Shown: positions 1-64,000 of the stretch, in pieces
Layout: the number at the start of each line of letters is the position of its first letter
How positions within the stretch are numbered: position 1 is the first letter of the stretch
Assembly (NCBI GenBank): GCA_041651535.1
Contig: JBAZIZ010000002.1
Location: 82,059 to 146,058, forward strand
Source: Patescibacteria group bacterium
GTDB lineage: Bacteria > Patescibacteriota > Patescibacteriia > Magasanikbacterales > UBA922
DNA length: 64,000 bases
Direction: 5' to 3'
The notes under the pieces: model-generated
Databases searched by the model: none
Seen by the model: the letters and a program-made list of their open reading frames with translations, nothing else
Told to the model about the DNA's origin: nothing
Program-made: the position numbers and the translations under genes

Positions 1-9
1 GATGTAGAA

Positions 10-921
10 TTGTTATTACCAAGTGCTAATTTAGAAACACAAATGGATTTTTTAGAATATCTTTTAAAAAAAGACATTATTCAAGCTTTATCTTTAATTG
101 AAAAAATGGCGGAAGATGGACAAAATATATCTTTTTTTAGCAAATCATTTATTGAATTTTTACATTTCTTTTTATTAGCTAGAGCTGATTTTAATTTAGC
201 AAAAAAACAAATGAATCTAGAAAAAAATACTGAAAAGAAAAGTTTAGAATTATTAAAACTTATAAATAACCAAGAATTAGTAAAATTGATAGATCTTTGT
301 TTAAAAAGAGATGCTGAAATAAAAACTTCTCCATTGCCTCAAATACCTTTAGAACTTTTGATTTTAGAATGGTCACAGATTGATAATCAAAATGAAATAA
401 ATCCAAAAAATAACACAGAAAACACTTTTTTAAATACAGAGATAAAAAAACCCGATATTACAACAAAGACTGTCTTAAAATCTAAAAACAAAGCTGAGAC
501 AGAGTCTTTAAATTCAGTTAACCAAACTGATCAAAAAGAAACAGAAAAAATTTGTGAAAAAGTAAAATCTTTTATTATTGGAAAAAACCGGGATATAAAT
601 TTTGAGGAAATGAAAGCAAAATGGCCAGAATGTTTAAAAAAAATAGAGATTGAATCCCCTTCTTTAATTTTTATCTTAAAAATGGCAGATTTAATAAAAA
701 TAGAAGATAATATTTTAACAGTAGAAGTTTCTTATGAATTTCATCGAGAAAAATTAACCGAAGCCGGTATAAAAAGTAAAATAGAAAATATCTTTTACCA
801 AATATTTGCTGAAAAAATTAAATTAGATGTGAATTTAAATAGTGAAAAAAAACAAGATATAGTAGAACCTCAAAGTGATATCCAAAATCTAGCTTCGGCT
901 CTAGGTGGAGAAATAATTTAA
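10..921 (+). CDS. dnaX: DNA polymerase III subunit gamma/tau, C-terminal portion (5' end lies outside window)
   Basis: ORF open from window edge; the 'SPLPQIPLELLILEW' region and surrounding helices resemble DnaX domain III/IV; TAA stop followed by a hairpin terminator. Confidence 0.5.
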   Translation: MLLPSANLETQMDFLEYLLKKDIIQALSLIEKMAEDGQNISFFSKSFIEFLHFFLLARADFNLAKKQMNLEKNTEKKSLELLKLINNQELVKLIDLCLKRDAEIKTSPLPQIPLELLILEWSQIDNQNEINPKNNTENTFLNTEIKKPDITTKTVLKSKNKAETESLNSVNQTDQKETEKICEKVKSFIIGKNRDINFEEMKAKWPECLKKIEIESPSLIFILKMADLIKIEDNILTVEVSYEFHREKLTEAGIKSKIENIFYQIFAEKIKLDVNLNSEKKQDIVEPQSDIQNLASALGGEII

Positions 922-933
922 AATATATTAAAA

Positions 934-956
934 ACACCGTTAACATGGTGTTTTTT
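934..956 (+). terminator. Rho-independent terminator (ACACC-gttaacat-GGTGT + T6)
   Basis: 5-bp GC-containing stem followed by TTTTTT directly after the dnaX stop. Confidence 0.5.
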
Positions 957-957
957 G

Positions 958-1028
958 AGCCCTCTATCAGAATCGGACTGATATTTATGGTTTACGATAC
1001 CACCGTTCTACCATTGAACTAAGAGGGC
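958..1028 (-). tRNA. tRNA-Thr (anticodon CGU)
   Basis: Minus-strand read GCCCTCT-TA-GTTC-AATGGTA-GAAC-G-GTGGT-ATCGTAA-ACCAT-AAAT-ATCAG-TCCGATT-CTGAT-AGAGGGC-T gives a complete cloverleaf: 7-bp acceptor, D-arm with GG, 5-bp anticodon stem, U33, T-arm. CCA is not encoded. Confidence 0.75.
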
Positions 1029-1063
1029 TTTTGGGAGAGATAAATAAAAAATACTTAAAAAAA

Positions 1064-2062
1064 TTAAAGTTGTTTTACAAATTCAATTTCTTCATCATAT
1101 TCAGGCAAAACACAAAAAGTCATAACTTGGCAATCAGCTGGATTTTTTATTTGTTTTTTATTAACACAAATTACAGTTTTTTCTGACCATTTTACACATT
1201 CTTCCATACAACTATCAAAAGCATCTTTTATATCAACTTCAGTCACATCTTCAGTATAACTAGCACAATCAGAATATTTTTTACAAGCTTCATTACAACT
1301 ATTAGAAATAATTTCTTTTTCATTGCTATTATTTTTTTCATCTTCACAAAGAGATTTTAAAGCAATAAGTTTTTCTACAATTTGTCTTTCAATATTTTCA
1401 ATTTCTGGCAAGACAGGAAGTTTGGGAATTTCATTTTTTGTATTATCAAAATAATTACCATCGGACAATTCTGGGACTTCTGAGCCAGGAATAGGTTCGA
1501 CAATTATATTATCTTCATTAATTTCTGGTAATTCGGGCACTTGATCAAAATAATTACCATCGGACAATTCTGGGACTTCTGAGCCTAATCGTGGATCATT
1601 ATTTGGATAATAATCTAATAATTCAGGAGTCTCTGAACCTGGGATAGCTTCTACGACTATATTATCTTCATTAATTTCTGGTAATTCGGGCACTTGATCA
1701 AAATAATTACCATCGGACAATTCTGGGACTTCTGAGCCAGGAATAGGTTCGACAATTATATTATCTTCATTAATTTCTGGTAATTCTGGAATAAAATTAG
1801 ATTCTTTTTCTGATTCAATAATTTTATTTTTTCTAGTTTGCAAATCTTCTAATCGATTTTCAAAATCTTTTATAGTATTTGCTATTATTTTTGGATTATC
1901 ACAATTATTAATAGCAGAAATATCATTTAACAGTTTATCATAATCAGAAAGAAGGGATTCAGGAAAATCAGTATCCTTTTTTGTTTCTGGTAAAAACAAA
2001 AAAGCACTGATTGCAATTATTGATATTCCGCTAATAATTGAAAATATTTTTCCAATAGACAT
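1064..2062 (-). CDS. Membrane-anchored/secreted acidic protein with three tandem ~40-aa repeats (VPELPEINEDNIIVEPIPGSEVPELSDGNYFDQ) and a Cys-rich C-terminal domain
   Basis: N-terminal hydrophobic segment (IFSIISGISIIAISAFLFL); internal repeat visible at both protein and DNA level; 8 Cys in the last 90 aa. Confidence 0.6.
   Translation of the reverse strand: MSIGKIFSIISGISIIAISAFLFLPETKKDTDFPESLLSDYDKLLNDISAINNCDNPKIIANTIKDFENRLEDLQTRKNKIIESEKESNFIPELPEINEDNIIVEPIPGSEVPELSDGNYFDQVPELPEINEDNIVVEAIPGSETPELLDYYPNNDPRLGSEVPELSDGNYFDQVPELPEINEDNIIVEPIPGSEVPELSDGNYFDNTKNEIPKLPVLPEIENIERQIVEKLIALKSLCEDEKNNSNEKEIISNSCNEACKKYSDCASYTEDVTEVDIKDAFDSCMEECVKWSEKTVICVNKKQIKNPADCQVMTFCVLPEYDEEIEFVKQL
1440..1800. 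repeat. ~120-bp tandem direct repeat x3 inside CDS 1064-2062
   Basis: Segment 'ttaccatcggacaattctgggacttctgagcc' recurs at ~1457, ~1555 and ~1697 together with flanking sequence. Confidence 0.7.
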
Positions 2063-2383
2063 AATTTTAATTTAAAAATTATTATAATATAATACTCTTT
2101 TTATATTTACTAGTCAAAAAATTTTTTATAAAAAAAGTCCACCGAAGCGGACTTTTGTATGTTGAAACCAATAAAGAACAAAAAACGGTGGTAGGTCTTA
2201 AAAACCATGACATAACCTCACAAGCTCAAAAAGAACTTGCGTATGAAATTTGCTTTTGCAAAATTCATAACCACCAAAAGGTACGTCTCTCAGACATGAG
2301 ATGATATAAAGATAACACAGAAAAAAAATTTTGTCAATATCCTATACTTTTTTATAAAAAACCAGTCTTTTACGAACTAGATC

Positions 2384-2412
2384 TTGACAAAATCTTTAAT
2401 CTATGAGATTAT
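2384..2412 (+). promoter_or_regulatory. Candidate sigma70-type promoter (TTGACA-17-GATTAT) for the DEAD-box helicase with a long 5' leader
   Basis: TTGACA at 2384-2389 and a -10-like hexamer 17 nt downstream; a second TTGTCA-16-TATAAA pair lies at 2331-2358. Confidence 0.25.
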
Positions 2413-2557
2413 ATAGTCCAACTTAGAATTTAATATTTTTATTATTAGATTCTGTACTTCGGAAAAAGTCTGTCATAAGTATTATATCACAAACTTTTTA
2501 GGTACACTTTACAAAAAGTTTTGATTTTTATTTAAAAAAATCAAATATAATAATTAT

Positions 2558-4279
2558 ATGACAACATTTAGAGAACTTGGCTTAAATTCAGATTTGATAA
2601 AAAGCCTTGAAGATTTAGGTTTTAGCGAACCTACTCCTATTCAGGAAAAAACAATTCCTTTTATTTTAAATTCAAAAAAGGATTTAATCGCTTTAGCTCA
2701 GACTGGTACTGGTAAAACCGCGGCTTTTGGTTTACCTATTTTAAATCAAATTGACAAAAATAATCGTAATCTACAAGCTATTATTCTTTGTCCAACTAGA
2801 GAACTTTGTTTACAAATTACTCAGGATTTAAAAAAAATGGCTAAATATTCCAAAGAAAATATTATTGCTATTTATGGTGGGTCTAGTATTGAACTGCAAA
2901 TTAGAGCAGTGAAAAATCGAGCTAATATTATAGTTGGTACTCCTGGTCGTGTTCATGATCTGATTCGACGACGTATTTTAAATTTACAAACAATAAAATT
3001 TTTAGTTTTAGACGAAGCTGACGAAATGCTTGATATGGGTTTCAAAGATGATTTAGACGCTATTTTAGATGAAACACCTGAAACTAGACAAACACTGCTT
3101 TTTTCAGCCACAATCAGTAAAAGTGTCCGTTTGATTGCTAAAAATTACATGCAAAACGCTGAGGAAATTAGTATTGGAAAAAATAATATCGGGGCAGACA
3201 AAGTTAGTCATGAATATTATGTGGTTGATGCTAATAAACGTTTTGAAGCTTTAAAAAGAATTTTAGATTCTTTACCAGGAGTTTATGGCATTTTATTTTG
3301 TCGTACTAGAAATGAAACTCAAGAAATTGCGGCAAAATTAAAACAAGCTCATTATGACACTGAGGCTCTTCATGGCGATGTTTCACAGTCGATGCGCAGT
3401 AAAATTATGGCTGATTTTAAAAATAAAAAAAGAGGTTTGCTGGTAGCTACTGATGTTGCAGCTCGTGGTATAGATATTTCTGATTTATCTCACGTGATAA
3501 ATTATAATTTGCCTGATAGTGACGAATCTTACACTCATAGAAGTGGTCGTACAGGAAGAGCGCAAAAAACAGGAATTGCTATTTCCATTGTGAGTCCAAG
3601 AGAAGTTCGCCGTATTAAAGATATTGAATATATAATAAATAAAGAAATTGAATATAAAAAAATTCCAGATGGAAAAGAAATTTGTCAAATACAAATCAAA
3701 AATTTTATTGAGGAAATTGAAAAATCAAATATTAAAGATTTTACTGACGAAGAATTTTTTTCTGAAATTAATAAAAATTTAAAAAAAACAAAAAAAGAAG
3801 ATTTGATCAGACATCTTATTTCTTATCGTTTTGGTCATTTGCTCAATTATTATAAAGATTCTTACAACTTAAATGTTCGGGTACCTGATGTTCGAAGCAA
3901 AAAAGATGGTCCATTAAAAGAAGGTGTTGATTTAAAAATAAATCTAGGAAAAGCACATGGTTTTGATATTCAAGCTTTATTTACTATAATCAACTCAAAT
4001 AAAAATTTAAATGGCATGGAAATTGGAAAAATTTCTCTTATGCCTGAATTTTCTTTTTTTGCTGTTGAAAAAGAACAAGCTGCAGAAGTAATTCAAACTC
4101 TTAACGGTCAAAAATTCCGTAATCATGAAATAGAAATAGAAACTGATGTTGAAATAAAAGATAATTCAAAAACCTATAAAAAAAGATCTGAGCATAACAA
4201 TTATAACAAAAATCATAGATCAAGAAATAGATCTTTTAACAGAAGAAGATTTGATTCACACCGAAGAAAAAGATATTAA
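2558..4279 (+). CDS. deaD: DEAD-box ATP-dependent RNA helicase with C-terminal DbpA-type RNA-binding domain and basic R/S-rich tail
   Basis: Motif I AQTGTGKT, Ia PTRELCLQI, II VLDEADEML, III SAT, VI HRSGRTGRAQKTG; C-terminal 'GMEIGKISLMPEFSFFAVEKEQAAEVIQTLNGQKFRNHEIEIE' RRM-like; tail RSRNRSFNRRRFDSHRRKRY. Confidence 0.9.
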   Translation: MTTFRELGLNSDLIKSLEDLGFSEPTPIQEKTIPFILNSKKDLIALAQTGTGKTAAFGLPILNQIDKNNRNLQAIILCPTRELCLQITQDLKKMAKYSKENIIAIYGGSSIELQIRAVKNRANIIVGTPGRVHDLIRRRILNLQTIKFLVLDEADEMLDMGFKDDLDAILDETPETRQTLLFSATISKSVRLIAKNYMQNAEEISIGKNNIGADKVSHEYYVVDANKRFEALKRILDSLPGVYGILFCRTRNETQEIAAKLKQAHYDTEALHGDVSQSMRSKIMADFKNKKRGLLVATDVAARGIDISDLSHVINYNLPDSDESYTHRSGRTGRAQKTGIAISIVSPREVRRIKDIEYIINKEIEYKKIPDGKEICQIQIKNFIEEIEKSNIKDFTDEEFFSEINKNLKKTKKEDLIRHLISYRFGHLLNYYKDSYNLNVRVPDVRSKKDGPLKEGVDLKINLGKAHGFDIQALFTIINSNKNLNGMEIGKISLMPEFSFFAVEKEQAAEVIQTLNGQKFRNHEIEIETDVEIKDNSKTYKKRSEHNNYNKNHRSRNRSFNRRRFDSHRRKRY

Positions 4280-4289
4280 TTATTCTAAA

Positions 4290-4314
4290 ACATCGCTTTA
4301 AGCGATGTTTTTTG
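4290..4314 (+). terminator. Rho-independent terminator (ACATCGC-ttta-GCGATGT + T6)
   Basis: Perfect 7-bp stem and U-tract 10 nt after the helicase stop. Confidence 0.6.
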
Positions 4315-4333
4315 TTAAAATATTTTTTTATTT

Positions 4334-7300
4334 TTATTTATTTTTTTCTATTGCGATATCTTTACTAATAGCTGATTCGTCATTTTCTGCAATATTTATA
4401 TTTTCTAATTTTCTTTCTTTAAACCCTTCTTTTTCAACTGTCAGATAATAATTATTTTTTCCAGCTAAAAATGAATAACGTCCTTTATTGTCTGTAACTT
4501 GAGTGCTGATAAGTTTATTAAATTTACTATCATAAAGTCTGATAATAGCTTTAGCCAAAGGTTTTTTTGTATCTTTATCAAAAATAATACCATAATTTTT
4601 GAATTTTTTCTGACTAGAAAATTTCTTATACAAAATATAAAATAAAATTTGTACTGCTAATAAAATTCCGACATATAAATTTGGTTTTACCACCATAGCT
4701 AAAATACCAACTACCAAAGAAACGCTAATAATCAGATGTCTAATATCAGTCAACAAATTGCTAATGATAATACGACGTGGAGTTTTATTTGCACCGACAG
4801 GATCAATCGGAATATTTTGAATAATTGCTGAAGTATTTTCATCAATATGAATTGGGGCTCCATGATAAATATTTTGGAAACTTGTGTCTTCACTAATATC
4901 TTGTAAAATTTTTGTTGGATAAATAAAATTCGCAGTTGCAACCACAATTCGGTAAATTCCTGGTTCAGCAAAAAATTTATAACGACCTTTACTATCAGTA
5001 ACTGCTGTTTGTACGATACGATCAGTCTTATCATCAACAAGTCTAACTGTAATTAAATCTACTGGCATTTTATTTAAAGAATTGTAAACTATTCCCCACT
5101 CTTTTCTTTTTTTCTTACTAAATAAAGTAAAAGGCAATAAAACTAAAGCTCGCAGATAACTAAGCAAACTTAAAAAAGATAAAGCTGGAACAGCTAAAGC
5201 TAAAGTTGTCGCAATAGCCGCTGGCGCCACTACTCTTTCTACTGTTTTTTCAATTTTTGGATCATTAAAAGAATCAATTACATTACCCGCAGTTTGTGTT
5301 CCGACATCAGCAAGATATCCAGCCTTTTCCGCTACTGTAATTTCTGGATCAAGTAAATTAATTTTTTTAATTAAATTAAAATTACGATTAACAATGAAAT
5401 TATCAACAGTAAAACCGCTAGTTTCACTGATTAAATAACCATCTTTTTTTACAGTAAGTTTATAAGCACCGTTTGGAACTGTAAAACCATAAAAACCATT
5501 TTCATCAGTTTCTACAGTTTGAATCAATTTGTATTTATTTTCTCCAGATAATTGTTGCAAAGTTACTACTGCTCCATCTATATTTTCAAAATCGTTATCA
5601 ATTTGACTGACAATTTTTCCATAAGGCAAAACAAAAACTGAAAAAGGTAAAATTTCTTCGCCGTCTGTGCCATGTTCTATTTTTATTAGTGCGCTATATG
5701 AACTGACTGCAGTTGGTGCTAATAAATCAGCAATATACATTTGACTACCTTGATCAAAATATAAATCATAGCTAGTATCTTTGAAATAAAGTTTAGCTGA
5801 TTTTATAGTTGCAGGAATTTTTGTAGTATTAACTGAAATACCTAGAGAAGAACCAGCTAAAACACTAACACTATTATAAGAATTTAAACGAGCATTTATA
5901 GTACGATTTGCTAAATAAACTTTTACATCACTAATATCTAAAACAGCTCCAACTGGTAAATGATATTCGCTATTATCCAAAGCATTTTCACAATCATTAT
6001 CATTTAAATCAACAAGTCCATCGCCATCATTATCAATTCCATCCTGACATTGAACTAAAATTATTGTATTATTTTCAAAAATAGTATTAGTGTCTGTTTC
6101 AGTTATAATTTTATCTTCACAAGTATTATCACTTAAAACATATTCGTTATTATCAGTTGGATCCACACAACCATTATCACTTAAATCAATAAATCCATCA
6201 CCATCATTATCAATTCCATCATTACACTGTGTTTCACAATTTCCACAAGTTCCTGGGTTTTCTTCACCACTATTATTTACTTCTGAATTATCATCATAAT
6301 TTTGACAACCTAAATCATTTAAATCAATAAGTCCATCACCATCATTATCAATTCCGTCATTACAAGCAGCTAAATATTCATTATTATCCACTGAATCATA
6401 AACTCCATTTAAATAACAACCAGAATCTTGATTATCAATTCGGCCATCACCATCATTATCAATTCCATCAGCACAATCTTTTATTTCAGCACAAGTTTCT
6501 GGATTACAAACATTATCATCGTATTCACTATTGTCAGTTGAATCATAAACTCCTGCTTCATTTTGACAGCCTGGATCCAGTTCATCAATAAAATTATCAC
6601 CATCATTATCTTGATTATCTGCACAATCTGTAATTGTTTCATCACCACCACTACAACCTAAATCAGCACAAGATAAATCATTAAAATAATAACTAACAAA
6701 TTTATTATTACCGGCTTTATCAGAAACAGAAACAGTCCAATCAACTTTTCTTTCTGAAACAAAATCAGTATCTTGATTAACTGTTATTGAATACAAATTA
6801 TCATTTATTTTTTCTGAAATTACATTGACTGAACCTGACCAACCAATTTGACTAACAGATACTTCTAAAGTATTTACATCAACTCCTGAACCGCCACTAT
6901 CAGAAATTTGAAAAGTAATTGGATCAGAAACTTTATGATTTGGTTTTTGATTGGCTGGATTAACATTTATTATTTGTGGTGGAGTTGATTCGCAAAAACC
7001 AGATTTTACTGTATAAGAGGCGCCACTAACTGAATTTAAAATATTTTCACTATTAACTGCATCAGCAATTTTTGAAGTAATAATTTCTGAAGAATTAAAG
7101 CGAATTGTCAATTCTTTTGTTTCTAATAAACTTGCACTTCTGACTGTAATTCTAGCAAAACGTAAATTTGAACCACTTTTATTTCCACCATAACCCACTA
7201 AACCAATAACTTTATTTCCAGAAACCACAGGGCTCGGTAAAATATCTGGTGAACTATAAGTATTAAAAAGTCCACCACCGCTGATAGAAATTGATTCACC

Positions 7301-7519
7301 AGAACCAACAAAATCATGTTCAATATAAATTTGAGCTCCATTTGTACTTTCTCCACTGTCAGTATTTATAAAAACATCAATGGTTTTACTACAACCACTG
7401 CCTCCCATAGCTGTCAGATCACCACTGGCTGGAGAAACAAAAAAACTTGCAGCTTCAACATTTGAAGCAAAAAATATTCCAACTGCAAATATAATTACTA
7501 AAAAAAATTTTTTAAACAT
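4334..7519 (-). CDS. Large (1061 aa) surface protein with signal peptide, ~6 Cys-bracketed calcium-binding 'CxDGxDNDGDGxIDxxDxGC' repeats, two membrane-spanning segments and three CarbopepD_reg/Cna-B-like beta-sandwich domains
   Basis: N-term MFKKFFLVIIFAVGIFFASNVEA; repeated DNDGDG motifs (thrombospondin-type-3-like); hydrophobic stretches at aa ~690-760; 'TDxxGxYxF...GxYxL' motifs typical of carboxypeptidase-regulatory-like domains. Confidence 0.6.
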   Translation of the reverse strand: MFKKFFLVIIFAVGIFFASNVEAASFFVSPASGDLTAMGGSGCSKTIDVFINTDSGESTNGAQIYIEHDFVGSGESISISGGGLFNTYSSPDILPSPVVSGNKVIGLVGYGGNKSGSNLRFARITVRSASLLETKELTIRFNSSEIITSKIADAVNSENILNSVSGASYTVKSGFCESTPPQIINVNPANQKPNHKVSDPITFQISDSGGSGVDVNTLEVSVSQIGWSGSVNVISEKINDNLYSITVNQDTDFVSERKVDWTVSVSDKAGNNKFVSYYFNDLSCADLGCSGGDETITDCADNQDNDGDNFIDELDPGCQNEAGVYDSTDNSEYDDNVCNPETCAEIKDCADGIDNDGDGRIDNQDSGCYLNGVYDSVDNNEYLAACNDGIDNDGDGLIDLNDLGCQNYDDNSEVNNSGEENPGTCGNCETQCNDGIDNDGDGFIDLSDNGCVDPTDNNEYVLSDNTCEDKIITETDTNTIFENNTIILVQCQDGIDNDGDGLVDLNDNDCENALDNSEYHLPVGAVLDISDVKVYLANRTINARLNSYNSVSVLAGSSLGISVNTTKIPATIKSAKLYFKDTSYDLYFDQGSQMYIADLLAPTAVSSYSALIKIEHGTDGEEILPFSVFVLPYGKIVSQIDNDFENIDGAVVTLQQLSGENKYKLIQTVETDENGFYGFTVPNGAYKLTVKKDGYLISETSGFTVDNFIVNRNFNLIKKINLLDPEITVAEKAGYLADVGTQTAGNVIDSFNDPKIEKTVERVVAPAAIATTLALAVPALSFLSLLSYLRALVLLPFTLFSKKKRKEWGIVYNSLNKMPVDLITVRLVDDKTDRIVQTAVTDSKGRYKFFAEPGIYRIVVATANFIYPTKILQDISEDTSFQNIYHGAPIHIDENTSAIIQNIPIDPVGANKTPRRIIISNLLTDIRHLIISVSLVVGILAMVVKPNLYVGILLAVQILFYILYKKFSSQKKFKNYGIIFDKDTKKPLAKAIIRLYDSKFNKLISTQVTDNKGRYSFLAGKNNYYLTVEKEGFKERKLENINIAENDESAISKDIAIEKNK

Positions 7520-7587
7520 ATAATTTTATTTTATTTTGCGTTTAAAAATTGTTAACTATTAAAAATTAAAAATTTTCAAAAGTAAAA

Positions 7588-8745
7588 TTATGGCAAAAGA
7601 TCACCTTGCATATTAAAATTAATAAGAACAATTGAAACATCTGAAATATCAGTTATTCCATCTCCATTTAAATCAGTATCTAAATCATTTAATTGATTAA
7701 ATTTTACATCCTCAGCCGAAAGATCCAGAACATCAACAATATTATCTTTTAATCCTGGCCAATCTCCTTGGGTATCACCAGCGTAAAGATAATAAGAACC
7801 CCAAGAATTTAAAATTGTACTATCTGTAAAATTTAAAATCAATTCACTAGTGTCCGCAGTAATATTTACTCCACTAATTTTTTTTGCTAAATGAGAACGT
7901 CCTTTTAAAAAAACAGAGAAATTATTATAAATTGGCAGACTAATATTAAGATTTTTATAATAACCGCTATTATCTAAATTTATTTGAACAATTTTAAAAA
8001 TTTCATGCGCAGAATTATCAGAAAAAACAAGTAAGGCTGGTAAAGAATAGTTATTTCCACCAACTCTTTTGTCTGGTCGGGCGTAAACTTCTAAACTTAA
8101 ACTTTTTTCTGGCAAAACAACTAAAGTTTCGAATTCACCAGTCGCAAAAACATAATTATTAGATGCATCATTACAACGAATTTGATAAAAATATTTTTTA
8201 GCTGATTCCAAGCCATTTAATTCTATCCAAAAATTTGAATTGTTATTATAAACCGCAGTATTTAAAGAATAAGACGTATCCAAACCATAATTAAAAACAC
8301 ATACTGGCAATTCTGGATTATTATCAACTGCTGACCAAGAAACTTTAGCATAAGTTAAACTACTAGAAGAAAAAATATTTGTTATTGTTGGTGGGGTTGT
8401 ATCTGCACTAGGTCCACCACCACCACAAGTATTTGTACACGCAGAACTATTTAAAGTACAATCACTTTCACAAGATAAAGTTCCACAAACAAAAGAAAAA
8501 TTAAAACAAGTTCTTCCGTTTAAATCTAAACCATCACATTCTTCTCCACCTTCAACAATACCATTACCGCAAACAGCTGAGCCAGCAGGTACAGAAAAAT
8601 TTATATTTAAATTAGAGCTAGTCGCAGTTCGGGTAATCGCAATTCCCAAAAAAACTCCGCCAAAAAATAACAGAGAAAAAAACAAACCAAAAATAAAAAA
8701 TTTTTTATTTTTCATACTTTGTTCTTTTGTAAAAAATAAAACCAA
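7588..8745 (-). CDS. Secreted Cys-rich protein with C-terminal dockerin/EF-hand-like 'DLNGDGITDISDVS' motif
   Basis: Signal peptide/TM at N-terminus; 'CGNGIVEGGEECDGLDLNGRTC...' cysteine-rich module; calcium-binding-like D-x-N-G-D-G loop near C-terminus. Confidence 0.55.
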   Translation of the reverse strand: MVLFFTKEQSMKNKKFFIFGLFFSLLFFGGVFLGIAITRTATSSNLNINFSVPAGSAVCGNGIVEGGEECDGLDLNGRTCFNFSFVCGTLSCESDCTLNSSACTNTCGGGGPSADTTPPTITNIFSSSSLTYAKVSWSAVDNNPELPVCVFNYGLDTSYSLNTAVYNNNSNFWIELNGLESAKKYFYQIRCNDASNNYVFATGEFETLVVLPEKSLSLEVYARPDKRVGGNNYSLPALLVFSDNSAHEIFKIVQINLDNSGYYKNLNISLPIYNNFSVFLKGRSHLAKKISGVNITADTSELILNFTDSTILNSWGSYYLYAGDTQGDWPGLKDNIVDVLDLSAEDVKFNQLNDLDTDLNGDGITDISDVSIVLINFNMQGDLLP

Positions 8746-9565
8746 TTAAAGATATAATTAAAATCAATATCAATCCTATTGACCAAAAAGGTAAATAAAC
8801 AAAATCTATTTGTGAATTTATTTTTTGTCCAGTTAAACCATAATCAATCGCAATTTCAGCATGATAAAATCCTGGCCAAAATATATTATTATTTTTTTCT
8901 ATGTCTATATCAGAATTACGAATTGCTCCAGCAAAAATTTTATCACCTAAATTTAATTTTTGAGAAAATTTTTCTTGCTTAAAGATATTTCTTAATTTAA
9001 TTTCTCCTGCAAAAGGAGTGGCTACATTTCCTTCATTTTTCAAAGCTAAATAAAAAGAAAAATCATTATTAAAAAATATTTTTTTGTTTGTTATAAATTT
9101 AAGCAAAGAAAATTTTTCTTGTACTTGTCCAGCAATTTCTAAATCTAAGATTGAAAGCAACTGAGTTTGAACATTTTTAGAACTAATTTGTGTGACTGAT
9201 AAACCTGCAAAATGAGAACCAACATAAAAATCATTTGGAATTATCAAAGAAAAATTTATTATTTTTTCTTCACCGGCTTTTAAAAAAATATTTTTTTCTA
9301 AGGGAACAATAATTTTTTTCATGTCTTCGCTAGTAAGTAAATTTAAACTACCATCTTCAGCTTGATCAATATCAAAAACAGCAATTTCATAATTATTGTC
9401 TATTTTTTCATCATTAATAACTTTTAATTGAATTAGTTTTGATTCACCACGTTCCGCAGTAATTAAAATTTTTGCTGGCATAATCCCAAAAGCCTGTACT
9501 CTTGAAATTAAAAAAAAGTTTAAAAATAAGAAAATTATTAAAAATAAACTAAAACGAAATTTCAT
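8705..9565 (-). CDS. Hypothetical cell-surface protein with signal peptide and C-terminal membrane anchor
   Basis: N-terminal MKFRFSLFLIIFLFLNFFLISRVQA; C-terminal WSIGLILILIISLIGFIFYKRTKYEK; 41-nt overlap with the downstream gene. Confidence 0.5.
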   Translation of the reverse strand: MKFRFSLFLIIFLFLNFFLISRVQAFGIMPAKILITAERGESKLIQLKVINDEKIDNNYEIAVFDIDQAEDGSLNLLTSEDMKKIIVPLEKNIFLKAGEEKIINFSLIIPNDFYVGSHFAGLSVTQISSKNVQTQLLSILDLEIAGQVQEKFSLLKFITNKKIFFNNDFSFYLALKNEGNVATPFAGEIKLRNIFKQEKFSQKLNLGDKIFAGAIRNSDIDIEKNNNIFWPGFYHAEIAIDYGLTGQKINSQIDFVYLPFWSIGLILILIISLIGFIFYKRTKYEK

Positions 9566-9569
9566 AAAA

Positions 9570-10187
9570 TTATGGATTGGCTATTAACAATAATGTAACT
9601 GTCTGACTATAATTTCCGTAAGTTGAAAATTCACTTATTGAAGCTCTTAAATTTAAATCTACATCTGTAGAAAGACTTGGGCTATTTAAATTATATAAAG
9701 TTTGATTAGCTAATAAAGGTAAATCTGGACCACCGTTTACTGAAAAACCTATTTCTTCTTCTCCAATACTAACATCACCACTTAAAGATCCAAAACTATC
9801 ACCACTTACCGAAGATATCTTTAGTGTACAACCATTTGTTAGATCAGTAGAAATATTTACAGTTGTACTGGCTGATGAAATTGATGATGTACTTAGAGTT
9901 GCTAAATTTAAATCATCTAATCCAGTAATCGTTAAAGACAAAAGTGGACCATTTTCTAAATCCATAGCTTGAAAACCAGCTTTAATTTCATAAATACCAG
10001 AAGAAGCTGAGATTCCAGTTGCTAATTCACCAATTGTATCTGTAAGAACATAATCTCCAACTGAGCTATGGGCACCCCCAACATTTATACTATCAGCAAA
10101 AATCGTAAAATTAGTTGAAGTCATGGATCCAAAAGCAGACAAAGGGAAAAAAGTAATTAAAAGAAAAAATAAATATTTTTTAAACAT
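9570..10187 (-). CDS. Hypothetical secreted protein (Ser/Thr-rich), first gene of the surface-protein operon
   Basis: Signal peptide MFKKYLFFLLITFFPLSAFGS; same 'MFKK' N-terminus style as the 1061-aa protein. Confidence 0.5.
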   Translation of the reverse strand: MFKKYLFFLLITFFPLSAFGSMTSTNFTIFADSINVGGAHSSVGDYVLTDTIGELATGISASSGIYEIKAGFQAMDLENGPLLSLTITGLDDLNLATLSTSSISSASTTVNISTDLTNGCTLKISSVSGDSFGSLSGDVSIGEEEIGFSVNGGPDLPLLANQTLYNLNSPSLSTDVDLNLRASISEFSTYGNYSQTVTLLLIANP

Positions 10188-10272
10188 TTGTTCAAATTAA
10201 AATAGATAAATTTTACAAATAAATTATATCATAAATTATATCTGAAGTCCAAATATTTTTGCTATTTTAATA

Positions 10273-10317
10273 AAAACAAAAAGACTCCGTTTAGAAGCGG
10301 AATCTCTTTGTTTTTTT
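10273..10317. terminator. Bidirectional hairpin terminator (GACTCCG-tttagaag-CGGAATC flanked by A-run/T-run)
   Basis: 7-bp stem (one mismatch) with T7 on plus strand and T5 on minus strand; it lies downstream of the minus-strand VanW gene after an unusually long 3' region. Confidence 0.45.
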
Positions 10318-10340
10318 GAACTTATTTGAAGTTTTTTTTA

Positions 10341-10450
10341 CCTGTGTCCAAGAAGATGTATTCTAGGTCAAAAGCGAGCCGTAGCCTGCTACAAGCCTAC
10401 AACACATCTCCATGCTTGTCGTGGACTCAGGATATTATTTTTTATTTATA
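10341..10450 (+). ncRNA. Candidate small structured RNA (GC-rich island closed by 10-bp stem CCTGTGTCCA/TGGACTCAGG and followed by a U-tract)
   Basis: Local GC rise in an AT-rich 410-bp intergenic region; long-range complementarity enclosing ~75 nt; 'ATATTATTTTTTATTT' follows the closing stem on the plus strand. Confidence 0.2.
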
Positions 10451-10601
10451 AAACTCAATATTCTAAGCACGACTTTTGAAAAATTTTAAAATAATACAAT
10501 CAATTAATTGACCACTCATAATAACAAAAATATTGGCTTTTGTCAATAGTAGTGCTGTGTATAAAATAAAAATTGGCTTATTTTAGCCAATTTTTTTTGT
10601 T

Positions 10602-12593
10602 TTAATTCTTAATTTCACCTTCTAAACTTGAATTTATTTCTTCACTATTTGAATTATTTTCTTCATTTTGGACTTGATCTGTATTTGTAATTTCTTCAGT
10701 ATTTTTTTCCTCTACTCCCAGTAAACACATTTTAGCTAGTGGACGGTAATAACTTTCATAAAGTGTCTCTTTTTTTTCTTTATTTGGCAAAATTCTTGTA
10801 TAAACAAAAGAAGCTTTTGCCCCAATATATTCGTGTTGGCACTCCATTACTCCTGGTTTTAAATCAGTAGTTTCAATTATTTTTTCTTCACCCGGTTGAA
10901 ACCATTCAGAAACAACTGGTGCACTATAATACCCCTGACGTCCATCATTTGTTCCCCAAAAAGTAAAAGACAGTTCATTTATTCCTAAATCTATGTTAGC
11001 TGTAATTAAAATATGTTTTCCAGTATCATTTAAAAATCTAAAATCTGGATGGGGCTCATAAATAGTGGCATCAGTTCCTGGCAAACCATTTCTAGCGTCA
11101 TTATAGTAAGAAACTACTAGAGAATGGTTTCTTCTTTCAGTAATTTCCAAACCAGAATTCATAGCTGTTCTAAACATTGTGGAACCAACCTGACATAGAC
11201 CACCACCAATTTCTGGCACTACTCTATCGCCTTTTATAACTAATTCTGGATAATAACCAGCTTCAGAAGTAAAAGGACTTAAAGCATTTACTAGAGAAAA
11301 TTCTTCTCCCGGTTCAATAATTAAACCATTTAGTTTATTATAAGCAGCATTTTTTATATTTTTTATTCTTAAATCGCTACTGCCTTTAAAATTTGAATAG
11401 CCGATTCCTAAAATTTCAGAAATTCCCAAATCATTTACTTCAGCAGTTTTAATTTTTGGCTCTATAGTATTTATAACAACATTAACTATTTTTAGAATAC
11501 CATTATCATTATAATAATTTCGAGAAATAAAAGCATTTTTTATAGCTTCAATTGTTTCGTCCAATTCTATCTTTATTCCTGGACGAGAACCTTGAAATTT
11601 ATTAACTTTATTTCCTTCGCCAAGTTCAAATTTTGCGTCCTGCGCTTCTACATTTACAATTGGGGCAATATCAGATTCTAAAAAATTTAAAAGTTTTTCT
11701 TCATCCAAAGAATAAATTACTTTTTCTTCAGTATTTTTTTCTAACAAAATCATTTCTTGTAATTCTTCTTGACTTAAATACCAATTATATTCTTTTTTAG
11801 TATGTGGATCATTATATAAAATATCTATTCGTCCATAAGAAAAAATCCTAGTTAGATCACTAATAACTGTTAAGATATCATTTTCTGAAATATTGGCTTT
11901 TCTTTCAAAAGTTTCTATTTTAATTTCTGGACTTTTTAAGATTGTCCAATCACTCAAAATTTTTCCTGCAACTTTTTCATAATTAAAAGTGACCCCAGCC
12001 GTAGAACTGCTAATTTGGTAATCAAGAGGATTAGTTGATTTTATCAAAATTTTTGCATCAATTGGCTCACTGATATAAGGTTTAACCAATTCTTCAATTT
12101 TTAAAAACATTTTTTGTTTTTGTAAATTAACAGTTTGTAGAGATAAATGAGGACAAGAAAATCTAGTAAAAACAGTGGACACAATATTAGATAAAAAATT
12201 ATCAGTTTTTCTAAATGATAAAAAATAATCACTTTCTTTTCTGATATCAATATCAATCAAATTTTCCACAATATCTTCCGTAGCCGCATTTGGATATAGA
12301 ATTATTTTCTCTTCTTTTCCATTTATATCAAAATAAAATTCAATTCCATGATCTGACAATTTTGTTTCCATTTTTTGTAAAAAATCAGTCAATTCTATCC
12401 GATTTAAACCACCAATATTTATTTCTCCAACATAAACTCCTGGTAAAACTTTATCTTTATAAGAATAAGAATAAAAAAACAATAAAGCAAATAGTATAAC
12501 AATCAAACCCAAACTAAACAAAAAAATAAAAAAAACTCTTTTCCAAGAAAATCTTATAATTTTTATATCTTTTAAATTCAAAAAATTAAACAT
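10602..12593 (-). CDS. VanW-domain protein (membrane-anchored)
   Basis: N-terminal TM; conserved VanW core 'PGEEFSLVNAL...GYYPELVIKGDRVVPEIGGGLCQVGSTMFRTAMNSGLEITERRNHS' (GGGxCQVSTTLF / ERxNHS signature). Confidence 0.75.
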   Translation of the reverse strand: MFNFLNLKDIKIIRFSWKRVFFIFLFSLGLIVILFALLFFYSYSYKDKVLPGVYVGEINIGGLNRIELTDFLQKMETKLSDHGIEFYFDINGKEEKIILYPNAATEDIVENLIDIDIRKESDYFLSFRKTDNFLSNIVSTVFTRFSCPHLSLQTVNLQKQKMFLKIEELVKPYISEPIDAKILIKSTNPLDYQISSSTAGVTFNYEKVAGKILSDWTILKSPEIKIETFERKANISENDILTVISDLTRIFSYGRIDILYNDPHTKKEYNWYLSQEELQEMILLEKNTEEKVIYSLDEEKLLNFLESDIAPIVNVEAQDAKFELGEGNKVNKFQGSRPGIKIELDETIEAIKNAFISRNYYNDNGILKIVNVVINTIEPKIKTAEVNDLGISEILGIGYSNFKGSSDLRIKNIKNAAYNKLNGLIIEPGEEFSLVNALSPFTSEAGYYPELVIKGDRVVPEIGGGLCQVGSTMFRTAMNSGLEITERRNHSLVVSYYNDARNGLPGTDATIYEPHPDFRFLNDTGKHILITANIDLGINELSFTFWGTNDGRQGYYSAPVVSEWFQPGEEKIIETTDLKPGVMECQHEYIGAKASFVYTRILPNKEKKETLYESYYRPLAKMCLLGVEEKNTEEITNTDQVQNEENNSNSEEINSSLEGEIKN

Positions 12594-12595
12594 AA

Positions 12596-13048
12596 TTATT
12601 CATCAATAACTTCTATTTTGATTTTTGTTTCAGTTTTTTTTATTGGAATACTTATTTGTAAAATTCCATTTTGATATTTAGCTTTTGCTAAATCACCTTT
12701 TACTTCTAAAGGTAGAACTATTGTCCTAGAAAACATCCCCCAAAAACATTCGCTATAAAAAAATTCTATATTTTTTTCTAAAGCCAAAGGATTACGACGA
12801 AAACCACGAACAGTCAATAAATCATTATGAATAAAAACTTCAATTTTTTCTGCTTCAGCTCCAGACATAGTTGAAATAATATATAAATTTTTGTCATCTT
12901 TTGCAACATCCACAGCCAATTTACCTTCATCATGGTTTGTTTTTAGATCACTAACTGGATAATTTATTTTTTGAGCCATGCTTTCGGTATCAGTTTGATT
13001 ACCTTTTTCCAAAATCATAGCAAAAATATCATTGTCATTATTATTCAT
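12596..13048 (-). CDS. Hsp20/alpha-crystallin family small heat-shock protein
   Basis: 150 aa; 'DLLTVRGFRR...KYQNGILQISIPIKK' alpha-crystallin domain pattern; 3-nt gap from VanW gene. Confidence 0.75.
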   Translation of the reverse strand: MNNNDNDIFAMILEKGNQTDTESMAQKINYPVSDLKTNHDEGKLAVDVAKDDKNLYIISTMSGAEAEKIEVFIHNDLLTVRGFRRNPLALEKNIEFFYSECFWGMFSRTIVLPLEVKGDLAKAKYQNGILQISIPIKKTETKIKIEVIDE

Positions 13049-13163
13049 ATAATAAAATTTATATTTTTATTATAACACAAAATATAGCGAAATGTCGAAA
13101 AATAAAAGCCGAAAGTCTAATCTAGAATCTTAATTCTAAAATTTTTATTCTTTTACTAAAAAA

Positions 13164-14093
13164 TTAATTTATCATTTCTTGACAAGATTCTAATTTTTTA
13201 AGTTTAATTTCTATTTTTGCATTTTTTAACATTTCTTGAGCCAAACTATTTGCACTCGGTTTTCTAATCAAAATTTGACTAGCTCTAATTTCTGAATCAG
13301 ATTCTGGATATTCCTCCCCTTTTTTGAAATCAGTCAATTTTACAAAATGATAACCAAACAAACTTTTTATTGCTTCGGGATAAATTTCATTTTTATGTAA
13401 AGAATATAAAACTTTTTCAACTTCAGGCACCATTGTATCTTTTGTAAACCAACCTAAATCTCCGCCTGATTCTGCTTTATCATCTTGACTATATTCTTTT
13501 GCTAAAACAGCAAAATCTTCATTGCTTTTTATTTTTTCAGTAATCAAATTTATTTTTTCAGTAATAATTTTATTTTGTTCTTCATCTTTTGCTAAATTAT
13601 TTTCAACTGCAAGTATCAATAAAGATTCATCAATTACAAAATAACGATAATCAGTTAAACTCAAATTATATTTTTCTCTAATTTGTTTTTTTGCTTCAGT
13701 TTTACTTTCAAACTGACGCAAAAATAAATTATAAGCATTTTCTTTTTCTGCTTTACTGATTTTTATTTCATAAAAATCAGCTTTTTCTTTTAATAATTCG
13801 CGATAAAGCAATTGTTCAAAAACTCGTTCATCTAAATTTTTATCTTGTTTAAAAAAAATCAAATCTTTCAAAAAAATATTTGCATTGGCTAAACGACTGG
13901 CAATTACATAATCTTTGTAATTTACATTTTCTCCATTGACGACTAATACAGATGAAGGAATTATTTTAGACACAAAAAAAGACAAAGAATCTGTTGAAGC
14001 AAAAAAACGCATTCTAATCCAAATGACACTAAAAAATAAAATGACAAGCAAAATTAGAGCAATGGAAATTTGTTTCCAGATTCTTTTATTCAT
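13164..14093 (-). CDS. PpiC/parvulin-type peptidyl-prolyl cis-trans isomerase (PrsA/SurA-like extracytoplasmic foldase), N-terminal membrane anchor
   Basis: 'SGGDLGWFTKDTMVPEVEKVLYSLHKNEIYPEAIKSLFGYHFVKL' matches the parvulin signature; N-terminal TM ISIALILLVILFFSVIWI. Confidence 0.75.
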   Translation of the reverse strand: MNKRIWKQISIALILLVILFFSVIWIRMRFFASTDSLSFFVSKIIPSSVLVVNGENVNYKDYVIASRLANANIFLKDLIFFKQDKNLDERVFEQLLYRELLKEKADFYEIKISKAEKENAYNLFLRQFESKTEAKKQIREKYNLSLTDYRYFVIDESLLILAVENNLAKDEEQNKIITEKINLITEKIKSNEDFAVLAKEYSQDDKAESGGDLGWFTKDTMVPEVEKVLYSLHKNEIYPEAIKSLFGYHFVKLTDFKKGEEYPESDSEIRASQILIRKPSANSLAQEMLKNAKIEIKLKKLESCQEMIN

Positions 14094-14096
14094 AAC

Positions 14097-14471
14097 TTAA
14101 TTGTTTGCTTTTTGTGATTCAGCAATAAGTAAAAGTAATAATTTTTTTACTTCAACTTGTGCTTGAGCTTCGGTAGAACTTTTTGTAAACAAATTCCATT
14201 GTTTCAAAATTTCTTCATTATTTAAAGAACGAACTCTATTTTCTAAATCCAATCTAGTTTCAAAATCAACTTCTTTATCAGTTTGTAAAACTTTTTCAAT
14301 AAAGACTTTCATGAAATCTAAATTTTGATTAGCAATACGAGCTCCGTTCAAAAGACTACTGTCGACTTCAGATTGTCTTTTTGCTTTAGCATAAGCTATA
14401 CCAAATAACACATTTCCCCCTAAAAGGACTACCGCTAAAAGCGAATAGATTATTTTGCCTGTTTTAGACAT
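14097..14471 (-). CDS. Small membrane-anchored hypothetical protein
   Basis: 124 aa; N-terminal TM (IIYSLLAVVLLGGNVLFGIAYA); sits 9 nt downstream of the giant gene. Confidence 0.5.
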   Translation of the reverse strand: MSKTGKIIYSLLAVVLLGGNVLFGIAYAKAKRQSEVDSSLLNGARIANQNLDFMKVFIEKVLQTDKEVDFETRLDLENRVRSLNNEEILKQWNLFTKSSTEAQAQVEVKKLLLLLIAESQKANN

Positions 14472-14479
14472 ATTAAAAA

Positions 14480-17400
14480 TTATGTTTTAATTTTTTTATT
14501 TTTATGGTTGTAATAATACAATAAAAACAATGAAAAAGCAATCGGCAATACAGTCTTCCAATCTAAATATTTTTTCCAAGTTGCAGCTGGATAAAGTTGA
14601 ATATTTTCAAAAATTGCATCATTAATATCTACTGTAAAATACTCGCCTCGATAATTTTTGTAACCTTTAGCCTTGGCTTCTAAATAATACTCACCTGGAG
14701 TAACTAAGAAAGAATAATCGCCAGTAACTCCGACTGTTTGTGGATTTATTTGTTGATATTTTGTAGCATTCCATAATTCAAATTCTCCGCTAGTTTCATT
14801 TTTTCGATAAAGAGAAACGACAGACCCTTTGACACGCATTTCTTTTTCACCAACTTTTTCATAAACATAACCTTCTGGATCAACAACTGTTAAAAGTCTA
14901 ATTTGTTTTCGTCCAAGTTCAGAATCAATATAATCAAAAACTGTAATAATTTCATATTCACCATCTTTTACTGGGATATCCACAAAAGCTGTATAAATTC
15001 CGTCACTATCAGGATCAGTATATTCAAATTCTTTTAAAACTAATCTTTCTTCAACTGGAATTTCTTTTTCAGCTGTTTCAGCAAAGACAGCTTCTCCAGC
15101 AAAAATATCTGATAAAATTTTATTTAGATTTGAACCAGCAGTTACAGCACTTTTAGCTTGGACAATTCCACTATTTTTATAAACAACATAACCTTTGACT
15201 GAATTTACTTTTGCTTGTGGTTTAACTATGAGTTCAACTGTCGTTCCAGAAATAGTATTAATTTTTTGAATTGGACGTCCGTTTTCATTTATAGCAACTT
15301 TTGTATTTAAATCTAAATCAGCCAAAGCATTTTTTACAAACATTATTTCTGTTGGAATTTGTTTCTTTTCTTCTTCGGATAATTTTGCTAAAGGCAATGA
15401 ATAAGAGAAAAATTCTCCTGTATCTAATTTTGAAGGATCTAAATCAATATTAAATGATGAACTTGAGTTTTCTAAATTTGTAATTTTAATATCTCCGTAT
15501 TTTACAGAACCAGTTGAAGAAATGACTGGGATATTAATTTCAGCAACTCTATTTAAAATAGTAGATGATAAACTAGGTAAAACAAAATTTATATTTTTCA
15601 TTTTGATCATATCAGTCATACGAGCTACACCAGTTTCAGTTAAAGTTGTAGAAAATTCAGGGAATTTTTCTGCTAACAAACGAACTTCGTTTGGTAATGG
15701 AGCTAAAATGAATTTTTTTACTGGAAATAAATTCCATCTTATTTCAAACGCAATTGGAGTAATCTGTGGTACAGCATCAACTAAAGGAATATTTACTGTT
15801 TCAGTTTCTGGCTCTTTTAACCAATCAGAAATTTTATCAACAATATCTTTTATTAATGGCAAATCTGTTATTTCTCCTAAAATTTCAACTCCTAATTCTT
15901 TTGCTTTTAACCATAGATCAGTTTCTTCTGTATTTTTTTCTTCTTCGATAAAATCTTCTTCATTTTCTTTTTCTTCATCATTAATTATATTTTCATTATC
16001 AACATTTACAATCAAAGAATTTTCTTTACCCAAATTTTGAGCTTGATCTTTTGCTTTTACTATTAAAGAATATTTTCCAAATGGTAAATAATTTAAATCT
16101 AAATTCCACTTTCCTTCATTGTCCGCAGAAATTTGTTTTTCACCAGCACCATCAATTTTTACAAAAATCAAACTATTAGCTTCAGTCAAACCAGAAATTT
16201 TAATTTTTTCATGAATACTGTAGCTACTTTTGTAATCAGTAAACGAGATGCTAGGTGGAGTGGTGTCTAAAATAATAGAATTAAAATATGTTTCTGAAGA
16301 TAAACCGCCAACTCTACCAAAAAATCTGACATAAACTTTTTTTAAACCATCACCACCACTTAAAATCCAATCTTTTACTTCAGCAAAACTTTCTTGTGGA
16401 ATTTGATCAAAAGAAATATCATTAGCTATTGCCATATCACTAACATCATTTCCAGCGCTTAAATTTAATTGAACATTTTTATTATTTGTGTATAAAGCTC
16501 CATTATTTATTTTTATACCTAAATTATCTGTACTTGGTCTAACATAGTTAAAAGAAGAACTTCCATCACCACCAAAACTAGGACAAGACTCGGTAGAAAA
16601 ACTATTATTTGCTGACCAACCAGATTCAACATTTTCAAAATTACGAGTTTTAATACGGAAAGAATAATTTACTCCACAAGATAAATTGGATATATTCCAA
16701 ACTGTTGTTGTTGTCCAACCAGAATTAGTTGTAGTTGAATTTATTTCTTCAATATAATATTCAGTACCACTAGGATTATCTCCAGCTGACCAATTTAAAG
16801 TCATTGAATTTTGTGTTGTCGAAGTAGCAGTTATCAAATCTGGAATTTCAGCTAAAGTATAAACAGCAGTGGAAGTTGCAGAAGCTTCTGATCTACCTCT
16901 ACTAGAATTAGCAGCATAAACTTTTACAGAATAAATTGTATTTGGTAATAAATCTTCAACTATAAAACTAGTATTAGTTACATTTATATTTTCAATATCT
17001 TCATGTTCTCCTTCAACAAATTCTAAAACAAATTCTTCAGCAAAATTACTATTATTTATCCAATTAAAGGTAATTGAATTATCTAAAATTGCTGATGGAG
17101 TATTTATAGTTGGAGCTAAAAGTCCTGTATAAATTACAGCGCTTGCTAAATTTTCTGATTCACCAATTTTATTAACACCACGAATACGATATTCATAAGC
17201 AGAATTTACACTGACTACTGTATCACTTAATGAAGAATTAGCATTAGTTGTTGTTGCTAAAACAGACCAAGAATTAAATCCAGAACCATAATTAACTCTT
17301 TTTTCAATCACAAAAGATTTACTATAAATATCTGTTGATAACCATGATAAATCAATCTGTGAATCACTTATATATTCAGCTGAAAAACTATTTGGAATTG

Positions 17401-20400
17401 ACGGCATTACACACAAACCAGTTTCCAAAGTAGATGTTACTGTCCAATCAGTTTCGACATTATCATGATTGCGAGCTTTAATAATATAATCATATGAAGT
17501 TTCACAATCCAAATTATTATCTGTCCAAGAATTATTTGTTATCCACTCACTTTCATCTCCAGTTGTAATATTTTTTACTTTATATTCTGTACTAGAAGGA
17601 TTAGAATTTTGATTCCAATTTAAAGTCAAAGTTTCATCAGTATTTGTAGAAACTTGTATATCAGTTGGTAAAGCAGCAAAAGTATACAAAAGAGTTGAAG
17701 TGTTTGAAGCAGGACTATATCCTCTATCTGATCTCCAAGTATATAAAACAATTTGATAACCAGTATTTGGAGTAAGATCATTAACTGTAAAACTATCACT
17801 AGAAGAATTGATATTTATATAATCTAGATGATTTGAACTAGTAAAATGTAATCTAAATTCAGTTGAAAATAATGCTGAAGAAGTCCAATCCCAAACCATT
17901 GAATTGGCTGACAAAACAGTACTGGTTGTTATTACTGGAGCAGGTAAAGAAGTATAAACTACATTAGAATAAACATAATCACTATTTCCATAAATATTTC
18001 CAGAGTAAACTCTATATTCATAACGTTTATTTCCTGCAGTATTGATATCAGAAAGAATTACAGCATTAGGTGATGTAGTTGCCAAAGTTGTCCAAGAACC
18101 AAAACCACTACCAGTCGTATCTGATCTTTTTTCGACAACATAGTAATCTTCAGCTGAAGAATTATCTGTCCAACTAATGTTAATTTGATTATCAGAAATA
18201 TAACTAGCCAAAACATTTAAAGGCAAATTTGGAGCCGCAATAATTTCTATTGAATCATAACCTGATGCTCCAGAATTTTGGGCAGTAAGAATGACATTAT
18301 TTAAATCATATAAATTATTTATCGATAAATTACCATACCAAATTCCATCATCAGTAAAATCAGATTGGGCAATACTATTTACACTTAAAGAACCGACACT
18401 AGCGGTCAAAGAAGTATTTCCACTTACTTGTTTAGTTATATTATTATAAATATCTCGAGCATAAATAATTGTCTCAAAAGCTAAATCAATTGAAGAAGTG
18501 GCTGGAATAGCGACTAAGAAATTATTTAAAGTTCCCGCAACAGCTGTAAGATTTAAATTATAAGAAGGGTGCGTATAAGAAGTATGAAGTCCATCAGTTG
18601 CTCGTAATAAAACAGTCTCTGCACGATATGGTGTAAAATTACACTGTCCAACTCCATCAACAAAATTTATAGTAGTAATAAGTCCAATATTAACTGGATT
18701 GCCACTTTTGTTTGTACAAGTTGCCTGTACACCAGTCAAAGAATTCGATGGGCCAGTTAAAATAATACTTTTGTCTCCATCATAATCAGTTATTATATTA
18801 TTTTCACCATCACGAATTGTCAAAGTTATAGTTTGAGATTCACCAACATTTTGTGTGTTTGATCCCGTCACAACTAAATGAGTTTCACTAGTTTGAGTTT
18901 GGTCAAAATCTGATAATAATTCAACATTACTAGCAGTTGCTGGAACATGAGATTTTATTCTAAATAAATAAGTTAATGTAGTTGAAGGAATAGTAAAATT
19001 ATAACTTTCTACATTAGCACCGACAGTATTTGTGCCTGGTGTAACTTCGGTAAAATGTTCAGCTGAATCATCAGAATACTCTATTCTAAAACCATCTTCA
19101 TAACTTGAGTTATCATCCCAATAAATATAGATAATATTTTCTTCAGTTTTTATAGCATTAACTCCACTTGGAGCTGCTGGTTTTGTATATTCATAATTTG
19201 AATAAGCAACTGCAGATACAGTACTTCCAGAAGAAGCTGGCGGTTTTACAGTAAAAGCATAACGATAACGATTATTTACATCTATATTTAAATTATCTGT
19301 ATAATTTATAGTTCCAGTAACAGTTTGACTTGGGATAAGTAAAATTGGAGTTGTTGTTATTGCACTAAAACTATTTGTGCTACAAGCTGCTCCATCACAA
19401 CGTTTTAAATCAAAATAATTTGTTACTAAAGCATTATCAACGAAGGTAATATCAAATCTATTATCTGAATATCTAACAGGACTGATAAAAGTTGGAGCTG
19501 TTGGAGTTGTATAAATACCACCTAAAGAATTTATTGGATCTTCAGCATAATCTGAATTAGCAAAACTTCCAATCGTACGTACTCGATATTTATATCTTCT
19601 ATTTGCAACTGTGCTGTAATCAGTATAACTATGAATATTTGTATTAACTTGAGCAACAAAAATCCATGAACCAAAACCAGAACCTTCGTCAACTTGACGT
19701 TCTATCGCATAACCACTTTCAATTGTAGAATTATCTGACCAACTTAAAGTAATTGATTCATTAGAATTACGAACTGAACTAACAGAAGTTGGGGCGTTTG
19801 GAACTCCTAAAACAGTGATATAAGCATTACCATAAATCGTTGTCGAAGAATAACTGTCAAATCCTCTAAATTCTACATTGACTGCTGGTCTTTCTATAAT
19901 ACTTGAAATAACTAAACTAATTGTAGCGATACCATTTTCAAACGAACTATCAAGAATTTGAAGTGGTGAAACAGAACCAGTAGAAACACTAACAGTAGTG
20001 GTGTTAAAAATTAAAGTTGTTGTATTATTCCAAAAATCTTGGGCAATAAGTCTAACAGTTGAAGGAACTGTTGATACTGCTTGTGTTGGTGCAGACACAC
20101 TAAATTTTCTAGCTACATTTGGTTCAACTTTTAAATCCAAATCATAGGCAGGACTTGAAGTTGAAGAAAATGAATCATCATAAACATCAATAGTTGTAGT
20201 AACAGCATTATATAAAGTTGTACTACAAGTAGCAGCGCCATTTATAAATGAAACTGTAGTATTTTCACCAAACATAATATTATTACCATCTTTATCACTA
20301 CAATATAAAGTTGGTTGTGTTCCATCACTAATAAATTTTAAAATTCTGTTACCCGTAAAATATGAAGCATTATTGCCGTTTACATCTCTTAAAGCAATTT

Positions 20401-23400
20401 GCAGAGCAGTCACTACACCTGCTGTAGTTGTAGCTGGAGCATAAATTTCAAAATGTAAATCAGAAATTTCAGCAATCGCTTCATTTGAATAACTAGAAAA
20501 TAATTCACTATTATTTGCAGTTTCTCCGATATGAGCTCTGACTCGATATTTATAGGTATTTGAAGAAGTTGAAGAAACAGTATGTAAATAAGTTCTGATA
20601 TTTTGTCCAGTTTGATCGTTGCCAGAATCTATTTCATTCCACGAACCACTATTTATTGATTCTTCTATTCTAAATCCGCTTTCAAACAAAGAATTATCCA
20701 CCCAACTTATTTGAACTTGGGTTTCATTTACTATTGCAGAAATTACAGAAGATGGAGCAACTGGAGTTGTATATTCATAAATAGAATAAGAATCATCAGA
20801 ATAAATTCCATCACTAGTTTTTGCTTTGACATTATATAAAAATCTGTTATTTGTTGTTATTTGGTAAGTATCACTATATGGTGAAGAAACAGAATAAAAA
20901 GAATTTGATTCATTACTTGTAAAATAATAATCACTACGGAAAATTCTATGTTCATTTGTAATTCCAGTTTGTGAAGTATAATAAACTGAAAATTGGCTGG
21001 AACTTATTCTTTTAGCATAAACATTTATTGGGGCATCAGGTTTTGTAAAATGATAATTAACTTCTGTTGCCCAATCAGAATAACCAATTGAATTAAATCC
21101 TCTAACTCGATATTTTATTTTACTATCTAACGAAACAGAATAATCTCGTGTATTATGAATATTAGCTGAGGTTGTAGTAGCTAAAGACCAATCACCTTCA
21201 GCACAACTAGCTCCAGAACTTGCTAAAACACATTTTTGAATTTCATAACCTGTTTCTACAACTGAATTATCACTCCAACCGATACTGAAATAGGATCCTT
21301 CTTCATCAGAATTCAAAGATGATGCCACACCACTTGGTTTATTTGGAATACCAATCACAGTTAAATAAATTTCACCATTTGCTGAACCGTTATTTACATA
21401 AAGATAAACTGTATTTCTGTCATTTATATTTGATAAAGTCACACTACCTTCCCAAATTCCATCATCAGTAAAATCAGCTTCCGCAATTCCAACCGGACTA
21501 ATGTCACCAATACTAGAACTTATATAAGTATTACCAAGCACAGCAGTTGTCGTATTTAAATATTCATCAAAAGCAGTAACACTTAAAGTAAAAGGAATTG
21601 TTGAAGTCACGGTAGACTGTTGGCTAGAAATAGTAAAACTATCAACTGATGCTGGATCAACTGAGACTCGAAGTTGATAAGAATTATTTTCTGCAGTTGA
21701 ATATGCTAATGTATCGGCATCAATATTATAAGAACCAACTGCTGGTAAAAACATATTTATTTCTGCTTCTCCATTTATAAAATTGATTGAAGTTATTGAA
21801 CCAAAATCAATTTGTTCACCATTAAAATTAATAACTGTTGGCTCAACTCCAGTAATTGATGAAGATGCTCCAGAAAAATAAACATTTTTTTCACCATTAT
21901 AATCACTGACAATATTTCCTCCGCTATCTTTTAAAGCCAAAGTAACTGTGGTTGTAGTTCCGGCTGTAGTTGTAATATCATTTAACGGAGAAAATTCAAA
22001 ATGATAACTTTGTGGTGAAAATACTTCTGTATATTCAGAAAATACTTCTGGAGCAAAAGTGTTTCCAGCAATATGAGATCGAACTCTAAATTGATAATCA
22101 TTGTTTAAATCTACATCAACTAAATCATAAGTTGTAATATTTGCTCCAACAGTATTAGTACTAGTAGTTATTTCACTCCATCCCCCACCATTTATTGAAA
22201 CTTCAATTCTAAATCCATCTTCATAATTTGAATCATCGTCCCAACTTAAACTAATTACAGTAGAGGTACTAAAAATTGCTGCTTGATTTATTGGTTTATT
22301 TGGTTGAGTATAAACATATTCTGTTCCACCAACATAACTTGAATACAAAGCTCCGTTACGCACTGTAGCTGAAATAGCTGAACGCATTTTGAAACGATAA
22401 GCATTATCAGGAGTAGAACTTGCAAAAGAAAAACCAGTCATATCAGCACCAACAGTTGTAATACCATTATTATAAATAGGAGTAAAAACACTAGAAGAAG
22501 CTACAGCATATTCAAGTAAATAACCTGATTCATAAAGTGCGTTATCAGTCCAAACAAATGAAATAGTATTTGATGTTGCTTCAGAAGCATAAAAAGCAGA
22601 AGGTGCTGCTGGTGAAGTAAATTCATAAGCTGAATATACATCACTAGAAATCAAACTTTCTGGAGATGGAGTTTCTGAATGAGAAACATATTTATAACGA
22701 TTATTAGCTAACAAACTTGCAGTGTCCGCATAAGGAGAAGAAGATGACTTACCTAAAAAATTAAAAGTTGAAGAATCACAACCTGCACTATCACAACGAG
22801 AAAAAACATGAGTATTTATAACATTAGCATTGTCTGTAAAATACAAATTAAATCTATTGTCATTTACATAAGTCGCATAAAAATTTGTCGGATAATCTGG
22901 TGTAGTATAATGAATTAAATTATCACTAGCTCCATAAGAAGAAACGATACTACCTGACGCAATTATTTGATACATATAACGACGATCAGCTTGTGGAGCA
23001 TCAAGCGGATTATTTGTGGCATTATCTACAAAACTTTGTGTATTAGTGGAAAGTGTCGCAATAGTTACCCATGTGCCTGGCAAACCTGAACCAGTATCTG
23101 TTTTTTTCTGAACTAAATAACCTGTTTCAATAGTACTTCTGTCTTGCCAAGTAATTTCAAATTCATTATCACTAATATAAGAAACTGCAACTGAACCAGG
23201 TGTGTTTGGTCTACCATTAAATAAAAATGAATCACTACCATTTGCTGAACCATTTACAGCCGTAATTACTACTGTTGGATTTTCATAAATATCAGTAACT
23301 GTTATATTACCTGCCCAAATTCCATCATCAGTAAAATTTGTAGCACTAATTATTGCTGGATTTATAGTTCCAGTTAAAACAGAATTTACATAAAGAGAAA

Positions 23401-26400
23401 GATTTGTATTTCCAGAAACACTCAAAGTATTATTATAATATGTGTCTAAAGCATAAACAGTGATCATTGTTGAGGAATTATAATTTATAGTTGCTGGAGC
23501 ATCAATCAAAAATCTATTCAAAGAATTTCCCACAACTGTAACTCCAAGAGAATAGCTATTATCAGCATTAGTTGAATAAAAATTATCTGTCACTTCTAAA
23601 ACAGCGTTTTCTGCTCGATATAAAATTAAATTACAAGAAGCAACACCGTTTGTAAAAGTAATTGTAGTTGTATTACCAAAAACAATTGGGCTATTATTTT
23701 TATCACTACAAGTTGGTACTATACCATTTACAGAAGAAGATGCTCCACTAAAAAATAATTCCTTATCACCAGACCAAAAAGTAGAAGTATTACCATTTAA
23801 ATCTTTTAAAATAATAGAAATAGTTTGTGAATTTCCAGCAATCTGACTACTATTACCTTTTATTTCATAATGAAAATCAGTTGATAAAACTTGTGAGCCG
23901 GCGCTATCACCACTATATAATTCAGAATTATTATCAGTTGCTGAAATGTAAGCTCGAACTTTAAATTGTAAATCATTTTGACTTGTTGGTGAAGAAAATA
24001 AATAAGTTTTTACATTTTGTCCGACTGTGGCTCCAGATATTACTGGTTCAAAATTTGAACCACCATCATAACTTACCTGAATTTCAAAACCATTTTCATA
24101 AGTTGAATTATCTTTCCAAGATAAAAACCATTGATTTGAACTAACTTGATAAAATTTTAAATCTGATGGTGTAGCTGGAGCTGTATATTCATAAGCTGAA
24201 TAAGCAAATGTGGAAGAAACATTAATAATTTCAGTTGCTGGAGCATCTGGAGGAACTATTGCTTTTACTCGATAACGATATCTACTATTACCTGACAAAC
24301 TTGTATCCAAAGTAGAAGTTCCATAAAGAGAAGAAGAAACACTAGAAAAAATATTACTAGCGCAAGAAATTCCCACACATCTATCAAGAGAAAAATAATC
24401 ACTTACTGCTGAATTATCTGTAAAAGTTAAATCAAATTTTAATGGTGAAGAATTATAAGTCGCGAGTAAATTACTTGGAGTACCAGGAACAGTATAATGA
24501 GCTACTGGATCACTGCCATAAGAAACTGAATAACCAACTGAATTAAAAGATCTAACACGATATTTATATCTTTCATTGCTTTGTGGAGGATCAATAATGT
24601 TATTTGCTACATTATCAATAAAACTATTGGTAGCTTGGGTTGTCGTTGCAATTGCTACCCAATTATTTCCAAAACCACTTCCTGTATCAGTATCTCTTTC
24701 TACCACAAAACCACTAGCAACTCCGCCAGAAGTATCACTCCAAGTTATTCTAAAAGAATTTAACGCAAAATAACTTGCAGCAACACCAGAAGGGGCAGTG
24801 GGAATTCCAACAGCTGACAAAAATACACTGCTTGTTGTAATGTTCCCATCATAATCATTATAATAATCAATTCTCAAAGTTTCTAAATTTGTTACGTTAT
24901 TAATCGTAAAATAAGTTTCTGCTAAACCATCATCAGTAAATTCACTAGATGAAACAATTGTTGGGCTAATAGACGCAAAAGTATCAACTGTGCTAGTGAC
25001 TGAAACTTGTGTGTCACTATTTACATAATTTGTTATATTTCCAAAAGCATCTTTAGAAATACTATCAATCGTAAAAGGAATACCAGAGATAACATTTGCT
25101 GATGATGATAAAATAAATTCATTTAAAATTTGAGAACCTACTGTCACTATTAAAGCATAATCATTGGAACCAGAAGTATTAAAATTATTTCCCGAAACAT
25201 CTATTTGAACTGTCTCATTTTTATAAAGTTTAAGAGTCGTTGTCGCTTCCCCATTTATAAAATTTAAAGTGGTAGTAGAACCAAAATTTCTATTATTTTC
25301 AAAGATATCTTTTGCTGTCGGACGATCAGAATATGGACTATTGTTTGCTCCATAAAAAATAATATCGTAATTTCCATTATAGGTACTACTGACTGAACCA
25401 AATTCATCAATCAAAAATATAGAAATAACCAAATCTTCTCCGGCAGTTACACTAGCAGAAGAAGCTCCTGATTTTCTCACTTCATAATGAGGAGGCGCAG
25501 TGACAAAAGTAAAATTTATATTATTACCACTATCGACACAACCATTAATACATAAAACTGCCGAACTATTGAAATTTACTATATCTTTGACATCCAAAAA
25601 TTCTACTGCTCTAGCGCCAGCAAAATCTATATTTGCTTGAGTACCACTGACTGTAGAATGTAAGCTGAGTAAATTGTTTGGAATTCCAGATAAATTTGCC
25701 GAACCTTCGATTTTTATATCTGAGCCAGCAGTAACATATAAAATTTGAGAGGAAGTAACAGTTTTTGTTAAATCATTGAAAACGATAAATCCACCGATAG
25801 TTTGAACTTCACCATTTAAAATCACTAAACCAGAATTAGCATCAAAAATACCTGGAGATAACATCAAAATATTTCCACCTACATATAAAGTAGTAGAAGG
25901 AGCGATAAAATTTCCATTACTACCTTCGAGATTATTATAAATAGAAAAAGAATCCGTAGCTTCATACAAAGGATTAACACTGACCAAATCAGAAATTTCA
26001 CTGACAGGTAAAACACGATAATAAAAAGCTACATCGTCTAAAATACCACTGAAATAATACTGTCCATCTATACGACTTCCTAATCTAGTCAAAGAAAAAG
26101 GAGTAAGTCCAGTAGAAGAAAGACATTGTTCTACTAAAATACCATCACGATAAATTTTCCAATCAACATTACTACCAGTAACATTTATTGTCGAAGTATA
26201 ATGATGCCAACCAGTAGTAAGATTTGTATTACAAGTAATTTGATTAGAAGAAGCATCTCTCAAAGAATTATACAATGTTCCACCAATGTTACTAAAAAAA
26301 TAATCATAAACAGAACCACCAGCAATCGGGACCTGAGTGTTTGAAAGATTAGAATAATTTATCCAAGCAGACACAGAAAATGTTTTATCCAATTCACCAT

Positions 26401-29400
26401 GACTTGCTGAAACATAATCATCTACTCCATCAAAACTTAATCCAAAATTATTTTTTCCAGCTACCCAAGTAGGAGCTAAACTACCAGCGCCTAAAGTCCC
26501 ATGTCTTCCGTTGCCAGATAAATCATTGATTGTGTTTCCACTTCCTTCATCCATGTTCCAATAACTAAGTAGCCCAGATTTTAAATTTCCGGCTAACTTT
26601 TTAACATCTTCAGCTTTGATCGCTTTATTATAAATTTTTACTTCATCTAGAACACCTTTATAAGCACGAGCGCTAGAATAAGCAGAATATCCAAAATATA
26701 AATTACTGGATGCACAAGTATATTTAGACCAAGTGTAGCTACCAGCCAAAACACCGTCAATATACAGACTCATATATCTACCATCATAAGTACCGACCAT
26801 ATGATGCCAATTATTATCAGTTACAACTCCTTTTATGAGACTATAATATCCCACTCCCCAACCACCGCTGTTATCTCCTACTGTATAAGTAATAGTTTTT
26901 GCTGTTTTTTCTTTCAACCCAATAGCCCAACCTGCCAAACCATAATCAGGACCAAATTTTTCAATAAGTGTTGGGTAATCATTTGCTTGTGTACCAGCTT
27001 TCATCCAAAATTCTACGGAAAAATTAGCTGTACAAAAATAATTACTAGCTCCAAAATTTACAAAATCACTACCATCAAAAGAAACAGCTGAGCCAGATTT
27101 TCCACTTGTCCAAGTCGGCGCTGAACCACCAGTACCAAAAACTCCATTCATGCCATTACCTGATTGATCATAAACTGTAGTTCCATTACCTTCGTCCATA
27201 CTCCAATAAGCAATCAAATTATCATTCATATCCCCGACTGTATTAAAAATATCATCACCATCTGTAAAATTTATTTTTAAATTATAATAATAAGGAAATA
27301 AAGTATCATAAAAAGTAGCTAAGCCATCATTATTTCCCACATAAGAAACAGTACCAGAATCAGTATCATTTACTAAATTTGTATATTCATTACCAGCGAC
27401 GTCTAGAGTACCTTCATTAAAAAAATTTGTTGGAGAAGATAAAATCAAAGTATTAGAATTTAAAAACAAAGTTCCATCTTCATTTATTTGTAAATAACCA
27501 TTTACTGTCAAACTAGAATTATTTAAACGAAAAATAGAACCTTCTATACCATTTATTATCATATTACCCACACTACTTGCTGATAAAATATTATAAGTAC
27601 CTGTGTTTGTCCTATAATATTCAACGATACTATTATTAGCAAATTGCGGATAACCGGTATTAAAAGAATAAGTAGCACCGCTCATAAGACGAAGTCTGGC
27701 ATCATTAGCAACTATAAAAGTTGATCCGCTTCCTGTCACTCTAAGACTTTTATCTGATAAATCAAAAGTACCAGAATTTAAAAGTAGATTTTTTGAATTA
27801 TCCATTGTCAAATCTGATAAAAGAAGCAAAGACCCGCCTGTTTTATTTATTCTAATTTCTCCATCAAGACTTGAAACTACGGTATTTAAATTTATATTTT
27901 GTTCATTATCTCCAGAAAAAGTAATAAGTGGTTGAATAAAACCATCAGTAATTTCTAAATTTCCTCTGAGATTTAAATTGGAAACAGTGTTATCTCCATA
28001 AATATATCCTTTACTGATCAAAGTATCACCATATATATTTACAGTATCACTACCAGCAATTTGTAGATAATAAGAATTGCTAGATTTATTGAGTTTAAAA
28101 TTATAAAAATTTATAGACGAAACTACATCTAAAGTCGTATAACTACTTCCTCTAAAATCTACCGTTCCAATCCCTGGATCAAAAATACCACCAGTATGAG
28201 TGAAATTATTATAAAAATAAGCATTACCTTGCGGGGCGTTGAAAATTCCACCAGACAAAGTAAAAAGAGAATTAAAATATAAATTATGAGATCCAAAAGT
28301 AGCAGTTCCATTTGAATGAGTGTAAGAACCAGCAAAATTCCAATTGGTATTAGTAGTGCTTAAATTTCCGCCGGATTGAAAAGAGGCTGTACTAAATTGC
28401 AATTGTCCACCTTGCCCAATGTAATGAGTATTTCCAGCAGTAGTTTCAATAGTATAAGCATAGGTAGTGGCACTTGGACCATAAACAGTGGTAGATGCCC
28501 CAGCAAAAACAAGACGAGGTAAGTATGTTCCACCAGCAATAGACAATGTTTGCGATCCTGTGCCTGCTAAAAGTAATTGCACTATATTTCTCGCACTTGG
28601 AGTTATATATGTTGATTCTACCACTACATCACCTCTTGCTTCCAAAGCTGAATAAGTATTTCCTCCATAAAGCCAGCCGATATTTTTAAGCGTAGTTGTC
28701 CCAGTGACAACTATCCTATCATTATCATCTATTCGTAAATGATAACCAGCATATGATTTATTTAAAACAAAATTATTGAAAGTGACTGAATTTCCAGTAG
28801 TTGCTACTACATTGATATTCTGATCAACAGTAGATCCCACAAAATGCACTGTTCCACTTCCTCCACCAAAGACACCGCCAGTATGAGTGAAATTATTATA
28901 AAAATAAGCATTGCCTTGTGGGGCGTTGAAAATTCCACCAGACAAAGTAAAAAGAGAATTAAAATATAAATTATGAGATCCAAAAGTAGCAGTTCCATTT
29001 GAATGAGTGTAAGAACCAGCAAAATTCCAATTGGTATTAGTAGTGCTTAAATTTCCGCCGGATTGAAAAGAGGCTGTACTAAATTGCAATTGTCCACCTT
29101 GCCCAATGTAATGAGTATTTCCAGCAGTAGTTTCAATAGTATAAGCATAGGTAGTGGCACTTGGACCATAAACAGTGGTAGATGCCCCAGCAAAAACAAG
29201 ACGAGGTAAGTATGTTCCACCAGCAATAGACAATGTTTGCGATCCTGTGCCTGCTAAAAGTAATTGCACTGTATTTCTCGCACTTGGAGTTATATATGTT
29301 GATTCTACCACTACATCACCTCTTGCTTCCAAAGCTGAATAAGTATTTCCTCCATAAAGCCAGCCGACATTTTTAAGCGTAGTTGTCCCAGTGACAACTA

Positions 29401-31474
29401 TCCTATCATTATCATCTATTCGTAAATAATAACTAGCATATGATTTATTTAAAACAAAATTATTGAAAGTGACTGAATTTCCAGTAGTTGCTACTACATT
29501 GATATTCTGATCAACAGTAGATCCCGCAAAATGCACTGTTCCACTTCCTCCATCAAAAACACCACCAGTATGCGTGAAATTATGATAAAAATAGGCGTTG
29601 CCCTCTGAAGAATAAAAAGTCCCACCAGATAAAGTAAAAACATTACTAAAATAAATATTACCTTCAGGGGCATTGAATATTCCACCAGACAAAGTAAAAG
29701 TAGAAGCAAAAGTGATATTTCCTAAGCCAAAAGTAGAAATACCGTTTGAATGAGTATAAGTACTACCAAAATACCAATTTGTATTGGTAGTAGTCAGGTT
29801 TCCGCCTGATTGTAGTGAAGGACCACTCATCTGAAGTTGTCCACCTTGTCCGATATAGTGAGTATTTCCTGATATTGTCTCAAAAGTATAAGCATAGGCA
29901 GCCGCTTCTGGACCATAAACTGTGGTAGATACTCCAGAAAAAATCAATCGTGGTATATAAGTAGCACTGGCAATATTGACTGTTTGTGGTCCTGTACCAG
30001 CAATATTTAATCTAAAACTATTTCTTCCATAAGAATAATTATGGGTTGATTCTATCACCACATCACCTCTAGCTTCTAAATTTGAATTAGCATCACCACC
30101 ATATAAATAACCTCTTCTTAAAGTAGTAGTGCCATTAACTATCAGTTTGTCAGCCGAAGAAATTGTTAAATAATAACTAGTATCATTTTGATTTAAAATA
30201 AAATTATTGAATGTAACAGTATTTCCGCTAGAAGCTGCAATATTAAAAGTTGTATTAATTCCTCTAAAATGTGCAGTTCCAATTCCTCCATCAAAGATAC
30301 CTCCAGTGTGAGTAAAATTACTATCAAAATATGTATTTGTCTCAGAAGCGGTAAATGTTCCTCCAGATAAAGTAAAAGTAGAATAAAAAATAACATTTCC
30401 CACACCAAAAGTAGAAGTTCCATTGGAGTGAGTATAAGAACTACCAAAATACCAATTAGTATTCGTAGTTGTCAGATTGCCCCCAGACTGAAGTGATGGA
30501 CCACTCATCTGCAACTGTCCACCTTGTCCAATATAGTGAGTATTTCCTGATATTGTCTCAAAAGTATAAGCATAGGCAGCCGCTTCTGGACCATAAACTG
30601 TGGTAGATACTCCAGAAAAAATCAATCGTGGTATATAAGTAGCACTGGCAATATTGACTGTTTGTGGTCCTGTACCAGCAATATTTAATCTAAAACTATT
30701 TCTTCCATAAGAATAATTATGGGTTGATTCTATCACCACATCACCTCTAGCTTCTAAATTTGAATTAGCATCACCACCATATAAATAACCTCTTCTTAAA
30801 GTAGTAGTGCCATTAACTATCAGTTTGTCAGCCGAAGAAATTGTTAAATAATAACTAGTATCATTTTGATTTAAAATAAAATTATTGAATGTAACAGTAT
30901 TTCCGCTAGAAGCTGCAATATTAAAAGTTGTATTAATTCCTCTAAAATGTGCAGTTCCAATTCCTCCATCAAAGATACCTCCAGTGTGAGTAAAATTACT
31001 ATCAAAATATGTTGTTCCTTGTGAAGCATTGAAAGTACCACCAGATAAAGTAAAAGTAGAAGCAAAAGAAATATTTCCTAAACCACCATTGAAAACACCG
31101 TTTGATTGGGAAAAAGTACCACTAAGAGAAAAAGTATAACCGCTTTCACGAGTAATAGTTCCAGTGTAACCAGAAGAAATTGTAAAACTATTTAAATTGA
31201 CATTGGCATCTATAGAACAATCAGCTGTAGCTGTACCATTAAAAACAACAAGATCGCCAGTTCCAGGAGTACCTACAGGAGACCAGTTATTACTATTTGT
31301 CCAGAGTCCATCTCCTCCACTGTTTGTCCAAGTGTAAGTTGTGCCCGCAGCAAAAGATTGCCAAGTTACAAAAGCACCAATAAATACTAAAAACAAAAAA
31401 AATGTCCAAGGGTGTTTGGAAAAAAAGCTTAATGATTTTGTTAAGTTTTTCAATGAAAAACGTTTCTTTTTCAT
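14480..31474 (-). CDS. Giant (5664 aa) cell-surface protein: signal peptide, 4-5 tandem ~226-229-aa Gly/Thr/Asn-rich beta-repeats, two LamG/concanavalin-like lectin domains, ~5 large FN3/Ig-like repeat modules, CarbopepD_reg-like domain, C-terminal TM anchor
   Basis: Uninterrupted 17-kb ORF; N-term MKKKRF...FLFLVFIGAFVTWQSFA; LamG-like 'LIAYWSMDEGNGTTVYDQSGNGMNGV...NWHHMVGTYDG' twice; repeated 'TAPSxV/L...W.D.S..E.GF.IE' FN3-like units; C-term WKKYLDWKTVLPIAFSLFLLYYY. Confidence 0.85.
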   Translation of the reverse strand: MKKKRFSLKNLTKSLSFFSKHPWTFFLFLVFIGAFVTWQSFAAGTTYTWTNSGGDGLWTNSNNWSPVGTPGTGDLVVFNGTATADCSIDANVNLNSFTISSGYTGTITRESGYTFSLSGTFSQSNGVFNGGLGNISFASTFTLSGGTFNASQGTTYFDSNFTHTGGIFDGGIGTAHFRGINTTFNIAASSGNTVTFNNFILNQNDTSYYLTISSADKLIVNGTTTLRRGYLYGGDANSNLEARGDVVIESTHNYSYGRNSFRLNIAGTGPQTVNIASATYIPRLIFSGVSTTVYGPEAAAYAYTFETISGNTHYIGQGGQLQMSGPSLQSGGNLTTTNTNWYFGSSYTHSNGTSTFGVGNVIFYSTFTLSGGTFTASETNTYFDSNFTHTGGIFDGGIGTAHFRGINTTFNIAASSGNTVTFNNFILNQNDTSYYLTISSADKLIVNGTTTLRRGYLYGGDANSNLEARGDVVIESTHNYSYGRNSFRLNIAGTGPQTVNIASATYIPRLIFSGVSTTVYGPEAAAYAYTFETISGNTHYIGQGGQLQMSGPSLQSGGNLTTTNTNWYFGSTYTHSNGISTFGLGNITFASTFTLSGGIFNAPEGNIYFSNVFTLSGGTFYSSEGNAYFYHNFTHTGGVFDGGSGTVHFAGSTVDQNINVVATTGNSVTFNNFVLNKSYASYYLRIDDNDRIVVTGTTTLKNVGWLYGGNTYSALEARGDVVVESTYITPSARNTVQLLLAGTGSQTLSIAGGTYLPRLVFAGASTTVYGPSATTYAYTIETTAGNTHYIGQGGQLQFSTASFQSGGNLSTTNTNWNFAGSYTHSNGTATFGSHNLYFNSLFTLSGGIFNAPQGNAYFYNNFTHTGGVFGGGSGTVHFVGSTVDQNINVVATTGNSVTFNNFVLNKSYAGYHLRIDDNDRIVVTGTTTLKNIGWLYGGNTYSALEARGDVVVESTYITPSARNIVQLLLAGTGSQTLSIAGGTYLPRLVFAGASTTVYGPSATTYAYTIETTAGNTHYIGQGGQLQFSTASFQSGGNLSTTNTNWNFAGSYTHSNGTATFGSHNLYFNSLFTLSGGIFNAPQGNAYFYNNFTHTGGIFDPGIGTVDFRGSSYTTLDVVSSINFYNFKLNKSSNSYYLQIAGSDTVNIYGDTLISKGYIYGDNTVSNLNLRGNLEITDGFIQPLITFSGDNEQNINLNTVVSSLDGEIRINKTGGSLLLLSDLTMDNSKNLLLNSGTFDLSDKSLRVTGSGSTFIVANDARLRLMSGATYSFNTGYPQFANNSIVEYYRTNTGTYNILSASSVGNMIINGIEGSIFRLNNSSLTVNGYLQINEDGTLFLNSNTLILSSPTNFFNEGTLDVAGNEYTNLVNDTDSGTVSYVGNNDGLATFYDTLFPYYYNLKINFTDGDDIFNTVGDMNDNLIAYWSMDEGNGTTVYDQSGNGMNGVFGTGGSAPTWTSGKSGSAVSFDGSDFVNFGASNYFCTANFSVEFWMKAGTQANDYPTLIEKFGPDYGLAGWAIGLKEKTAKTITYTVGDNSGGWGVGYYSLIKGVVTDNNWHHMVGTYDGRYMSLYIDGVLAGSYTWSKYTCASSNLYFGYSAYSSARAYKGVLDEVKIYNKAIKAEDVKKLAGNLKSGLLSYWNMDEGSGNTINDLSGNGRHGTLGAGSLAPTWVAGKNNFGLSFDGVDDYVSASHGELDKTFSVSAWINYSNLSNTQVPIAGGSVYDYFFSNIGGTLYNSLRDASSNQITCNTNLTTGWHHYTSTINVTGSNVDWKIYRDGILVEQCLSSTGLTPFSLTRLGSRIDGQYYFSGILDDVAFYYRVLPVSEISDLVSVNPLYEATDSFSIYNNLEGSNGNFIAPSTTLYVGGNILMLSPGIFDANSGLVILNGEVQTIGGFIVFNDLTKTVTSSQILYVTAGSDIKIEGSANLSGIPNNLLSLHSTVSGTQANIDFAGARAVEFLDVKDIVNFNSSAVLCINGCVDSGNNINFTFVTAPPHYEVRKSGASSASVTAGEDLVISIFLIDEFGSVSSTYNGNYDIIFYGANNSPYSDRPTAKDIFENNRNFGSTTTLNFINGEATTTLKLYKNETVQIDVSGNNFNTSGSNDYALIVTVGSQILNEFILSSSANVISGIPFTIDSISKDAFGNITNYVNSDTQVSVTSTVDTFASISPTIVSSSEFTDDGLAETYFTINNVTNLETLRIDYYNDYDGNITTSSVFLSAVGIPTAPSGVAASYFALNSFRITWSDTSGGVASGFVVERDTDTGSGFGNNWVAIATTTQATNSFIDNVANNIIDPPQSNERYKYRVRSFNSVGYSVSYGSDPVAHYTVPGTPSNLLATYNSSPLKFDLTFTDNSAVSDYFSLDRCVGISCASNIFSSVSSSLYGTSTLDTSLSGNSRYRYRVKAIVPPDAPATEIINVSSTFAYSAYEYTAPATPSDLKFYQVSSNQWFLSWKDNSTYENGFEIQVSYDGGSNFEPVISGATVGQNVKTYLFSSPTSQNDLQFKVRAYISATDNNSELYSGDSAGSQVLSTDFHYEIKGNSSQIAGNSQTISIILKDLNGNTSTFWSGDKELFFSGASSSVNGIVPTCSDKNNSPIVFGNTTTITFTNGVASCNLILYRAENAVLEVTDNFYSTNADNSYSLGVTVVGNSLNRFLIDAPATINYNSSTMITVYALDTYYNNTLSVSGNTNLSLYVNSVLTGTINPAIISATNFTDDGIWAGNITVTDIYENPTVVITAVNGSANGSDSFLFNGRPNTPGSVAVSYISDNEFEITWQDRSTIETGYLVQKKTDTGSGLPGTWVTIATLSTNTQSFVDNATNNPLDAPQADRRYMYQIIASGSIVSSYGASDNLIHYTTPDYPTNFYATYVNDNRFNLYFTDNANVINTHVFSRCDSAGCDSSTFNFLGKSSSSPYADTASLLANNRYKYVSHSETPSPESLISSDVYSAYEFTSPAAPSAFYASEATSNTISFVWTDNALYESGYLLEYAVASSSVFTPIYNNGITTVGADMTGFSFASSTPDNAYRFKMRSAISATVRNGALYSSYVGGTEYVYTQPNKPINQAAIFSTSTVISLSWDDDSNYEDGFRIEVSINGGGWSEITTSTNTVGANITTYDLVDVDLNNDYQFRVRSHIAGNTFAPEVFSEYTEVFSPQSYHFEFSPLNDITTTAGTTTTVTLALKDSGGNIVSDYNGEKNVYFSGASSSITGVEPTVINFNGEQIDFGSITSINFINGEAEINMFLPAVGSYNIDADTLAYSTAENNSYQLRVSVDPASVDSFTISSQQSTVTSTIPFTLSVTAFDEYLNTTTAVLGNTYISSSIGDISPVGIAEADFTDDGIWEGSVTLSNINDRNTVYLYVNNGSANGEIYLTVIGIPNKPSGVASSLNSDEEGSYFSIGWSDNSVVETGYEIQKCVLASSGASCAEGDWSLATTTSANIHNTRDYSVSLDSKIKYRVRGFNSIGYSDWATEVNYHFTKPDAPINVYAKRISSSQFSVYYTSQTGITNEHRIFRSDYYFTSNESNSFYSVSSPYSDTYQITTNNRFLYNVKAKTSDGIYSDDSYSIYEYTTPVAPSSVISAIVNETQVQISWVDNSLFESGFRIEESINSGSWNEIDSGNDQTGQNIRTYLHTVSSTSSNTYKYRVRAHIGETANNSELFSSYSNEAIAEISDLHFEIYAPATTTAGVVTALQIALRDVNGNNASYFTGNRILKFISDGTQPTLYCSDKDGNNIMFGENTTVSFINGAATCSTTLYNAVTTTIDVYDDSFSSTSSPAYDLDLKVEPNVARKFSVSAPTQAVSTVPSTVRLIAQDFWNNTTTLIFNTTTVSVSTGSVSPLQILDSSFENGIATISLVISSIIERPAVNVEFRGFDSYSSTTIYGNAYITVLGVPNAPTSVSSVRNSNESITLSWSDNSTIESGYAIERQVDEGSGFGSWIFVAQVNTNIHSYTDYSTVANRRYKYRVRTIGSFANSDYAEDPINSLGGIYTTPTAPTFISPVRYSDNRFDITFVDNALVTNYFDLKRCDGAACSTNSFSAITTTPILLIPSQTVTGTINYTDNLNIDVNNRYRYAFTVKPPASSGSTVSAVAYSNYEYTKPAAPSGVNAIKTEENIIYIYWDDNSSYEDGFRIEYSDDSAEHFTEVTPGTNTVGANVESYNFTIPSTTLTYLFRIKSHVPATASNVELLSDFDQTQTSETHLVVTGSNTQNVGESQTITLTIRDGENNIITDYDGDKSIILTGPSNSLTGVQATCTNKSGNPVNIGLITTINFVDGVGQCNFTPYRAETVLLRATDGLHTSYTHPSYNLNLTAVAGTLNNFLVAIPATSSIDLAFETIIYARDIYNNITKQVSGNTSLTASVGSLSVNSIAQSDFTDDGIWYGNLSINNLYDLNNVILTAQNSGASGYDSIEIIAAPNLPLNVLASYISDNQINISWTDNSSAEDYYVVEKRSDTTGSGFGSWTTLATTSPNAVILSDINTAGNKRYEYRVYSGNIYGNSDYVYSNVVYTSLPAPVITTSTVLSANSMVWDWTSSALFSTEFRLHFTSSNHLDYININSSSDSFTVNDLTPNTGYQIVLYTWRSDRGYSPASNTSTLLYTFAALPTDIQVSTNTDETLTLNWNQNSNPSSTEYKVKNITTGDESEWITNNSWTDNNLDCETSYDYIIKARNHDNVETDWTVTSTLETGLCVMPSIPNSFSAEYISDSQIDLSWLSTDIYSKSFVIEKRVNYGSGFNSWSVLATTTNANSSLSDTVVSVNSAYEYRIRGVNKIGESENLASAVIYTGLLAPTINTPSAILDNSITFNWINNSNFAEEFVLEFVEGEHEDIENINVTNTSFIVEDLLPNTIYSVKVYAANSSRGRSEASATSTAVYTLAEIPDLITATSTTQNSMTLNWSAGDNPSGTEYYIEEINSTTTNSGWTTTTVWNISNLSCGVNYSFRIKTRNFENVESGWSANNSFSTESCPSFGGDGSSSFNYVRPSTDNLGIKINNGALYTNNKNVQLNLSAGNDVSDMAIANDISFDQIPQESFAEVKDWILSGGDGLKKVYVRFFGRVGGLSSETYFNSIILDTTPPSISFTDYKSSYSIHEKIKISGLTEANSLIFVKIDGAGEKQISADNEGKWNLDLNYLPFGKYSLIVKAKDQAQNLGKENSLIVNVDNENIINDEEKENEEDFIEEEKNTEETDLWLKAKELGVEILGEITDLPLIKDIVDKISDWLKEPETETVNIPLVDAVPQITPIAFEIRWNLFPVKKFILAPLPNEVRLLAEKFPEFSTTLTETGVARMTDMIKMKNINFVLPSLSSTILNRVAEINIPVISSTGSVKYGDIKITNLENSSSSFNIDLDPSKLDTGEFFSYSLPLAKLSEEEKKQIPTEIMFVKNALADLDLNTKVAINENGRPIQKINTISGTTVELIVKPQAKVNSVKGYVVYKNSGIVQAKSAVTAGSNLNKILSDIFAGEAVFAETAEKEIPVEERLVLKEFEYTDPDSDGIYTAFVDIPVKDGEYEIITVFDYIDSELGRKQIRLLTVVDPEGYVYEKVGEKEMRVKGSVVSLYRKNETSGEFELWNATKYQQINPQTVGVTGDYSFLVTPGEYYLEAKAKGYKNYRGEYFTVDINDAIFENIQLYPAATWKKYLDWKTVLPIAFSLFLLYYYNHKNKKIKT
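28190..31150. repeat. Intragenic tandem direct repeats: two perfect 678-bp units (~29790-31145) and two near-perfect 687-bp units (~28190-29563), plus a diverged fifth unit
   Basis: Identical strings recur with periods of 678 bp ('ccactcatct' at 29823 and 30501) and 687 bp ('gtatgagtga' at 28194 and 28881; 'gtatgcgtga' at 29568); mirrored as identical 226-aa protein repeats. Confidence 0.85.
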
Positions 31475-31711
31475 TTTAAATTATTTTTGTTTTTTACAAG
31501 TAAATTATAACATTTTTTTGATTTATTGCCAAACTTTTTTTACTATTTACTTGTTGATAAACCAAGCAAAAATTAATTTTAAAAAAATATTCAAAAAAAT
31601 TTACTTTTTCTTTTAATTTTTATGTTTATTTTTTTGTTTTTGTTTCCCTTCCCTACTGGAAGGTGGGGTTATTTTAAATTCAACAATTAAAAGAATTAGA
31701 AACATTTAAGA

Positions 31712-31917
31712 GATTTCTTCAACCCGATTAAATCGGGATTACGAAATTACAAAAGATTATGTTAGTATTTTTTAAATCATTTTTTTAATAAAATTATCCA
31801 AATAAATAAAAACGTTTTAAAAATAATTGCACTCTCACTTTGTCATATCGTAGCCCCGACGAAACGTCGGGATGGAGACGAAGAATCGCTTAAACAATGA
31901 ATTATTAATTATTTTAA
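31712..31917. repeat. MITE-like structured repeat unit A (imperfect inverted halves each carrying a GC hairpin: CCCGAT-taa-ATCGGG / CCCCGACG-aaa-CGTCGGG)
   Basis: Left half 'GATTTCTTCAACCCGATTAAATCGGGATTACGAAATTACAAAAG' and right half 'ACTTTGTCATATCGTAGCCCCGACGAAACGTCGGGATGGAGACGAAGAATC' are reverse-complement-related; same architecture recurs in units B and C. Confidence 0.65.
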
Positions 31918-31998
31918 ATACAAAAGTTAATAACTATTTAAAATTTTATTTTTATTTTATCTTATATTGCTAAAATATAATTATTATAAAATTTTTTT

Positions 31999-32301
31999 AT
32001 GAAAAAAATTTACAGATTTTTTATTTATATCTTAGCTAGTGATTCAGGAACACTTTATGTTGGTTTGACTAATAATATATATAGAAGAATAGAAGAACAT
32101 AAAACTAAAGCAAATAAAAAAAGTTTTTCTAAAAAATATAATTGTTATAAATTAGTTTATTTTGAAGAACATAAGTATGTAAATAACGCAATAAATAGAG
32201 AGAAAGAGATAAAAGACTGGAACAGAAAGAAAAAAGAAGAACTTACCAAAAAATTTAACCCACATTGGATTGATTTATACGATAAAATAGATTTAATTTA
32301 G
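31999..32301 (+). CDS. GIY-YIG nuclease superfamily protein (YhbQ/UPF0213-like, 100 aa)
   Basis: 'YRFFIYILASDSGTLYVGLTNNIYRRIEEHKTK...YKLVYFEEH...AINREKEIKDW' matches the GIY-(10-11)-YVG, R, E and N motifs of small GIY-YIG proteins. Confidence 0.75.
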   Translation: MKKIYRFFIYILASDSGTLYVGLTNNIYRRIEEHKTKANKKSFSKKYNCYKLVYFEEHKYVNNAINREKEIKDWNRKKKEELTKKFNPHWIDLYDKIDLI

Positions 32302-32317
32302 TTAAAGATTGTTTAAG

Positions 32318-32515
32318 GGATTTCTTCGTCCCGATTAAATCGGGACTACGAAATGACAAAATGTATGGGAAGTTTTTTAAAGACGTTTAAAGATAATTGA
32401 ATAAAGAAATTAAATAGACAAACTAAAAAACAATCACACTCTAACTTTGTCATATCGTAGCCCCGACGAAACGTCGGGATGGAGACGAAGGATCCCTTAG
32501 ACAATGAATTATCAC
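32318..32515. repeat. MITE-like structured repeat unit B (near-identical to unit A)
   Basis: 'GGGATTTCTTCGTCCCGATTAAATCGGGACTACGAAATGACAAAATG' ... 'ACTTTGTCATATCGTAGCCCCGACGAAACGTCGGGATGGAGACGAAGGATCCC'. Confidence 0.65.
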
Positions 32516-32557
32516 TAAACACTTTTAATTCAATAATAAGTGGATTAAAAAAGTTTA

Positions 32558-32820
32558 ACCTGCCTGCCGGTAGGCAGGGGGATTCTTCGCCCCCGACGTC
32601 ACGTCGGAGGACTCAGAATGACAAAAAAGTAAGTTTTGACTATTTTAATTTGTTAATTTTTTAGTGTTTAATTTTTGTTTTAAATTTATTTTTAAAATAA
32701 AAAAACATCCTGATAAGTTTAAACAGACTGAAAAACAAACATCCATTCACTTTTGTCATCCCGAACCCCGACTTAACGTCGGGGGGATCCCTTAAATAGT
32801 GAATTATTAATTATTTTAAA
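32558..32820. repeat. MITE-like structured repeat unit C (diverged copy; extra GC hairpin CCTGCC-tgccggta-GGCAGG at its start)
   Basis: 'GGGGGATTCTTCGCCCCCGACGTCACGTCGGAGGACTCAGAATGACAAAAAAG' ... 'CACTTTTGTCATCCCGAACCCCGACTTAACGTCGGGGGGATCCC'; tail 'GAATTATTAATTATTTTAAA' shared with unit A. Confidence 0.6.
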
Positions 32821-32835
32821 ACAATAATCAACAAA

Positions 32836-32860
32836 CTAAAAACAGCTTTTAAGCTGTTTA
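32836..32860 (-). terminator. Rho-independent terminator (AACAGCTT-aa-AAGCTGTT + U-run) ending the rseP-pheST-hypotheticals operon
   Basis: Perfect palindrome followed by TTTTTAG on the minus strand, 25 nt after the stop of CDS 32885-33271. Confidence 0.55.
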
Positions 32861-32884
32861 AAATCTTAATTCTAAAATTTTAAA

Positions 32885-33271
32885 TTATTCCTCTGTACTA
32901 AACGGTCCCATGTTTAAAATTTTATTTTTTTTAGCACTGTATAAAACAGCTTTACCTGCTTCTTTATAAATCAAAAGGTAATCACCATTTTCAGCTCCCG
33001 CAAAAAAAGCTTGCTTCAAAGCTGGTTGATTAATATCCGAAATTCGACTAATTATTGGAACTTCTTCTGGGGCATCAAAAAGTTTACTGATCTTTTTTAA
33101 GACATCGTCAGATTCTTCTTTGTTTTCATTTTCAATCTGTTCTTTATTTTGTTCTTTATTTTTTTCAATATTTTCTTCTTGTTCATTGTTATCAAAATAA
33201 AAAAATATTGCGCTTCCAATTAAAAAAGTCACAATTATAATTATTAAAATCATATATTTTTTTTTATTCAT
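32885..33271 (-). CDS. Hypothetical membrane-anchored protein (128 aa)
   Basis: N-terminal TM ILIIIIVTFLIGSAIFFYF, charged Glu/Lys-rich linker, globular C-terminus. Confidence 0.45.
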   Translation of the reverse strand: MNKKKYMILIIIIVTFLIGSAIFFYFDNNEQEENIEKNKEQNKEQIENENKEESDDVLKKISKLFDAPEEVPIISRISDINQPALKQAFFAGAENGDYLLIYKEAGKAVLYSAKKNKILNMGPFSTEE

Positions 33272-33274
33272 AAA

Positions 33275-34012
33275 TTATTCATTATAGTTTAATTTTTTAT
33301 TTTTTAAAACACGGGGATTTTCTTTTATATTTTCTATTATAAATTTTAAAATTTCTTCTGCCTCATCTTCGGGAATATTATTGATTTTAAACCAAAAATC
33401 ATAAGCTGAATCAAAGTCATGTTGTCTAGCATTAAAATCAAATTTAAAAGGAAATTTATTTTCAAAATTTTTCTTTAAAATATCAACTGTTGGTTTATTT
33501 TCAAAAAAATCATAATTCCAAAGTTCTTCAACAATCATTGCAAATTCATTTTCATTAAAATCAGACTTTAAAATTTGTAATTCTATGTAATCGCCATAAC
33601 CGCCATGTTTCCAAAAATCAAAATCAGTATACTGTACTCCCACAAATTTTTTATTTATTTTAACTTCTTCAAAAATTTTTTTTATTAATTCTTCTTTATC
33701 AAATTTAAAAAAATCAATCTGATATTTTTCATTTTCCTTAACCTTATTTTCTGCTTTCTCTTTCAATTCTTTGTATTCTTTTAATAAAGAATCGTAAATC
33801 TCATAGATCTGATAATATTTATCATCATTTTCAAAATCCATTTTATTCAATTTTTCATAAAGTTCTGTCGCTTTTTCTCTTATTTTTGATTTTTCAAAAA
33901 AATAAAAAATATTTTTATCTTTTGAAGACCAAGTGATTATTTCTGAACACAAATCAATAACTTCTTTTTCTTTATTTCCTAAATACTCTGGCGGTTTTTT
34001 AAAAACTTCCAT
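33275..34012 (-). CDS. Hypothetical protein (245 aa, acidic, Phe/Asp/Glu-rich)
   Basis: Clean ORF with 3-nt spacing to neighbours; no recognisable motif. Confidence 0.45.
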   Translation of the reverse strand: MEVFKKPPEYLGNKEKEVIDLCSEIITWSSKDKNIFYFFEKSKIREKATELYEKLNKMDFENDDKYYQIYEIYDSLLKEYKELKEKAENKVKENEKYQIDFFKFDKEELIKKIFEEVKINKKFVGVQYTDFDFWKHGGYGDYIELQILKSDFNENEFAMIVEELWNYDFFENKPTVDILKKNFENKFPFKFDFNARQHDFDSAYDFWFKINNIPEDEAEEILKFIIENIKENPRVLKNKKLNYNE

Positions 34013-34040
34013 ACAAACTTATTTTATTTATTCTTTCTTT

Positions 34041-34367
34041 TTATTTTTTATTTTTCTTTTTATCTTTTTTATCGAGTGAAATATCAGAAAAAGAATCTGT
34101 AATTTTATTTATAATAAATTTTTCCACTAAACTACTGATCATACCACTAACTGAATTTACTGAATCAGTCAAATGTTCTACTCGCTTACGTACAAATTCA
34201 ATCGCGTCAACAATTAATTCTAATTTATAAGCTAAACTTTCCACAATAGAATTAAAATTTCGAAGCAAAACTATAGCACGATATAAAAACCATGATAAAA
34301 AAATAGCTACTCCAAAAATTGAAACAGATAAAACTAAATATAAAATATCCGCACTAGTAGAAAACAT
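34041..34367 (-). CDS. Small membrane protein, DUF948-like architecture (N-terminal TM + coiled coil + Lys-rich tail)
   Basis: 108 aa; TM ILYLVLSVSIFGVAIFLSWFL; weak resemblance to Firmicutes YtxG/DUF948-type proteins. Confidence 0.35.
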   Translation of the reverse strand: MFSTSADILYLVLSVSIFGVAIFLSWFLYRAIVLLRNFNSIVESLAYKLELIVDAIEFVRKRVEHLTDSVNSVSGMISSLVEKFIINKITDSFSDISLDKKDKKKNKK

Positions 34368-34522
34368 ATAAATACAATTAAAAATAAATTTTTAATAAGA
34401 TATTTTTATTATAGCAGAAAAAAAGAAAAATTAAAAATAATTCTTAGAACACCAAGGGGTCCGGGGTAAATACTTGTTTTGTTTATTTTCCCTCCCCTAT
34501 TAGGGGGAGAAAAATTAAAATT

Positions 34523-36958
34523 TTATTTTCTAAGTTCAGCCCCAAATTTATTTTTTAATTCTTGACAAATTTTTTCAAAAATTTTATCAACTTCGTTAGT
34601 TTCTAATGTTTTTTCTTTAGAAGAAAATATAATATGATAAGCCAAACTTTTTTTATCAGCTGAAATCTTTTCACCTTCATAAACATCAAACAATTCTACA
34701 TTTTTTATTAAAAAATCTTGTGCTAAAATTGTTTGTAAAATATCTTTATGTTTTATATCTTTAGAAACTGTAAATGCTAAATCTCGTAAAACTGGTGGAA
34801 AAATTGACAGAGTATTATAATTATTTTTTTCCGAAAACTCTTCAACAATTTTATTTAAATTTATTTCTAATAAAGCAACTTTGTAATTTAAACCAAAATC
34901 TTTTTGTGTTTGTGGATGAAGTTCAGCGATAAAACCAATTTTTTCTTTTTCTAAACTAATAACTCCAGCTCGATTTGGATGAATAAATTTTTCTGTAAAA
35001 ATATCATTTTCAATTTCTGCTTTTAAACCTAATTCTTTAAACAAAAAATTTAAAACATTAGCTAATTCAAAAAAAGGTTTCTCATCATTTTTATTCATGT
35101 AAACAATACTAAGTAAATTGTCTTGTCGTGGCAAAAGTTCATCGCTTTGTGGTTCCATCCTCTCCCCTGGTTCTTCTTTTTTAAAAACTTTTCCAATTTC
35201 AAAAAAAGCTAATTCATCATAATCATGAGAATTTTTTTCTAAATTTGTTAATAAAGAACCAAGCAGATCACGACGTAAAAAAGGTTCATCTTTAGCAATT
35301 GGATTATCCAATTCAACAAAATCATCTTTTTCTGAACCCATTTTTTCAATTAATTTTGGTGAGATAAAAGAATAATTTAAATTTTCTGTAAAACCAAATT
35401 TCCAAGCCAAAATATCTTTAATTTTTCTTTCTAATTTTCGTAAACGATTTTCTTGCGGTGGAATAATCGGAAAATTTGGTAATACTTTTTTAAAATTATC
35501 ATAACCATAAATTCTAGCAACTTCTTCAACTATATCTTCTTTGATAGAAATATCTTTAGTTGCTCGCCAGCTTGGAATCTCTACAGATAGAATATCTTTT
35601 TTTTCTTTTACAACAAAACCAAGCGAATCCAAAATTTTTAGTACTTGTTTTTTATCCATTTCTTCACCCATTTTTTCAAATAAAAATTCATAAGAAATTT
35701 CTATTGGCCCTTTATTTACTGCAAAATTATTAATATCAACAACATTAGAAACAACTTTGGCTTTTGGACAAGATTTTAAAATTAATTCCACAGCTTTTTT
35801 CAAAGCTAATTCTGCTAAATTTGGATCCAAAGATTTTTCAAATCTAGCTGAAGAATCAGTTCTAATTCCTAATTTAAGAGCAGTTTTTCGAACTCCACTT
35901 GGTTCAAAATTTGCTGATTCAAAAATTATAGTTTTAGTCTCATTTTTTATTTCACTATTTAGTCCACCCATAACTCCAGCAATAGCAATCGCCTTTTCAG
36001 TATCGGCAATCACTAAATTATCTGAGTTCAAATTGTGTTCTTTTCCATCTAAAGTAAAAAATTTTTCATTTTCTTTTGCTGATCTAACTATGATTTTATT
36101 TGTCGCCAAATTATTTTTATCAAAAGCGTGAAGCGGTTGTCCTAAATCAAGCATAACATAATTTGTAATATCAACTATATTATTTATTGGTCTAAGTCCA
36201 GCAGCTAATAATCTTTCTTGAATTTCGCTAGTAGATTCTTTTACTTCAACATTGTCAATCATAACTGCCATATATCTTGGGCATAATTTTGTTTCTTTTA
36301 CTTCCACTTCTATTTTTTCTTTTTCTTCACTTTTTATTTCTTTTACTAAATATTCTTTTAATTTTTTATTATAAACAGCAGTAATTTCTCTAGCCATACC
36401 ATAATGTCCCCACAAATCAGGTCTATGAGTCATTGATTTATTATCAATATCAAAAATAATATCATCCAAACCTAAAGCTGTAGCTAAATTTGTACCAGCT
36501 AAAGATTTTAAATGTGTTAGATCAAGAATTTCAGTCTCGCCTTGATTAAACATATTTTCTAATCCAAGTTCTGAAGCAGCACAAATCATTCCAAAAGACT
36601 CAACACCACGAATTTTTGCTTCTTTCATTTCTACCAAATCTCCTTCTCCATGCCAACGCACTTTGGAGCCAATTTTTGCCACAGCAACTTTCATTTTTTC
36701 TTTTAAATTTGTGCCACCACAAACTATTTGTACAGTTTTTTCTCCCAAATCTACTTGAGCAATTTTTAATTTATCAGCATCAGGATGTTTTTCAACTTTT
36801 TTAACCACACCGACAACTATATTTTCTAAATTTTTTCCTTGTTTAAAAATTTCTTCCACTTCTACAATTGCCATTGTCATTTTTAAAGCAATTTCTTCAG
36901 CAGTTAAAGAATCCGGTAAATTTATATATTGTTTTAACCATTTGTAAGATATTTTCAT
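34523..36958 (-). CDS. pheT: Phenylalanine--tRNA ligase beta subunit
   Basis: 811 aa; N-terminal 'MKISYKWLKQYINLP' tRNA-binding domain, B3/4 and B5 regions, C-terminal FDX-ACB-like domain; immediately downstream of pheS. Confidence 0.9.
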   Translation of the reverse strand: MKISYKWLKQYINLPDSLTAEEIALKMTMAIVEVEEIFKQGKNLENIVVGVVKKVEKHPDADKLKIAQVDLGEKTVQIVCGGTNLKEKMKVAVAKIGSKVRWHGEGDLVEMKEAKIRGVESFGMICAASELGLENMFNQGETEILDLTHLKSLAGTNLATALGLDDIIFDIDNKSMTHRPDLWGHYGMAREITAVYNKKLKEYLVKEIKSEEKEKIEVEVKETKLCPRYMAVMIDNVEVKESTSEIQERLLAAGLRPINNIVDITNYVMLDLGQPLHAFDKNNLATNKIIVRSAKENEKFFTLDGKEHNLNSDNLVIADTEKAIAIAGVMGGLNSEIKNETKTIIFESANFEPSGVRKTALKLGIRTDSSARFEKSLDPNLAELALKKAVELILKSCPKAKVVSNVVDINNFAVNKGPIEISYEFLFEKMGEEMDKKQVLKILDSLGFVVKEKKDILSVEIPSWRATKDISIKEDIVEEVARIYGYDNFKKVLPNFPIIPPQENRLRKLERKIKDILAWKFGFTENLNYSFISPKLIEKMGSEKDDFVELDNPIAKDEPFLRRDLLGSLLTNLEKNSHDYDELAFFEIGKVFKKEEPGERMEPQSDELLPRQDNLLSIVYMNKNDEKPFFELANVLNFLFKELGLKAEIENDIFTEKFIHPNRAGVISLEKEKIGFIAELHPQTQKDFGLNYKVALLEINLNKIVEEFSEKNNYNTLSIFPPVLRDLAFTVSKDIKHKDILQTILAQDFLIKNVELFDVYEGEKISADKKSLAYHIIFSSKEKTLETNEVDKIFEKICQELKNKFGAELRK

Positions 36959-36995
36959 ATAATTTGATTAACTGTTTTTTCGTAAATTAATTCAA

Positions 36996-38027
36996 TTAAA
37001 ATTGTTCTAAAAATTTCATATTTCCTTCATGCAAATAACGTATATCTTCTATTCCATATTTTTGCATTACTAAACGCATTGAACCAAGACCAAAAGCAAA
37101 ACCTTGATATTCATTTGGATCAAGACCACCAGCTTTGATAACTTTTGGATGAATAAGACCGCAAGGTAAAGTTTCTATCCAACCACTGTGTTTACAAGCT
37201 CCGCAACCTTTACCACCACAAACTAAACATTTCATATCAAGTTCAAAACCAGGTTCCACAAAAGGAAAATAACCAGGTCTAAGTCTAACTTCAATTTCTC
37301 TTTTAAAAACTCCTTGCAAAAGTTCTTTCATAACAGCAATCACATTATCAATCGAAATTTTTTTATCAACTACCAAACCTTCCATTTGATAAAAAGTATG
37401 TTCATGGCAAGCATCAGTTGCTTCATTTCTAAAAACACGACCAGAACCAACAGCTCGAAGCGGAGCACCATATTTTTGCATTGCACGTACTTGCATTGAT
37501 GAAGTGTGAGTTCGCATTACCCAATCAGAATGATCTTTGATAAAAAAAGTATCATGTGAATCACGAGCTGGATGAGTTTTGGAAACATTTAAAGCTTCAA
37601 AATTATAATAATCACTTTCCAGTTCTGGACCATCCAAAATTATAAAACCCATTGAAGTAAAAAGATCTTCAAGTTCATTATGTAATAAAGTAACAGGATG
37701 AAGATGACCCGAACGACTATTACTTATTTTTGGCTGTGAAATATCTATTTTTTCTTTTGCAATAGAATCTTCCCAAAGAGTTTTTTCTAAATCCTGTTTT
37801 TTTTGTATATAAATATTTTCTAAATCATTTTTGATATCATTTGCCAAAGCACCGATTTCTCTTTTTTCAATTTCATTAAGATTTTTCAAATCTTTCATAA
37901 ACAAAGTCAAAATTCCAGATTTACGTGAAAAATATGTTTGATAAAATTCTTCCAATTCTACCAAATTTGAAATTACTTTTATTTTTTCTTTGTATTCTTT
38001 TTGAATTACTTGTAATTTTTCTTTCAT
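36996..38027 (-). CDS. pheS: Phenylalanine--tRNA ligase alpha subunit
   Basis: 343 aa; class II motifs 'FRNE', 'PGYFPFVEPGFELD', 'GFAFGLGSMRLVM'. Confidence 0.9.
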   Translation of the reverse strand: MKEKLQVIQKEYKEKIKVISNLVELEEFYQTYFSRKSGILTLFMKDLKNLNEIEKREIGALANDIKNDLENIYIQKKQDLEKTLWEDSIAKEKIDISQPKISNSRSGHLHPVTLLHNELEDLFTSMGFIILDGPELESDYYNFEALNVSKTHPARDSHDTFFIKDHSDWVMRTHTSSMQVRAMQKYGAPLRAVGSGRVFRNEATDACHEHTFYQMEGLVVDKKISIDNVIAVMKELLQGVFKREIEVRLRPGYFPFVEPGFELDMKCLVCGGKGCGACKHSGWIETLPCGLIHPKVIKAGGLDPNEYQGFAFGLGSMRLVMQKYGIEDIRYLHEGNMKFLEQF

Positions 38028-38035
38028 ATAAATAT

Positions 38036-39247
38036 TTATCTAATTAAATTTAAAATATCACGCCAAGTGACAAGCACAATCAAAGCCATCAAAAGTATAA
38101 AACCTATTGTATGGGCAAAATTTTCATATTTTTGTTTTACTGGACTACCTTTTATTTTTCCAATCAAAATAAACAAAATACGTCCACCGTCAAGAGCTGG
38201 AATTGGTAAAATATTTATTGCTGCTAAACTAAGCGATAACATGGCGATTAAGTTTAAAATATAATTAAAACCAAGTTTAGCACTTTCACCAACTAAATTT
38301 ACTATACCAACTGGACCAGAAACATCAAAAATTAAACCCTGACCTAAAATCAAATTTTTTAATAAAAGATAAAATGAAATAAAAATATTTACAAAACCAA
38401 TAATCGCAGCTAGAAAACCTTTATAAAAAGCAATATACCAAGGATAACGTACTATTCCAGCATCAGCAATCATGACTCCAATCAAATAACGATTTTCATT
38501 TTTTTCTGGAATAATCTTAAAATTTATTTTTTCATTATTTCGTAAAACTATCATTTCCATTTCTTTATCTTGATTAGCAGTAATAAAAGCATTTAATTCT
38601 AAAGTATTTTTTATGGCAGTTTCATTTAAAAATAAAATTTTATCACCATAACTTAGACCAACTTTTTCGGCTGGACTATTTTTTACAATTTGTTCAATAA
38701 TTACACTTGGTTCTTCAATTACAATTGCTTTTTCATCAACACCACCAGAAAAATCAGCTGGCAAACCTACCATCAAACCAAAACCTAAAACTAAAGACGC
38801 TAAAATAAAATTCATAAAAACTCCAGCTGACAAAACAACTATTTTTTGCCAAGATTTTTTTGCTGAAAAACTATCTTGAACACAATTTTCAATTGAATCA
38901 GATCCATCTTGGGTGGATTCATCTCCATTTTCACCTTTTATTTGGCAGAAACCACCAAGCGGTAATAAATTTAAAGAATATAAAGTTGCGGGAAATTCAT
39001 TTTTTTCAATTAAATCATTTTTGTCTTGTCCAGAAACAGTATTTTTTAAACTACTTTTGCCTTTTCCCCAAACAAAAACTTTTTTTCCTGTTTTTGGATC
39101 ATGATAAAAACCACACAAACGTGGTGGAAAACCTATCCCAAATTCATGAACTTTCATCCCAAAAAAACGCGCAGTAAAAAAATGGCCCCATTCATGAGCT
39201 AAAACTAAAATTGCCAAAATAAGCAAAAATAATAAAATTGTCGTCAT
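38036..39247 (-). CDS. rseP: RIP metalloprotease RseP/site-2 protease (M50) with PDZ domain
   Basis: HEWGHFF HExxH motif in TM1, PDZ-like 'KNSPAEKVGLSYGDKILFLNETAI', C-terminal 'LNLIAMLSLSLAAINILPIPALDGG' LDG motif. Confidence 0.85.
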   Translation of the reverse strand: MTTILLFLLILAILVLAHEWGHFFTARFFGMKVHEFGIGFPPRLCGFYHDPKTGKKVFVWGKGKSSLKNTVSGQDKNDLIEKNEFPATLYSLNLLPLGGFCQIKGENGDESTQDGSDSIENCVQDSFSAKKSWQKIVVLSAGVFMNFILASLVLGFGLMVGLPADFSGGVDEKAIVIEEPSVIIEQIVKNSPAEKVGLSYGDKILFLNETAIKNTLELNAFITANQDKEMEMIVLRNNEKINFKIIPEKNENRYLIGVMIADAGIVRYPWYIAFYKGFLAAIIGFVNIFISFYLLLKNLILGQGLIFDVSGPVGIVNLVGESAKLGFNYILNLIAMLSLSLAAINILPIPALDGGRILFILIGKIKGSPVKQKYENFAHTIGFILLMALIVLVTWRDILNLIR

Positions 39248-39369
39248 AAATAAATTGACTTAAACGGACAAATAAACTAAAATAATAAGTGAATATATTA
39301 TCACACATTTTGATATTTTATTCAAGTTTAATTTTATTTTTTAATTATTAAATTTAAATTATTAAATAT

Positions 39370-39936
39370 ATGAAAGAATTTTTAATTTTTTTTGTGATTT
39401 TAACTGCTATTTTAGTAGTCTGGATTATCGCTTTATACAATACAATTGTGAGATTAAAAAATCGCACAAAAGAAGCTTGGAGTGATATTGAAGTCCAATT
39501 AAAAAGAAGACACGATTTAATTCCAAACTTGATAAATTCAGTCAAAGGTTATATGACCCACGAAAAAGAACTTTTAGAAAAAATAACTCTTGCTCGAGCT
39601 GGTGCTTTAAATTCCCAAAAAAATAATGATACTGCCCAGTTAGCAAAAATTGAAAATGACCTTACTGGCATGCTCGGAAAATTACAAATTGCGGTTGAAG
39701 CTTATCCTGATTTAAAAGCCAATACCAATGTTTCAAATCTTATGGACGAATTAGCTGATACTGAAAATAAAATTCAAGCTGCACGCCGATTTTATAATAC
39801 TATGGTTAGAGATTTTAAAACTAAAATTGAAACTTTCCCAAATAATTTAATTGCAGAAAAATTAAAAACAGAAAATTTTTCTTATTTTGAAATAGAAGAC
39901 AAAAAAGAAAAAGAAAATATCGAAGTAAAATTTTAA
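39370..39936 (+). CDS. lemA: LemA family protein
   Basis: N-terminal TM followed by 'YNTIVRLKNRTKEAWSDIEVQLKRRHDLIPNLI...' characteristic LemA core. Confidence 0.8.
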   Translation: MKEFLIFFVILTAILVVWIIALYNTIVRLKNRTKEAWSDIEVQLKRRHDLIPNLINSVKGYMTHEKELLEKITLARAGALNSQKNNDTAQLAKIENDLTGMLGKLQIAVEAYPDLKANTNVSNLMDELADTENKIQAARRFYNTMVRDFKTKIETFPNNLIAEKLKTENFSYFEIEDKKEKENIEVKF

Positions 39937-39945
39937 TTTACCAAA

Positions 39946-40818
39946 ATGTATAATCAAATAGAATCAAACAAAAGAAAAACAAATATTTTAATAATTATTT
40001 TTTGTCTATTTATTATTTCTGTAGCTTGGCTTTTAAATAATTATTTAAACTATGGTTATGAAATGGTAATTTTTGCTGTATTACTTTCCATTTTCATGTC
40101 AGTATTTAGTTATTTTGGTAGTGACAAAATTGCTTTAGCCAGTACTGGCGCTAAAAAAATTATCAAAGAAAATAATCCGCAAGTTTATCGTTTAGTGGAA
40201 AATTTATGTATTACTGCTGGTATTCCAACTCCTCAAATTTATATTATAAATTCTCCAGCTCTAAATGCTTTTGCAACTGGTCGCGACCCAAAACACGCTT
40301 CAATTGCTCTCACTAGCGGAATTATAAATGCTTTGGAAAATGAAGAATTAGAAGGCGTGATTGCTCATGAGCTTTCTCATATAAAAAATTATGATATTCG
40401 TTTGATGACTATTGTCGTGGTTTTAGTTGGGACTTTATCTCTTTTGGCTGATATGTTTTATAGAATAAAAATATTTGGTGGACGAGACAGCGAAAATAAA
40501 AATAATAATGCTTTTTTCTTAATTTTTAGTTTAATTTTACTTTTAATTTCACCTTTGGTAGCTAATTTGATTAAACTGGCAATTTCGCGAAAAAGAGAAT
40601 ATTTAGCTGATGCTGATGGAGCAATGCTCACTCGTTATCCAGAAGGTTTAGCTCGAGCTTTAGAAAAAATAAATTCTTCAAATCAAACATTAAAAACTGC
40701 TGATGCAGCAACTGCTCATTTATTTATTGCTAATCCTTTTAATAAAAAATCTTTTTTAAATTTATTTTCTACTCATCCACCGATTGATGACCGAATAAAA
40801 AAATTAAGAGGAATCTAA
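39946..40818 (+). CDS. htpX: Zinc metalloprotease HtpX (M48)
   Basis: 'VIAHELSHIKNYD' HExxH, TM topology and C-terminal 'ATAHLFIANPF...STHPPIDDRIKKL' typical of HtpX. Confidence 0.8.
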   Translation: MYNQIESNKRKTNILIIIFCLFIISVAWLLNNYLNYGYEMVIFAVLLSIFMSVFSYFGSDKIALASTGAKKIIKENNPQVYRLVENLCITAGIPTPQIYIINSPALNAFATGRDPKHASIALTSGIINALENEELEGVIAHELSHIKNYDIRLMTIVVVLVGTLSLLADMFYRIKIFGGRDSENKNNNAFFLIFSLILLLISPLVANLIKLAISRKREYLADADGAMLTRYPEGLARALEKINSSNQTLKTADAATAHLFIANPFNKKSFLNLFSTHPPIDDRIKKLRGI

Positions 40819-40855
40819 AATAAAAAATTTTTAATTTATTTTTAATTTATTAACT

Positions 40856-41197
40856 ATGTACAATATGTATAACATGGGATTTGGAACAGGAGTCGGCGCT
40901 GGTTTTTTTGCTGGTAGCCTACTTCTTTTTTTCATTTTTATGCTTTGGTCAATTTTCTGGAAAGCTATTGCTCTTTGGTTAGCTGCTAGAAATAATCACA
41001 AACCTTGGTTTATAATTTTAATGGTGATAAACACAGCTGGAATTTTAGAAATCGTTTATATTTTTGCGGTAGCTATGAAAAGAACTGGCGCAAAAAAAAA
41101 TTTAATTGACGAAATTGATAATTGTTGTAACACTTGTGAAACTAAATCTGAACAAAAAGAAAATAATTCAAAAAATGAAGAAACAGAAATTAAATAA
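40856..41197 (+). CDS. Small two-TM membrane protein (PLDc_N/DUF-like)
   Basis: 113 aa; 'LWSIFWKAIALWLAARNNHKPWFIILMVI' pattern reminiscent of PLD-nuclease N-terminal-type small membrane proteins; weak. Confidence 0.4.
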   Translation: MYNMYNMGFGTGVGAGFFAGSLLLFFIFMLWSIFWKAIALWLAARNNHKPWFIILMVINTAGILEIVYIFAVAMKRTGAKKNLIDEIDNCCNTCETKSEQKENNSKNEETEIK

Positions 41198-41220
41198 AAT
41201 TTTCGTCTACTGATTATTTT

Positions 41221-41673
41221 ATGAGAACGGAAAAATCTTGTGGAGCCATAATTTTTAAAAAAATAAAACCAATAAATTCTGAAAAAGAATCTTTGGTTTT
41301 TTTGATAGTTAGAGAAATTAAAAAACATGGTGGACATTGGAATTTTCCTAAAGGACATGTGGAAAAAGATGAAACCGAATTAGAGACAGCCAAAAGAGAA
41401 ATTATGGAAGAATTAAAAATGGAAATAGATATTATAGATGGTTTTCGTGAAGAAATAAAATATCGAGTAAAAATAAATAAAAGTGAAAAAACCGTTATTT
41501 ATTTTTTAGCAATTTCTAAATCAGAAAAAATAGAATTACAAAAATCTGAATTAGCTGATTTTGCTTGGTTAGAATATGAAGAATGTTTAAAAAAATTGAC
41601 TTTTGAAAATAGTCGCGATTTATGTCGTAAAGCTTATAATTTTTTGATTTTTGAATCTAGGTTTAAAAATTAA
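41221..41673 (+). CDS. NUDIX hydrolase
   Basis: Nudix box 'GGHWNFPKGHVEKDETELETAKREIMEELKMEI' (Gx5Ex7REUxEExGU). Confidence 0.8.
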   Translation: MRTEKSCGAIIFKKIKPINSEKESLVFLIVREIKKHGGHWNFPKGHVEKDETELETAKREIMEELKMEIDIIDGFREEIKYRVKINKSEKTVIYFLAISKSEKIELQKSELADFAWLEYEECLKKLTFENSRDLCRKAYNFLIFESRFKN

Positions 41674-41683
41674 ATATTATTTA

Positions 41684-41716
41684 AAAAACAGACCACTTGA
41701 AAAAGTGGTTTTTGTT
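41684..41716 (+). terminator. Terminator for NUDIX gene (ACCACTT-gaaaa-AGTGGT + T5)
   Basis: Hairpin plus T-run 12 nt after stop. Confidence 0.5.
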
Positions 41717-41734
41717 TTAAAATAAAATCAAAAT

Positions 41735-41757
41735 AAAAAAGGAAGCCTTAGGCTTCC
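41735..41757 (-). terminator. Terminator for ndk (GGAAGCC-tta-GGCTTCC + U6)
   Basis: Perfect 7-bp GC-rich palindrome with T6 on the minus strand, 27 nt after the ndk stop. Confidence 0.6.
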
Positions 41758-41783
41758 TAAAATAAAAAACAGTAAAAAATCAT

Positions 41784-42233
41784 TCATTCAACCCTGAAAT
41801 CAGGGCTGAATTGTTGAACAACAATTTCTTCTGGTGAAAACCAGAAAGAAATTTCTTCCATTGCATTCTCCAAACTGTCTGAAGAATGCACCACATTTTC
41901 AGCTTTATTATCAGCAAAAATGTATCTTATTGTTCCAGGTAAGGCTTCGGCTGGATCAGTTGCTCCATTTAATTGTCTGGCGATTGAAACAGCATTTTCT
42001 CCTTCGAGTACAATCAACACTGAAGGCCCAGAAGACATAGATTTTGTCAATTCAGGAAAAAATCTTCTTTCTTTGTGAACTTTGTAAAAAAGACCCGCCT
42101 TTTCAGACGTCATTTTTACAATTTTTATTCCCACAACTTTTAACCGAGCTAATTCATAAAAATGAATTATCTGTCCAATGAGACCAGCTTTTACCGCATT
42201 AGGCTTTATCATAACAAAAGTTCTGCTGATCAT
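41784..42233 (-). CDS. ndk: Nucleoside diphosphate kinase
   Basis: 'ERTFVMIKPNAV', 'NVVHSSDS' active-site His region. The longest ORF starts at 42248, but 'ATGGAGGAGGATAAAATG' places a GGAGG RBS inside it, so the likely start is the second ATG at 42233. Confidence 0.85.
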   Translation of the reverse strand: MISRTFVMIKPNAVKAGLIGQIIHFYELARLKVVGIKIVKMTSEKAGLFYKVHKERRFFPELTKSMSSGPSVLIVLEGENAVSIARQLNGATDPAEALPGTIRYIFADNKAENVVHSSDSLENAMEEISFWFSPEEIVVQQFSPDFRVE

Positions 42234-42575
42234 TTTATCCTCCTCCAAAAGAAATTAAAGAAAATGTAAAAATGGCAATTCCTGAAATCAGTAATACCAT
42301 AAGTATCACTGAACAAACAAGCCCTGTGTAAAACAAAAAGTCTGACATTTGTAGTTCCTCACAAACATTATTAAATAATATAAATTGTATTTTAAAGAGC
42401 CATTATTTTAATAAAAAAATAATAAATATTTATATCATAAAAAACATTTTTTGTCAATACAAAAATAAGTAAGCTGTTAAAAAATTTTAAAATTAAGACT
42501 TATAATTTAAAATTTTAAAAAAGCAGTTTTTTAAACTGCCTTATAAAATTAATTCAAAAATCTAAATTCAAAAAT

Positions 42576-43943
42576 CTAAATTTTTTTTATTATCTCACTT
42601 ATTTCCTCAACTTTTTCTCTCATCAACTCTTCGCTATTAGCTTCTAAATTTAGACGTATAACTGATTCAGTATTACTACAACGCACACTAAACCAAAAAT
42701 CTTTATAATTTATTAATATTCCATCAAGTTCATTTAGTTCACCGTCACTGTATTTATTTTTAATTTTTTCCATAACCTCTTCTTTATTTTCAACCTCAAA
42801 ATTAATTTCTCCAGAATGATATTTTTCTTTGCCCATTTTTTCCCAAATTTCACTCATCTTTTTATTTTCTCGTGATAATAAATCAATTATATAAAGAAGA
42901 GATAAATCACCAGACTCAACATCATGTAAATCACGATAATAAAGGTGAAGAGAAAGTTCACTGGCAAAAATAGCATTATTTTCTTTCATCATTTTTTTGA
43001 TATTGCTGTGACCAACTGGACAAATATCAGTTTTTGCGCCAGCTTTTTCCCAAATTTCTTTTACAGCTCGACTGGTTCGTAAATCATAAAGCATAAGTCC
43101 TTTTTGTTTTCGCAAAACTTCAAGTCCAATTATAGCTCCAACAAAAGAAGCTGGAATAATTTGACCTTTTTCATCAACTAAACCAACTCGATCAGCATCA
43201 CCATCAAGAGCAAAACCAAAATCAGCTTTAACAGCTAAAACTTTTTCCTGTAAAGATTTTAAAGTTTCCGTTTTGAGTGGATTAGCCTCATGATTAGGAA
43301 AATTTCCATCTGGTTCTAAAAATAAATATTCAACATCAATATTAAAATCTTTTAAAATTTCTGGAAAAGTAGCTTTGGCCATACCATTGCCAGCATCAAT
43401 AACAATTTTCATTTTTTTAAAATTTTGAACATCAACTAAACTAAACAACTTACTTTTATAATCAATAAAAACATTTTTTTCAAAAACTTGGCCGATGTTT
43501 TCTGTTTTTTCAAAATTAAAATTTTTACACATCTCTTTTATTTCCATCAAACCATTGTCCCCAGCGATTGGTAATCCGTCCCCCATTGTTAATTTGAAAC
43601 CATTATATTCTGCCGGATTATGACTGGCTGTGATCATAATTCCGGCCACATGTTCAGCATAATTTACACAAGCAAAATTAAAAAGTGGTGTGGTTGCCAA
43701 ACCGATATCAACAACATCAATTCCTTGATCAATTATTCCAGCAATCAATTTTTCTTTGTATTTTAAACCTGATTCACGCATATCACGACCAATAACAATT
43801 TTTTTTCCATTCAAATCAATATTTTTCTTTTTTAAAAAATTAACAAAAGAAGCTCCAAGTAAATAAGCAAATTCAATCGATAATTCATCTTTTATCAAAC
43901 CACGAATATCATAGGCTCGAAAAATTTTTTCTGAAAAAGACAT
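42576..43943 (-). CDS. Phosphomannomutase/phosphoglucomutase (alpha-D-phosphohexomutase family)
   Basis: Active-site 'GIMITASHNPAEYNGFK', N-terminal 'FRAYDIRG', Mg-binding 'DGDADR'. Confidence 0.85.
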   Translation of the reverse strand: MSFSEKIFRAYDIRGLIKDELSIEFAYLLGASFVNFLKKKNIDLNGKKIVIGRDMRESGLKYKEKLIAGIIDQGIDVVDIGLATTPLFNFACVNYAEHVAGIMITASHNPAEYNGFKLTMGDGLPIAGDNGLMEIKEMCKNFNFEKTENIGQVFEKNVFIDYKSKLFSLVDVQNFKKMKIVIDAGNGMAKATFPEILKDFNIDVEYLFLEPDGNFPNHEANPLKTETLKSLQEKVLAVKADFGFALDGDADRVGLVDEKGQIIPASFVGAIIGLEVLRKQKGLMLYDLRTSRAVKEIWEKAGAKTDICPVGHSNIKKMMKENNAIFASELSLHLYYRDLHDVESGDLSLLYIIDLLSRENKKMSEIWEKMGKEKYHSGEINFEVENKEEVMEKIKNKYSDGELNELDGILINYKDFWFSVRCSNTESVIRLNLEANSEELMREKVEEISEIIKKI

Positions 43944-44051
43944 ATAATTTTATTTTAATTTAACATTGTATTTTTTGTGTAATTATTATATAATAACAAT
44001 AGATTTTAATAAAGTAAATACATAACAATTTTACCAAATTTTTTTGTATAT

Positions 44052-46517
44052 ATGGATGCTCACAAACTTATAGACAATTTCTCTACTCATCTAAAAAATG
44101 TTATTGCTCGTGCTATTTCGACAGCTGATAGTTTACACAATGAAAAAGTTGAGCCTATTCATTTACTCTATGCTTTGAGCCAAGAAAAAGGTTCTATTGG
44201 AGCAGAAATTTTAAACAAATTAGTCATAACTGAAAAACTAATTTTTGAAAATGCTATAAAATTTAAACAAAAACAAGATATAAACAAAGATATCCCAGAA
44301 CTTGGTGGACTAGCTAAAAAAATTATTGAAAAAGCTTTGATTTTAGCTCATGATCGAAAACACAATTATATTGGGACTGAACATTTGCTTTTTGGAATTT
44401 CTGAATCTGATGATAAAGAATTAAATAATTTTTTTGCGACGATTGCTCTAAGTCACGAAACTTTAGCAAAAGAAATTTCTCTAGCTTTTTCCAATGTTGA
44501 TCGATTTTCCCAAATTGAAGAAACTACTGAGGAAAATTTTTCTGATATTATCCAAAATCTTACTGAAAACTCTTTACCAGAAGATACAAACGGTTTTAAT
44601 CCTGATTTAATTCCTTTGTTAAACCAAAATAAAACAAAAAATAAACAAAATATTTTAAATTTATTTACCAAAGATTTAACAACTCGTGCTAATCAAGAAA
44701 AAATTGATCCAGTAATCGGTCGCGAAGCAGAAATTGAAAGAATTATAAATATTTTAGCCAGAAGAACAAAAAATAATCCAATTTTAGTTGGTGAACCAGG
44801 TGTAGGAAAGACAGCTATTGTCGAAGGATTAGCAAAAAAAATATCTGAAAAAAAAGTTCCTGAATTTTTAAAAAGAAAAAAAATTTTATCTTTAGATTTA
44901 ACTTCTCTTATTTCAGGTACTATTTATCGTGGTGAGTTTGAATCTCGACTAAAACAAATAATTGATGAATGTGCAAAAAATCCAAATTATATTTTATTTA
45001 TAGATGAATTACATAATATTATAGGCGCTGGTTCAAATCAAGGTACAATGGACGCTGCTAATATTTTAAAACCAGCTTTAGCCCGAGGAGAACTTCGTTG
45101 TATCGGAGCTACAACTTTGGACGAATACAAAAAATATATCAGTAATGATCCAGCTTTAGAACGTCGTTTTCAAAAAATTGATATTGAAGAACCAACCATT
45201 TCTGATACTATTAAAATTATCAAGGGTATAAAAAAATATTATGAAAATTTTCATAATGTAATTATTAATGATGAAATTATAGAAGAAACCGTCAAACTCA
45301 GTGACCGCTATACACATGATAATTTTCAACCAGACAAATCCATTGATTTGATCGATGAAGCTTGTGGTTTAGCAAAAATGCGACAAAAACTAAATCCAGA
45401 TACAAAAAAAATAAATGAAATTGAAATGGAAATTGAAGAAAAAAATATACAAAAAGAAGAAATGATAAATAAGGAAAATCTCAAAGAAGCTTTAAAAATA
45501 AAAAAAGAAATTCAAAAATTAGAAAAAAAAATAACAGAATTAAAAACAAAAAAAATTGTTGAGAAAAAAAATAAATTGACTTTAGCTGATATTCGCCATG
45601 TCTTAGCTGAAAAAATTCATTTGGATGAAAAAATATTATCACAAGATGAATGGGAAAATTTAAAAAATTTAGAAAAAAATCTCAATCAAAAAATAATTGG
45701 TCAAGAAACAGCTATAAAAACTTTGTGTGATAATTTAAAAAAATCTTATTTAGGAATAAAAAAAGACAAAAAACCTTTGGCTTCTTTTTTGTTCGTAGGA
45801 CCTAGTGGAGTTGGTAAAACTGAATTAGCAAAAATTTTAGCGACTGAATTATATCACGATGAAAAATCATTAATTAAAATTAACATGACTGAATTTACTG
45901 AAGGACATAGTGTTTCTAAATTTCTTGGTTCCCCTGCTGGTTATATTGGTTATAAAGATCGCAATCCACTTATTGAAAAAATAAAACAAAGACCTTACAG
46001 CGTAATTTTATTTGATGAAATAGACAAAGCTCATAATGATATAAAAAAACTTTTGTTACAAATTTTAGATGAAGGTTTTTTAAATGATAATAATGGCAAA
46101 AAAATAATTTTTAAACACAGTGTTATTGTTTTAACAGCTAATTTTGGTTCAGATTTTTACAAAAAAGCTGATATCGGTTTTGGAGAAAATTTTTCTAAAG
46201 ATAAAAAAATAAATGAAACAGTCCAGAAAAATATTATCAAAAAAGCAGAGCAAGAATTAGGCACTGATTTAATCGGACGATTAAACGAAGTTTGTGTTTT
46301 CAATCCTCTGTCAGAAGACAGTTTGGAAATTATTATAAAAAAAGATGCAAACAAAATCGCAGAAGAATTACAAAAAGATCTAAAAAAAGTTTTTGATCAA
46401 GAACAAATTAAAAAAATAAAAGAAAAAATTAATGTTCATGATTTCGGTGCTAGACAAATTGAAAAAGAATTAGAAAAAACAATTCATGAATTTTTATTGG
46501 CTGAAAAAGAAAAATAA
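44052..46517 (+). CDS. clpC: ATP-dependent Clp protease ATP-binding subunit (ClpC-like, two AAA+ modules, Clp_N repeats)
   Basis: Clp_N domain at N-terminus; D1 Walker A '[15 protein letters not shown]', D2 '[12 protein letters not shown]'; length 821 aa with short middle coiled coil. Confidence 0.8.
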
Positions 46518-46519
46518 AT

Positions 46520-47590
46520 ATGATTGCAGAAGATTATATAAAATTTAATGAGGAAAAAAATAAAGATAAACTAAACAAAAAATCATCTCCAGCTGCAACT
46601 ACTTTTTCTAACACCAAAAATAATATTGATGTTGATGAAGAAATTAATGAAAAAAAATTAGATGATGATTTAAAAAATATTGATGTAAAAATAAAAGATG
46701 TTGAATTTGATTTAAGTAAAATAAACGAAGACGCAAAAAACGAAAATTATACGCAAACAAATAATTCTACAAAAAATTCTGATTTTGATACTGAAGACGA
46801 ACAAGAAAATGAAGATGATCAAGAAGAAACTCAAAACAAACAACAAACTCCAAAAGATTTATCTGAAGATTTAGCCCAAGATTTAATTAATAATACCAAT
46901 CCAGAAAATTCTGAAATGCCAGTTGAAAATAACCCTGATAACTCAATAAATGAAACTCCGACAGCTAATGCTGAAAATAATAATCAAAATAATTACAATC
47001 CTTATCCTTTAGATAATTCTGTTATAAAAAATCAAACAAACAATAATGAAAATATAGACGAAGAAGGAAATAATAATCAAACTAAAAATAATGAACAACA
47101 AAATAGAGAAAGAAACCAAAAAAGTGGGTTAACCCAAACTGTAAACACTTTTAGATATCGTAAAAAAATAAAAGATTTGGATACAAAAATTAGTGAATTA
47201 CAAACTCAGGAAATACCTTTCAAAAAACAAAAGAAAATTTTAGACTTAAAAATAAATTCAGCACAACTAAAAAAATATTTTCTTGAAGCCCAACTTATTT
47301 TTTGGTTAATTGTCCTCATAATTTTAGGAATAGTTTGGCTTTTATTAGGAATTTCAATTATTGGTTGGGCAATATTGCCTTTTGTCACTGGTGGAATTTA
47401 TCGAGTAGCCACATCTTTAGGAAAAATTCTTGTCCAAATTAAACAAATCAATTCAAAAATTGAAAATTACAAAGAAAAAACTGAAAAAATAAATAAAGCA
47501 ATTAAACAACTAGAAAAATTGATCATGAATTTTTACCGCACAAAACAAGAACTTTTAAATAAAGGTTTATTAGAAAAAACCGAATCATAA
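46520..47590 (+). CDS. Hypothetical low-complexity acidic (N/E/D/Q-rich) protein with C-terminal double-TM anchor and coiled coil
   Basis: 356 aa; start 3 nt after clpC stop; TM 'IFWLIVLIILGIVWLLLGISIIGWAILPFVTGGI'. Confidence 0.5.
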   Translation: MIAEDYIKFNEEKNKDKLNKKSSPAATTFSNTKNNIDVDEEINEKKLDDDLKNIDVKIKDVEFDLSKINEDAKNENYTQTNNSTKNSDFDTEDEQENEDDQEETQNKQQTPKDLSEDLAQDLINNTNPENSEMPVENNPDNSINETPTANAENNNQNNYNPYPLDNSVIKNQTNNNENIDEEGNNNQTKNNEQQNRERNQKSGLTQTVNTFRYRKKIKDLDTKISELQTQEIPFKKQKKILDLKINSAQLKKYFLEAQLIFWLIVLIILGIVWLLLGISIIGWAILPFVTGGIYRVATSLGKILVQIKQINSKIENYKEKTEKINKAIKQLEKLIMNFYRTKQELLNKGLLEKTES

Positions 47591-47612
47591 ATAAAATATT
47601 TAATATCAAAAT

Positions 47613-48866
47613 ATGGATAAGAAAAAAATTTTATATATCATTTTATTCATTACAGTTTGTTGTCTACTGGCTTATGCTATTTATTTTGTGTTTTTTAGAA
47701 AAGCCACAACGCCTGAAGGTGGTGAAACTGGTACTACTCCAGGTGGAAATTTTCCAACTGTAAATGAAGGCGGTACTAAAACTGGTGGAGAAAGCACAGG
47801 TACTTTACCAGAAACTGGTGAGAAACCAGATACAGAAGATGGAAAAAAACCTTTAGAAACAGCTAATGAAATTATAAATTTACAACCAACAGTAAATACC
47901 CAAAAATCAAAAGAAACTCAAGTGGTAAATACAAAAGTTGCCAATGTTAGTTATAGCCAAAATGGAGCAAAATTTTATAACCCACAAGACGGCAAGTTTT
48001 ATTTTTTAAATTCAGAAGGAAAACTTGAACTCTTAAGTGATAAAGTTTTTTATAATGTAGAAAATGTCACTTGGTCACCAACCCAAAATGAAGGAATTAT
48101 TGAATACCCAGATGGCTCAAACATTTATTATAATTTTGAAGAAGAAAAACAAGTAACATTACCAAAACATTGGGAAGATTTTGATTTTTCAACTGATGGC
48201 GGTTCTATTGTTTCAAAAAGTATGGCCGAATTAGCTGACAATCGTTGGCTCATCACTAGTGATCCAACTGGAAATAATATTGAACTTATAGAATCTATGG
48301 GAAATAATGCTGATAAAGTAATAGTTGATTGGTCACCAAACAACCAAATTATAGCTTTATCTGCTACTGGCGAAGCTAGTGGAAATAATCAAGAAATACT
48401 TTTGGTTGGTTTAAATAACGAAAATTACGCATCACTGACTGTAGCTGGACGTGGTTTAGAAACAAAATGGTCCCCTGATGGTAAAAGACTTCTACATAGT
48501 GTTTATAATTCTGCAAATAATTACAAACCAGAATTATGGATAAGTGATGCTACACCAGAAACTGTGGGAGAAAATCGTCAACCGCTCGGACTTAATACTT
48601 GGGCTGATAAATGTGCTTTTAGCTCTGATTCACGTTATATTTATTGTGGTGTGCCGACAGAACTTCGTGATGGCGCTGGTTTTGCACCAGAAGTTGCAAA
48701 TTCTATCGCTGACTCATTATATAAGATAGATTTAATTACTGGAACAAAAACTAAAATAAGTTTAGACGAAACATATACAATAAACACAATTATAATTGAC
48801 CAAAATGGAAAAAATCTTTATTTTACTGACAAAAATAAAAATGGAATATTTAAAATAAATTTATAA
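47613..48866 (+). CDS. Membrane-anchored periplasmic beta-propeller protein (PD40/TolB-like repeats)
   Basis: N-terminal TM; repeated 'WSPxxxx(I/L)' motifs (VTWSPTQNEGII, VDWSPNNQIIALS, TKWSPDGKRLL). Confidence 0.5.
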   Translation: MDKKKILYIILFITVCCLLAYAIYFVFFRKATTPEGGETGTTPGGNFPTVNEGGTKTGGESTGTLPETGEKPDTEDGKKPLETANEIINLQPTVNTQKSKETQVVNTKVANVSYSQNGAKFYNPQDGKFYFLNSEGKLELLSDKVFYNVENVTWSPTQNEGIIEYPDGSNIYYNFEEEKQVTLPKHWEDFDFSTDGGSIVSKSMAELADNRWLITSDPTGNNIELIESMGNNADKVIVDWSPNNQIIALSATGEASGNNQEILLVGLNNENYASLTVAGRGLETKWSPDGKRLLHSVYNSANNYKPELWISDATPETVGENRQPLGLNTWADKCAFSSDSRYIYCGVPTELRDGAGFAPEVANSIADSLYKIDLITGTKTKISLDETYTINTIIIDQNGKNLYFTDKNKNGIFKINL

Positions 48867-48867
48867 T

Positions 48868-49512
48868 ATGACAAATTTAAAAAAAATATTATTTTTTTTC
48901 TTACCAATTATTGGTTTAGTTTTTTTATTATTTTATTTCAGTTTAAAAACTAATAATAGTTTATTTTCTTATTCCCAAAATAAACAAAATGATAAAACTG
49001 GTCAAATTTTACAAATACCAATTAGTGTAAATGATCCGATAATTGGAGATAAAAAAAATTCTGATACTTTGATTGTTTTTGCTGATTTTGCTTGTTCTGC
49101 TTGTAAAAATGATAGTTTGATTTTAGAAAATCTACTCACTAATTATCCTAATAAATTTAAAATAATTTGGAAAGGTTTGCCGATCGCTGTTTATCCTTAT
49201 GATTCAACATTAGCTATAGAGTATGCTTATTGTGCAAATGAACAGAAAAAATTTCCTGAATTTGAAAAATATTCTTATACAAACAATTCTGATCTTTCCT
49301 CTTCTACTCTATCTCAAATTATTACAGAAATTAATTTGGATCAAAAAAAATTTAATAAATGTTTAAATGAAGAAAATAAAGATAATTATATAAAAATAAA
49401 TGAATATTATGCTGAGATGTTAAATATTCAAGAAATTCCAACTTATTTTTTTAATAACAAACAAATAACTCCCAAAGACGAAAATGATTGGAAATTAATT
49501 TTAAACTTATAA
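48868..49512 (+). CDS. DsbA-like thiol-disulfide oxidoreductase (thioredoxin fold)
   Basis: N-terminal TM; 'FADFACSACKNDS' CxxC active site; 'IWKGLP' region. Confidence 0.55.
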   Translation: MTNLKKILFFFLPIIGLVFLLFYFSLKTNNSLFSYSQNKQNDKTGQILQIPISVNDPIIGDKKNSDTLIVFADFACSACKNDSLILENLLTNYPNKFKIIWKGLPIAVYPYDSTLAIEYAYCANEQKKFPEFEKYSYTNNSDLSSSTLSQIITEINLDQKKFNKCLNEENKDNYIKINEYYAEMLNIQEIPTYFFNNKQITPKDENDWKLILNL

Positions 49513-49513
49513 T

Positions 49514-51238
49514 ATGAAAAAATATTTTAAAATTTTTATTACAATAATATTTTTCACTTTATTTTTTTTAGTTAATAATGTTTCCGCGGCAACAAATTTA
49601 AAAATTGGAGAAAAATGTTATGACAATAGCCAATGTAAATCAGGAGATTGTGAAGATGGTTTTTGTGATTGTGATGATGCCTCAGATTGCTCCCAAGAAT
49701 ATGACGGGCAAACTAAAGATTGGACTTGTGAAAATGAAGATAGTAATTCTTTCGGTTTAGATTATTGTAAAAAAACAGATGGTACAAAAAAATATCCGCG
49801 TGTTTATGGCTTAGCTATCGGCGAAATTTGTTACAACAATTCAAATTGTGTTTCTGATGATTGCGAAAAAAGTGATCAAAAAAGTACAAAAGAGAATGAT
49901 CCTGATTGGTACCCTGACCGAGATGAAGTTTGGTATTGTGATTGTAGTAAAAATAGTGATTGCGCCCAAGCTTATGGCAGTGGTACTTGGGAATGTAAAG
50001 ACGGTGCAAATTTAAGTTACGACATTGATTATTGTCGCGATAAAAATACTGGAACAATCAAACTTCCTTTTGATGGAAATAATAGTACTGGATTCTGGGG
50101 AAACTTAAGTGATGTAGTGTTTGATTCTGAAGCTTATGTAAAAAATTTTGGTGAAAATTTTGAAGAAAATTTAGTAAAACCACAACCACAAATAAATATT
50201 CCGGGTTTAGAATTTTCTGACATTAATGCAAAAAACAATCTACAAGTTGACGACAATGGAGACACTTATCTTACTATACCTTTTTTAGGAGAATATATAG
50301 TAGGAATTTACAAATATTTAATTGTAGCAGCTGTAATTGTAGCAATTATTATAATTATTATTTCGGGAATTCAATGGATTTTATCAGCAGGAAATCCAGA
50401 TACTATTAGTTCAATCAAAAAAAGAATTTTTGGAGCCATTATTGGAATTGTTTTAATTTTTAGTTCTTATACAATTTTATATATTATCAATCCTTATTTA
50501 ACACAATTCAAAGATTTAAAAATTCTTTATGTCAAACAGACAATTTATGATGCACAAGAAGAAAATGAAAATGTTAATTTAACAGACTTACAAAAATCTT
50601 CAGTTCCTCTTAGTACAAAAAAAACAGAAATTATAACACCGACTACTACATATAAAACATTTGATTGCACAAAATGGAAAAAAGATAGATTAAATGTTTA
50701 TAAACCAGCTGGTGTTTTACCTTCGCAATATACTGAAACTTATACTTGTGAAAATATTAAAGATTTAAAAAATAATAATTTAATTTCAATTACTACAATT
50801 CCAGAAATGAAAATTCCTCTTTGCCAAGCAGCTACCAATGCAGCGAGACTTGGTTATAAATTATTAGTAACTGACTCTTATCGTAGTTTTGAAGAACAGG
50901 CTGATTTATGGTGTGGTAAAGGAGCCGCTAGATTTCCTGATGAAGCTGAACGAAAAAAATATTATGCTGTTCCAGGATTTTCTATTCATGGACTCGGACA
51001 AGCTGTCGATGTGTTTTTATATGACAAATCAGGCAATCGCCTAACTTTTTTTGGCGGAGAACAATGTAACTCTTCTCCAGAAGATGTTGCTAGATTAGCA
51101 AATATTTTTTATAATACTTCTGAATATTTTTATCGATTAGAAACTGAAATTTGGCATTTTGAATATACTGACGGACCTCTAAATAATTCTCGCTTACGCA
51201 CAACATCTTTACCAACAAAATGTGCTAAAACTAACTAA
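49514..51238 (+). CDS. Bimodular envelope protein: duplicated Cys-rich N-terminal domain, two TM helices, C-terminal M15 (VanY-type) D,D-carboxypeptidase
   Basis: Two ~90-aa Cys-rich repeats ('GEKCYDNSQCKSGDCEDGFCDCDD...', 'GEICYNNSNCVSDDCEK...WYCDCSKNSDC...'); C-terminal 'LLVTDSYRSFEEQADLW...YAVPGFSIHGLGQAVDV' matches M15 metal-binding His/Asp motifs. Confidence 0.65.
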   Translation: MKKYFKIFITIIFFTLFFLVNNVSAATNLKIGEKCYDNSQCKSGDCEDGFCDCDDASDCSQEYDGQTKDWTCENEDSNSFGLDYCKKTDGTKKYPRVYGLAIGEICYNNSNCVSDDCEKSDQKSTKENDPDWYPDRDEVWYCDCSKNSDCAQAYGSGTWECKDGANLSYDIDYCRDKNTGTIKLPFDGNNSTGFWGNLSDVVFDSEAYVKNFGENFEENLVKPQPQINIPGLEFSDINAKNNLQVDDNGDTYLTIPFLGEYIVGIYKYLIVAAVIVAIIIIIISGIQWILSAGNPDTISSIKKRIFGAIIGIVLIFSSYTILYIINPYLTQFKDLKILYVKQTIYDAQEENENVNLTDLQKSSVPLSTKKTEIITPTTTYKTFDCTKWKKDRLNVYKPAGVLPSQYTETYTCENIKDLKNNNLISITTIPEMKIPLCQAATNAARLGYKLLVTDSYRSFEEQADLWCGKGAARFPDEAERKKYYAVPGFSIHGLGQAVDVFLYDKSGNRLTFFGGEQCNSSPEDVARLANIFYNTSEYFYRLETEIWHFEYTDGPLNNSRLRTTSLPTKCAKTN

Positions 51239-52571
51239 CATGAAAAATAAAAACAAAACAATATTTAACTGCGAAAAATGTGGTGCTCAATATGATAAAT
51301 GGATTGGGCGCTGTCTTGAATGCGGAACTTGGGGTTCAGTAAAAGAAGAAATATTAGAAACCAAAAATGAAAATCGTCAAAATGTTTATAAAGCAGGAGC
51401 TGTAAAAAAAATATCTGAAATTGCACCTGAAGATACAAAAAGAATTGAAACTAAAATTAGTGAACTTGACCGAGTTTTAGGTGGTGGTTTGATTCCTTCT
51501 AGTTTAATTTTGCTTGGTGGTGAACCAGGAGTCGGTAAATCTACTTTAGCTATACAAACCGCTGTGTCTATTCCCTCTTCTCTTTATATCTCAGCAGAAG
51601 AATCAATTGGACAAATAAAAATTCGTGCCGATCGTCTAAAATTAAATTCAGCTAATTTAAAATTATCAAATGAAACTTGTGTAGAAAAAATTTGTGCAAC
51701 GATTGAACAAGAAAAACCAATACTAGCAATTATTGACTCTATCCAAACAATTTATTCTGAAGAAACTATTGGCGAAGCTGGTAATATAAATCAAATAAAA
51801 GCTTGTGCTGTAAAACTTTTAGAAATTGCGAAAAAAAATAAAACTTCAATTATAGTTATTGGTCATGTAACCAAAGATGGAAATGTGGCTGGTCCAAAAA
51901 CTTTAGAACATTTAGTTGATACTGTTATTTATCTTGAGGGTGAACGCAATCATAATTATAGAATTTTACGAACTGTAAAAAATCGTTTTGGAGCTACAGA
52001 CGAAATTGGAATTTTTGATATGGCAGAAACTGGACTAAAAAGTGTTATCAATCCTTCTGCAAATTTTTTAGAAGATCGAGAAGATGAAATGAGTGGGAGT
52101 GTAATTACTTGTCTGATGGAAGGCACTCGACCACTTTTAGTTGAAGTCCAATCTTTAGTAAATAAAACTGTTTTTGGTTACCCTGTCAGAAAATCAAGCG
52201 GTTTTGATTTAAATCGTCTTCATGTCTTAACTGCAGTTTTACAAAAAAGAACTGGTATAAATTTATCGCAATACGATATCCATATAAACATAGCTGGTGG
52301 AATAAAAGCAAATGAACCGGCGGCTGATTTAGCAGTCTGTTTAGCAATTGCTAGTTCTTTCAAAGATAAAAAATTAAGTAAAAATTTAGCAGTGTTTGGT
52401 GAGGTAGGACTCGGAGGTGAAGTTAGAAAAATAAATTTTTTAGAAAAAAGAATTAAAGAATGTGAAAATCTAGGAATTAAAACTATTATTACAGGCAAAA
52501 GTGAAAACAAAACTAAAAAAATAAAAATAATAGAAGTAAAAAATATTACTGAATTAGTGAAACACACTTAA
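51222..52571 (+). CDS. radA: DNA repair protein RadA (Sms)
   Basis: C4 zinc finger 'CEKCGAQYDKWIGRCLECGTWG', Walker A 'GGEPGVGKST', 'KNRFG' motif, Lon-like C-terminal domain; true start may be the ATG at 51240. Confidence 0.9.
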   Translation: MLKLTNMKNKNKTIFNCEKCGAQYDKWIGRCLECGTWGSVKEEILETKNENRQNVYKAGAVKKISEIAPEDTKRIETKISELDRVLGGGLIPSSLILLGGEPGVGKSTLAIQTAVSIPSSLYISAEESIGQIKIRADRLKLNSANLKLSNETCVEKICATIEQEKPILAIIDSIQTIYSEETIGEAGNINQIKACAVKLLEIAKKNKTSIIVIGHVTKDGNVAGPKTLEHLVDTVIYLEGERNHNYRILRTVKNRFGATDEIGIFDMAETGLKSVINPSANFLEDREDEMSGSVITCLMEGTRPLLVEVQSLVNKTVFGYPVRKSSGFDLNRLHVLTAVLQKRTGINLSQYDIHINIAGGIKANEPAADLAVCLAIASSFKDKKLSKNLAVFGEVGLGGEVRKINFLEKRIKECENLGIKTIITGKSENKTKKIKIIEVKNITELVKHT

Positions 52572-52608
52572 AATTTTAGATTTAGGATTTTAGAATTATG
52601 AATTAAAA

Positions 52609-52632
52609 ACCCGCTTGATGGCGGTGTTTTTG
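52609..52632 (+). terminator. Terminator for radA (ACCCGC-ttgatg-GCGGTG + T5)
   Basis: GC stem followed by TTTTTG 38 nt after the stop. Confidence 0.5.
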
Positions 52633-52660
52633 TTTTAAATTAAAAAGCTGGTAAGGAAAC

Positions 52661-52686
52661 AAAAAAACAGCCTTTTCAGACTGCCA
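52661..52686 (-). terminator. Terminator for recG (GGCAGUC-UGAAAA-GGCUG + U7)
   Basis: Hairpin with one G-U pair then TTTTTTT on the minus strand 25 nt after the recG stop. Confidence 0.45.
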
Positions 52687-52710
52687 AAATCTTAAATCAA
52701 AAATCTAAAA

Positions 52711-54828
52711 TTATTCTAAGTGTACTTTTTCCTCCCATTCAATCACCTTTTCTTTCAAACTTTTATATTTATCAAAATCAATATCTCGAGCTAAATTTCT
52801 CGCAGTTCGAATAATTTCATAATCTTTCATACTAGCTAATTTTAATCTCATTTCCCCACTTTGTGCTGTGCCATAAACTTCTCCAGCACCTCGCATTTTT
52901 AAATCATATTCTGCTAAAGAAAATCCATCATTAGTAGATTCAAATAAATTTAATCTTTCTAGTGCTTTACTAGCGTTTGATTCTGTAAATAAAAAACAAT
53001 AAGATTGATGTTCACTTCTACCGACTCGTCCACGAAATTGATGCAGTTGTGCTAAACCAAAATGATCCGCTCCTTCTATCATCATTACTGTTGCATTTGG
53101 GATATCTATCCCCACTTCTATTACTGAAGTAGAAACTAAAATATCAATTTTTTTATTTTTGAAATCAGACATAATTTCATCTTTTTCAGCTGTTTTCATT
53201 TTACCATGCAAATAAGCAATATTTAATTTTGGAAAAATTTTGTCTTTTAATTTTTCATACTCTGATAAAACAGTCTTTTTTTCATCAGAAATTATCAAAG
53301 AATTTTCTTCTTCAGTATCTTTTTTACTTTCAATAAGAGGGCAAATTACAAAAGCTTGCCGGCCTTGTTTAATTTGTTCAGCAATAAATTCGTAAGCTTT
53401 TTGACGATTTTTTGCCTCAACTAATCTAGTTTTTATACTTTTACGATTTTTTGGCATGGTTTTGATAATAGATAAATCTAAATCACCATATAAAGTTAAA
53501 GCAAACGAACGTGGAATTGGAGTAGCTGTCATGCTAAAAAAATGTGGCACCAAAACTTTATTTTTATTTTGTTCTTTAATTTTTTTTCTTTGCTCCACGC
53601 CAAAACGATGTTGTTCATCAACTATTACTAAAGCTAAATTTGCAAAAATTATTTTTTCATTTAATAATGCCTGAGTACCAATAACTAAATCAATTTCTCC
53701 TGAACTTATTTTTTCAAAAATTATTTTTTTATTTTCTGTTTGTTTTTTTATTTTTAAACCAATTTCATTTGTTTCTAAACTTTTAGAAGTAATTAATGCT
53801 ATTTTTATTTTTGAATCAAAAAACTTTTTAAAAGATTCAAAATGTTGTTTGGCTAAAATTTCAGTTGGAGCCATAATAACAACTTGTAAATTATTTTTGA
53901 TCACATTTAATGCACTAATTACAGCTACCAGAGTTTTACCTGAACCTACATCACCTTCTAATAATCTATTCATTGGTTTTTCATTTTCCATATCTTTAAT
54001 AATTTCCCAAGCGGCAATTTTTTGATCTTTAGTTAATTCAAAAGGTAAATTTTTTACAAAATTACGAATTGGTTTTTCTTGAAATTTTATTTTATGCGCC
54101 TTAGTTTTTTTTATTGATTGTCGTAAAGTTTCAGCTCGCAGTTGTAATAAAAATAACTCATCAAATTTAAGTCTTCTTTGGGCTTCAATTATATCATCAT
54201 AATTTTGCGGAAAATGGATTAATTCAATCGCTTTTTTTAAATCAATAATTTTAGCTTTTTCTAATATTTCTTTTGGTAACCACTCTTGAACTTCTGAAAT
54301 TGCTTTCAGAGATTCGCTAATTAAAAACCTAATTTGTTTTTGTGTGATCCCTGTAGTCAGAGGATAAATCGGTAAAATTCTAGCGGTATGAGTATTTTTT
54401 GGTTCTATCTGTTGATTAGCAAAATGTTCTTTTTCATAAATTGGGCTTATCATTTGAATACCATAAAAACCTTCGGAAACTTTACCAGAAAAGAAAACAG
54501 TATCGCCTGCTTTTAAATTTTTTATTATAAATGCTTGATTAAACCAAACTATTTTCATTTGTCCACTGTCATCAGAAACTAAAGCTTCGGTAAGTATTTT
54601 TCTAGTTTTTCTACTTCTTTTATTATTTATAATTTCAATTTTTGCTTTTATACTAGCATCAATTTCAGCTTTCAATTCATTTATTTTAAAAGTTTTACTA
54701 TAATCTTCATAACGAAAAGGAAAATAATAAAGTAAATCCGCAACTTTTTCTATTTTAAGTCGATTTAATTTTTTTTCAGTTGTCTTGCCAACTTTACTAA
54801 GTAAAGATATTTTAGTGTCTAATTTCAT
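52711..54828 (-). CDS. recG: ATP-dependent DNA helicase RecG
   Basis: N-terminal wedge domain; helicase motif I 'GDVGSGKT', DEQH box 'VIVDEQHRFGV', motif VI 'QFRGRVGRSEHQSYC'. Confidence 0.85.
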   Translation of the reverse strand: MKLDTKISLLSKVGKTTEKKLNRLKIEKVADLLYYFPFRYEDYSKTFKINELKAEIDASIKAKIEIINNKRSRKTRKILTEALVSDDSGQMKIVWFNQAFIIKNLKAGDTVFFSGKVSEGFYGIQMISPIYEKEHFANQQIEPKNTHTARILPIYPLTTGITQKQIRFLISESLKAISEVQEWLPKEILEKAKIIDLKKAIELIHFPQNYDDIIEAQRRLKFDELFLLQLRAETLRQSIKKTKAHKIKFQEKPIRNFVKNLPFELTKDQKIAAWEIIKDMENEKPMNRLLEGDVGSGKTLVAVISALNVIKNNLQVVIMAPTEILAKQHFESFKKFFDSKIKIALITSKSLETNEIGLKIKKQTENKKIIFEKISSGEIDLVIGTQALLNEKIIFANLALVIVDEQHRFGVEQRKKIKEQNKNKVLVPHFFSMTATPIPRSFALTLYGDLDLSIIKTMPKNRKSIKTRLVEAKNRQKAYEFIAEQIKQGRQAFVICPLIESKKDTEEENSLIISDEKKTVLSEYEKLKDKIFPKLNIAYLHGKMKTAEKDEIMSDFKNKKIDILVSTSVIEVGIDIPNATVMMIEGADHFGLAQLHQFRGRVGRSEHQSYCFLFTESNASKALERLNLFESTNDGFSLAEYDLKMRGAGEVYGTAQSGEMRLKLASMKDYEIIRTARNLARDIDFDKYKSLKEKVIEWEEKVHLE

Positions 54829-54916
54829 ATAATCTTAATCTTAGTAATATTTTAACACAAATAGTCTAAAGTCTAAAGTCGAATGTCAAAAGTAAAAATT
54901 AAAAAAACTTTTTAAG

Positions 54917-54941
54917 ACAAAAAACAGCCTTTTAAGCTGTT
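54917..54941 (-). terminator. Rho-independent terminator (AACAGC-ttaaaag-GCTGTT + U6)
   Basis: Hairpin plus TTTTTTG on minus strand 26 nt after the stop of CDS 54967-55473. Confidence 0.5.
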
Positions 54942-54966
54942 AAATCTTAAATCTAAAATCTTAAAT

Positions 54967-55473
54967 CTAAAATATAGCTCTCAATGTTGTACCTGCAAAA
55001 AGAGTAACAAGTGTAATAATAGTTGCTGCCAAACAATCTCCAACTAAAATCATTGGTAAGGATTTTTTAAAAGGGATATTAAATATAAAAGCCACAAGTG
55101 ATCCAGTCCACGAACCAGTAAATGGAAGTGGAATCGCCACAAAAGTAATAAGTGCTATTGCTCCATATTTTGCATATTTACCAGCAAAAGCTTTTTCTGC
55201 TTTTTCCATTTTTTTTCTAAGTAATTTTCCAACAATTTTCTTTTCTATAAGCCAATCATGCAATTTTGGCAACAAATATAAAATAAACATTGCTGGAATA
55301 ATATCGCCTATAACTGCGATTATCCAGACTAAAAAAACATTCATTTTAAAAAATTCAATCCCAATCGGAATTGAAACTCTAATTTCTGTGATAGGAATCA
55401 TTGATAAAAATAAAACAGAATATTCACCTGGTAATTTTGTAAAAAAGTCTATTATAAAAGATACATCAAACAT
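54967..55473 (-). CDS. Hypothetical polytopic membrane protein (4 TM)
   Basis: 168 aa, four hydrophobic helices; no confident family assignment. Confidence 0.45.
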   Translation of the reverse strand: MFDVSFIIDFFTKLPGEYSVLFLSMIPITEIRVSIPIGIEFFKMNVFLVWIIAVIGDIIPAMFILYLLPKLHDWLIEKKIVGKLLRKKMEKAEKAFAGKYAKYGAIALITFVAIPLPFTGSWTGSLVAFIFNIPFKKSLPMILVGDCLAATIITLVTLFAGTTLRAIF

Positions 55474-55481
55474 ATTTTATA

Positions 55482-56534
55482 TTATTTCCAAATATAATTA
55501 TCAAAAACCCAATTAGAAACATCACGTGCTTCTATAAAACGACTTTCATTACTGTCTGCTCCCAAAACTACAGTATTTAAAATATGATTTTCAGCATCGC
55601 CAACTTGCATAGTAAAATTATACAAAGAAGCATCAATATAACCGGTTTTTCCACCTTTAAAAATATTAAACGAATTATTTATCCAACCAAGAAGTAACCA
55701 ATTTGTATTCCACATGTGATTATCTTTTTCTTTTAAACTAGAATGAACTGTTAAATCTTTTTTGTTTAAAGTAGTACTTATTTTTTCATTTTTTAAAGCT
55801 TCACTGAGTAAAATAACTAAATCAGAAGCAGTTGATAAATTTGTTTCTTCTAAACCTGTTGGATCAGTAAAAATTGTATCGGTCATTCCTAATTCTTGTG
55901 CTTTTTCATTCATACGAACTACAAATTCTTCTTGGTTAGGATAAATTTCTTTAATCAAAGACAAAATCGCTTTATTTGAAGAAGCAACTAAAGCTATTTC
56001 CCATAATTCTTCTAAAGAATAATTTTCACCAGCATAAATATGTGTGTCTAAATTATCTTCACCAATTACAGTTGTCATTTTTTGCCAATCAATATTTTTT
56101 TCTTTTTCTAACAAAACTAAAGCGGACATAAGTTTAGTGATGCTAGCCACTGGTCGTTTTTCATAAATATTTTTTCCATACAAAATTTTACCAGTCGCAT
56201 CATCTTTGACTATCAAAGCTTTAGCTGAAAAATTTTCTGGAAAAGAAACATTTTTATCTTTTAAAATTGGAGTTGGAGATTTTTCAATTTTTTCTGCAAT
56301 AATTTTTGGTTGTCGATAAACATAAGTTGAATTTTTTACTGCTACAAAATCTTCTTTTTTAATATTAATTTTTGCGATTTTTTCTCCACCAATAAATATT
56401 TCTTTGCCAGTTCCTTTTGCTAAAGCAAAAAAATACAAAGAAATTAAAATGAGTATTGCCAGTAAAATAAAAAAACTCTTCAAAAATATCTGCGGAGTTT
56501 TTTTTGTATCATTTGTCGGTAAAAAACTATTCAT
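55482..56534 (-). CDS. D-alanyl-D-alanine carboxypeptidase (S11, PBP5-like), membrane-anchored
   Basis: SxxK 'ASITK', SxN 'SSNKA', KTG 'KGGKTGY' motifs in correct order; N-terminal TM. Confidence 0.75.
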   Translation of the reverse strand: MNSFLPTNDTKKTPQIFLKSFFILLAILILISLYFFALAKGTGKEIFIGGEKIAKINIKKEDFVAVKNSTYVYRQPKIIAEKIEKSPTPILKDKNVSFPENFSAKALIVKDDATGKILYGKNIYEKRPVASITKLMSALVLLEKEKNIDWQKMTTVIGEDNLDTHIYAGENYSLEELWEIALVASSNKAILSLIKEIYPNQEEFVVRMNEKAQELGMTDTIFTDPTGLEETNLSTASDLVILLSEALKNEKISTTLNKKDLTVHSSLKEKDNHMWNTNWLLLGWINNSFNIFKGGKTGYIDASLYNFTMQVGDAENHILNTVVLGADSNESRFIEARDVSNWVFDNYIWK

Positions 56535-57147
56535 AATCTTCTGTATCTGAATTAGCTATTTTTTCTTTTACATAATCATGGTTATGAAATTCTTGATACT
56601 TTGGCAAATCTTCAATAGAATTTAGACCTAAACCTTTTAAAGCTTCCAGTGATAAAGAATAAATTGGAGTTAATTTTTCTGAAGAGTCTTTTTCTTGAAT
56701 AAGCCCACGAATAAGTAAATTTCTAATAATTACTGCACAATTTACTCCTCGTATTTCTTCAATTTCTGGTCTAGTCACTTCATTTTGATAAGCAATTATA
56801 GTCAAAGTTTCAAGTTGAGCTTTGGTAAGCTCTTCAGAAATTTCTGTTTTAATAAAAGAATCTAACAAACTAAAATTTTCTGAATTTGTAGTCATTTCAA
56901 AATTATCATCATTAAAAACAATCTGGATTCCAGAATTTTCATGATTATATTTAATTTTTAAATTTTCTAAAGCTTCACTAACTTCTGATTCAGTTTTTTC
57001 ACATGCTTTAGCAATTTGTTTTATTTTGAGCGGTTTTGAGGCTACAAAAAGTATTGATTCTATTTGGGCAGTCAATTCCATAATTTTTAAATAAGATAAA
57101 ACAATTATAACAAATTTTTCTAGCAACAGCAAGATTTGAAAAAACAA
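56527..57147 (-). CDS. scpB: Segregation and condensation protein B
   Basis: 'IESILFVASKPLKIKQIAKA' and 'TLTIIAYQNEVTRPEIEEIRGVN...IRNLLIRGLI' tandem winged-helix pattern. Confidence 0.7.
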   Translation of the reverse strand: MFFQILLLLEKFVIIVLSYLKIMELTAQIESILFVASKPLKIKQIAKACEKTESEVSEALENLKIKYNHENSGIQIVFNDDNFEMTTNSENFSLLDSFIKTEISEELTKAQLETLTIIAYQNEVTRPEIEEIRGVNCAVIIRNLLIRGLIQEKDSSEKLTPIYSLSLEALKGLGLNSIEDLPKYQEFHNHDYVKEKIANSDTEDYE

Positions 57148-57193
57148 AAAACAAGCTTTTACAGAGCCTGTTTTTTTCTTTGCTTAAAAACAA

Positions 57194-57673
57194 TTATTTT
57201 TCTGATTTATTTTTAAAATCTTTAAAATTATGCTGATTATTTTTTATACCATCCAATCTTTCTGGTTTTTTATGTCCAAAATCAATACCTAATTCTTCAG
57301 CAATAATTTTAGCTTCATCAAAGTTTTTATTTTTTAAAAGTTCATGCATTTCAATAAAACGCGAAAAATTTTCTTTGGTTATTTTTTCAGCGATTTTAGA
57401 ATCACTACCCTCAGCTGTTATCCAAGCATCATAATCTTGATTTTGAATAGCTTCTTGAACTTTTTCAATTTGTTCTCTGTCAAATTTTATAGTTGTTGAA
57501 GACAATGAGTTTGTTTTTTCTTTAAAATTAAAATCACAACGACAATCACATTTTTTGTTATCTAAATTAGAATCTATATTATCTTGATCTTCTGCTTGAA
57601 CAAAACTATATGTTAAAAATACAGAAATTAAAAATAAAGAAAAAAGTAAAAAATTTCTTTTTTTGTTATCCAT
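57194..57673 (-). CDS. Hypothetical secreted protein
   Basis: Signal peptide FLLFSLFLISVFLTYSFVQA; Cys cluster 'KKCDCRCDFNFKEK'. Confidence 0.45.
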   Translation of the reverse strand: MDNKKRNFLLFSLFLISVFLTYSFVQAEDQDNIDSNLDNKKCDCRCDFNFKEKTNSLSSTTIKFDREQIEKVQEAIQNQDYDAWITAEGSDSKIAEKITKENFSRFIEMHELLKNKNFDEAKIIAEELGIDFGHKKPERLDGIKNNQHNFKDFKNKSEK

Positions 57674-57744
57674 AAATAAAATTTTTATAAATTAACTATA
57701 AACGAATGACGTCTACAATTAGTAATACAAAAATTTTAACTTTT

Positions 57745-58644
57745 TTATTTCATTTTTTGAGACATACATTTTTCACATTCTTCTTTTGATTGCCAATCAC
57801 TCAAAACACAAGCTTTAAAACAGTCTTCACCCCCTGTTTCTAAAACAGCCCCTGGACCTTGTTTAATAAAATTACATTTTATAGAATTATTATTTAAACA
57901 ATTATTTTCCAATTCTCTTTCTGTCCTTTTTCGATTCATTTCTAATTCATTATCATCCACAACTCTATAATCAATAGCTTGAAAAGAATATTCTCCAGTT
58001 TTTTCACCAACAAATACCACAAAATCACCTTTTTCTAAAGTCTTTTTTTTACACGCTGATAAATTGACAATAACTTCATTTTCAAACATTGGCAATTGAA
58101 TTATAGCTTCTGGATAATTGACATATAAAATCATTCCGGCAATACTATGATCTCGCATATTATCAATATTTTGTGAAAATGGTTTAAATTTTTTTCCAAG
58201 ATCACTGTTAGGATTAAAAAAATGATATTCTAATTTATGATTCATTGAAGTAAAAGCAAGTAACGCACCAAATAAAAATATATTTAACACAAATATAATT
58301 GTAATAAAACCAAAAGATTTTTTATAAGCAAACTCGGTTTTACTGATTAAATAACCAGCTAAAAAAATTAAAGCAATAAAACAACTGACTAGCAAAAATG
58401 GAAAAGATTCCAAAAAAGCAAATAATCCTCTGCTGCCGAAACTTAAATAGATTAAATTATCAGTTGATTTAAAATAAAATAAAACTAAACTTAAAAATAA
58501 AATTGATAAAATTACACTAAAAATCAAAATACTACTAAAACCTAATTTTTCAGCTAAAAAAATATATTTTGATCTTAGAGAGACTTTGCCACTTTTTATT
58601 TTTTCCATTATTTCTTTTTCTAAATTTCTTTTTTCTTCTGACAT
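57745..58644 (-). CDS. Putative anti-sigma factor / membrane protein co-transcribed with the ECF sigma factor
   Basis: Starts 5 nt after the sigma-factor stop; 3-4 TM helices followed by an extracytoplasmic Cys-containing domain; assignment by context only. Confidence 0.4.
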   Translation of the reverse strand: MSEEKRNLEKEIMEKIKSGKVSLRSKYIFLAEKLGFSSILIFSVILSILFLSLVLFYFKSTDNLIYLSFGSRGLFAFLESFPFLLVSCFIALIFLAGYLISKTEFAYKKSFGFITIIFVLNIFLFGALLAFTSMNHKLEYHFFNPNSDLGKKFKPFSQNIDNMRDHSIAGMILYVNYPEAIIQLPMFENEVIVNLSACKKKTLEKGDFVVFVGEKTGEYSFQAIDYRVVDDNELEMNRKRTERELENNCLNNNSIKCNFIKQGPGAVLETGGEDCFKACVLSDWQSKEECEKCMSQKMK

Positions 58645-58648
58645 AATT

Positions 58649-59212
58649 TTATTTTTTATTTTTAGAATTTAATTCTTTTATTAAATTTTTTTTAGCTCGA
58701 TGAATATAAATACCAACGGTATTTTTAGGAATTCTTAAAATATCACTGATTTCATCATAACTTTTTTCTTCAAAATAATACAACAATAAAACTTCGCGGT
58801 ATTTTGTCTTAATTAAATTTAAATAATCTGCCATTTCTTTTTGTAAAAATTTTTGATCCAATTTATCTTCTAAAAAGTTTTTTTCAGCAAAAATATTTTC
58901 GTCAATTTCATCTAAATTTAAATTTATTTTTGTCCGTCCGTGTTTTTTTAAATAATTTATTGTTTCATTATGTGCGATACGATAAGCCCAAGAAGAAAAC
59001 TTCTTTTTTGTATCAAAACCAAATAAATTTCTATAAATTTTTAAATAAACTTCTTGCAAAATATCTTCACTATCGTTAGAATTGTAACTCAAACGATTTA
59101 TATAACTAGATAAAGGAGTTTTATATCTAGCAATTATTTCACTATATAAATCCATGTTTCCGTTTCTGATCTCTTCTACCAGAACTTCGTCACTTTTTTG
59201 GCTTTTTTCCAT
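58649..59212 (-). CDS. RNA polymerase sigma-70 factor, ECF subfamily
   Basis: Region 2 'DILQEVYLKIYRNLFGFDTKKKFSSWAYRIAHNETINYLKK', region 4 HTH 'SYDEISDILRIPKNTVGIYIHRAKKNL'. Confidence 0.8.
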   Translation of the reverse strand: MEKSQKSDEVLVEEIRNGNMDLYSEIIARYKTPLSSYINRLSYNSNDSEDILQEVYLKIYRNLFGFDTKKKFSSWAYRIAHNETINYLKKHGRTKINLNLDEIDENIFAEKNFLEDKLDQKFLQKEMADYLNLIKTKYREVLLLYYFEEKSYDEISDILRIPKNTVGIYIHRAKKNLIKELNSKNKK

Positions 59213-59280
59213 AAAATTGGCTAATTTTAGTCTATCTAATATATTACAATTATACTTGTAAAATTATTTCAAAGCAATAC

Positions 59281-59305
59281 AAAAAAACACCTCGTTTAAG
59301 GTGTT
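59281..59305 (-). terminator. Terminator for Ltp-domain gene (AACACCT-taaacg-AGGTGTT + U7)
   Basis: Perfect 7-bp stem plus TTTTTTT on the minus strand 22 nt after the stop. Confidence 0.6.
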
Positions 59306-59326
59306 TTATGTTTAATTGATTTTTAT

Positions 59327-60037
59327 TTATAATCCAACTGAATTAACTCCGTATTCTGCTTGTCCTTGCGTAAAACCCTCATATAATAGTTGGCCTATTA
59401 AACCACCACGTGAAAATGAAGAATAATCCAAATATTGTTCGGCACTTTTAGCTGCCTGTTCATTCCAATCAGCACCAGAATTATCTGTTCCATAAACTGC
59501 ATCAACATGTGAAAATTTTTCGTATTCCAATTGTTTAATCAATCCCTCACGAGAAAAAGCAGAATAATCCAAATAAGCTTTTGCACTTCTGATAGCATTT
59601 TTTTGACTAACTGTTTCGGTTGATACTGGTATAATATCTTGTTTATCTACTTCTTCGGTCTGAGTTTGTGTTGGTAAAGATACTGGTGTAGTTTCTGATG
59701 CTGTTTGAATTTCATCTTCTTTTACAGGAGCGACTGTTATATTACCACTCTCTTCTACTATCATAGGAATATTTTCTTCTTTTTCTTCTACAATTTCTGT
59801 ATTTTGTGTATTCTCTACTACAACATGATTTTCTGTCTGATTATCAGTATCCTCAGGTGTTTCAGTTGTAATTCCAAATAGAACAAAAGAAACAATAATT
59901 GAAATACCAAAAATTTTTCCTATTCTTTTCCTAGTTATCTCACCTTTTAAAAATTTAGAAAAAGACGATGGTTTAATAAGCCCGATTATCAAACAGACGA
60001 AAGAACCTAAAAATATTAGCAAAAATAAATTTTCCAT
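59327..60037 (-). CDS. Membrane-anchored protein with two C-terminal Ltp-family (host cell surface-exposed lipoprotein, PF07553-like) domains
   Basis: N-terminal TM; tandem 'AKAYLDYSAFSREGLIKQLEYEKFSHVDAVYGT' and 'AEQYLDYSSFSRGGLIGQLLYEGFTQGQAEYGVN' match the Ltp 'A..YL....FSR.GLI.QL...GF....A.YAV' signature. Confidence 0.65.
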   Translation of the reverse strand: MENLFLLIFLGSFVCLIIGLIKPSSFSKFLKGEITRKRIGKIFGISIIVSFVLFGITTETPEDTDNQTENHVVVENTQNTEIVEEKEENIPMIVEESGNITVAPVKEDEIQTASETTPVSLPTQTQTEEVDKQDIIPVSTETVSQKNAIRSAKAYLDYSAFSREGLIKQLEYEKFSHVDAVYGTDNSGADWNEQAAKSAEQYLDYSSFSRGGLIGQLLYEGFTQGQAEYGVNSVGL

Positions 60038-60082
60038 ATTATGTTATACTTAAATAAATAAATCCACTGCACCTTTGTATTT

Positions 60083-60198
60083 AAAAACACAAAAGGCTCT
60101 CCATGCAATGGTGATCTCTTACGAGACCCAGTAACCTTTCGGTTAAAGACTGGATAAACAATACCAAAGATGAGAGAGCCATCTCTATGTTTATCCAG
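60083..60198 (-). ncRNA. Candidate structured leader/sRNA with pseudoknot-like interleaved stems and terminal U-tract (attenuator or riboswitch-like) upstream of the Ltp gene
   Basis: GC-rich island; GGCTCTC(60095)/GAGAGCC(60174) and CTGGATAAACA(60150)/TGTTTATCCAG(60188) are interleaved; nested CCAGT-AACC-tttc-GGTT-ACTGG; on the minus strand the closing helix is followed by UUUUGUGUUUUU. Confidence 0.3.
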
Positions 60199-60441
60199 TT
60201 TTAGACCATGCCCACAAAGCGAGTTTAGGTCTTTAAATTGTTGCTTATATTCTAGCAAAATATTTTTTAAAAAGCAAGGTAAAAAACAAAAAAACACCTG
60301 TAAAAAAAGTATTTTATTTATTATGGACAAATTATAATTATTATATTGACAATAAAAATTATATTGTGTATAGTTTATATACAAACGGCTTCGGCCTCCG
60401 AGACCCTGTTTTCCTCTTATGGATCACAGGGATCGTTTTTT

Positions 60442-60726
60442 TTATAAAAAGTCTTTTATCTTTTTTCTAACTTCATTAAATTCTTCTTTTGAAATTGTTC
60501 TTACTTTTCTTAATAATCTCTTAGAACTGATAAGTCTTAATTGGGATAAAATTAAATATGACGTTTCATTTTTATATTTTACAGGAAAATAATATTTCTT
60601 ATTATTAGTTTTATCTTGACTGGTCATCGGAATAATCCACATTATTTCCAGATTAAATTGTTTTATTATAAGAACAGGTCTTTCAAAAGTTTCGTTTTTC
60701 CCATTTTGTTCAAAGCCAATATTCAT
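60442..60726 (-). CDS. MazF/PemK-family endoribonuclease toxin (N-terminally short)
   Basis: 'GFEQNGKNETFERPVLIIKQ' aligns to the MazF 'VGSEQGGVRPVLVIQ' segment; 'ILSQLRLISSKRL' = MazF 'LxQxRTIxxxRL'; C-terminal 'ISKEEFNEVRKKIKDFL'. Confidence 0.6.
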   Translation of the reverse strand: MNIGFEQNGKNETFERPVLIIKQFNLEIMWIIPMTSQDKTNNKKYYFPVKYKNETSYLILSQLRLISSKRLLRKVRTISKEEFNEVRKKIKDFL

Positions 60727-61024
60727 CCCTATACTAGCTCACCAATTTTCTCGTACTTTAAAAAAAATATTTTGTTTTGCTAAGTGTATTCTTATTTTTA
60801 ATTTTGTCCATTCTATAAAATTTTTTATTTTCCCCTCCATATTTTAAAGTTATTTTAATAATATATATTTTATCAAAAAATAATACAAAAACAAAAAATT
60901 TTATTTTACAAAACCATTTTTAAATGTAACCCAATTGTCTGAAACTTTTATTTCAGAGCAAGAAAAAAACCTTTATTTAAAAATAAAAATATGTTAAAAT
61001 AAACACAAAATATAATAAGTAAAT

Positions 61025-61975
61025 ATGATTCTTTCAATAGCTTTATTAATTTTATCTTTGCTAACTGTAATAAAAAGTGCTGATTACGCAATTCATTATT
61101 CAGGAAAAATTGCCAGAAGTTTAAATCTTTCTAAATATATAGTTGGTTTTTTAATTGTGGCCGTAATTTCAATTTTACCTGAAACTTTAGTATCAGTAAA
61201 TTCAGCTTTAAAAGGTGTACCTGCTTTTGGTTTAGGTACACTTTATGGATCAAATATTGCTGATTTAACATTAGTTTTTGCTTTAGTGGTTTTATTATCA
61301 AGTAGAAACCTAAAAATTGAAAGTAAAATAATAAAAAATCGTTTTTTTTATATAGGACTTGTAGCTATACCAATTTTATTAGGTTTGAATGGACATTATT
61401 CACGTCTAGAAGGAATTATTTTAATAATATCTGGCCTGAGTTTTTATTTTTATATTTTAAACAAAAATCATTGTTCTCCAAAAGATATTAAAGAAAAAAT
61501 CAATTTATCTGATTTAACATTATTGATTATTAGCATGATTGGTTTGATTTTTGGATCACATTTTACTGTAAAATATGGGATTACTTTTGCAAATAGTTTA
61601 AAAATTAATCCAGTTTTAATCGGTATGTTTGTTGTGGGGGTTGGAACAACCTTACCTGAATTATTTTTTTCTGTCAGAGCCGCAAAAAATCACAATGATG
61701 ATTTGGCTTTAGGAGATATTTTAGGGACTGTTATGGCTGATGCTACCATAGTTGTTGGAATTATAGCTGTTATTATACCTTTTGCTTTTAATCCAAAAAT
61801 AATTTATATAACTGGTACATTTATGTTTTTGGCAATAAATTTGCTTTTTCATTTTATAAAAACTGAAAAACTTTTAACAAAAAAAGAAGCAGTTTTGCTA
61901 TTATTTTTTTATTTTATTTTTGTCTTCACTGAATTAGCCATAAACGATCAACGTTTTATAGAATTATTTAAATAA
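61025..61975 (+). CDS. Ca2+/Na+ antiporter (CaCA family, YrbG-like)
   Basis: 10 TM; duplicated alpha-repeat motifs 'GTLYGSNIADLTLVFALVVL' and 'LGDILGTVMADATIVVGIIAVI'. Confidence 0.6.
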   Translation: MILSIALLILSLLTVIKSADYAIHYSGKIARSLNLSKYIVGFLIVAVISILPETLVSVNSALKGVPAFGLGTLYGSNIADLTLVFALVVLLSSRNLKIESKIIKNRFFYIGLVAIPILLGLNGHYSRLEGIILIISGLSFYFYILNKNHCSPKDIKEKINLSDLTLLIISMIGLIFGSHFTVKYGITFANSLKINPVLIGMFVVGVGTTLPELFFSVRAAKNHNDDLALGDILGTVMADATIVVGIIAVIIPFAFNPKIIYITGTFMFLAINLLFHFIKTEKLLTKKEAVLLLFFYFIFVFTELAINDQRFIELFK

Positions 61976-61978
61976 AAA

Positions 61979-62002
61979 AACACTCAAATAAAAAAGTGTT
62001 TT
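61979..62002 (+). terminator. Terminator for CaCA gene (AACACT-caaataaaa-AGTGTT + T4)
   Basis: Hairpin + TTTTG immediately after the stop and abutting the tRNA 3' end. Confidence 0.45.
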
Positions 62003-62003
62003 G

Positions 62004-62075
62004 TGCTCCCGCCAGGAATCGAACCTGGATTTTTGGTTCCGCAAACCAATGTCCTATCCGTTGAACGACAGGAGC
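62004..62075 (-). tRNA. tRNA with anticodon GCG as read (would decode CGY = Arg); needs tRNAscan confirmation
   Basis: Minus-strand GCTCCTG-TC-GTTC-AACGGATA-GGAC-A-TTGGT-TTGCGGA-ACCAA-AAAT-CCAGG-TTCGATT-CCTGG-CGGGAGC-A: full cloverleaf with TTCGATT T-loop; anticodon loop U32-U33-G34-C35-G36-G37-A38. Confidence 0.65.
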
Positions 62076-62078
62076 TTT

Positions 62079-62342
62079 TTAAATTATCATTTTTATTTTT
62101 CCATCATTAATCATTTTTTGTAAATAATCTTTTCTTTTTAGTTTTTTAATTTTTCTCTCAATTTTTCTAGCCACTTCTAAATTATTATATTCTTGAACTA
62201 ACACTAATTCAATATTTTTCATGTTTCTAGTTGTTTGAGTATGGCCATTTTTATGTTGTTTCAATCTCCTATCTATATTTGATGTGCTTCCAACATAAAA
62301 TCTGTTATCATTACTTTTTAATATATATACATATCCCCCCAT
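62079..62342 (-). CDS. GIY-YIG nuclease superfamily protein (YhbQ-like, 87 aa)
   Basis: 'GYVYILKSNDNRFYVGSTSNIDRRLKQHKNG...' GIY-(10)-YVG + R + 'VLVQEY...E..IK' motifs; starts 21 nt after the tRNA-fragment duplicate and ends 3 nt before the intact tRNA. Confidence 0.75.
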   Translation of the reverse strand: MGGYVYILKSNDNRFYVGSTSNIDRRLKQHKNGHTQTTRNMKNIELVLVQEYNNLEVARKIERKIKKLKRKDYLQKMINDGKIKMII

Positions 62343-62365
62343 ATATTTTATATATTATTTTAATT

Positions 62366-62444
62366 TCCTATCCGCCCCGATGTTTCGCTTTAGCGAAAAT
62401 CGGAACTCCGACTCCACAGGACGTCGGAGTTGAACGACAGGAGC
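62366..62444 (-). other. Duplicated 5' fragment of the adjacent tRNA (positions 1-16 + D-arm 3' part GGATAGGA) interrupted by a 55-nt two-hairpin insert
   Basis: 'GCTCCTGTCGTTCAAC' (identical to tRNA nt 1-16) + 'TCCGACGTCCTGTGGAGTCGGAG' (9-bp hairpin) + 'TTCCGATTTTCGCTAAAGCGAAACATCGGGGC' (hairpin) + 'GGATAGGA' (= tRNA nt 17-24); 3' 'TTGAACGACAGGAGCTTTTTAAATT' repeated at 62061 and 62431. Confidence 0.6.
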
Positions 62445-62625
62445 TTTTTAAATTCAAAAAAATTATATATTAAAATTATTAAAAAGTCAACCGTATACAA
62501 TCAATTATGTCTGTCAGCAGGCAAGAAGTCGAAAATTTATTGTTTAAAATCTTTTTATTTTTTAATTTTTACTTTTTAATTTTCTTTTGCTATAATAAAA
62601 AGTATAGTAATCACCAGTTTAATAT

Positions 62626-64000
62626 TATGTCTAAAGAACAAAATCGAACAATTAGTAGCTTGATTGAAAAAATAAAAAATTATGACACAAAAGCTGATTT
62701 AGACATGATCAGATTAGCTTATGATTATGCTGAAAAAGCTCACCAAGGACAAACTAGAAAATCTGGTGAACCATATATAATTCATCCTCTAGCAACCGCC
62801 CATATTTTAGCAGACATGAAAACTGACTATATTTTAGTAATTGCAGCTTTACTCCATGATGTCCCAGAAGATACAGAGAAAACCTTGGAAGATTTAGAAA
62901 AAGAATTCGGACCAGAAGTTATGAATTTAGTAAAAGGCATAACTAAACTTGGCAAATTAAAATATCGAGGTGTGGCACGATATATTGAAAATTTAAGAAA
63001 AATGTTTGTAGCTATGGCAGAAGATGTCCGAGTTATGATTATAAAATTTGCTGATCGAATTCACAATTTAAGTACTTTAGATTCTCTGCCACCACAAAAA
63101 AGATATCGCATTGCTTTAGAAAGTTTAGAAATTTATGCACCTTTAGCAGACAGATTGGGAATGGATGAAATAAAAAGTCAACTTGAAGATTTATCTTTTA
63201 AATATGTTTATCCAAAAGAATACGAAAGAATTAGTGAATTACGCCAAGAAAAATTAAAAGGTAAAGAAAAATATTTTAAATATGTAATTGAAAAAACAAA
63301 AAGAGAATTAGAAAAAACAAATATTCATTTTTTATTTATTGGTGGCAGAAATAAAACTTTATACAGCCTTTATAAAAAAATGCAGAAAAAAAACAATGAT
63401 ATAAATAAAATTTATGACATTGTAGCTGTCCGAGTTATTGTAAAAGATTTGTCTGATTGTTATTCTACTCTTGGTATTATTCATAATATTTGGCGCCCGA
63501 TGAAAGGAAGAATAAAAGATTATATTTCACAACCAAAACCAAATGGTTATCAGTCTCTACATACCACAGTTTTTGGTGATGCAGACGGACAGCCGATAGA
63601 ATTTCAAATTCGTACTGAAGCTATGCATGAACATGCAGAATATGGTATTGCTGCCCATTGGCATTATGATGAATATGGCTCTAGAATGCCAAAAAGAGAA
63701 GTTGATTGGGCTAGAGAATTAGCTGATATCCAAAAAGATATTTTAAATAAACTTTCTGATCTAGAACAAATTAAAATTGATTTTTTACAAACCAGAATTT
63801 TTGTTTTTACTCCAAAAGGTGATGTTATAGATTTACCCGAAGGTTCTACTCCAGTTGATTTTGCTTATAGTATTCATACTGACATTGGAAACAAATGCAC
63901 TGGCGTTTTAATCAATGAAAAAATGTCACCGCTTGACACTTCATTAAATAATGGTGATGTAGTTGATATTATTATAGATAAAAAAAGAAAAGGTCCAAAT
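62626..64000 (+). CDS. Bifunctional (p)ppGpp synthetase/hydrolase RelA/SpoT family (3' end beyond window)
   Basis: HD domain 'YIIHPLATAHILADM...LLHDVPED', synthetase region 'YSLYKKMQKK...IRTEAMHEHAEYGIAAHWHY'; ORF open to window end; TATAAT-like box at ~62592. Confidence 0.85.

What the first reader, a model, noticed from the sequence alone, without database searches (positions are those of the whole stretch)
60442..60900. Orphan MazF/PemK-fold toxin with an in-frame, TGA-interrupted upstream extension and no visible antitoxin
The 94-aa ORF aligns with MazF from the 'GSEQGGxRPVLVI' strand onward. It lacks the usual first beta-strand (RGDIxxVDF). Directly upstream, in the same frame, a 33-codon ORF (MEGKIKNFIEWTKLKIRIHLAKQNIFFKVRENW) has a GGAGGGG-adjacent ATG. 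It ends at a TGA only five codons before the annotated ATG (…NW*ASIGMNIGFEQ…). No MazE/AbrB/RHH-type antitoxin ORF lies in the 300 bp upstream, and no ToxI-like tandem RNA repeats are present. Three readings fit. It may be a pseudogenised toxin (TGG>TGA). It may be a toxin with a stop-codon readthrough N-terminal extension. It may be an orphan toxin controlled by an RNA or a distant partner. It sits next to an Ltp-type (phage superinfection-exclusion family) membrane protein, which would suit a small defence locus.
Basis: partly seen in the sequence, partly recalled or inferred. Interest (0 to 1): 0.5.

Follow-up and report, generated by a model that had tools for sequence, protein, structure and literature searches.

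The report
Broken MazF toxin, conserved antisense RNA
The 94-codon "orphan toxin" is the tail of a 132-codon MazF/PemK-type RNase gene broken by a stop codon at a conserved tryptophan, and its missing antitoxin is probably a conserved ~60-nt small RNA gene on the opposite strand, which no database or paper searched here describes.

Summary
On the minus strand, a 33-codon ORF (60739-60840) runs in frame into the 94-codon PemK ORF (60442-60726), separated by TGA plus four codons.

About 240 homologues are 129-135 aa and cover the joined sequence end to end. The TGA sits where they have the second Trp of REIWWASLG, which is beta-strand 1 of the MazF fold. This copy is therefore a nonsense-interrupted gene (TGG>TGA), most likely a recent pseudogene. 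The annotated 94-aa protein lacks beta-1.

No protein antitoxin is conserved next to this family in 82 loci. Instead, almost every copy has a small RNA gene on the opposite strand:
- It has a near-consensus sigma-70 promoter, two covarying hairpins, a conserved CUCCGAGA linker and a U-tract that touches the toxin stop codon.
- The window copy is intact (60346-60443, + strand).
- It matches no Rfam family, and I found no paper describing it.

I read it as an RNA antitoxin. That role is inferred, not shown. The gene break itself is ordinary. The toxin-sRNA module, widespread in Patescibacteria, is the interesting part. The proposed link to the neighbouring Ltp gene as a defence locus is not supported.

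The parts
60442..60840 (-). Whole interrupted gene of the N-terminally extended PemK/MazF family: 132 codons if the TGA is read as Trp.
   Evidence: 237 homologues of about 130 aa cover the joined sequence. The 33-sequence alignment has mean column identity of 65%. The family profile aligns to B. subtilis EndoA residues 4-109.
60739..60741 (-). In-frame TGA replacing the conserved Trp34 codon, inside beta-strand 1 (REIWWASLG).
   Evidence: Trp in 32 of 32 aligned homologues and at least 90% of 112. L003 has TGG TGG where the window has TGG TGA. The sequence is identical in L001 and L002.
60742..60840 (-). 5' part of the gene: a family-specific N-terminal helix (conserved W11, K13, K15, H19) and the start of beta-1. 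It carries two further unique substitutions, E29V and I/V32N.
   Evidence: The AF2 model of the closest intact homologue has a helix at residues 2-20 and a strand at 31-36.
60442..60726 (-). The annotated 94-aa ORF, which is the 3' part of the gene. It lacks beta-1 but keeps the residues aligned with the MazF catalytic Arg and Thr (R54, T73 in full-length numbering).
   Evidence: Pfam PemK_toxin at 49 bits, profile positions 13-109. It is protein P0005 in public annotation. EndoA alignment.
60381..60443 (+). Small RNA gene convergent with the toxin gene: ACAAAC, P1 hairpin GGC-UUCG-GCC (60387-60396), linker UCCGAGA, P2 terminator hairpin (60399-60435), U8 (60436-60443). The U-tract overlaps the toxin stop codon by 2 nt.
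   Evidence: Covariance-model hit at 60378-60441 (+), 68.3 bits, E=8e-20, and the only good hit in the window. The fold is -22 kcal/mol with z=-3.4. Covariation is shown and the strand test.
60346..60374 (+). Promoter of the small RNA: TTGACA, 17 nt, TATAGT.
   Evidence: It matches 11 of 12 consensus positions and is the best promoter-like site in 60000-61100. The same promoter at the same distance is found in 49 of 69 relatives at 10/12 or better, against 0 of 69 control segments.

Best explanation
The locus is a two-gene module typical of Patescibacteria. The first gene encodes a MazF/PemK-fold endoribonuclease toxin of about 132 aa with an extra N-terminal helix. The second is a ~60-nt structured small RNA transcribed towards it from the opposite strand. 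It ends at an intrinsic terminator whose U-tract touches the toxin stop codon.

In this genome the toxin gene has been knocked out. A G>A change turned the conserved Trp34 codon in beta-strand 1 into TGA, next to two other unique substitutions in the same strand. The gene is a recent pseudogene, and the annotated 94-aa ORF is only its tail. The small RNA gene is intact.

The small RNA most likely acts as the antitoxin. Because it is fully complementary to the toxin mRNA 3' end, I favour antisense pairing that destabilises or silences the toxin mRNA, as in type I systems with 3' overlap. Its conserved unpaired motifs suggest that it is probably also recognised directly by the toxin protein, in a type III-like way.

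Shown: the gene structure, the stop at a conserved Trp, the existence, strand, structure and association of the small RNA, and the absence of a conserved protein partner. Inferred: toxicity, loss of function, and the antitoxin role and mechanism.
For: - **Gene.** Full-length homologues cover the joined ORF. Trp is conserved at the TGA position, and V29 and N32 are seen in no homologue. REIWWASLG aligns with EndoA beta-1, and R54 and T73 align with EndoA R25 and T48. The AF2 model (pLDDT 85) matches MazF structures at TM about 0.76.
- **Genetic code.** Long ORFs, including one of 5664 aa, are intact under table 11. The ndk gene ends with TGA after a complete NDK domain.
- **The stop is reproducible.** It is present in three assemblies.
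- **No protein partner.** The largest cluster of flanking ORFs covers only 5 of 82 loci, and it is a housekeeping gene.
- **Small RNA.** It is present next to the toxin in about 72 of 82 loci, always antisense and always abutting the stop codon. 93.9% of cells are paired against 73% in shuffles and at most 52% in slid controls, and 12 of 15 pairs show compensatory changes. The strand opposite the toxin has 110 G-U pairs against 37, and it is more stable in 60 of 69 cases, p=3e-10. The promoter is conserved.
- **RNA-side test.** 29 of 37 model-positive small RNAs found in metagenomes by a 17-mer have an abutting convergent toxin gene. One has a toxin remnant, and several are decayed orphans. 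That pattern is what is expected if the RNA can outlive the toxin.
- **Precedents.** 3'-overlapping antisense antitoxins such as RatA/txpA and SR6/yonT (PMC6562991). A structured RNA that neutralises a toxin by direct binding, RCd22/AbiF (10.1101/2025.04.15.648962).
Against: Apart from beta-1, the window gene is as conserved as its intact relatives: 70% against 71% identity in residues 39-132, with 1 unique residue against a mean of 4. Either the break is very recent or the gene is still under selection. UGA is the leakiest stop codon and its near-cognate reading is Trp, so some full-length protein cannot be excluded. Three hits at conserved positions within six codons are odd for neutral decay.

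For the small RNA there are no expression, binding or rescue data. A purely antisense mechanism does not explain the strong conservation of ACAAAU and CUCCGAGA. The P2 hairpin is kept even where a separate third hairpin is the terminator. One intact small RNA (L152) lies next to an unrelated ORF. A few toxin copies have no detectable small RNA, or only a divergent one. The covariation alignment was fitted to the model.
Confidence: 0.68

Rival explanations
1. The gene is still functional. The UGA is read through at low frequency by tRNA-Trp, restoring the native Trp. This gives a small, tolerable dose of full-length toxin, an attenuated allele rather than a dead one.
For: The stop lies exactly at a Trp codon, so near-cognate readthrough would restore the wild-type residue. 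TGA is a rare stop in this genome, used by 1 of about 35 genes. The rest of the gene shows no extra decay. The small RNA partner is intact.
Against: No homologue has a stop at this site, so it is not a conserved recoding site. V29 and N32 hit two other conserved beta-1 positions, so even a readthrough product would be altered. TGA does terminate ndk. Another relative (L033) has TAG at the neighbouring Trp33, which fits random nonsense hits at Trp codons.
Confidence: 0.13
2. The 94-aa ORF is translated from its own ATG and acts as a truncated orphan toxin or as a toxin-derived regulator.
For: An ATG exists at Met39, and the ORF is annotated as such in public records. The residues aligned with the catalytic Arg and Thr lie in this part.
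Against: Met39 is simply a family residue, present in 22% of homologues including the closest one, not a new start. There is no ribosome-binding site before it. The product lacks beta-1 of the barrel, which every solved MazF has. No homologue of that length exists other than this same sequence.
Confidence: 0.05
3. The TGA is a sequencing or consensus error, or a minority allele, and the real gene is intact.
For: The source is a metagenome-assembled genome. A single-base G/A difference would be enough.
Against: The sequence is identical over the region in three assemblies made with different assemblers. The two neighbouring unique substitutions argue for a genuinely diverged allele. No intact allele above 71% identity exists among 5.8 billion clustered proteins.
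Confidence: 0.05
4. The conserved element 3' of the toxin gene is not an antitoxin. It could be a transcription terminator or insulator cassette, a recombination or mobility site of the module, or a small RNA with a different role such as a toxin substrate, cofactor or target mimic.
For: In L003 the 564-bp module is bracketed by a perfect 32-nt direct repeat, which suggests cassette-like insertion. Modules sit in unrelated contexts. The conserved primary sequence is unnecessary for antisense action. L152 carries the RNA without the toxin.
Against: A near-consensus promoter at a fixed distance, an intrinsic terminator, a G-U strand bias and covariation are hallmarks of an expressed RNA, not of a DNA site. 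No flanking repeat is found in the window. A toxin family without any conserved protein partner needs some neutraliser. RNA-only remnants with lost toxins fit an antitoxin.
Confidence: 0.22

Closest known systems
MazF/PemK/EndoA type II toxins (Pfam PF02452; B. subtilis EndoA 4MDX/1NE8, S. aureus MazF 4MZP)
   Same: Same fold (Foldseek TM about 0.76). Same sequence family. The Arg-Pro and Thr positions aligned with EndoA R25 and T48 are conserved.
   Different: There is an extra conserved N-terminal helix of about 25 aa. No mazE-type protein gene lies next to it in 82 loci. The partner is a convergent small RNA gene. The window copy is interrupted by a stop codon.
Type III toxin-antitoxin systems (ToxIN, CptIN, TenpIN) and the RCd22/AbiF RNA-protein pair
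   Same: An endoribonuclease-type toxin is paired with a structured non-coding RNA instead of a protein. From established knowledge, ToxN has a Kid/MazF-like fold. Conserved unpaired RNA motifs suggest protein recognition, as shown for RCd22 (10.1101/2025.04.15.648962).
   Different: There is no tandem repeat array. The RNA is single-copy with its own promoter. It lies downstream on the opposite strand, rather than upstream and co-transcribed. The toxin is a canonical PemK, not ToxN, AbiQ or AbiF.
Type I systems with convergent, 3'-overlapping antisense antitoxins (B. subtilis txpA/RatA, yonT/SR6, bsrG/SR4; E. faecalis par)
   Same: There is a convergent small RNA gene at the 3' end of the toxin gene. 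The RNA is perfectly complementary to the expected toxin 3' UTR. The terminator hairpins could start pairing through loop contacts (PMC6562991).
   Different: Type I toxins are small hydrophobic peptides, whereas here the toxin is a 132-aa RNase. The RNA sequence is conserved across classes far more than antisense action needs. Overlap with the toxin transcript is inferred, not shown.
aMEF antisense RNA of E. coli mazEF (PMC8749433)
   Same: An antisense RNA is associated with a MazF locus.
   Different: aMEF accompanies a normal MazE-MazF pair and stimulates its expression, and its promoter is poorly conserved. Here there is no MazE, and the RNA gene is the most conserved neighbour.

Membership tests
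PemK/MazF toxin family (PF02452) | Significant match to the family profile | tested here: met
   49 bits against a cut-off of 23.1 for the 94-aa part. The family profile hits EndoA and MazF chains in the PDB.
PemK/MazF toxin family (PF02452) | Complete SH3-like barrel, including beta-strand 1, in one polypeptide | tested here: not met
   In the window, beta-1 (RENW*ASIG) is cut by TGA, and the 94-aa ORF starts after it. Intact homologues do meet this feature.
PemK/MazF toxin family (PF02452) | Catalytic Arg and Thr/Ser positions conserved | tested here: met
   R54-P55 is invariant or nearly so, and T73 is conserved in at least 90% of sequences. They align with EndoA R25 and T48.
PemK/MazF toxin family (PF02452) | Sequence-specific endoribonuclease activity and toxicity | not testable with these tools
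   This needs expression and cleavage assays.
Type II MazEF module | Adjacent co-transcribed protein antitoxin gene (MazE/AbrB, RHH or similar) | tested here: not met
   No conserved flanking ORF within 900 bp in 82 loci; the largest cluster covers 5 loci. The MazE-like ORF near L003 lies outside the module and is not recurrent.
Type III TA (ToxIN-like) | Antitoxin RNA encoded as tandem repeats upstream of the toxin, on the same strand | tested here: not met
   There are no tandem repeats. The RNA is single-copy, downstream and on the opposite strand.
Type III TA (ToxIN-like) | RNA binds and inhibits the toxin protein directly | not testable with these tools
   The only indirect hints are conserved unpaired motifs and P2 being kept where it is not the terminator.
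Type I TA | Cis-encoded antisense RNA complementary to the toxin mRNA | tested here: inconclusive
   The convergent arrangement abutting the stop codon holds in all of about 72 adjacent small-RNA hits among 82 loci. Overlap requires the toxin transcript to extend through the RNA gene, and no transcript data are available. Pairing with the translation start region is not supported.
Type I TA | Small hydrophobic, membrane-active toxin peptide | tested here: not met
   The toxin is a 132-aa soluble MazF-fold protein.
Programmed stop-codon readthrough or recoding | In-frame stop conserved at the same site in relatives | tested here: not met
   Trp is present at this site in all 32 homologues aligned and in at least 90% of the 112 aligned. 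Only L033 (TAG at Trp33) and L068 carry in-frame stops, and at other sites.
Alternative genetic code (table 4 or 25, TGA as sense) | Frequent in-frame TGA in conserved genes, and TGA not used as a stop | tested here: not met
   All long genes are open under table 11, including one of 5664 aa. The ndk gene ends at TGA after a complete domain.
Any Rfam 15 RNA family | Match of the small RNA to a curated covariance model | tested here: not met
   No hit at gathering score, and none even at E<=10 over 60250-61030 on either strand.

The most novel reading that the evidence does not exclude
The N-extended PemK proteins of Patescibacteria and their convergent ~60-nt small RNA form a previously undescribed kind of toxin-antitoxin module. 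In it, a canonical MazF-fold endoribonuclease is neutralised by a single structured RNA rather than by MazE. The RNA would combine type I geometry (a cis-antisense at the 3' end) with type III-like recognition by the toxin, perhaps through the family-specific basic N-terminal helix. The window would then show the expected decay state: toxin knocked out, RNA retained.
Probability: 0.5. Interest if true: 0.75.

Novelty: new variant of a known kind. Interest (0 to 1): 0.6.

Why it matters
Taken alone, the broken gene is an annotation correction: the 94-aa "toxin" in public records is a fragment.

The module matters more, for three reasons.
- Hundreds of apparently solitary MazF/PemK genes in Patescibacteria (229 loci among GTDB species representatives) have no antitoxin gene. 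A conserved RNA partner would explain this.
- It would extend RNA antitoxins to the classical MazF family.
- It would add a well-supported structured small RNA to a group of organisms with very few known regulatory RNAs.

The idea is directly testable in E. coli with a 0.6-kb construct.

Tried and rejected
- **TGA as a sense codon (table 4 or 25).** Rejected for this genome. It may apply to relative L068, which has two in-frame TGAs at Gly-like positions.
- **Protein antitoxin.** The MazE-like 57-aa ORF downstream in L003 looked promising. It lies outside the repeat-bracketed module and is not recurrent.
- **RNA on the toxin strand (3' UTR element or attC-like site).** Rejected in favour of the opposite strand by G-U bias, promoter and U-tract.
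- **Small peptide encoded by the RNA (AUG in CAAAUGG).** Rejected. The AUG is absent in the window and in several relatives, and hairpin lengths vary.
- **Anti-Shine-Dalgarno action of the CCUCC linker on the toxin start region.** Not supported. Predicted pairing is no better than with interior windows, -6.6 against -7.5 kcal/mol, and most toxin genes have no Shine-Dalgarno sequence.
- **Known RNA families, including the pemK motif.** No Rfam hit.
- **RNAalifold on a plain MAFFT alignment.** It recovered only 6 pairs because of register shifts. A hand-annotated seed and covariance model were needed.
- **Phage origin.** Only one IMG/VR relative, with a divergent RNA. The 17-mer hits in viral contigs were chance matches.
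- **Defence annotation.** No PADLOC hit.
- **LOOT RNA as part of the module.** It is absent from L003, and I did not pursue it further.
- **Literature.** Eight full-text searches found no description of this module and nothing further on the LOOT RNA.

Full report
**What is in the sequence.**
The window is AT-rich (28.6% GC). Its exact 94-aa ORF is recorded publicly as a PemK/MazF family toxin of a Patescibacteria MAG (P0005). On the minus strand, 60430-60900 translates as ...*NMEGKIKNFIEWTKLKIRIHLAKQNIFFKVRENW*ASIGMNIGFEQNGKNETFERPVLII...KDFL*.
- The 33-codon ORF (60739-60840), its TGA (60739-60741), four sense codons and the 94-codon ORF (60442-60726) share one frame.
- Pfam PemK_toxin matches the 94-aa ORF at E=8e-13, but only from profile position 13.
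- GGAGGGG lies just after the ATG (ATG GAG GGG). It is not an upstream ribosome-binding site.

**The upstream ORF is the true N-terminus.**
A search with the joined sequence found 237 proteins. Almost all are 129-135 aa and cover 95-100% of the query, and the best is 71% identical. In alignments of 33 and 112 members:
- W11 and K15 are invariant, and K13, H19, F27, E29, E31, I32, W33, W34, S36 and G38 are conserved in at least 90%.
- The consensus around the stop is YFKEREIWWASLGxNIGFEQDGK. The window reads FFKVRENW*ASIGMNIGFEQNGK.
- The TGA therefore replaces the second Trp. The closest relative has TGG TGG where the window has TGG TGA.

The family profile aligns with B. subtilis EndoA residues 4-109. 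REIWWASLG corresponds to VKRGDVYFADLS, which is beta-strand 1. R54 and T73 fall on EndoA R25 and T48. An AlphaFold model of the closest intact homologue has pLDDT 85. It shows a helix at residues 2-20 followed by a MazF barrel, and it matches S. aureus, B. cereus and B. subtilis MazF structures at TM about 0.76.

**Is the stop real, and is it a stop?**
- The region is identical in an ENA MEGAHIT contig and in a Logan assembly of SRR8542065.
- The genome uses the standard code. All long genes, including one of 5664 aa, are open under table 11. TAA dominates the stops of ORFs of at least 150 aa (30 TAA, 4 TAG, 2 TGA).
- Only one of the two TGA-terminated ORFs is not buried in a longer ORF. It is ndk, and it ends 12 codons after a complete NDK domain.
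- No aligned homologue has a stop at this site. Relative L033 has TAG at the neighbouring Trp33. L068 has two TGAs at Gly-like positions and may come from a table-25 organism.

**Pseudogene or attenuated allele?**
Two more residues in the same strand, V29 (Glu in 94% of homologues) and N32 (Ile or Val in all of them), occur in no homologue. The N-terminal extension (55% against 58% identity) and residues 39-132 (70% against 71%) are as conserved as among intact relatives.

I conclude that this is a recent knock-out concentrated in beta-1. The most likely state is a pseudogene. Low-level UGA readthrough by tRNA-Trp remains possible, and I give it about 13%. The 94-aa product lacks a core strand and has no start signals of its own. 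Met39 is a family residue, not a new start.

**No protein antitoxin, but a conserved small RNA.**
A scan of one genome per GTDB species found 229 loci, of which the best 80 were fetched. Nearly all carry Patescibacteria-group names or automated binning labels. Clustering all flanking ORFs of at least 35 aa within 900 bp gave no family present in more than 5 of 82 loci.

What is conserved is the DNA directly 3' of the stop codon. Read on the strand opposite the toxin, it is a complete small RNA gene:
- a promoter, TTGAC(A/T), 17 nt, TATAnT;
- about 7 nt to the start, then (A)CAAAUGG;
- hairpin P1, often with a UUCG loop and of variable length;
- the linker CUCCGAGA;
- hairpin P2;
- (A)UCG followed by U6-8.

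*Strand.*
- Minimum-free-energy folds contain 110 G-U pairs on this strand against 37 on the toxin strand.
- This strand is the more stable in 60 of 69 loci (p=3e-10).
- A promoter matching at least 10 of 12 consensus positions sits at a fixed distance in 49 of 69 loci, against 0 of 69 control segments.

*Specificity.*
A covariance model built from 13 sequences was run over 670 kb on both strands. It found 76 matches at E<=1. About 72 lie within a few bases of a toxin stop codon, all antisense. The window hit is 60378-60441 (+), 68.3 bits.

*Structure.*
- 93.9% of cells are paired, against 73.3% in shuffles and at most 52% in slid controls.
- 234 cells show changes on both sides, against 72 in shuffles.
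- 12 of 15 pairs show compensatory changes. The caveat is that the alignment was fitted to the model.
- The window RNA folds at -22 kcal/mol with z=-3.4. Its promoter, TTGACA-17-TATAGT at 60346-60374, is the best in the region.
- No Rfam 15 family matches, even at E<=10.

**The test from the RNA side.**
The 17-mer GGCTTCGGCCTCCGAGA was searched in metagenome contigs. Of the first 100 loci, 37 contained a model hit. Their neighbours were as follows:
- 29 have a convergent toxin homologue with a gap of -12 to +12 nt.
- One (L183) keeps only a C-terminal toxin remnant.
- About five are orphans with degraded U-tracts.
- One (L129) is a chance match inside a GC-rich ORF.
- One intact RNA (L152) lies next to an unrelated ORF.

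RNA copies without toxin exist. Intact toxin copies without the RNA, or with only a divergent one, are few. That asymmetry is what is expected of an antitoxin.

**How it probably works.**
Steps shown: a MazF-fold protein with catalytic-type residues, no conserved protein partner, and an expressed-looking, structured, strictly convergent small RNA.

Steps inferred:
- The protein is a toxic endoribonuclease.
- The small RNA neutralises it.

Two mechanisms fit.
- *Antisense (type I-like).* The invariable geometry, with the RNA complementary to whatever 3' UTR the toxin mRNA has, is that of 3'-overlapping type I pairs such as RatA/txpA and SR6/yonT. There, duplex formation triggers RNase III-dependent decay (PMC6562991). 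On the toxin strand, the complement of P1 followed by AUUUGU could serve as the toxin's own weak terminator. That would also explain why ACAAAU is conserved.
- *Direct binding (type III-like).* Conservation of CUCCGAGA, and of a CGA/UCG stem base with an internal loop, persists across classes whose toxins are only about 45% identical. P2 is retained in a sub-family where a third hairpin is the terminator. Both point to recognition by a protein, as in type III systems and the RCd22/AbiF pair. The basic N-terminal helix (W-TKLKIRIH) is the obvious candidate surface.

I favour a dual role with antisense action as the core, and I rate the antitoxin reading as a whole at about 0.6. Pairing of the linker with the toxin start region was tested and is not supported.

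**What it is not.**
- It is not a type II MazEF pair, because there is no MazE.
- It is not ToxIN-like: there are no repeats, and the position, strand and toxin family all differ.
- It is not a classical type I system, because the toxin is an RNase, not a peptide.
- It is not a recoding site or an alternative genetic code.
- The Ltp-like neighbour is separated from the module by a LOOT RNA and is not a conserved neighbour, so a defence locus is not supported. PADLOC gives no hit.

**Novelty.**
Eight full-text searches found no description of a PemK/MazF toxin with a convergent small RNA, or of this RNA. The library searched is incomplete, so this is absence of evidence only. I classify the module as a new variant of a known kind (RNA-controlled toxin-antitoxin modules) and the window copy as a decayed member.

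Noticed in passing
window 60113-60231 (-): A LOOT RNA (Rfam RF03000) scores 70.9 bits against a gathering score of 46.4. It lies between the small RNA promoter and the Ltp-like gene. A spurious 122-aa ORF (60016-60384) overlaps it. It is absent from L003, so it is probably unrelated to the toxin module.
   Followed up: partly
window 14480-31474 (-): A single 5664-aa ORF occupies 17 kb, a giant protein of the kind reported in Patescibacteria. I did not examine it.
   Followed up: no
L003 5718-5749 and 6314-6345: A perfect 32-nt direct repeat, itself a terminator-like hairpin, brackets the 564-bp toxin-plus-small-RNA module. This suggests cassette-like insertion with duplication of the target. 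No equivalent repeat flanks the window copy.
   Followed up: partly
L152 6107-6167 (-): This is the best-scoring small RNA from the metagenome scan (74 bits, intact terminator). It has no PemK neighbour and follows an unrelated ORF of unknown function. It may be an orphan antitoxin or the partner of a different toxin.
   Followed up: partly
L033 about 4088 and L068 3100-3380: Other interrupted copies exist. L033 has TAG at Trp33, the codon next to the window's stop. L068 has two in-frame TGAs at Gly-like positions, as expected if that genome uses table 25 (TGA = Gly).
   Followed up: partly
window 60832-60838 and the first 10 codons of relatives: GGAGG occurs within -20 to +30 of the toxin start codon in 10 of 69 loci, against 0.8 per interior 50-nt window. 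In some loci it could be a Shine-Dalgarno sequence for a slightly downstream start. In the window it is codons 2-3. Most toxin genes otherwise have no Shine-Dalgarno sequence and start a few bases after the preceding gene.
   Followed up: partly
L007, L011, L016, L034, L043, L045, L056 (3' of the toxin gene): A sub-family of the small RNA has a third hairpin that provides the U-tract terminator, while P2 with a GCGA loop is kept upstream of it. P2 is therefore more than a terminator.
   Followed up: no
L088 3390-3490 (IMG/VR contig): The only toxin homologue on a predicted viral contig has a small RNA with the same layout (TTGACA promoter, ACAAAU, UUCG hairpin, terminator) but without the CCGAGA linker.
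   Followed up: no
window 62003-62342 (-): A GIY-YIG protein of 87 aa (62079-62342) lies directly beside tRNA-Arg(GCG) at 62003-62075. A second tRNA-like translation signature appears near 62370-62460, but ARAGORN did not call a tRNA there.
   Followed up: no

Follow-up and report, generated by a model that had tools for sequence, protein, structure and literature searches.

A candidate mobile unit of Patescibacteria that couples a small GIY-YIG nuclease gene and a double hairpin to a tRNA gene and probably splits resident tRNA genes

How a minimal GIY-YIG nuclease gene came to lie between an intact tRNA gene and a broken piece of the same tRNA's 5' end is the question raised by one locus in a 64,000-nucleotide stretch of Patescibacteria DNA (the window). 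A preliminary description had reported a GIY-YIG ORF wedged between an intact tRNA and a 5' tRNA fragment carrying a structured insert, and all of these parts are indeed present on the minus strand, where one copy of the element (62003-62490) comprises a promoter-like site, leader, tRNA fragment, hairpins, nuclease gene and intact tRNA. Our preferred answer, to which we assign a probability of about 0.6, is that a mobile nuclease-hairpin cassette splits a resident tRNA gene and supplies a replacement copy.

Read along the minus strand, on which all of the following features lie, the element opens with a promoter-like site TTGACT-17-TATAAT (62462..62490), the best in the region with an 11/12 match, as a consensus match only, which ends 8 nt upstream of the start of a repeated segment. 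That segment begins with a leader copy AATTTAAAAA (62445..62454), identical to the 10 nt preceding the intact tRNA, and continues into fragment A, GCTCCTGTCGTTCAA (62430..62444), which is identical to nt 1-15 of the intact tRNA-Arg(GCG). Two hairpins then interrupt the tRNA sequence. Hairpin 1, CTCCGACG-tcctgtgga-GTCGGAG (62406..62429), is of the family type xxCCGACG..GTCGGxx, and hairpin 2, TTCCGAT-[TTTCGCtaaaGCGAAA]-CATCGGGG (62375..62405), is of the type xxCCGAC..CGTCGGxx, with a core that is the compensatory variant CCGAT/ATCGG and a nested hairpin in its loop. Fragment B, CGGATAGGAAATT (62362..62374), resumes the tRNA at nt 16 and matches 62048-62060 at 12 of 13 positions; the fragment had been thought to resume at nt 17 and stop at nt 24, and the point of resumption holds (nt 16/17), but the end lies at nt 28, with one mismatch. 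The AT-rich spacer that precedes the ATG, given before as 20 nt, is 19 nt long (62343..62361), and its sequence includes no Shine-Dalgarno-like motif; its last 18 nt are identical, by alignment, in the relative L091 (79% identity).

The nuclease gene itself (62079..62342) encodes an 87-aa single-domain GIY-YIG protein (Pfam PF01541, E=5.5e-16), and its stop codon is separated by 3 nt from nt 1 of the intact tRNA-Arg(GCG), here T1, which ARAGORN places at 62003..62075 and Rfam at 62004-62075 (tRNA family, 61.5 bits), with an acceptor stem paired at 7/7 positions. A further promoter-like site lies within the ORF (62184-62212). Beyond T1, the sequence reads as a weak terminator-like hairpin, AACACT..AGTGTT, followed by a T run (61972..62000), which a terminator scan did not call because it has too few G-C pairs. 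The 25-nt string first noticed as repeated occurs exactly twice, against an expectation of 0 from 100 shuffles, and belongs to a full exact direct repeat of 26 nt (62060-62085 and 62429-62454) made of the 10 nt of leader and tRNA nt 1-16; its downstream copy takes in the last codon, the stop codon, the 3-nt gap and tRNA nt 1-16. Fragment and hairpins together are predicted to fold into a three-way junction, at -21.1 kcal/mol as DNA (z -4.35) and -38.4 kcal/mol as RNA (z -4.46), and in neither case did any of 200 shuffles fold as well. An intron-containing tRNA spanning 62004-62445, which by the preliminary description would have refuted its reading, is found by neither ARAGORN nor Rfam; the tRNA is complete and contiguous, and Rfam reports the tRNA alone in the region, at gathering and E-value thresholds, with no intron family or ribozyme. 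Neighbouring the unit are a gene for a Na/Ca exchanger and one that is RelA/SpoT-like, as recognised from its translation and from a syntenic gene in L091 with Pfam RelA_SpoT/HD_4; no integrase gene was called there.

Because the fragment is identical to the intact tRNA and has 10 nt of leader in common with it, the origin of T1 cannot be read in the window, and local duplication or gene conversion between the repeats explains the window copy equally well. The comparators suggest that T1 is a replacement copy supplied with the element, and we infer that it may have come in with the ORF. Close relatives carry variants of the same arrangement. In L090 (97% aa identity, same Na/Ca-exchanger neighbour) the same unit is followed by a 64-nt relic of the T-arm and acceptor, a tRNA 3' remnant that the window lacks and whose place is occupied there by the hairpin at 61972..62000, and in L091, with its RelA neighbour, there are two tandem copies of the fragment. 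A search of metagenome contigs by way of the Na/Ca-exchanger found no truly orthologous empty site for the window's locus; the 9 Na/Ca-exchanger loci recovered (27-68% identity) adjoin no tRNA-Arg, RelA or GIY gene and are uninformative on occupancy. Taken alone, the window is compatible with simple decay, in which a tandem tRNA duplicate decayed and was hit by a MITE-like palindrome, with an unrelated ORF between the copies: the fragment is 5'-only and the repeats are identical.

Comparison across Patescibacteria makes simple decay extremely unlikely. Homologous ORFs of 86-91 aa were examined for a tRNA within -15..+20 nt of the ORF stop, and in 61 of 72 Patescibacteria loci a same-strand tRNA starts -10 to +18 nt from the stop, where chance would give about 0.6% per locus. 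The coupled tRNAs belong to 14 anticodon classes, and the comparators, all of them metagenome assemblies, span many projects and lineages. About 60 independent loci have their parts in the same order, always with the same protein family between fragment and tRNA and with the hairpin at the same nucleotide, and relatives with two complete tandem tRNAs and no ORF, the arrangement named at the outset as the signature of decay, were never seen at such sites. The alternative offered in the preliminary description, a second tRNA copy disrupted in the D-loop, was partly right, in that resident tRNA genes are split at the comparators that can be resolved. Full-text literature searches returned no description of a unit of GIY-YIG gene, tRNA fragment and hairpins, and the element is apparently widespread and common in Patescibacteria and undescribed so far.

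The hairpins are as regular a part of the unit as the tRNA. In the 200 nt that precede the ATG, 63 of 79 loci carry a strict double hairpin (CCGAC/GTCGG) and 73 of 79 carry at least one CCGAC hairpin; none of 3950 shuffles contains the strict motif, and 4 of 1576 windows elsewhere do. In most loci the double hairpin sits inside a 5' copy of the same tRNA that adjoins the ORF, flanked by nt 1-15 and nt 16-~25 of the local tRNA. Most loci have it at 15|16, one protein clade has it at 10|11, and one tRNA-His locus has it in the anticodon loop. Since 63 of 79 loci carry these hairpins, mostly at 15|16, the insert is best regarded as an integral part of the unit, and the earlier view of it as a secondary event in a scar does not hold for so nearly universal and position-specific a component. 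The outer stem pairs covary (C-G, A-T, T-A, G-C), as in hairpin 1, whose outer C-G pair is T-A in L091; the covariation is within each hairpin and not between hairpins, which speaks against cross-pairing among the four arms. Mismatches of the G.T and A.C kinds are equally frequent in the stems (29 vs 27), which suggests symmetry at the level of DNA and argues against an RNA-only structure, ruled out here as the sole explanation. L040 and L068, of the same protein clade and at the same locus, differ in hairpin type and position, so hairpins turn over independently of the ORF, and strict co-evolution of nuclease and hairpin is weakened accordingly. Within the 87-aa subfamily the link between nuclease and hairpin is associative.

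In a rival reading, that of a domesticated operon, the nuclease would be a host housekeeping or repair gene co-transcribed with tRNAs and the hairpins REP-like sequences or a structured 5' leader controlling how the mRNA-tRNA co-transcript is expressed or processed. The conservation of the ORF with invariant GIY-YIG motif residues, the size of the family and its absence from viral contigs, and the location of a strongly folding module between a promoter-like site and the ATG are all consistent with such domestication. It is nonetheless distinctly unlikely, as the unit is partnered with various tRNAs and occupies different ones even in syntenic clusters, insertions are polymorphic within a species, and tandem units with deleted ORFs occur alongside ORF-less cassettes of hairpin plus tRNA. 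Hairpin modules are present, moreover, in dead tRNA copies downstream of the intact tRNA; the near-equal frequency of G.T and A.C mismatches also counts against an RNA-only structure, and a role as leader would not account for its being made of that very tRNA's sequence.

Evidence of mobility comes from loci at which two states can be compared. L040 and L049 share an Arg(TCT)-Val(TAC)-rluD cluster, with the unit at the Arg gene in one and at the Val gene in the other, a presence/absence polymorphism of the kind associated with free-standing homing genes. L102 and L103 are two alleles of one species, with an identical GIY protein and 100% identical flanks, and their polymorphism concerns a cassette of hairpin plus tRNA: the tRNA-Arg(TCT) that is intact in the first allele is interrupted in the second by the hairpin module at 15|16, and a different, intact tRNA-Arg(TCT) flanked by inverted repeats is present there at 21|22. 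In L092 the same cassette arms bring a tRNA-Arg(GCG) inside a resident tRNA-Arg(GCG), and the cassettes of L103 and L092 both consist of hairpin and tRNA without an ORF. Resident tRNA genes are thus split, with a distinct intact tRNA between their halves. The sequence comparisons support tRNA genes as the target of a homing-type or otherwise mobile insertion, and the proposal that tRNA genes are the integration target is borne out by the coupling over 14 anticodon classes and by these polymorphisms.

In several loci a 3' relic survives downstream. In L045 and L112 the relic, and not the intact tRNA, is the partner with which nt 1-7 of the upstream fragment pair at 7/7 positions; in L061 and L064 the pairing with the relic is 6/7. 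Differences between fragment and intact tRNA number 33 in nt 1-7 and 5 in nt 8-15, and those between T_res and T_new of L103 are distributed alike, in nt 1-7 and not in nt 8-15. At these resolved comparators the upstream fragment is probably the 5' part of a split resident tRNA gene and the intact tRNA a different allele brought along. The start of the downstream relics at nt 8, together with the distance of about 9 nt at which SsnA cuts 5' of a hairpin, led us to consider a junction at tRNA 7|8, but the identity profile has only a mild step there and is biased by the choice of register, which leaves this junction as a lead only. Not all loci fit so simply. At L002, L034 and L078 the upstream fragment agrees with the intact tRNA instead of with the relic downstream, a pattern for which gene conversion or repeated invasion must be invoked, and the tandem units of L015, L038 and L064, which keep only the 3' end of a deleted ORF, may likewise reflect repeated invasion.

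These same loci bear on the idea that hairpins and ORF inserted in situ and duplicated a target of about 35-40 nt, from the leader to nt ~28, through a long staggered cut or repair synthesis, such that the intact tRNA would be the host gene and not cargo. Over nt 1-15 the fragment does equal the adjacent tRNA at the window's locus and at about half of the loci, and up to ~11 nt of the leader are often similar too. A duplication in situ is nevertheless unlikely: it leaves unexplained the hairpins' location inside the left copy instead of at a junction, the pairing of the upstream fragment with relics downstream (L045, L112), and the distinct tRNA allele between the halves (L103, L092, L112). 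In L016, furthermore, the duplicated leader is ORF coding sequence of at least 23 nt, which fits repeated invasion better than target-site duplication. Of the original suggestion of a homing-type insertion that duplicated its target, the mobile insertion stands, but a classical target-site duplication is probably not involved, as L045, L112 and the comparison of L103 with L102 indicate.

The protein itself is little more than a catalytic domain. PF01541 spans residues 3-71 of the 87, a length that accommodates only the catalytic domain and no separate DNA-binding domain, and Y6, Y16, R26, H30 and E62 are invariant among 40 homologues, placing the protein in the GIY-YIG superfamily by its conserved Tyr, Tyr, Arg and Glu. 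The family profile gathers 550 clusters at E<=1e-10; its best matches among solved structures are the UPF0213 proteins 1zg2 (4.9e-11) and 1ywl (7e-8), and it also matches SLX1 and I-TevI. The sequence matches to Pfam and PDB settle the GIY-YIG fold. No relatives were found in the viral contigs searched, which thus offer no candidate vehicle of transfer.

The closest characterised system is Ssn/SRM. Ssn proteins are a single-domain GIY-YIG family that cuts ssDNA beside hairpin repeats flanking its gene, the type member being SsnA of Neisseria meningitidis (CDD cd10448; Chenal et al. 2025, PMC11893778), with membership defined by assignment to cd10448 or by BLASTP E<1e-10 to that protein, and activity by site-specific ssDNA cleavage beside a hairpin, with dsDNA and RNA left uncut; the cut made by SsnA falls about 9 nt 5' of the hairpin, and the IS-like layout of repeat, gene and repeat has been pointed out (PMC11893778). 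The likeness lies in a single-domain GIY-YIG protein of about 90-100 aa with no extra or DNA-binding domain, a size that the 87-aa protein fits, and in short oriented hairpin repeats by the gene. The differences are as marked. The 87-aa family is hard-wired to tRNA genes and its unit contains a complete tRNA, whereas tRNA is unmentioned in PMC11893778 (0 occurrences); its hairpins are paired, xxCCGACG..GTCGGxx and xxCCGAC..CGTCGGxx, and placed in a tRNA at fixed nucleotides; no SRM repeats flank the 87-aa gene; and the best solved-structure matches are UPF0213 proteins.

In the preferred reading, that of a cassette that splits a resident tRNA gene and replaces it, the unit consists of a promoter, a leader and the first ~25-28 nt of a tRNA gene, a CCGAC/GTCGG double hairpin breaking this fragment in the D-loop at nt 15|16, the minimal nuclease gene (87 aa, GIY-YIG), a complete tRNA that has the same anticodon and is packed against the ORF and, in copies that are younger, what is left of the resident tRNA's 3' part. 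The element would enter the D-arm of a resident tRNA gene and split it, and the intact tRNA of the same isoacceptor that it supplies, on which the host would then depend, would keep the cell alive. Expression could come from the captured tRNA promoter, and the tight linkage of ORF and tRNA would make clean loss of the nuclease gene hard. We infer that the nuclease acts in mobility on its cognate DNA motifs, the hairpins, as SRM repeats serve Ssn, and that a break in single-stranded, cloverleaf-prone tRNA DNA would stimulate recombination, for which the two halves of the split tRNA could be portable homology arms. Later loss of the 3' relic, through recombination with the homologous part of the intact tRNA, would give the form seen in the window.

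A bolder version of this scheme, possible but tentative, is a gene-drive-like system of tRNA replacement. A hairpin-dependent nuclease would inactivate the resident tRNA by insertion of the module into the D-arm or anticodon loop, and since the only working tRNA copy would then be welded to the nuclease gene, the host could not lose the element. The split-tRNA halves would be universal homology arms for like-for-like moves between genomes, with or without the ORF, and the non-autonomous unit would be hairpin plus tRNA between inverted repeats. In its strongest form the tRNA-derived arms would guide the nuclease by base pairing. A guided nuclease can also be proposed in its own right, with the arms beside the hairpins as guides, in a transcript or in ssDNA, that pair with the complementary strand of tRNA genes, and with protein-binding hairpins and arms together directing a nuclease that lacks a DNA-binding domain. 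The arms do track the adjacent tRNA over 14 anticodon classes, conservation is higher in nt 8-15 and 16-24 than in nt 1-7 and the leader, a promoter-like site precedes the unit, and SsnA cuts a hairpin assembled from two ssDNA strands, making DNA-guided cleavage possible in principle (PMC11893778). Guidance is very unlikely all the same: descent from a split tRNA gene accounts for the identity of the arms without any guide function (L045, L112, L103), the D-arm is conserved in tRNAs anyway, the conservation of 8-15 is partly imposed by the choice of register, the arms in the predicted fold pair with each other to close the junction and so are not free, and SsnA binds no RNA (PMC11893778).

Several other systems resemble the unit in part. 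The SegB gene of phage T4 resides in a tRNA gene cluster, where SegB-dependent segmental amplification of a tRNA gene is reported (PMC2330249; PMC13096335). SegB-type homing genes share with the unit a GIY-YIG domain, residence among tRNA genes and presence/absence polymorphism, and the reported amplification parallels the tandem units described above, but they have no hairpin module, no split gene and no replacement tRNA. Seg proteins are also larger than 87 aa, have a separate DNA-binding region and cut the dsDNA of phages that co-infect the cell. Integrative elements directed at tRNA genes are alike in their target, in flanking direct repeats of tRNA sequence and in keeping tRNA function through sequence that they bring. 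Such elements integrate by means of an integrase, usually with duplication of the tRNA's 3' part. They also span many kilobases, whereas the unit is about 0.45 kb with the 5' part as its orphaned piece, and in the resolved comparators a whole tRNA is supplied; the window has neither an integrase gene beside the unit nor a 3' att duplication, its repeat covering the tRNA 5' end.

IS200/IS605 elements, REP/RAYT systems and MITEs likewise use hairpin DNA motifs as a recognition unit, insert in nested and clustered fashion, and have non-autonomous ORF-less derivatives comparable to the cassettes of L103 and L092. In contrast to the HUH transposases of IS200/IS605 and REP/RAYT, the enzyme here is a hydrolytic GIY-YIG nuclease, the target is tRNA structure and sequence, and the non-autonomous form has, between its inverted repeats, a functional tRNA gene. 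Within the same phylum, group I introns interrupt tRNA genes, sometimes with endonuclease genes (PMC13011429), and they too are mobile DNA that breaks tRNA genes. The unit has no ribozyme, its interrupted copy is replaced by a second intact gene and not spliced, and its insertion is in the D-arm and not at anticodon position 35/36; GIY-YIG and hairpins are unmentioned in PMC13011429.

If the preferred reading is correct, the tRNA genes of the very small Patescibacteria genomes are contested by a compact selfish element, about 0.45 kb long, that solves the problem of insertion into an essential gene by bringing a replacement tRNA, and tRNA alleles would be exchanged horizontally along with a nuclease gene. 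The reading of tRNA gene sets, tRNA-based phylogeny and "tRNA pseudogenes" would be affected. The Ssn-type partnership of GIY-YIG protein and hairpin would hold for a second family as well, with a different wiring and with insertion points fixed in tRNA, and would offer many natural nuclease-hairpin pairs for ssDNA tools. For annotation, 5' fragments, hairpin modules and N-terminally over-extended ORF calls in databases become recognisable.

The window holds a second GIY-YIG gene, and hairpins had been taken to tie the two together. The common CCGAC..GTCGG core is real, but the sequences place the two genes in different subfamilies, of which only the 87-aa one is tRNA-coupled. The second gene (31999..32301, plus strand) encodes a 100-aa protein of Ssn-like type, 33% identical to the 87-aa protein, and is a separate element. 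Flanking it (31710..32792), in both orientations, are six repeats in which a CCGAC hairpin stands between TTTGTCAT and GAAGAATC, the one at 31710-31755 carrying the variant TTTGTAAT, and a CCTGCC..GGCAGG hairpin lies at 32559-32578. The hairpins of the 87-aa gene lie on its 5' side only and their consensus differs from SRM. The second-locus repeats have the GTCAT..hairpin..GAATC frame of the NTS/SRM repeats of PMC11893778, which they resemble; the published strict SRM pattern (HGTCWY..hairpin..RNCYNB) has no match in the 64-kb window, and a relaxed form of that pattern matches at this locus only, apart from one match inside a gene at 22436. Hairpins of the CCGA[CT]..[AG]TCGG type occur in the window (28.6% GC) only beside the two GIY-YIG genes, the sole other match being a chance one inside a gene at 4794.

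The locus at 62003-62490 on the minus strand contains every part that the preliminary description had read from the sequence (tRNA, ORF, repeat and hairpins), all on that strand. ARAGORN places an intact tRNA-Arg(GCG), which Rfam scores at 61.5 bits, at 62003-62075, preceded on the minus strand by an 87-aa GIY-YIG ORF (62079-62342; Pfam PF01541, 5.5e-16) whose stop codon lies 3 nt from tRNA nucleotide 1. The repeat, described earlier as 25 nt, does occur twice where none is expected, and its exact length is 26 nt (62060-62085 and 62429-62454), consisting of a 10-nt leader and tRNA nt 1-16. Likewise, the tRNA fragment does resume beyond the hairpins, with a piece that spans nt 16-28 rather than nt 17-24 and is identical at 12 of 13 positions (62362-62374). 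Two hairpins (62406-62429 and 62375-62405) separate the repeat pieces, and the fragment-hairpin-fragment segment is predicted to fold as a three-way junction that scores far above shuffles (z -4.35 as DNA, -4.46 as RNA). A near-consensus promoter-like TTGACT-17-TATAAT lies upstream of the repeat, with 8 nt between them. A second candidate site, recognized by consensus match (TTGAAT-17-TATAAT, 10/12), lies within the ORF at 62184-62212, and from it the tRNA could be transcribed without the upstream promoter. The unit belongs to a Patescibacteria metagenome-assembled genome; NCBI names the source of an identical protein (P0001) likewise.

This nuclease-hairpin-tRNA arrangement is a conserved unit and not a scar. 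Close relatives of the 87-aa protein number in the hundreds and are 86-91 aa long, with Y6, Y16, R26, H30 and E62 invariant across 40 of them, and a profile search at E<=1e-10 yielded 550 clusters at 50% identity. Many database members (P0126-P0182, P0020, P0033) are listed as longer, 110-150 aa, and their domain begins at residue ~30-60; the extra length probably reflects gene calls that run on through the hairpin and tRNA fragment located 5' of the gene, with no real N-terminal extension. Among 80 comparator loci encoding relatives (designated by L-numbers below), 72 had enough downstream sequence, and in 61 of these the start of a tRNA on the same strand lies between -10 and +18 nt of the ORF stop, against a chance expectation of ~0.6% per locus; at offset -10, U8-A9-G10 of the tRNA doubles as the stop codon. 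Plain decay of a duplicated tRNA, hardly credible as an explanation, is excluded by this recurrence across loci. The partner tRNAs fall into 14 anticodon classes, the commonest being Arg(GCG) (19/61), followed by Arg(TCT), Thr, Phe, Val, Ala, His, Asn and Ile. In most bacteria CGU and CGC are decoded by an ACG (inosine) tRNA, and the GCG anticodon may be a lineage peculiarity.

Of 79 loci, 63 have the double hairpin no more than 200 nt upstream of the ATG, with the consensus xxCCGACG-loop-GTCGGxx followed by xxCCGAC-loop-CGTCGGxx, and 73 have at least one CCGAC hairpin there; the strict double motif was absent from all 3950 shuffles and turned up in 4 of 1576 windows taken elsewhere. At most loci the flanks of the module are pieces of the tRNA downstream of the ORF, nt 1-15 on the left side and nt 16 to ~25 on the right, an insertion point between nucleotides 15 and 16 (15|16), while one protein clade (Phe, Ile, Thr, Asn) uses 10|11 and one tRNA-His locus carries the module in the anticodon loop. 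The window copy is typical of the family, with insertion at 15|16 and a CCGAT/ATCGG variant of hairpin 2. Outer stem pairs covary (C-G, A-T, T-A, G-C), the stem core changes from CCGAC/GTCGG to CCGAT/ATCGG, and the loops often contain nested hairpins of the same kind. Stem mismatches of the G.T and A.C types are equally frequent (29 versus 27) and the module reads identically on both strands, which together point to a motif acting at the DNA level rather than an RNA-only structure. It is quite improbable that the tRNA-derived arms serve as guides that pair with a target, since descent accounts for their identity and the predicted fold pairs them with one another. Extra single hairpins of the family also lie inside the 5' fragment, after nt 7 (L112, 1380-1440), nt 9 (L030) or nt 2 (L079); the dead tRNA fragment apparently goes on collecting hairpins.

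The unit is polymorphic both within populations and between related genomes. Loci L040 and L049 have in common an Arg(TCT)-Val(TAC)-rluD cluster, with the unit at Arg in the former and at Val in the latter, and in each the other of the two tRNAs is uninterrupted. The GIY protein is identical in contigs L102-L111, as are the flanks (100%), and these contigs represent two alleles of one species (L103-L107 and L110 versus L102, L108, L109 and L111). The short allele has an intact tRNA-Arg(TCT), acceptor GCCCTCG/CGAGGGC, directly after the ORF. In the long allele this tRNA is interrupted twice, by a double hairpin at 15|16 and by a 109-nt payload at 21|22, and its remainder lies beyond the payload; the payload is another intact tRNA-Arg(TCT), of different sequence (GCCTCTG/CGGAGGC), enclosed by inverted repeats. 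The long allele is taken as derived, since the opposite course would call for the precise loss of two segments at different points, which is improbable. In another species (L092) the same inverted-repeat arms enclose a tRNA-Arg(GCG), and the resident gene that holds them is likewise a tRNA-Arg(GCG), so that in both cases the replacement is like for like. Cassettes of this kind in the long allele of the L102-L111 species and in L092-L101, which consist of a hairpin module and a complete tRNA between inverted repeats, have no ORF; their arms are nearly identical between the two species, and they are non-autonomous, tRNA-carrying mobile units.

Four further loci retain both halves of a resident gene, since nt 1-7 of the fragment pair with an orphaned 3' relic downstream of the intact tRNA. 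The fragment and relic are GTGGGCG and CGCCCAC (7/7) at the His locus L045, GCCCTCG and CGAGGGC (7/7) at the Arg(TCT) locus L112, GCGGCTA and TAGCAGC (6/7) at the His locus L061, and GCCGCTG and AGGCGGC (6/7) at the Thr(TGT) locus L064. The tRNA between them is, to judge from its acceptor, a distinct allele: GTGCCCG/CGGGCAC in L045 and L061, CCCCTCG/CGAGGGG between inverted repeats in L112, and GCCGGAG/CTCCGGC in L064. Across loci, fragment and intact tRNA differ at 33 places in acceptor positions 1-7 and 5 in positions 8-15, and the two tRNA-Arg(TCT) alleles of the L102-L111 species show the same pattern. L015, L038 and L064 contain tandem units with one ORF truncated to the terminal ~25-40 nt, L069 has a tandem pair of fragment-hairpin units that lack the ORF, and L091 has two fragment copies, a pattern that looks like repeated invasion followed by decay. 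Long duplication of the target in situ is consistent with the window copy but does not fit L045, L112, L103 or L016, and is unlikely. A domesticated operon or structured leader, also rather unlikely, leaves unexplained the split genes, the variable partners, the ORF-less cassettes and the modules in dead tRNA copies. The favored reading, held at a probability of roughly 0.6, is of a mobile nuclease-hairpin-tRNA unit residing in a resident tRNA gene; the preliminary interpretation, a homing-type insertion that duplicated its tRNA target or else a degenerate second tRNA, is partly supported and substantially extended.

All comparators of the window copy are metagenome assemblies. L090 encodes a protein 97% identical to that of the window, beside the same Na/Ca-exchanger neighbor, and has the same unit and hairpins; unlike the window, it also carries, after the tRNA, a 64-nt segment made up of another T-arm and acceptor 3' strand, whose T-loop holds a CCTGCC..GGCAGG hairpin. 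The window form would be the product left by recombination between two GATTCCTGGCGGGAG repeats. The CCTGCC..GGCAGG palindrome recurs: it stands alone in the window at 32559-32578, lies in the T-loop of the tRNA relic of L090 (~690-760), and forms the inverted-repeat arms around the cargo tRNAs of L103 (1863-1934 flanks) and L092 (1840-1950). L091 (79% protein identity) has a RelA/SpoT-like neighbor, as in the window, and the same hairpin 2, nested TTTCGC..GCGAAA hairpin included, while hairpin 1 shows a compensatory C-G to T-A change and the 18 nt before the ATG are unchanged. An orthologous empty site for the window's own locus was sought and none was found. Because the window fragment equals the intact tRNA in sequence, 10-nt leader included, three histories fit this copy equally: the intact tRNA may have arrived with the ORF, the fragment may be the former "intact" copy struck by a later invasion, or the repeats may have been homogenized by gene conversion. 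Elsewhere in the window, a tRNA-Thr(CGT) at 957-1028 (minus strand) has no GIY-YIG gene or CCGAC hairpin nearby; not every tRNA of this genome is occupied.

The closest characterized system is Ssn/SRM, a single-domain GIY-YIG family whose genes are flanked by hairpin repeats and whose members cut ssDNA a few nucleotides to the 5' side of these repeats (PMC11893778). A second GIY-YIG gene in the window (100 aa, 31999-32301, plus strand), 33% identical to the 87-aa protein, lies among six TTTGTCAT..CCGAC-hairpin..GAAGAATC repeats that occur in both orientations on either side of it (31710-32792), the one at 31710-31755 carrying the variant TTTGTAAT. This layout resembles NTS/SRM, with CCGAC hairpins in the repeat loops, and supports the link proposed earlier between the two loci. 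Two of the six repeats fit a relaxed SRM pattern, the others being identified through their common TTTGTCAT start and by reading the sequence; the strict published pattern matches neither these repeats nor the 87-aa unit. In contrast to Ssn/SRM, the 87-aa family is coupled to tRNA genes, has a different paired-hairpin consensus and fixed insertion points in the tRNA, and supplies a tRNA. Free-standing GIY-YIG homing genes such as T4 segB, situated in a tRNA cluster, are also similar, as is SegB-driven tRNA amplification (PMC2330249; PMC13096335), but the 87-aa protein lacks a DNA-binding domain. The unit is neither an integrase island nor an intron nor an HUH/REP system. A full-text literature search, incomplete in coverage and so no proof of absence, returned no description of a GIY-YIG/hairpin/tRNA unit.

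In outline, the compact unit consists of a hairpin module, a minimal GIY-YIG gene and a complete tRNA, is located within a resident tRNA gene that has the same anticodon, and has derivatives with hairpins and tRNA only. How it moves is far less certain at any single step than the overall picture. By analogy with Ssn, the nuclease may act on single-stranded DNA, recognizing there either its own hairpins or the D-arm of the tRNA, and the resulting break would promote recombination, with the conserved tRNA halves as the source of homology. The element would use the tRNA promoter; the supplied tRNA would render insertion tolerable and, because it is welded to the ORF, would make the element hard to lose, with the 3' relic presumably deleted later.

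Also on the minus strand, a full-length match to LOOT RNA (RF03000) at 60113-60231 (70.9 bits; gathering score 46.4) adjoins a PemK/MazF-like ORF (60442-60726). A single 5664-aa ORF (14480-31474, minus strand) takes up a quarter of the window; it has long repeats in its interior and a signal-like segment at the N-terminus.
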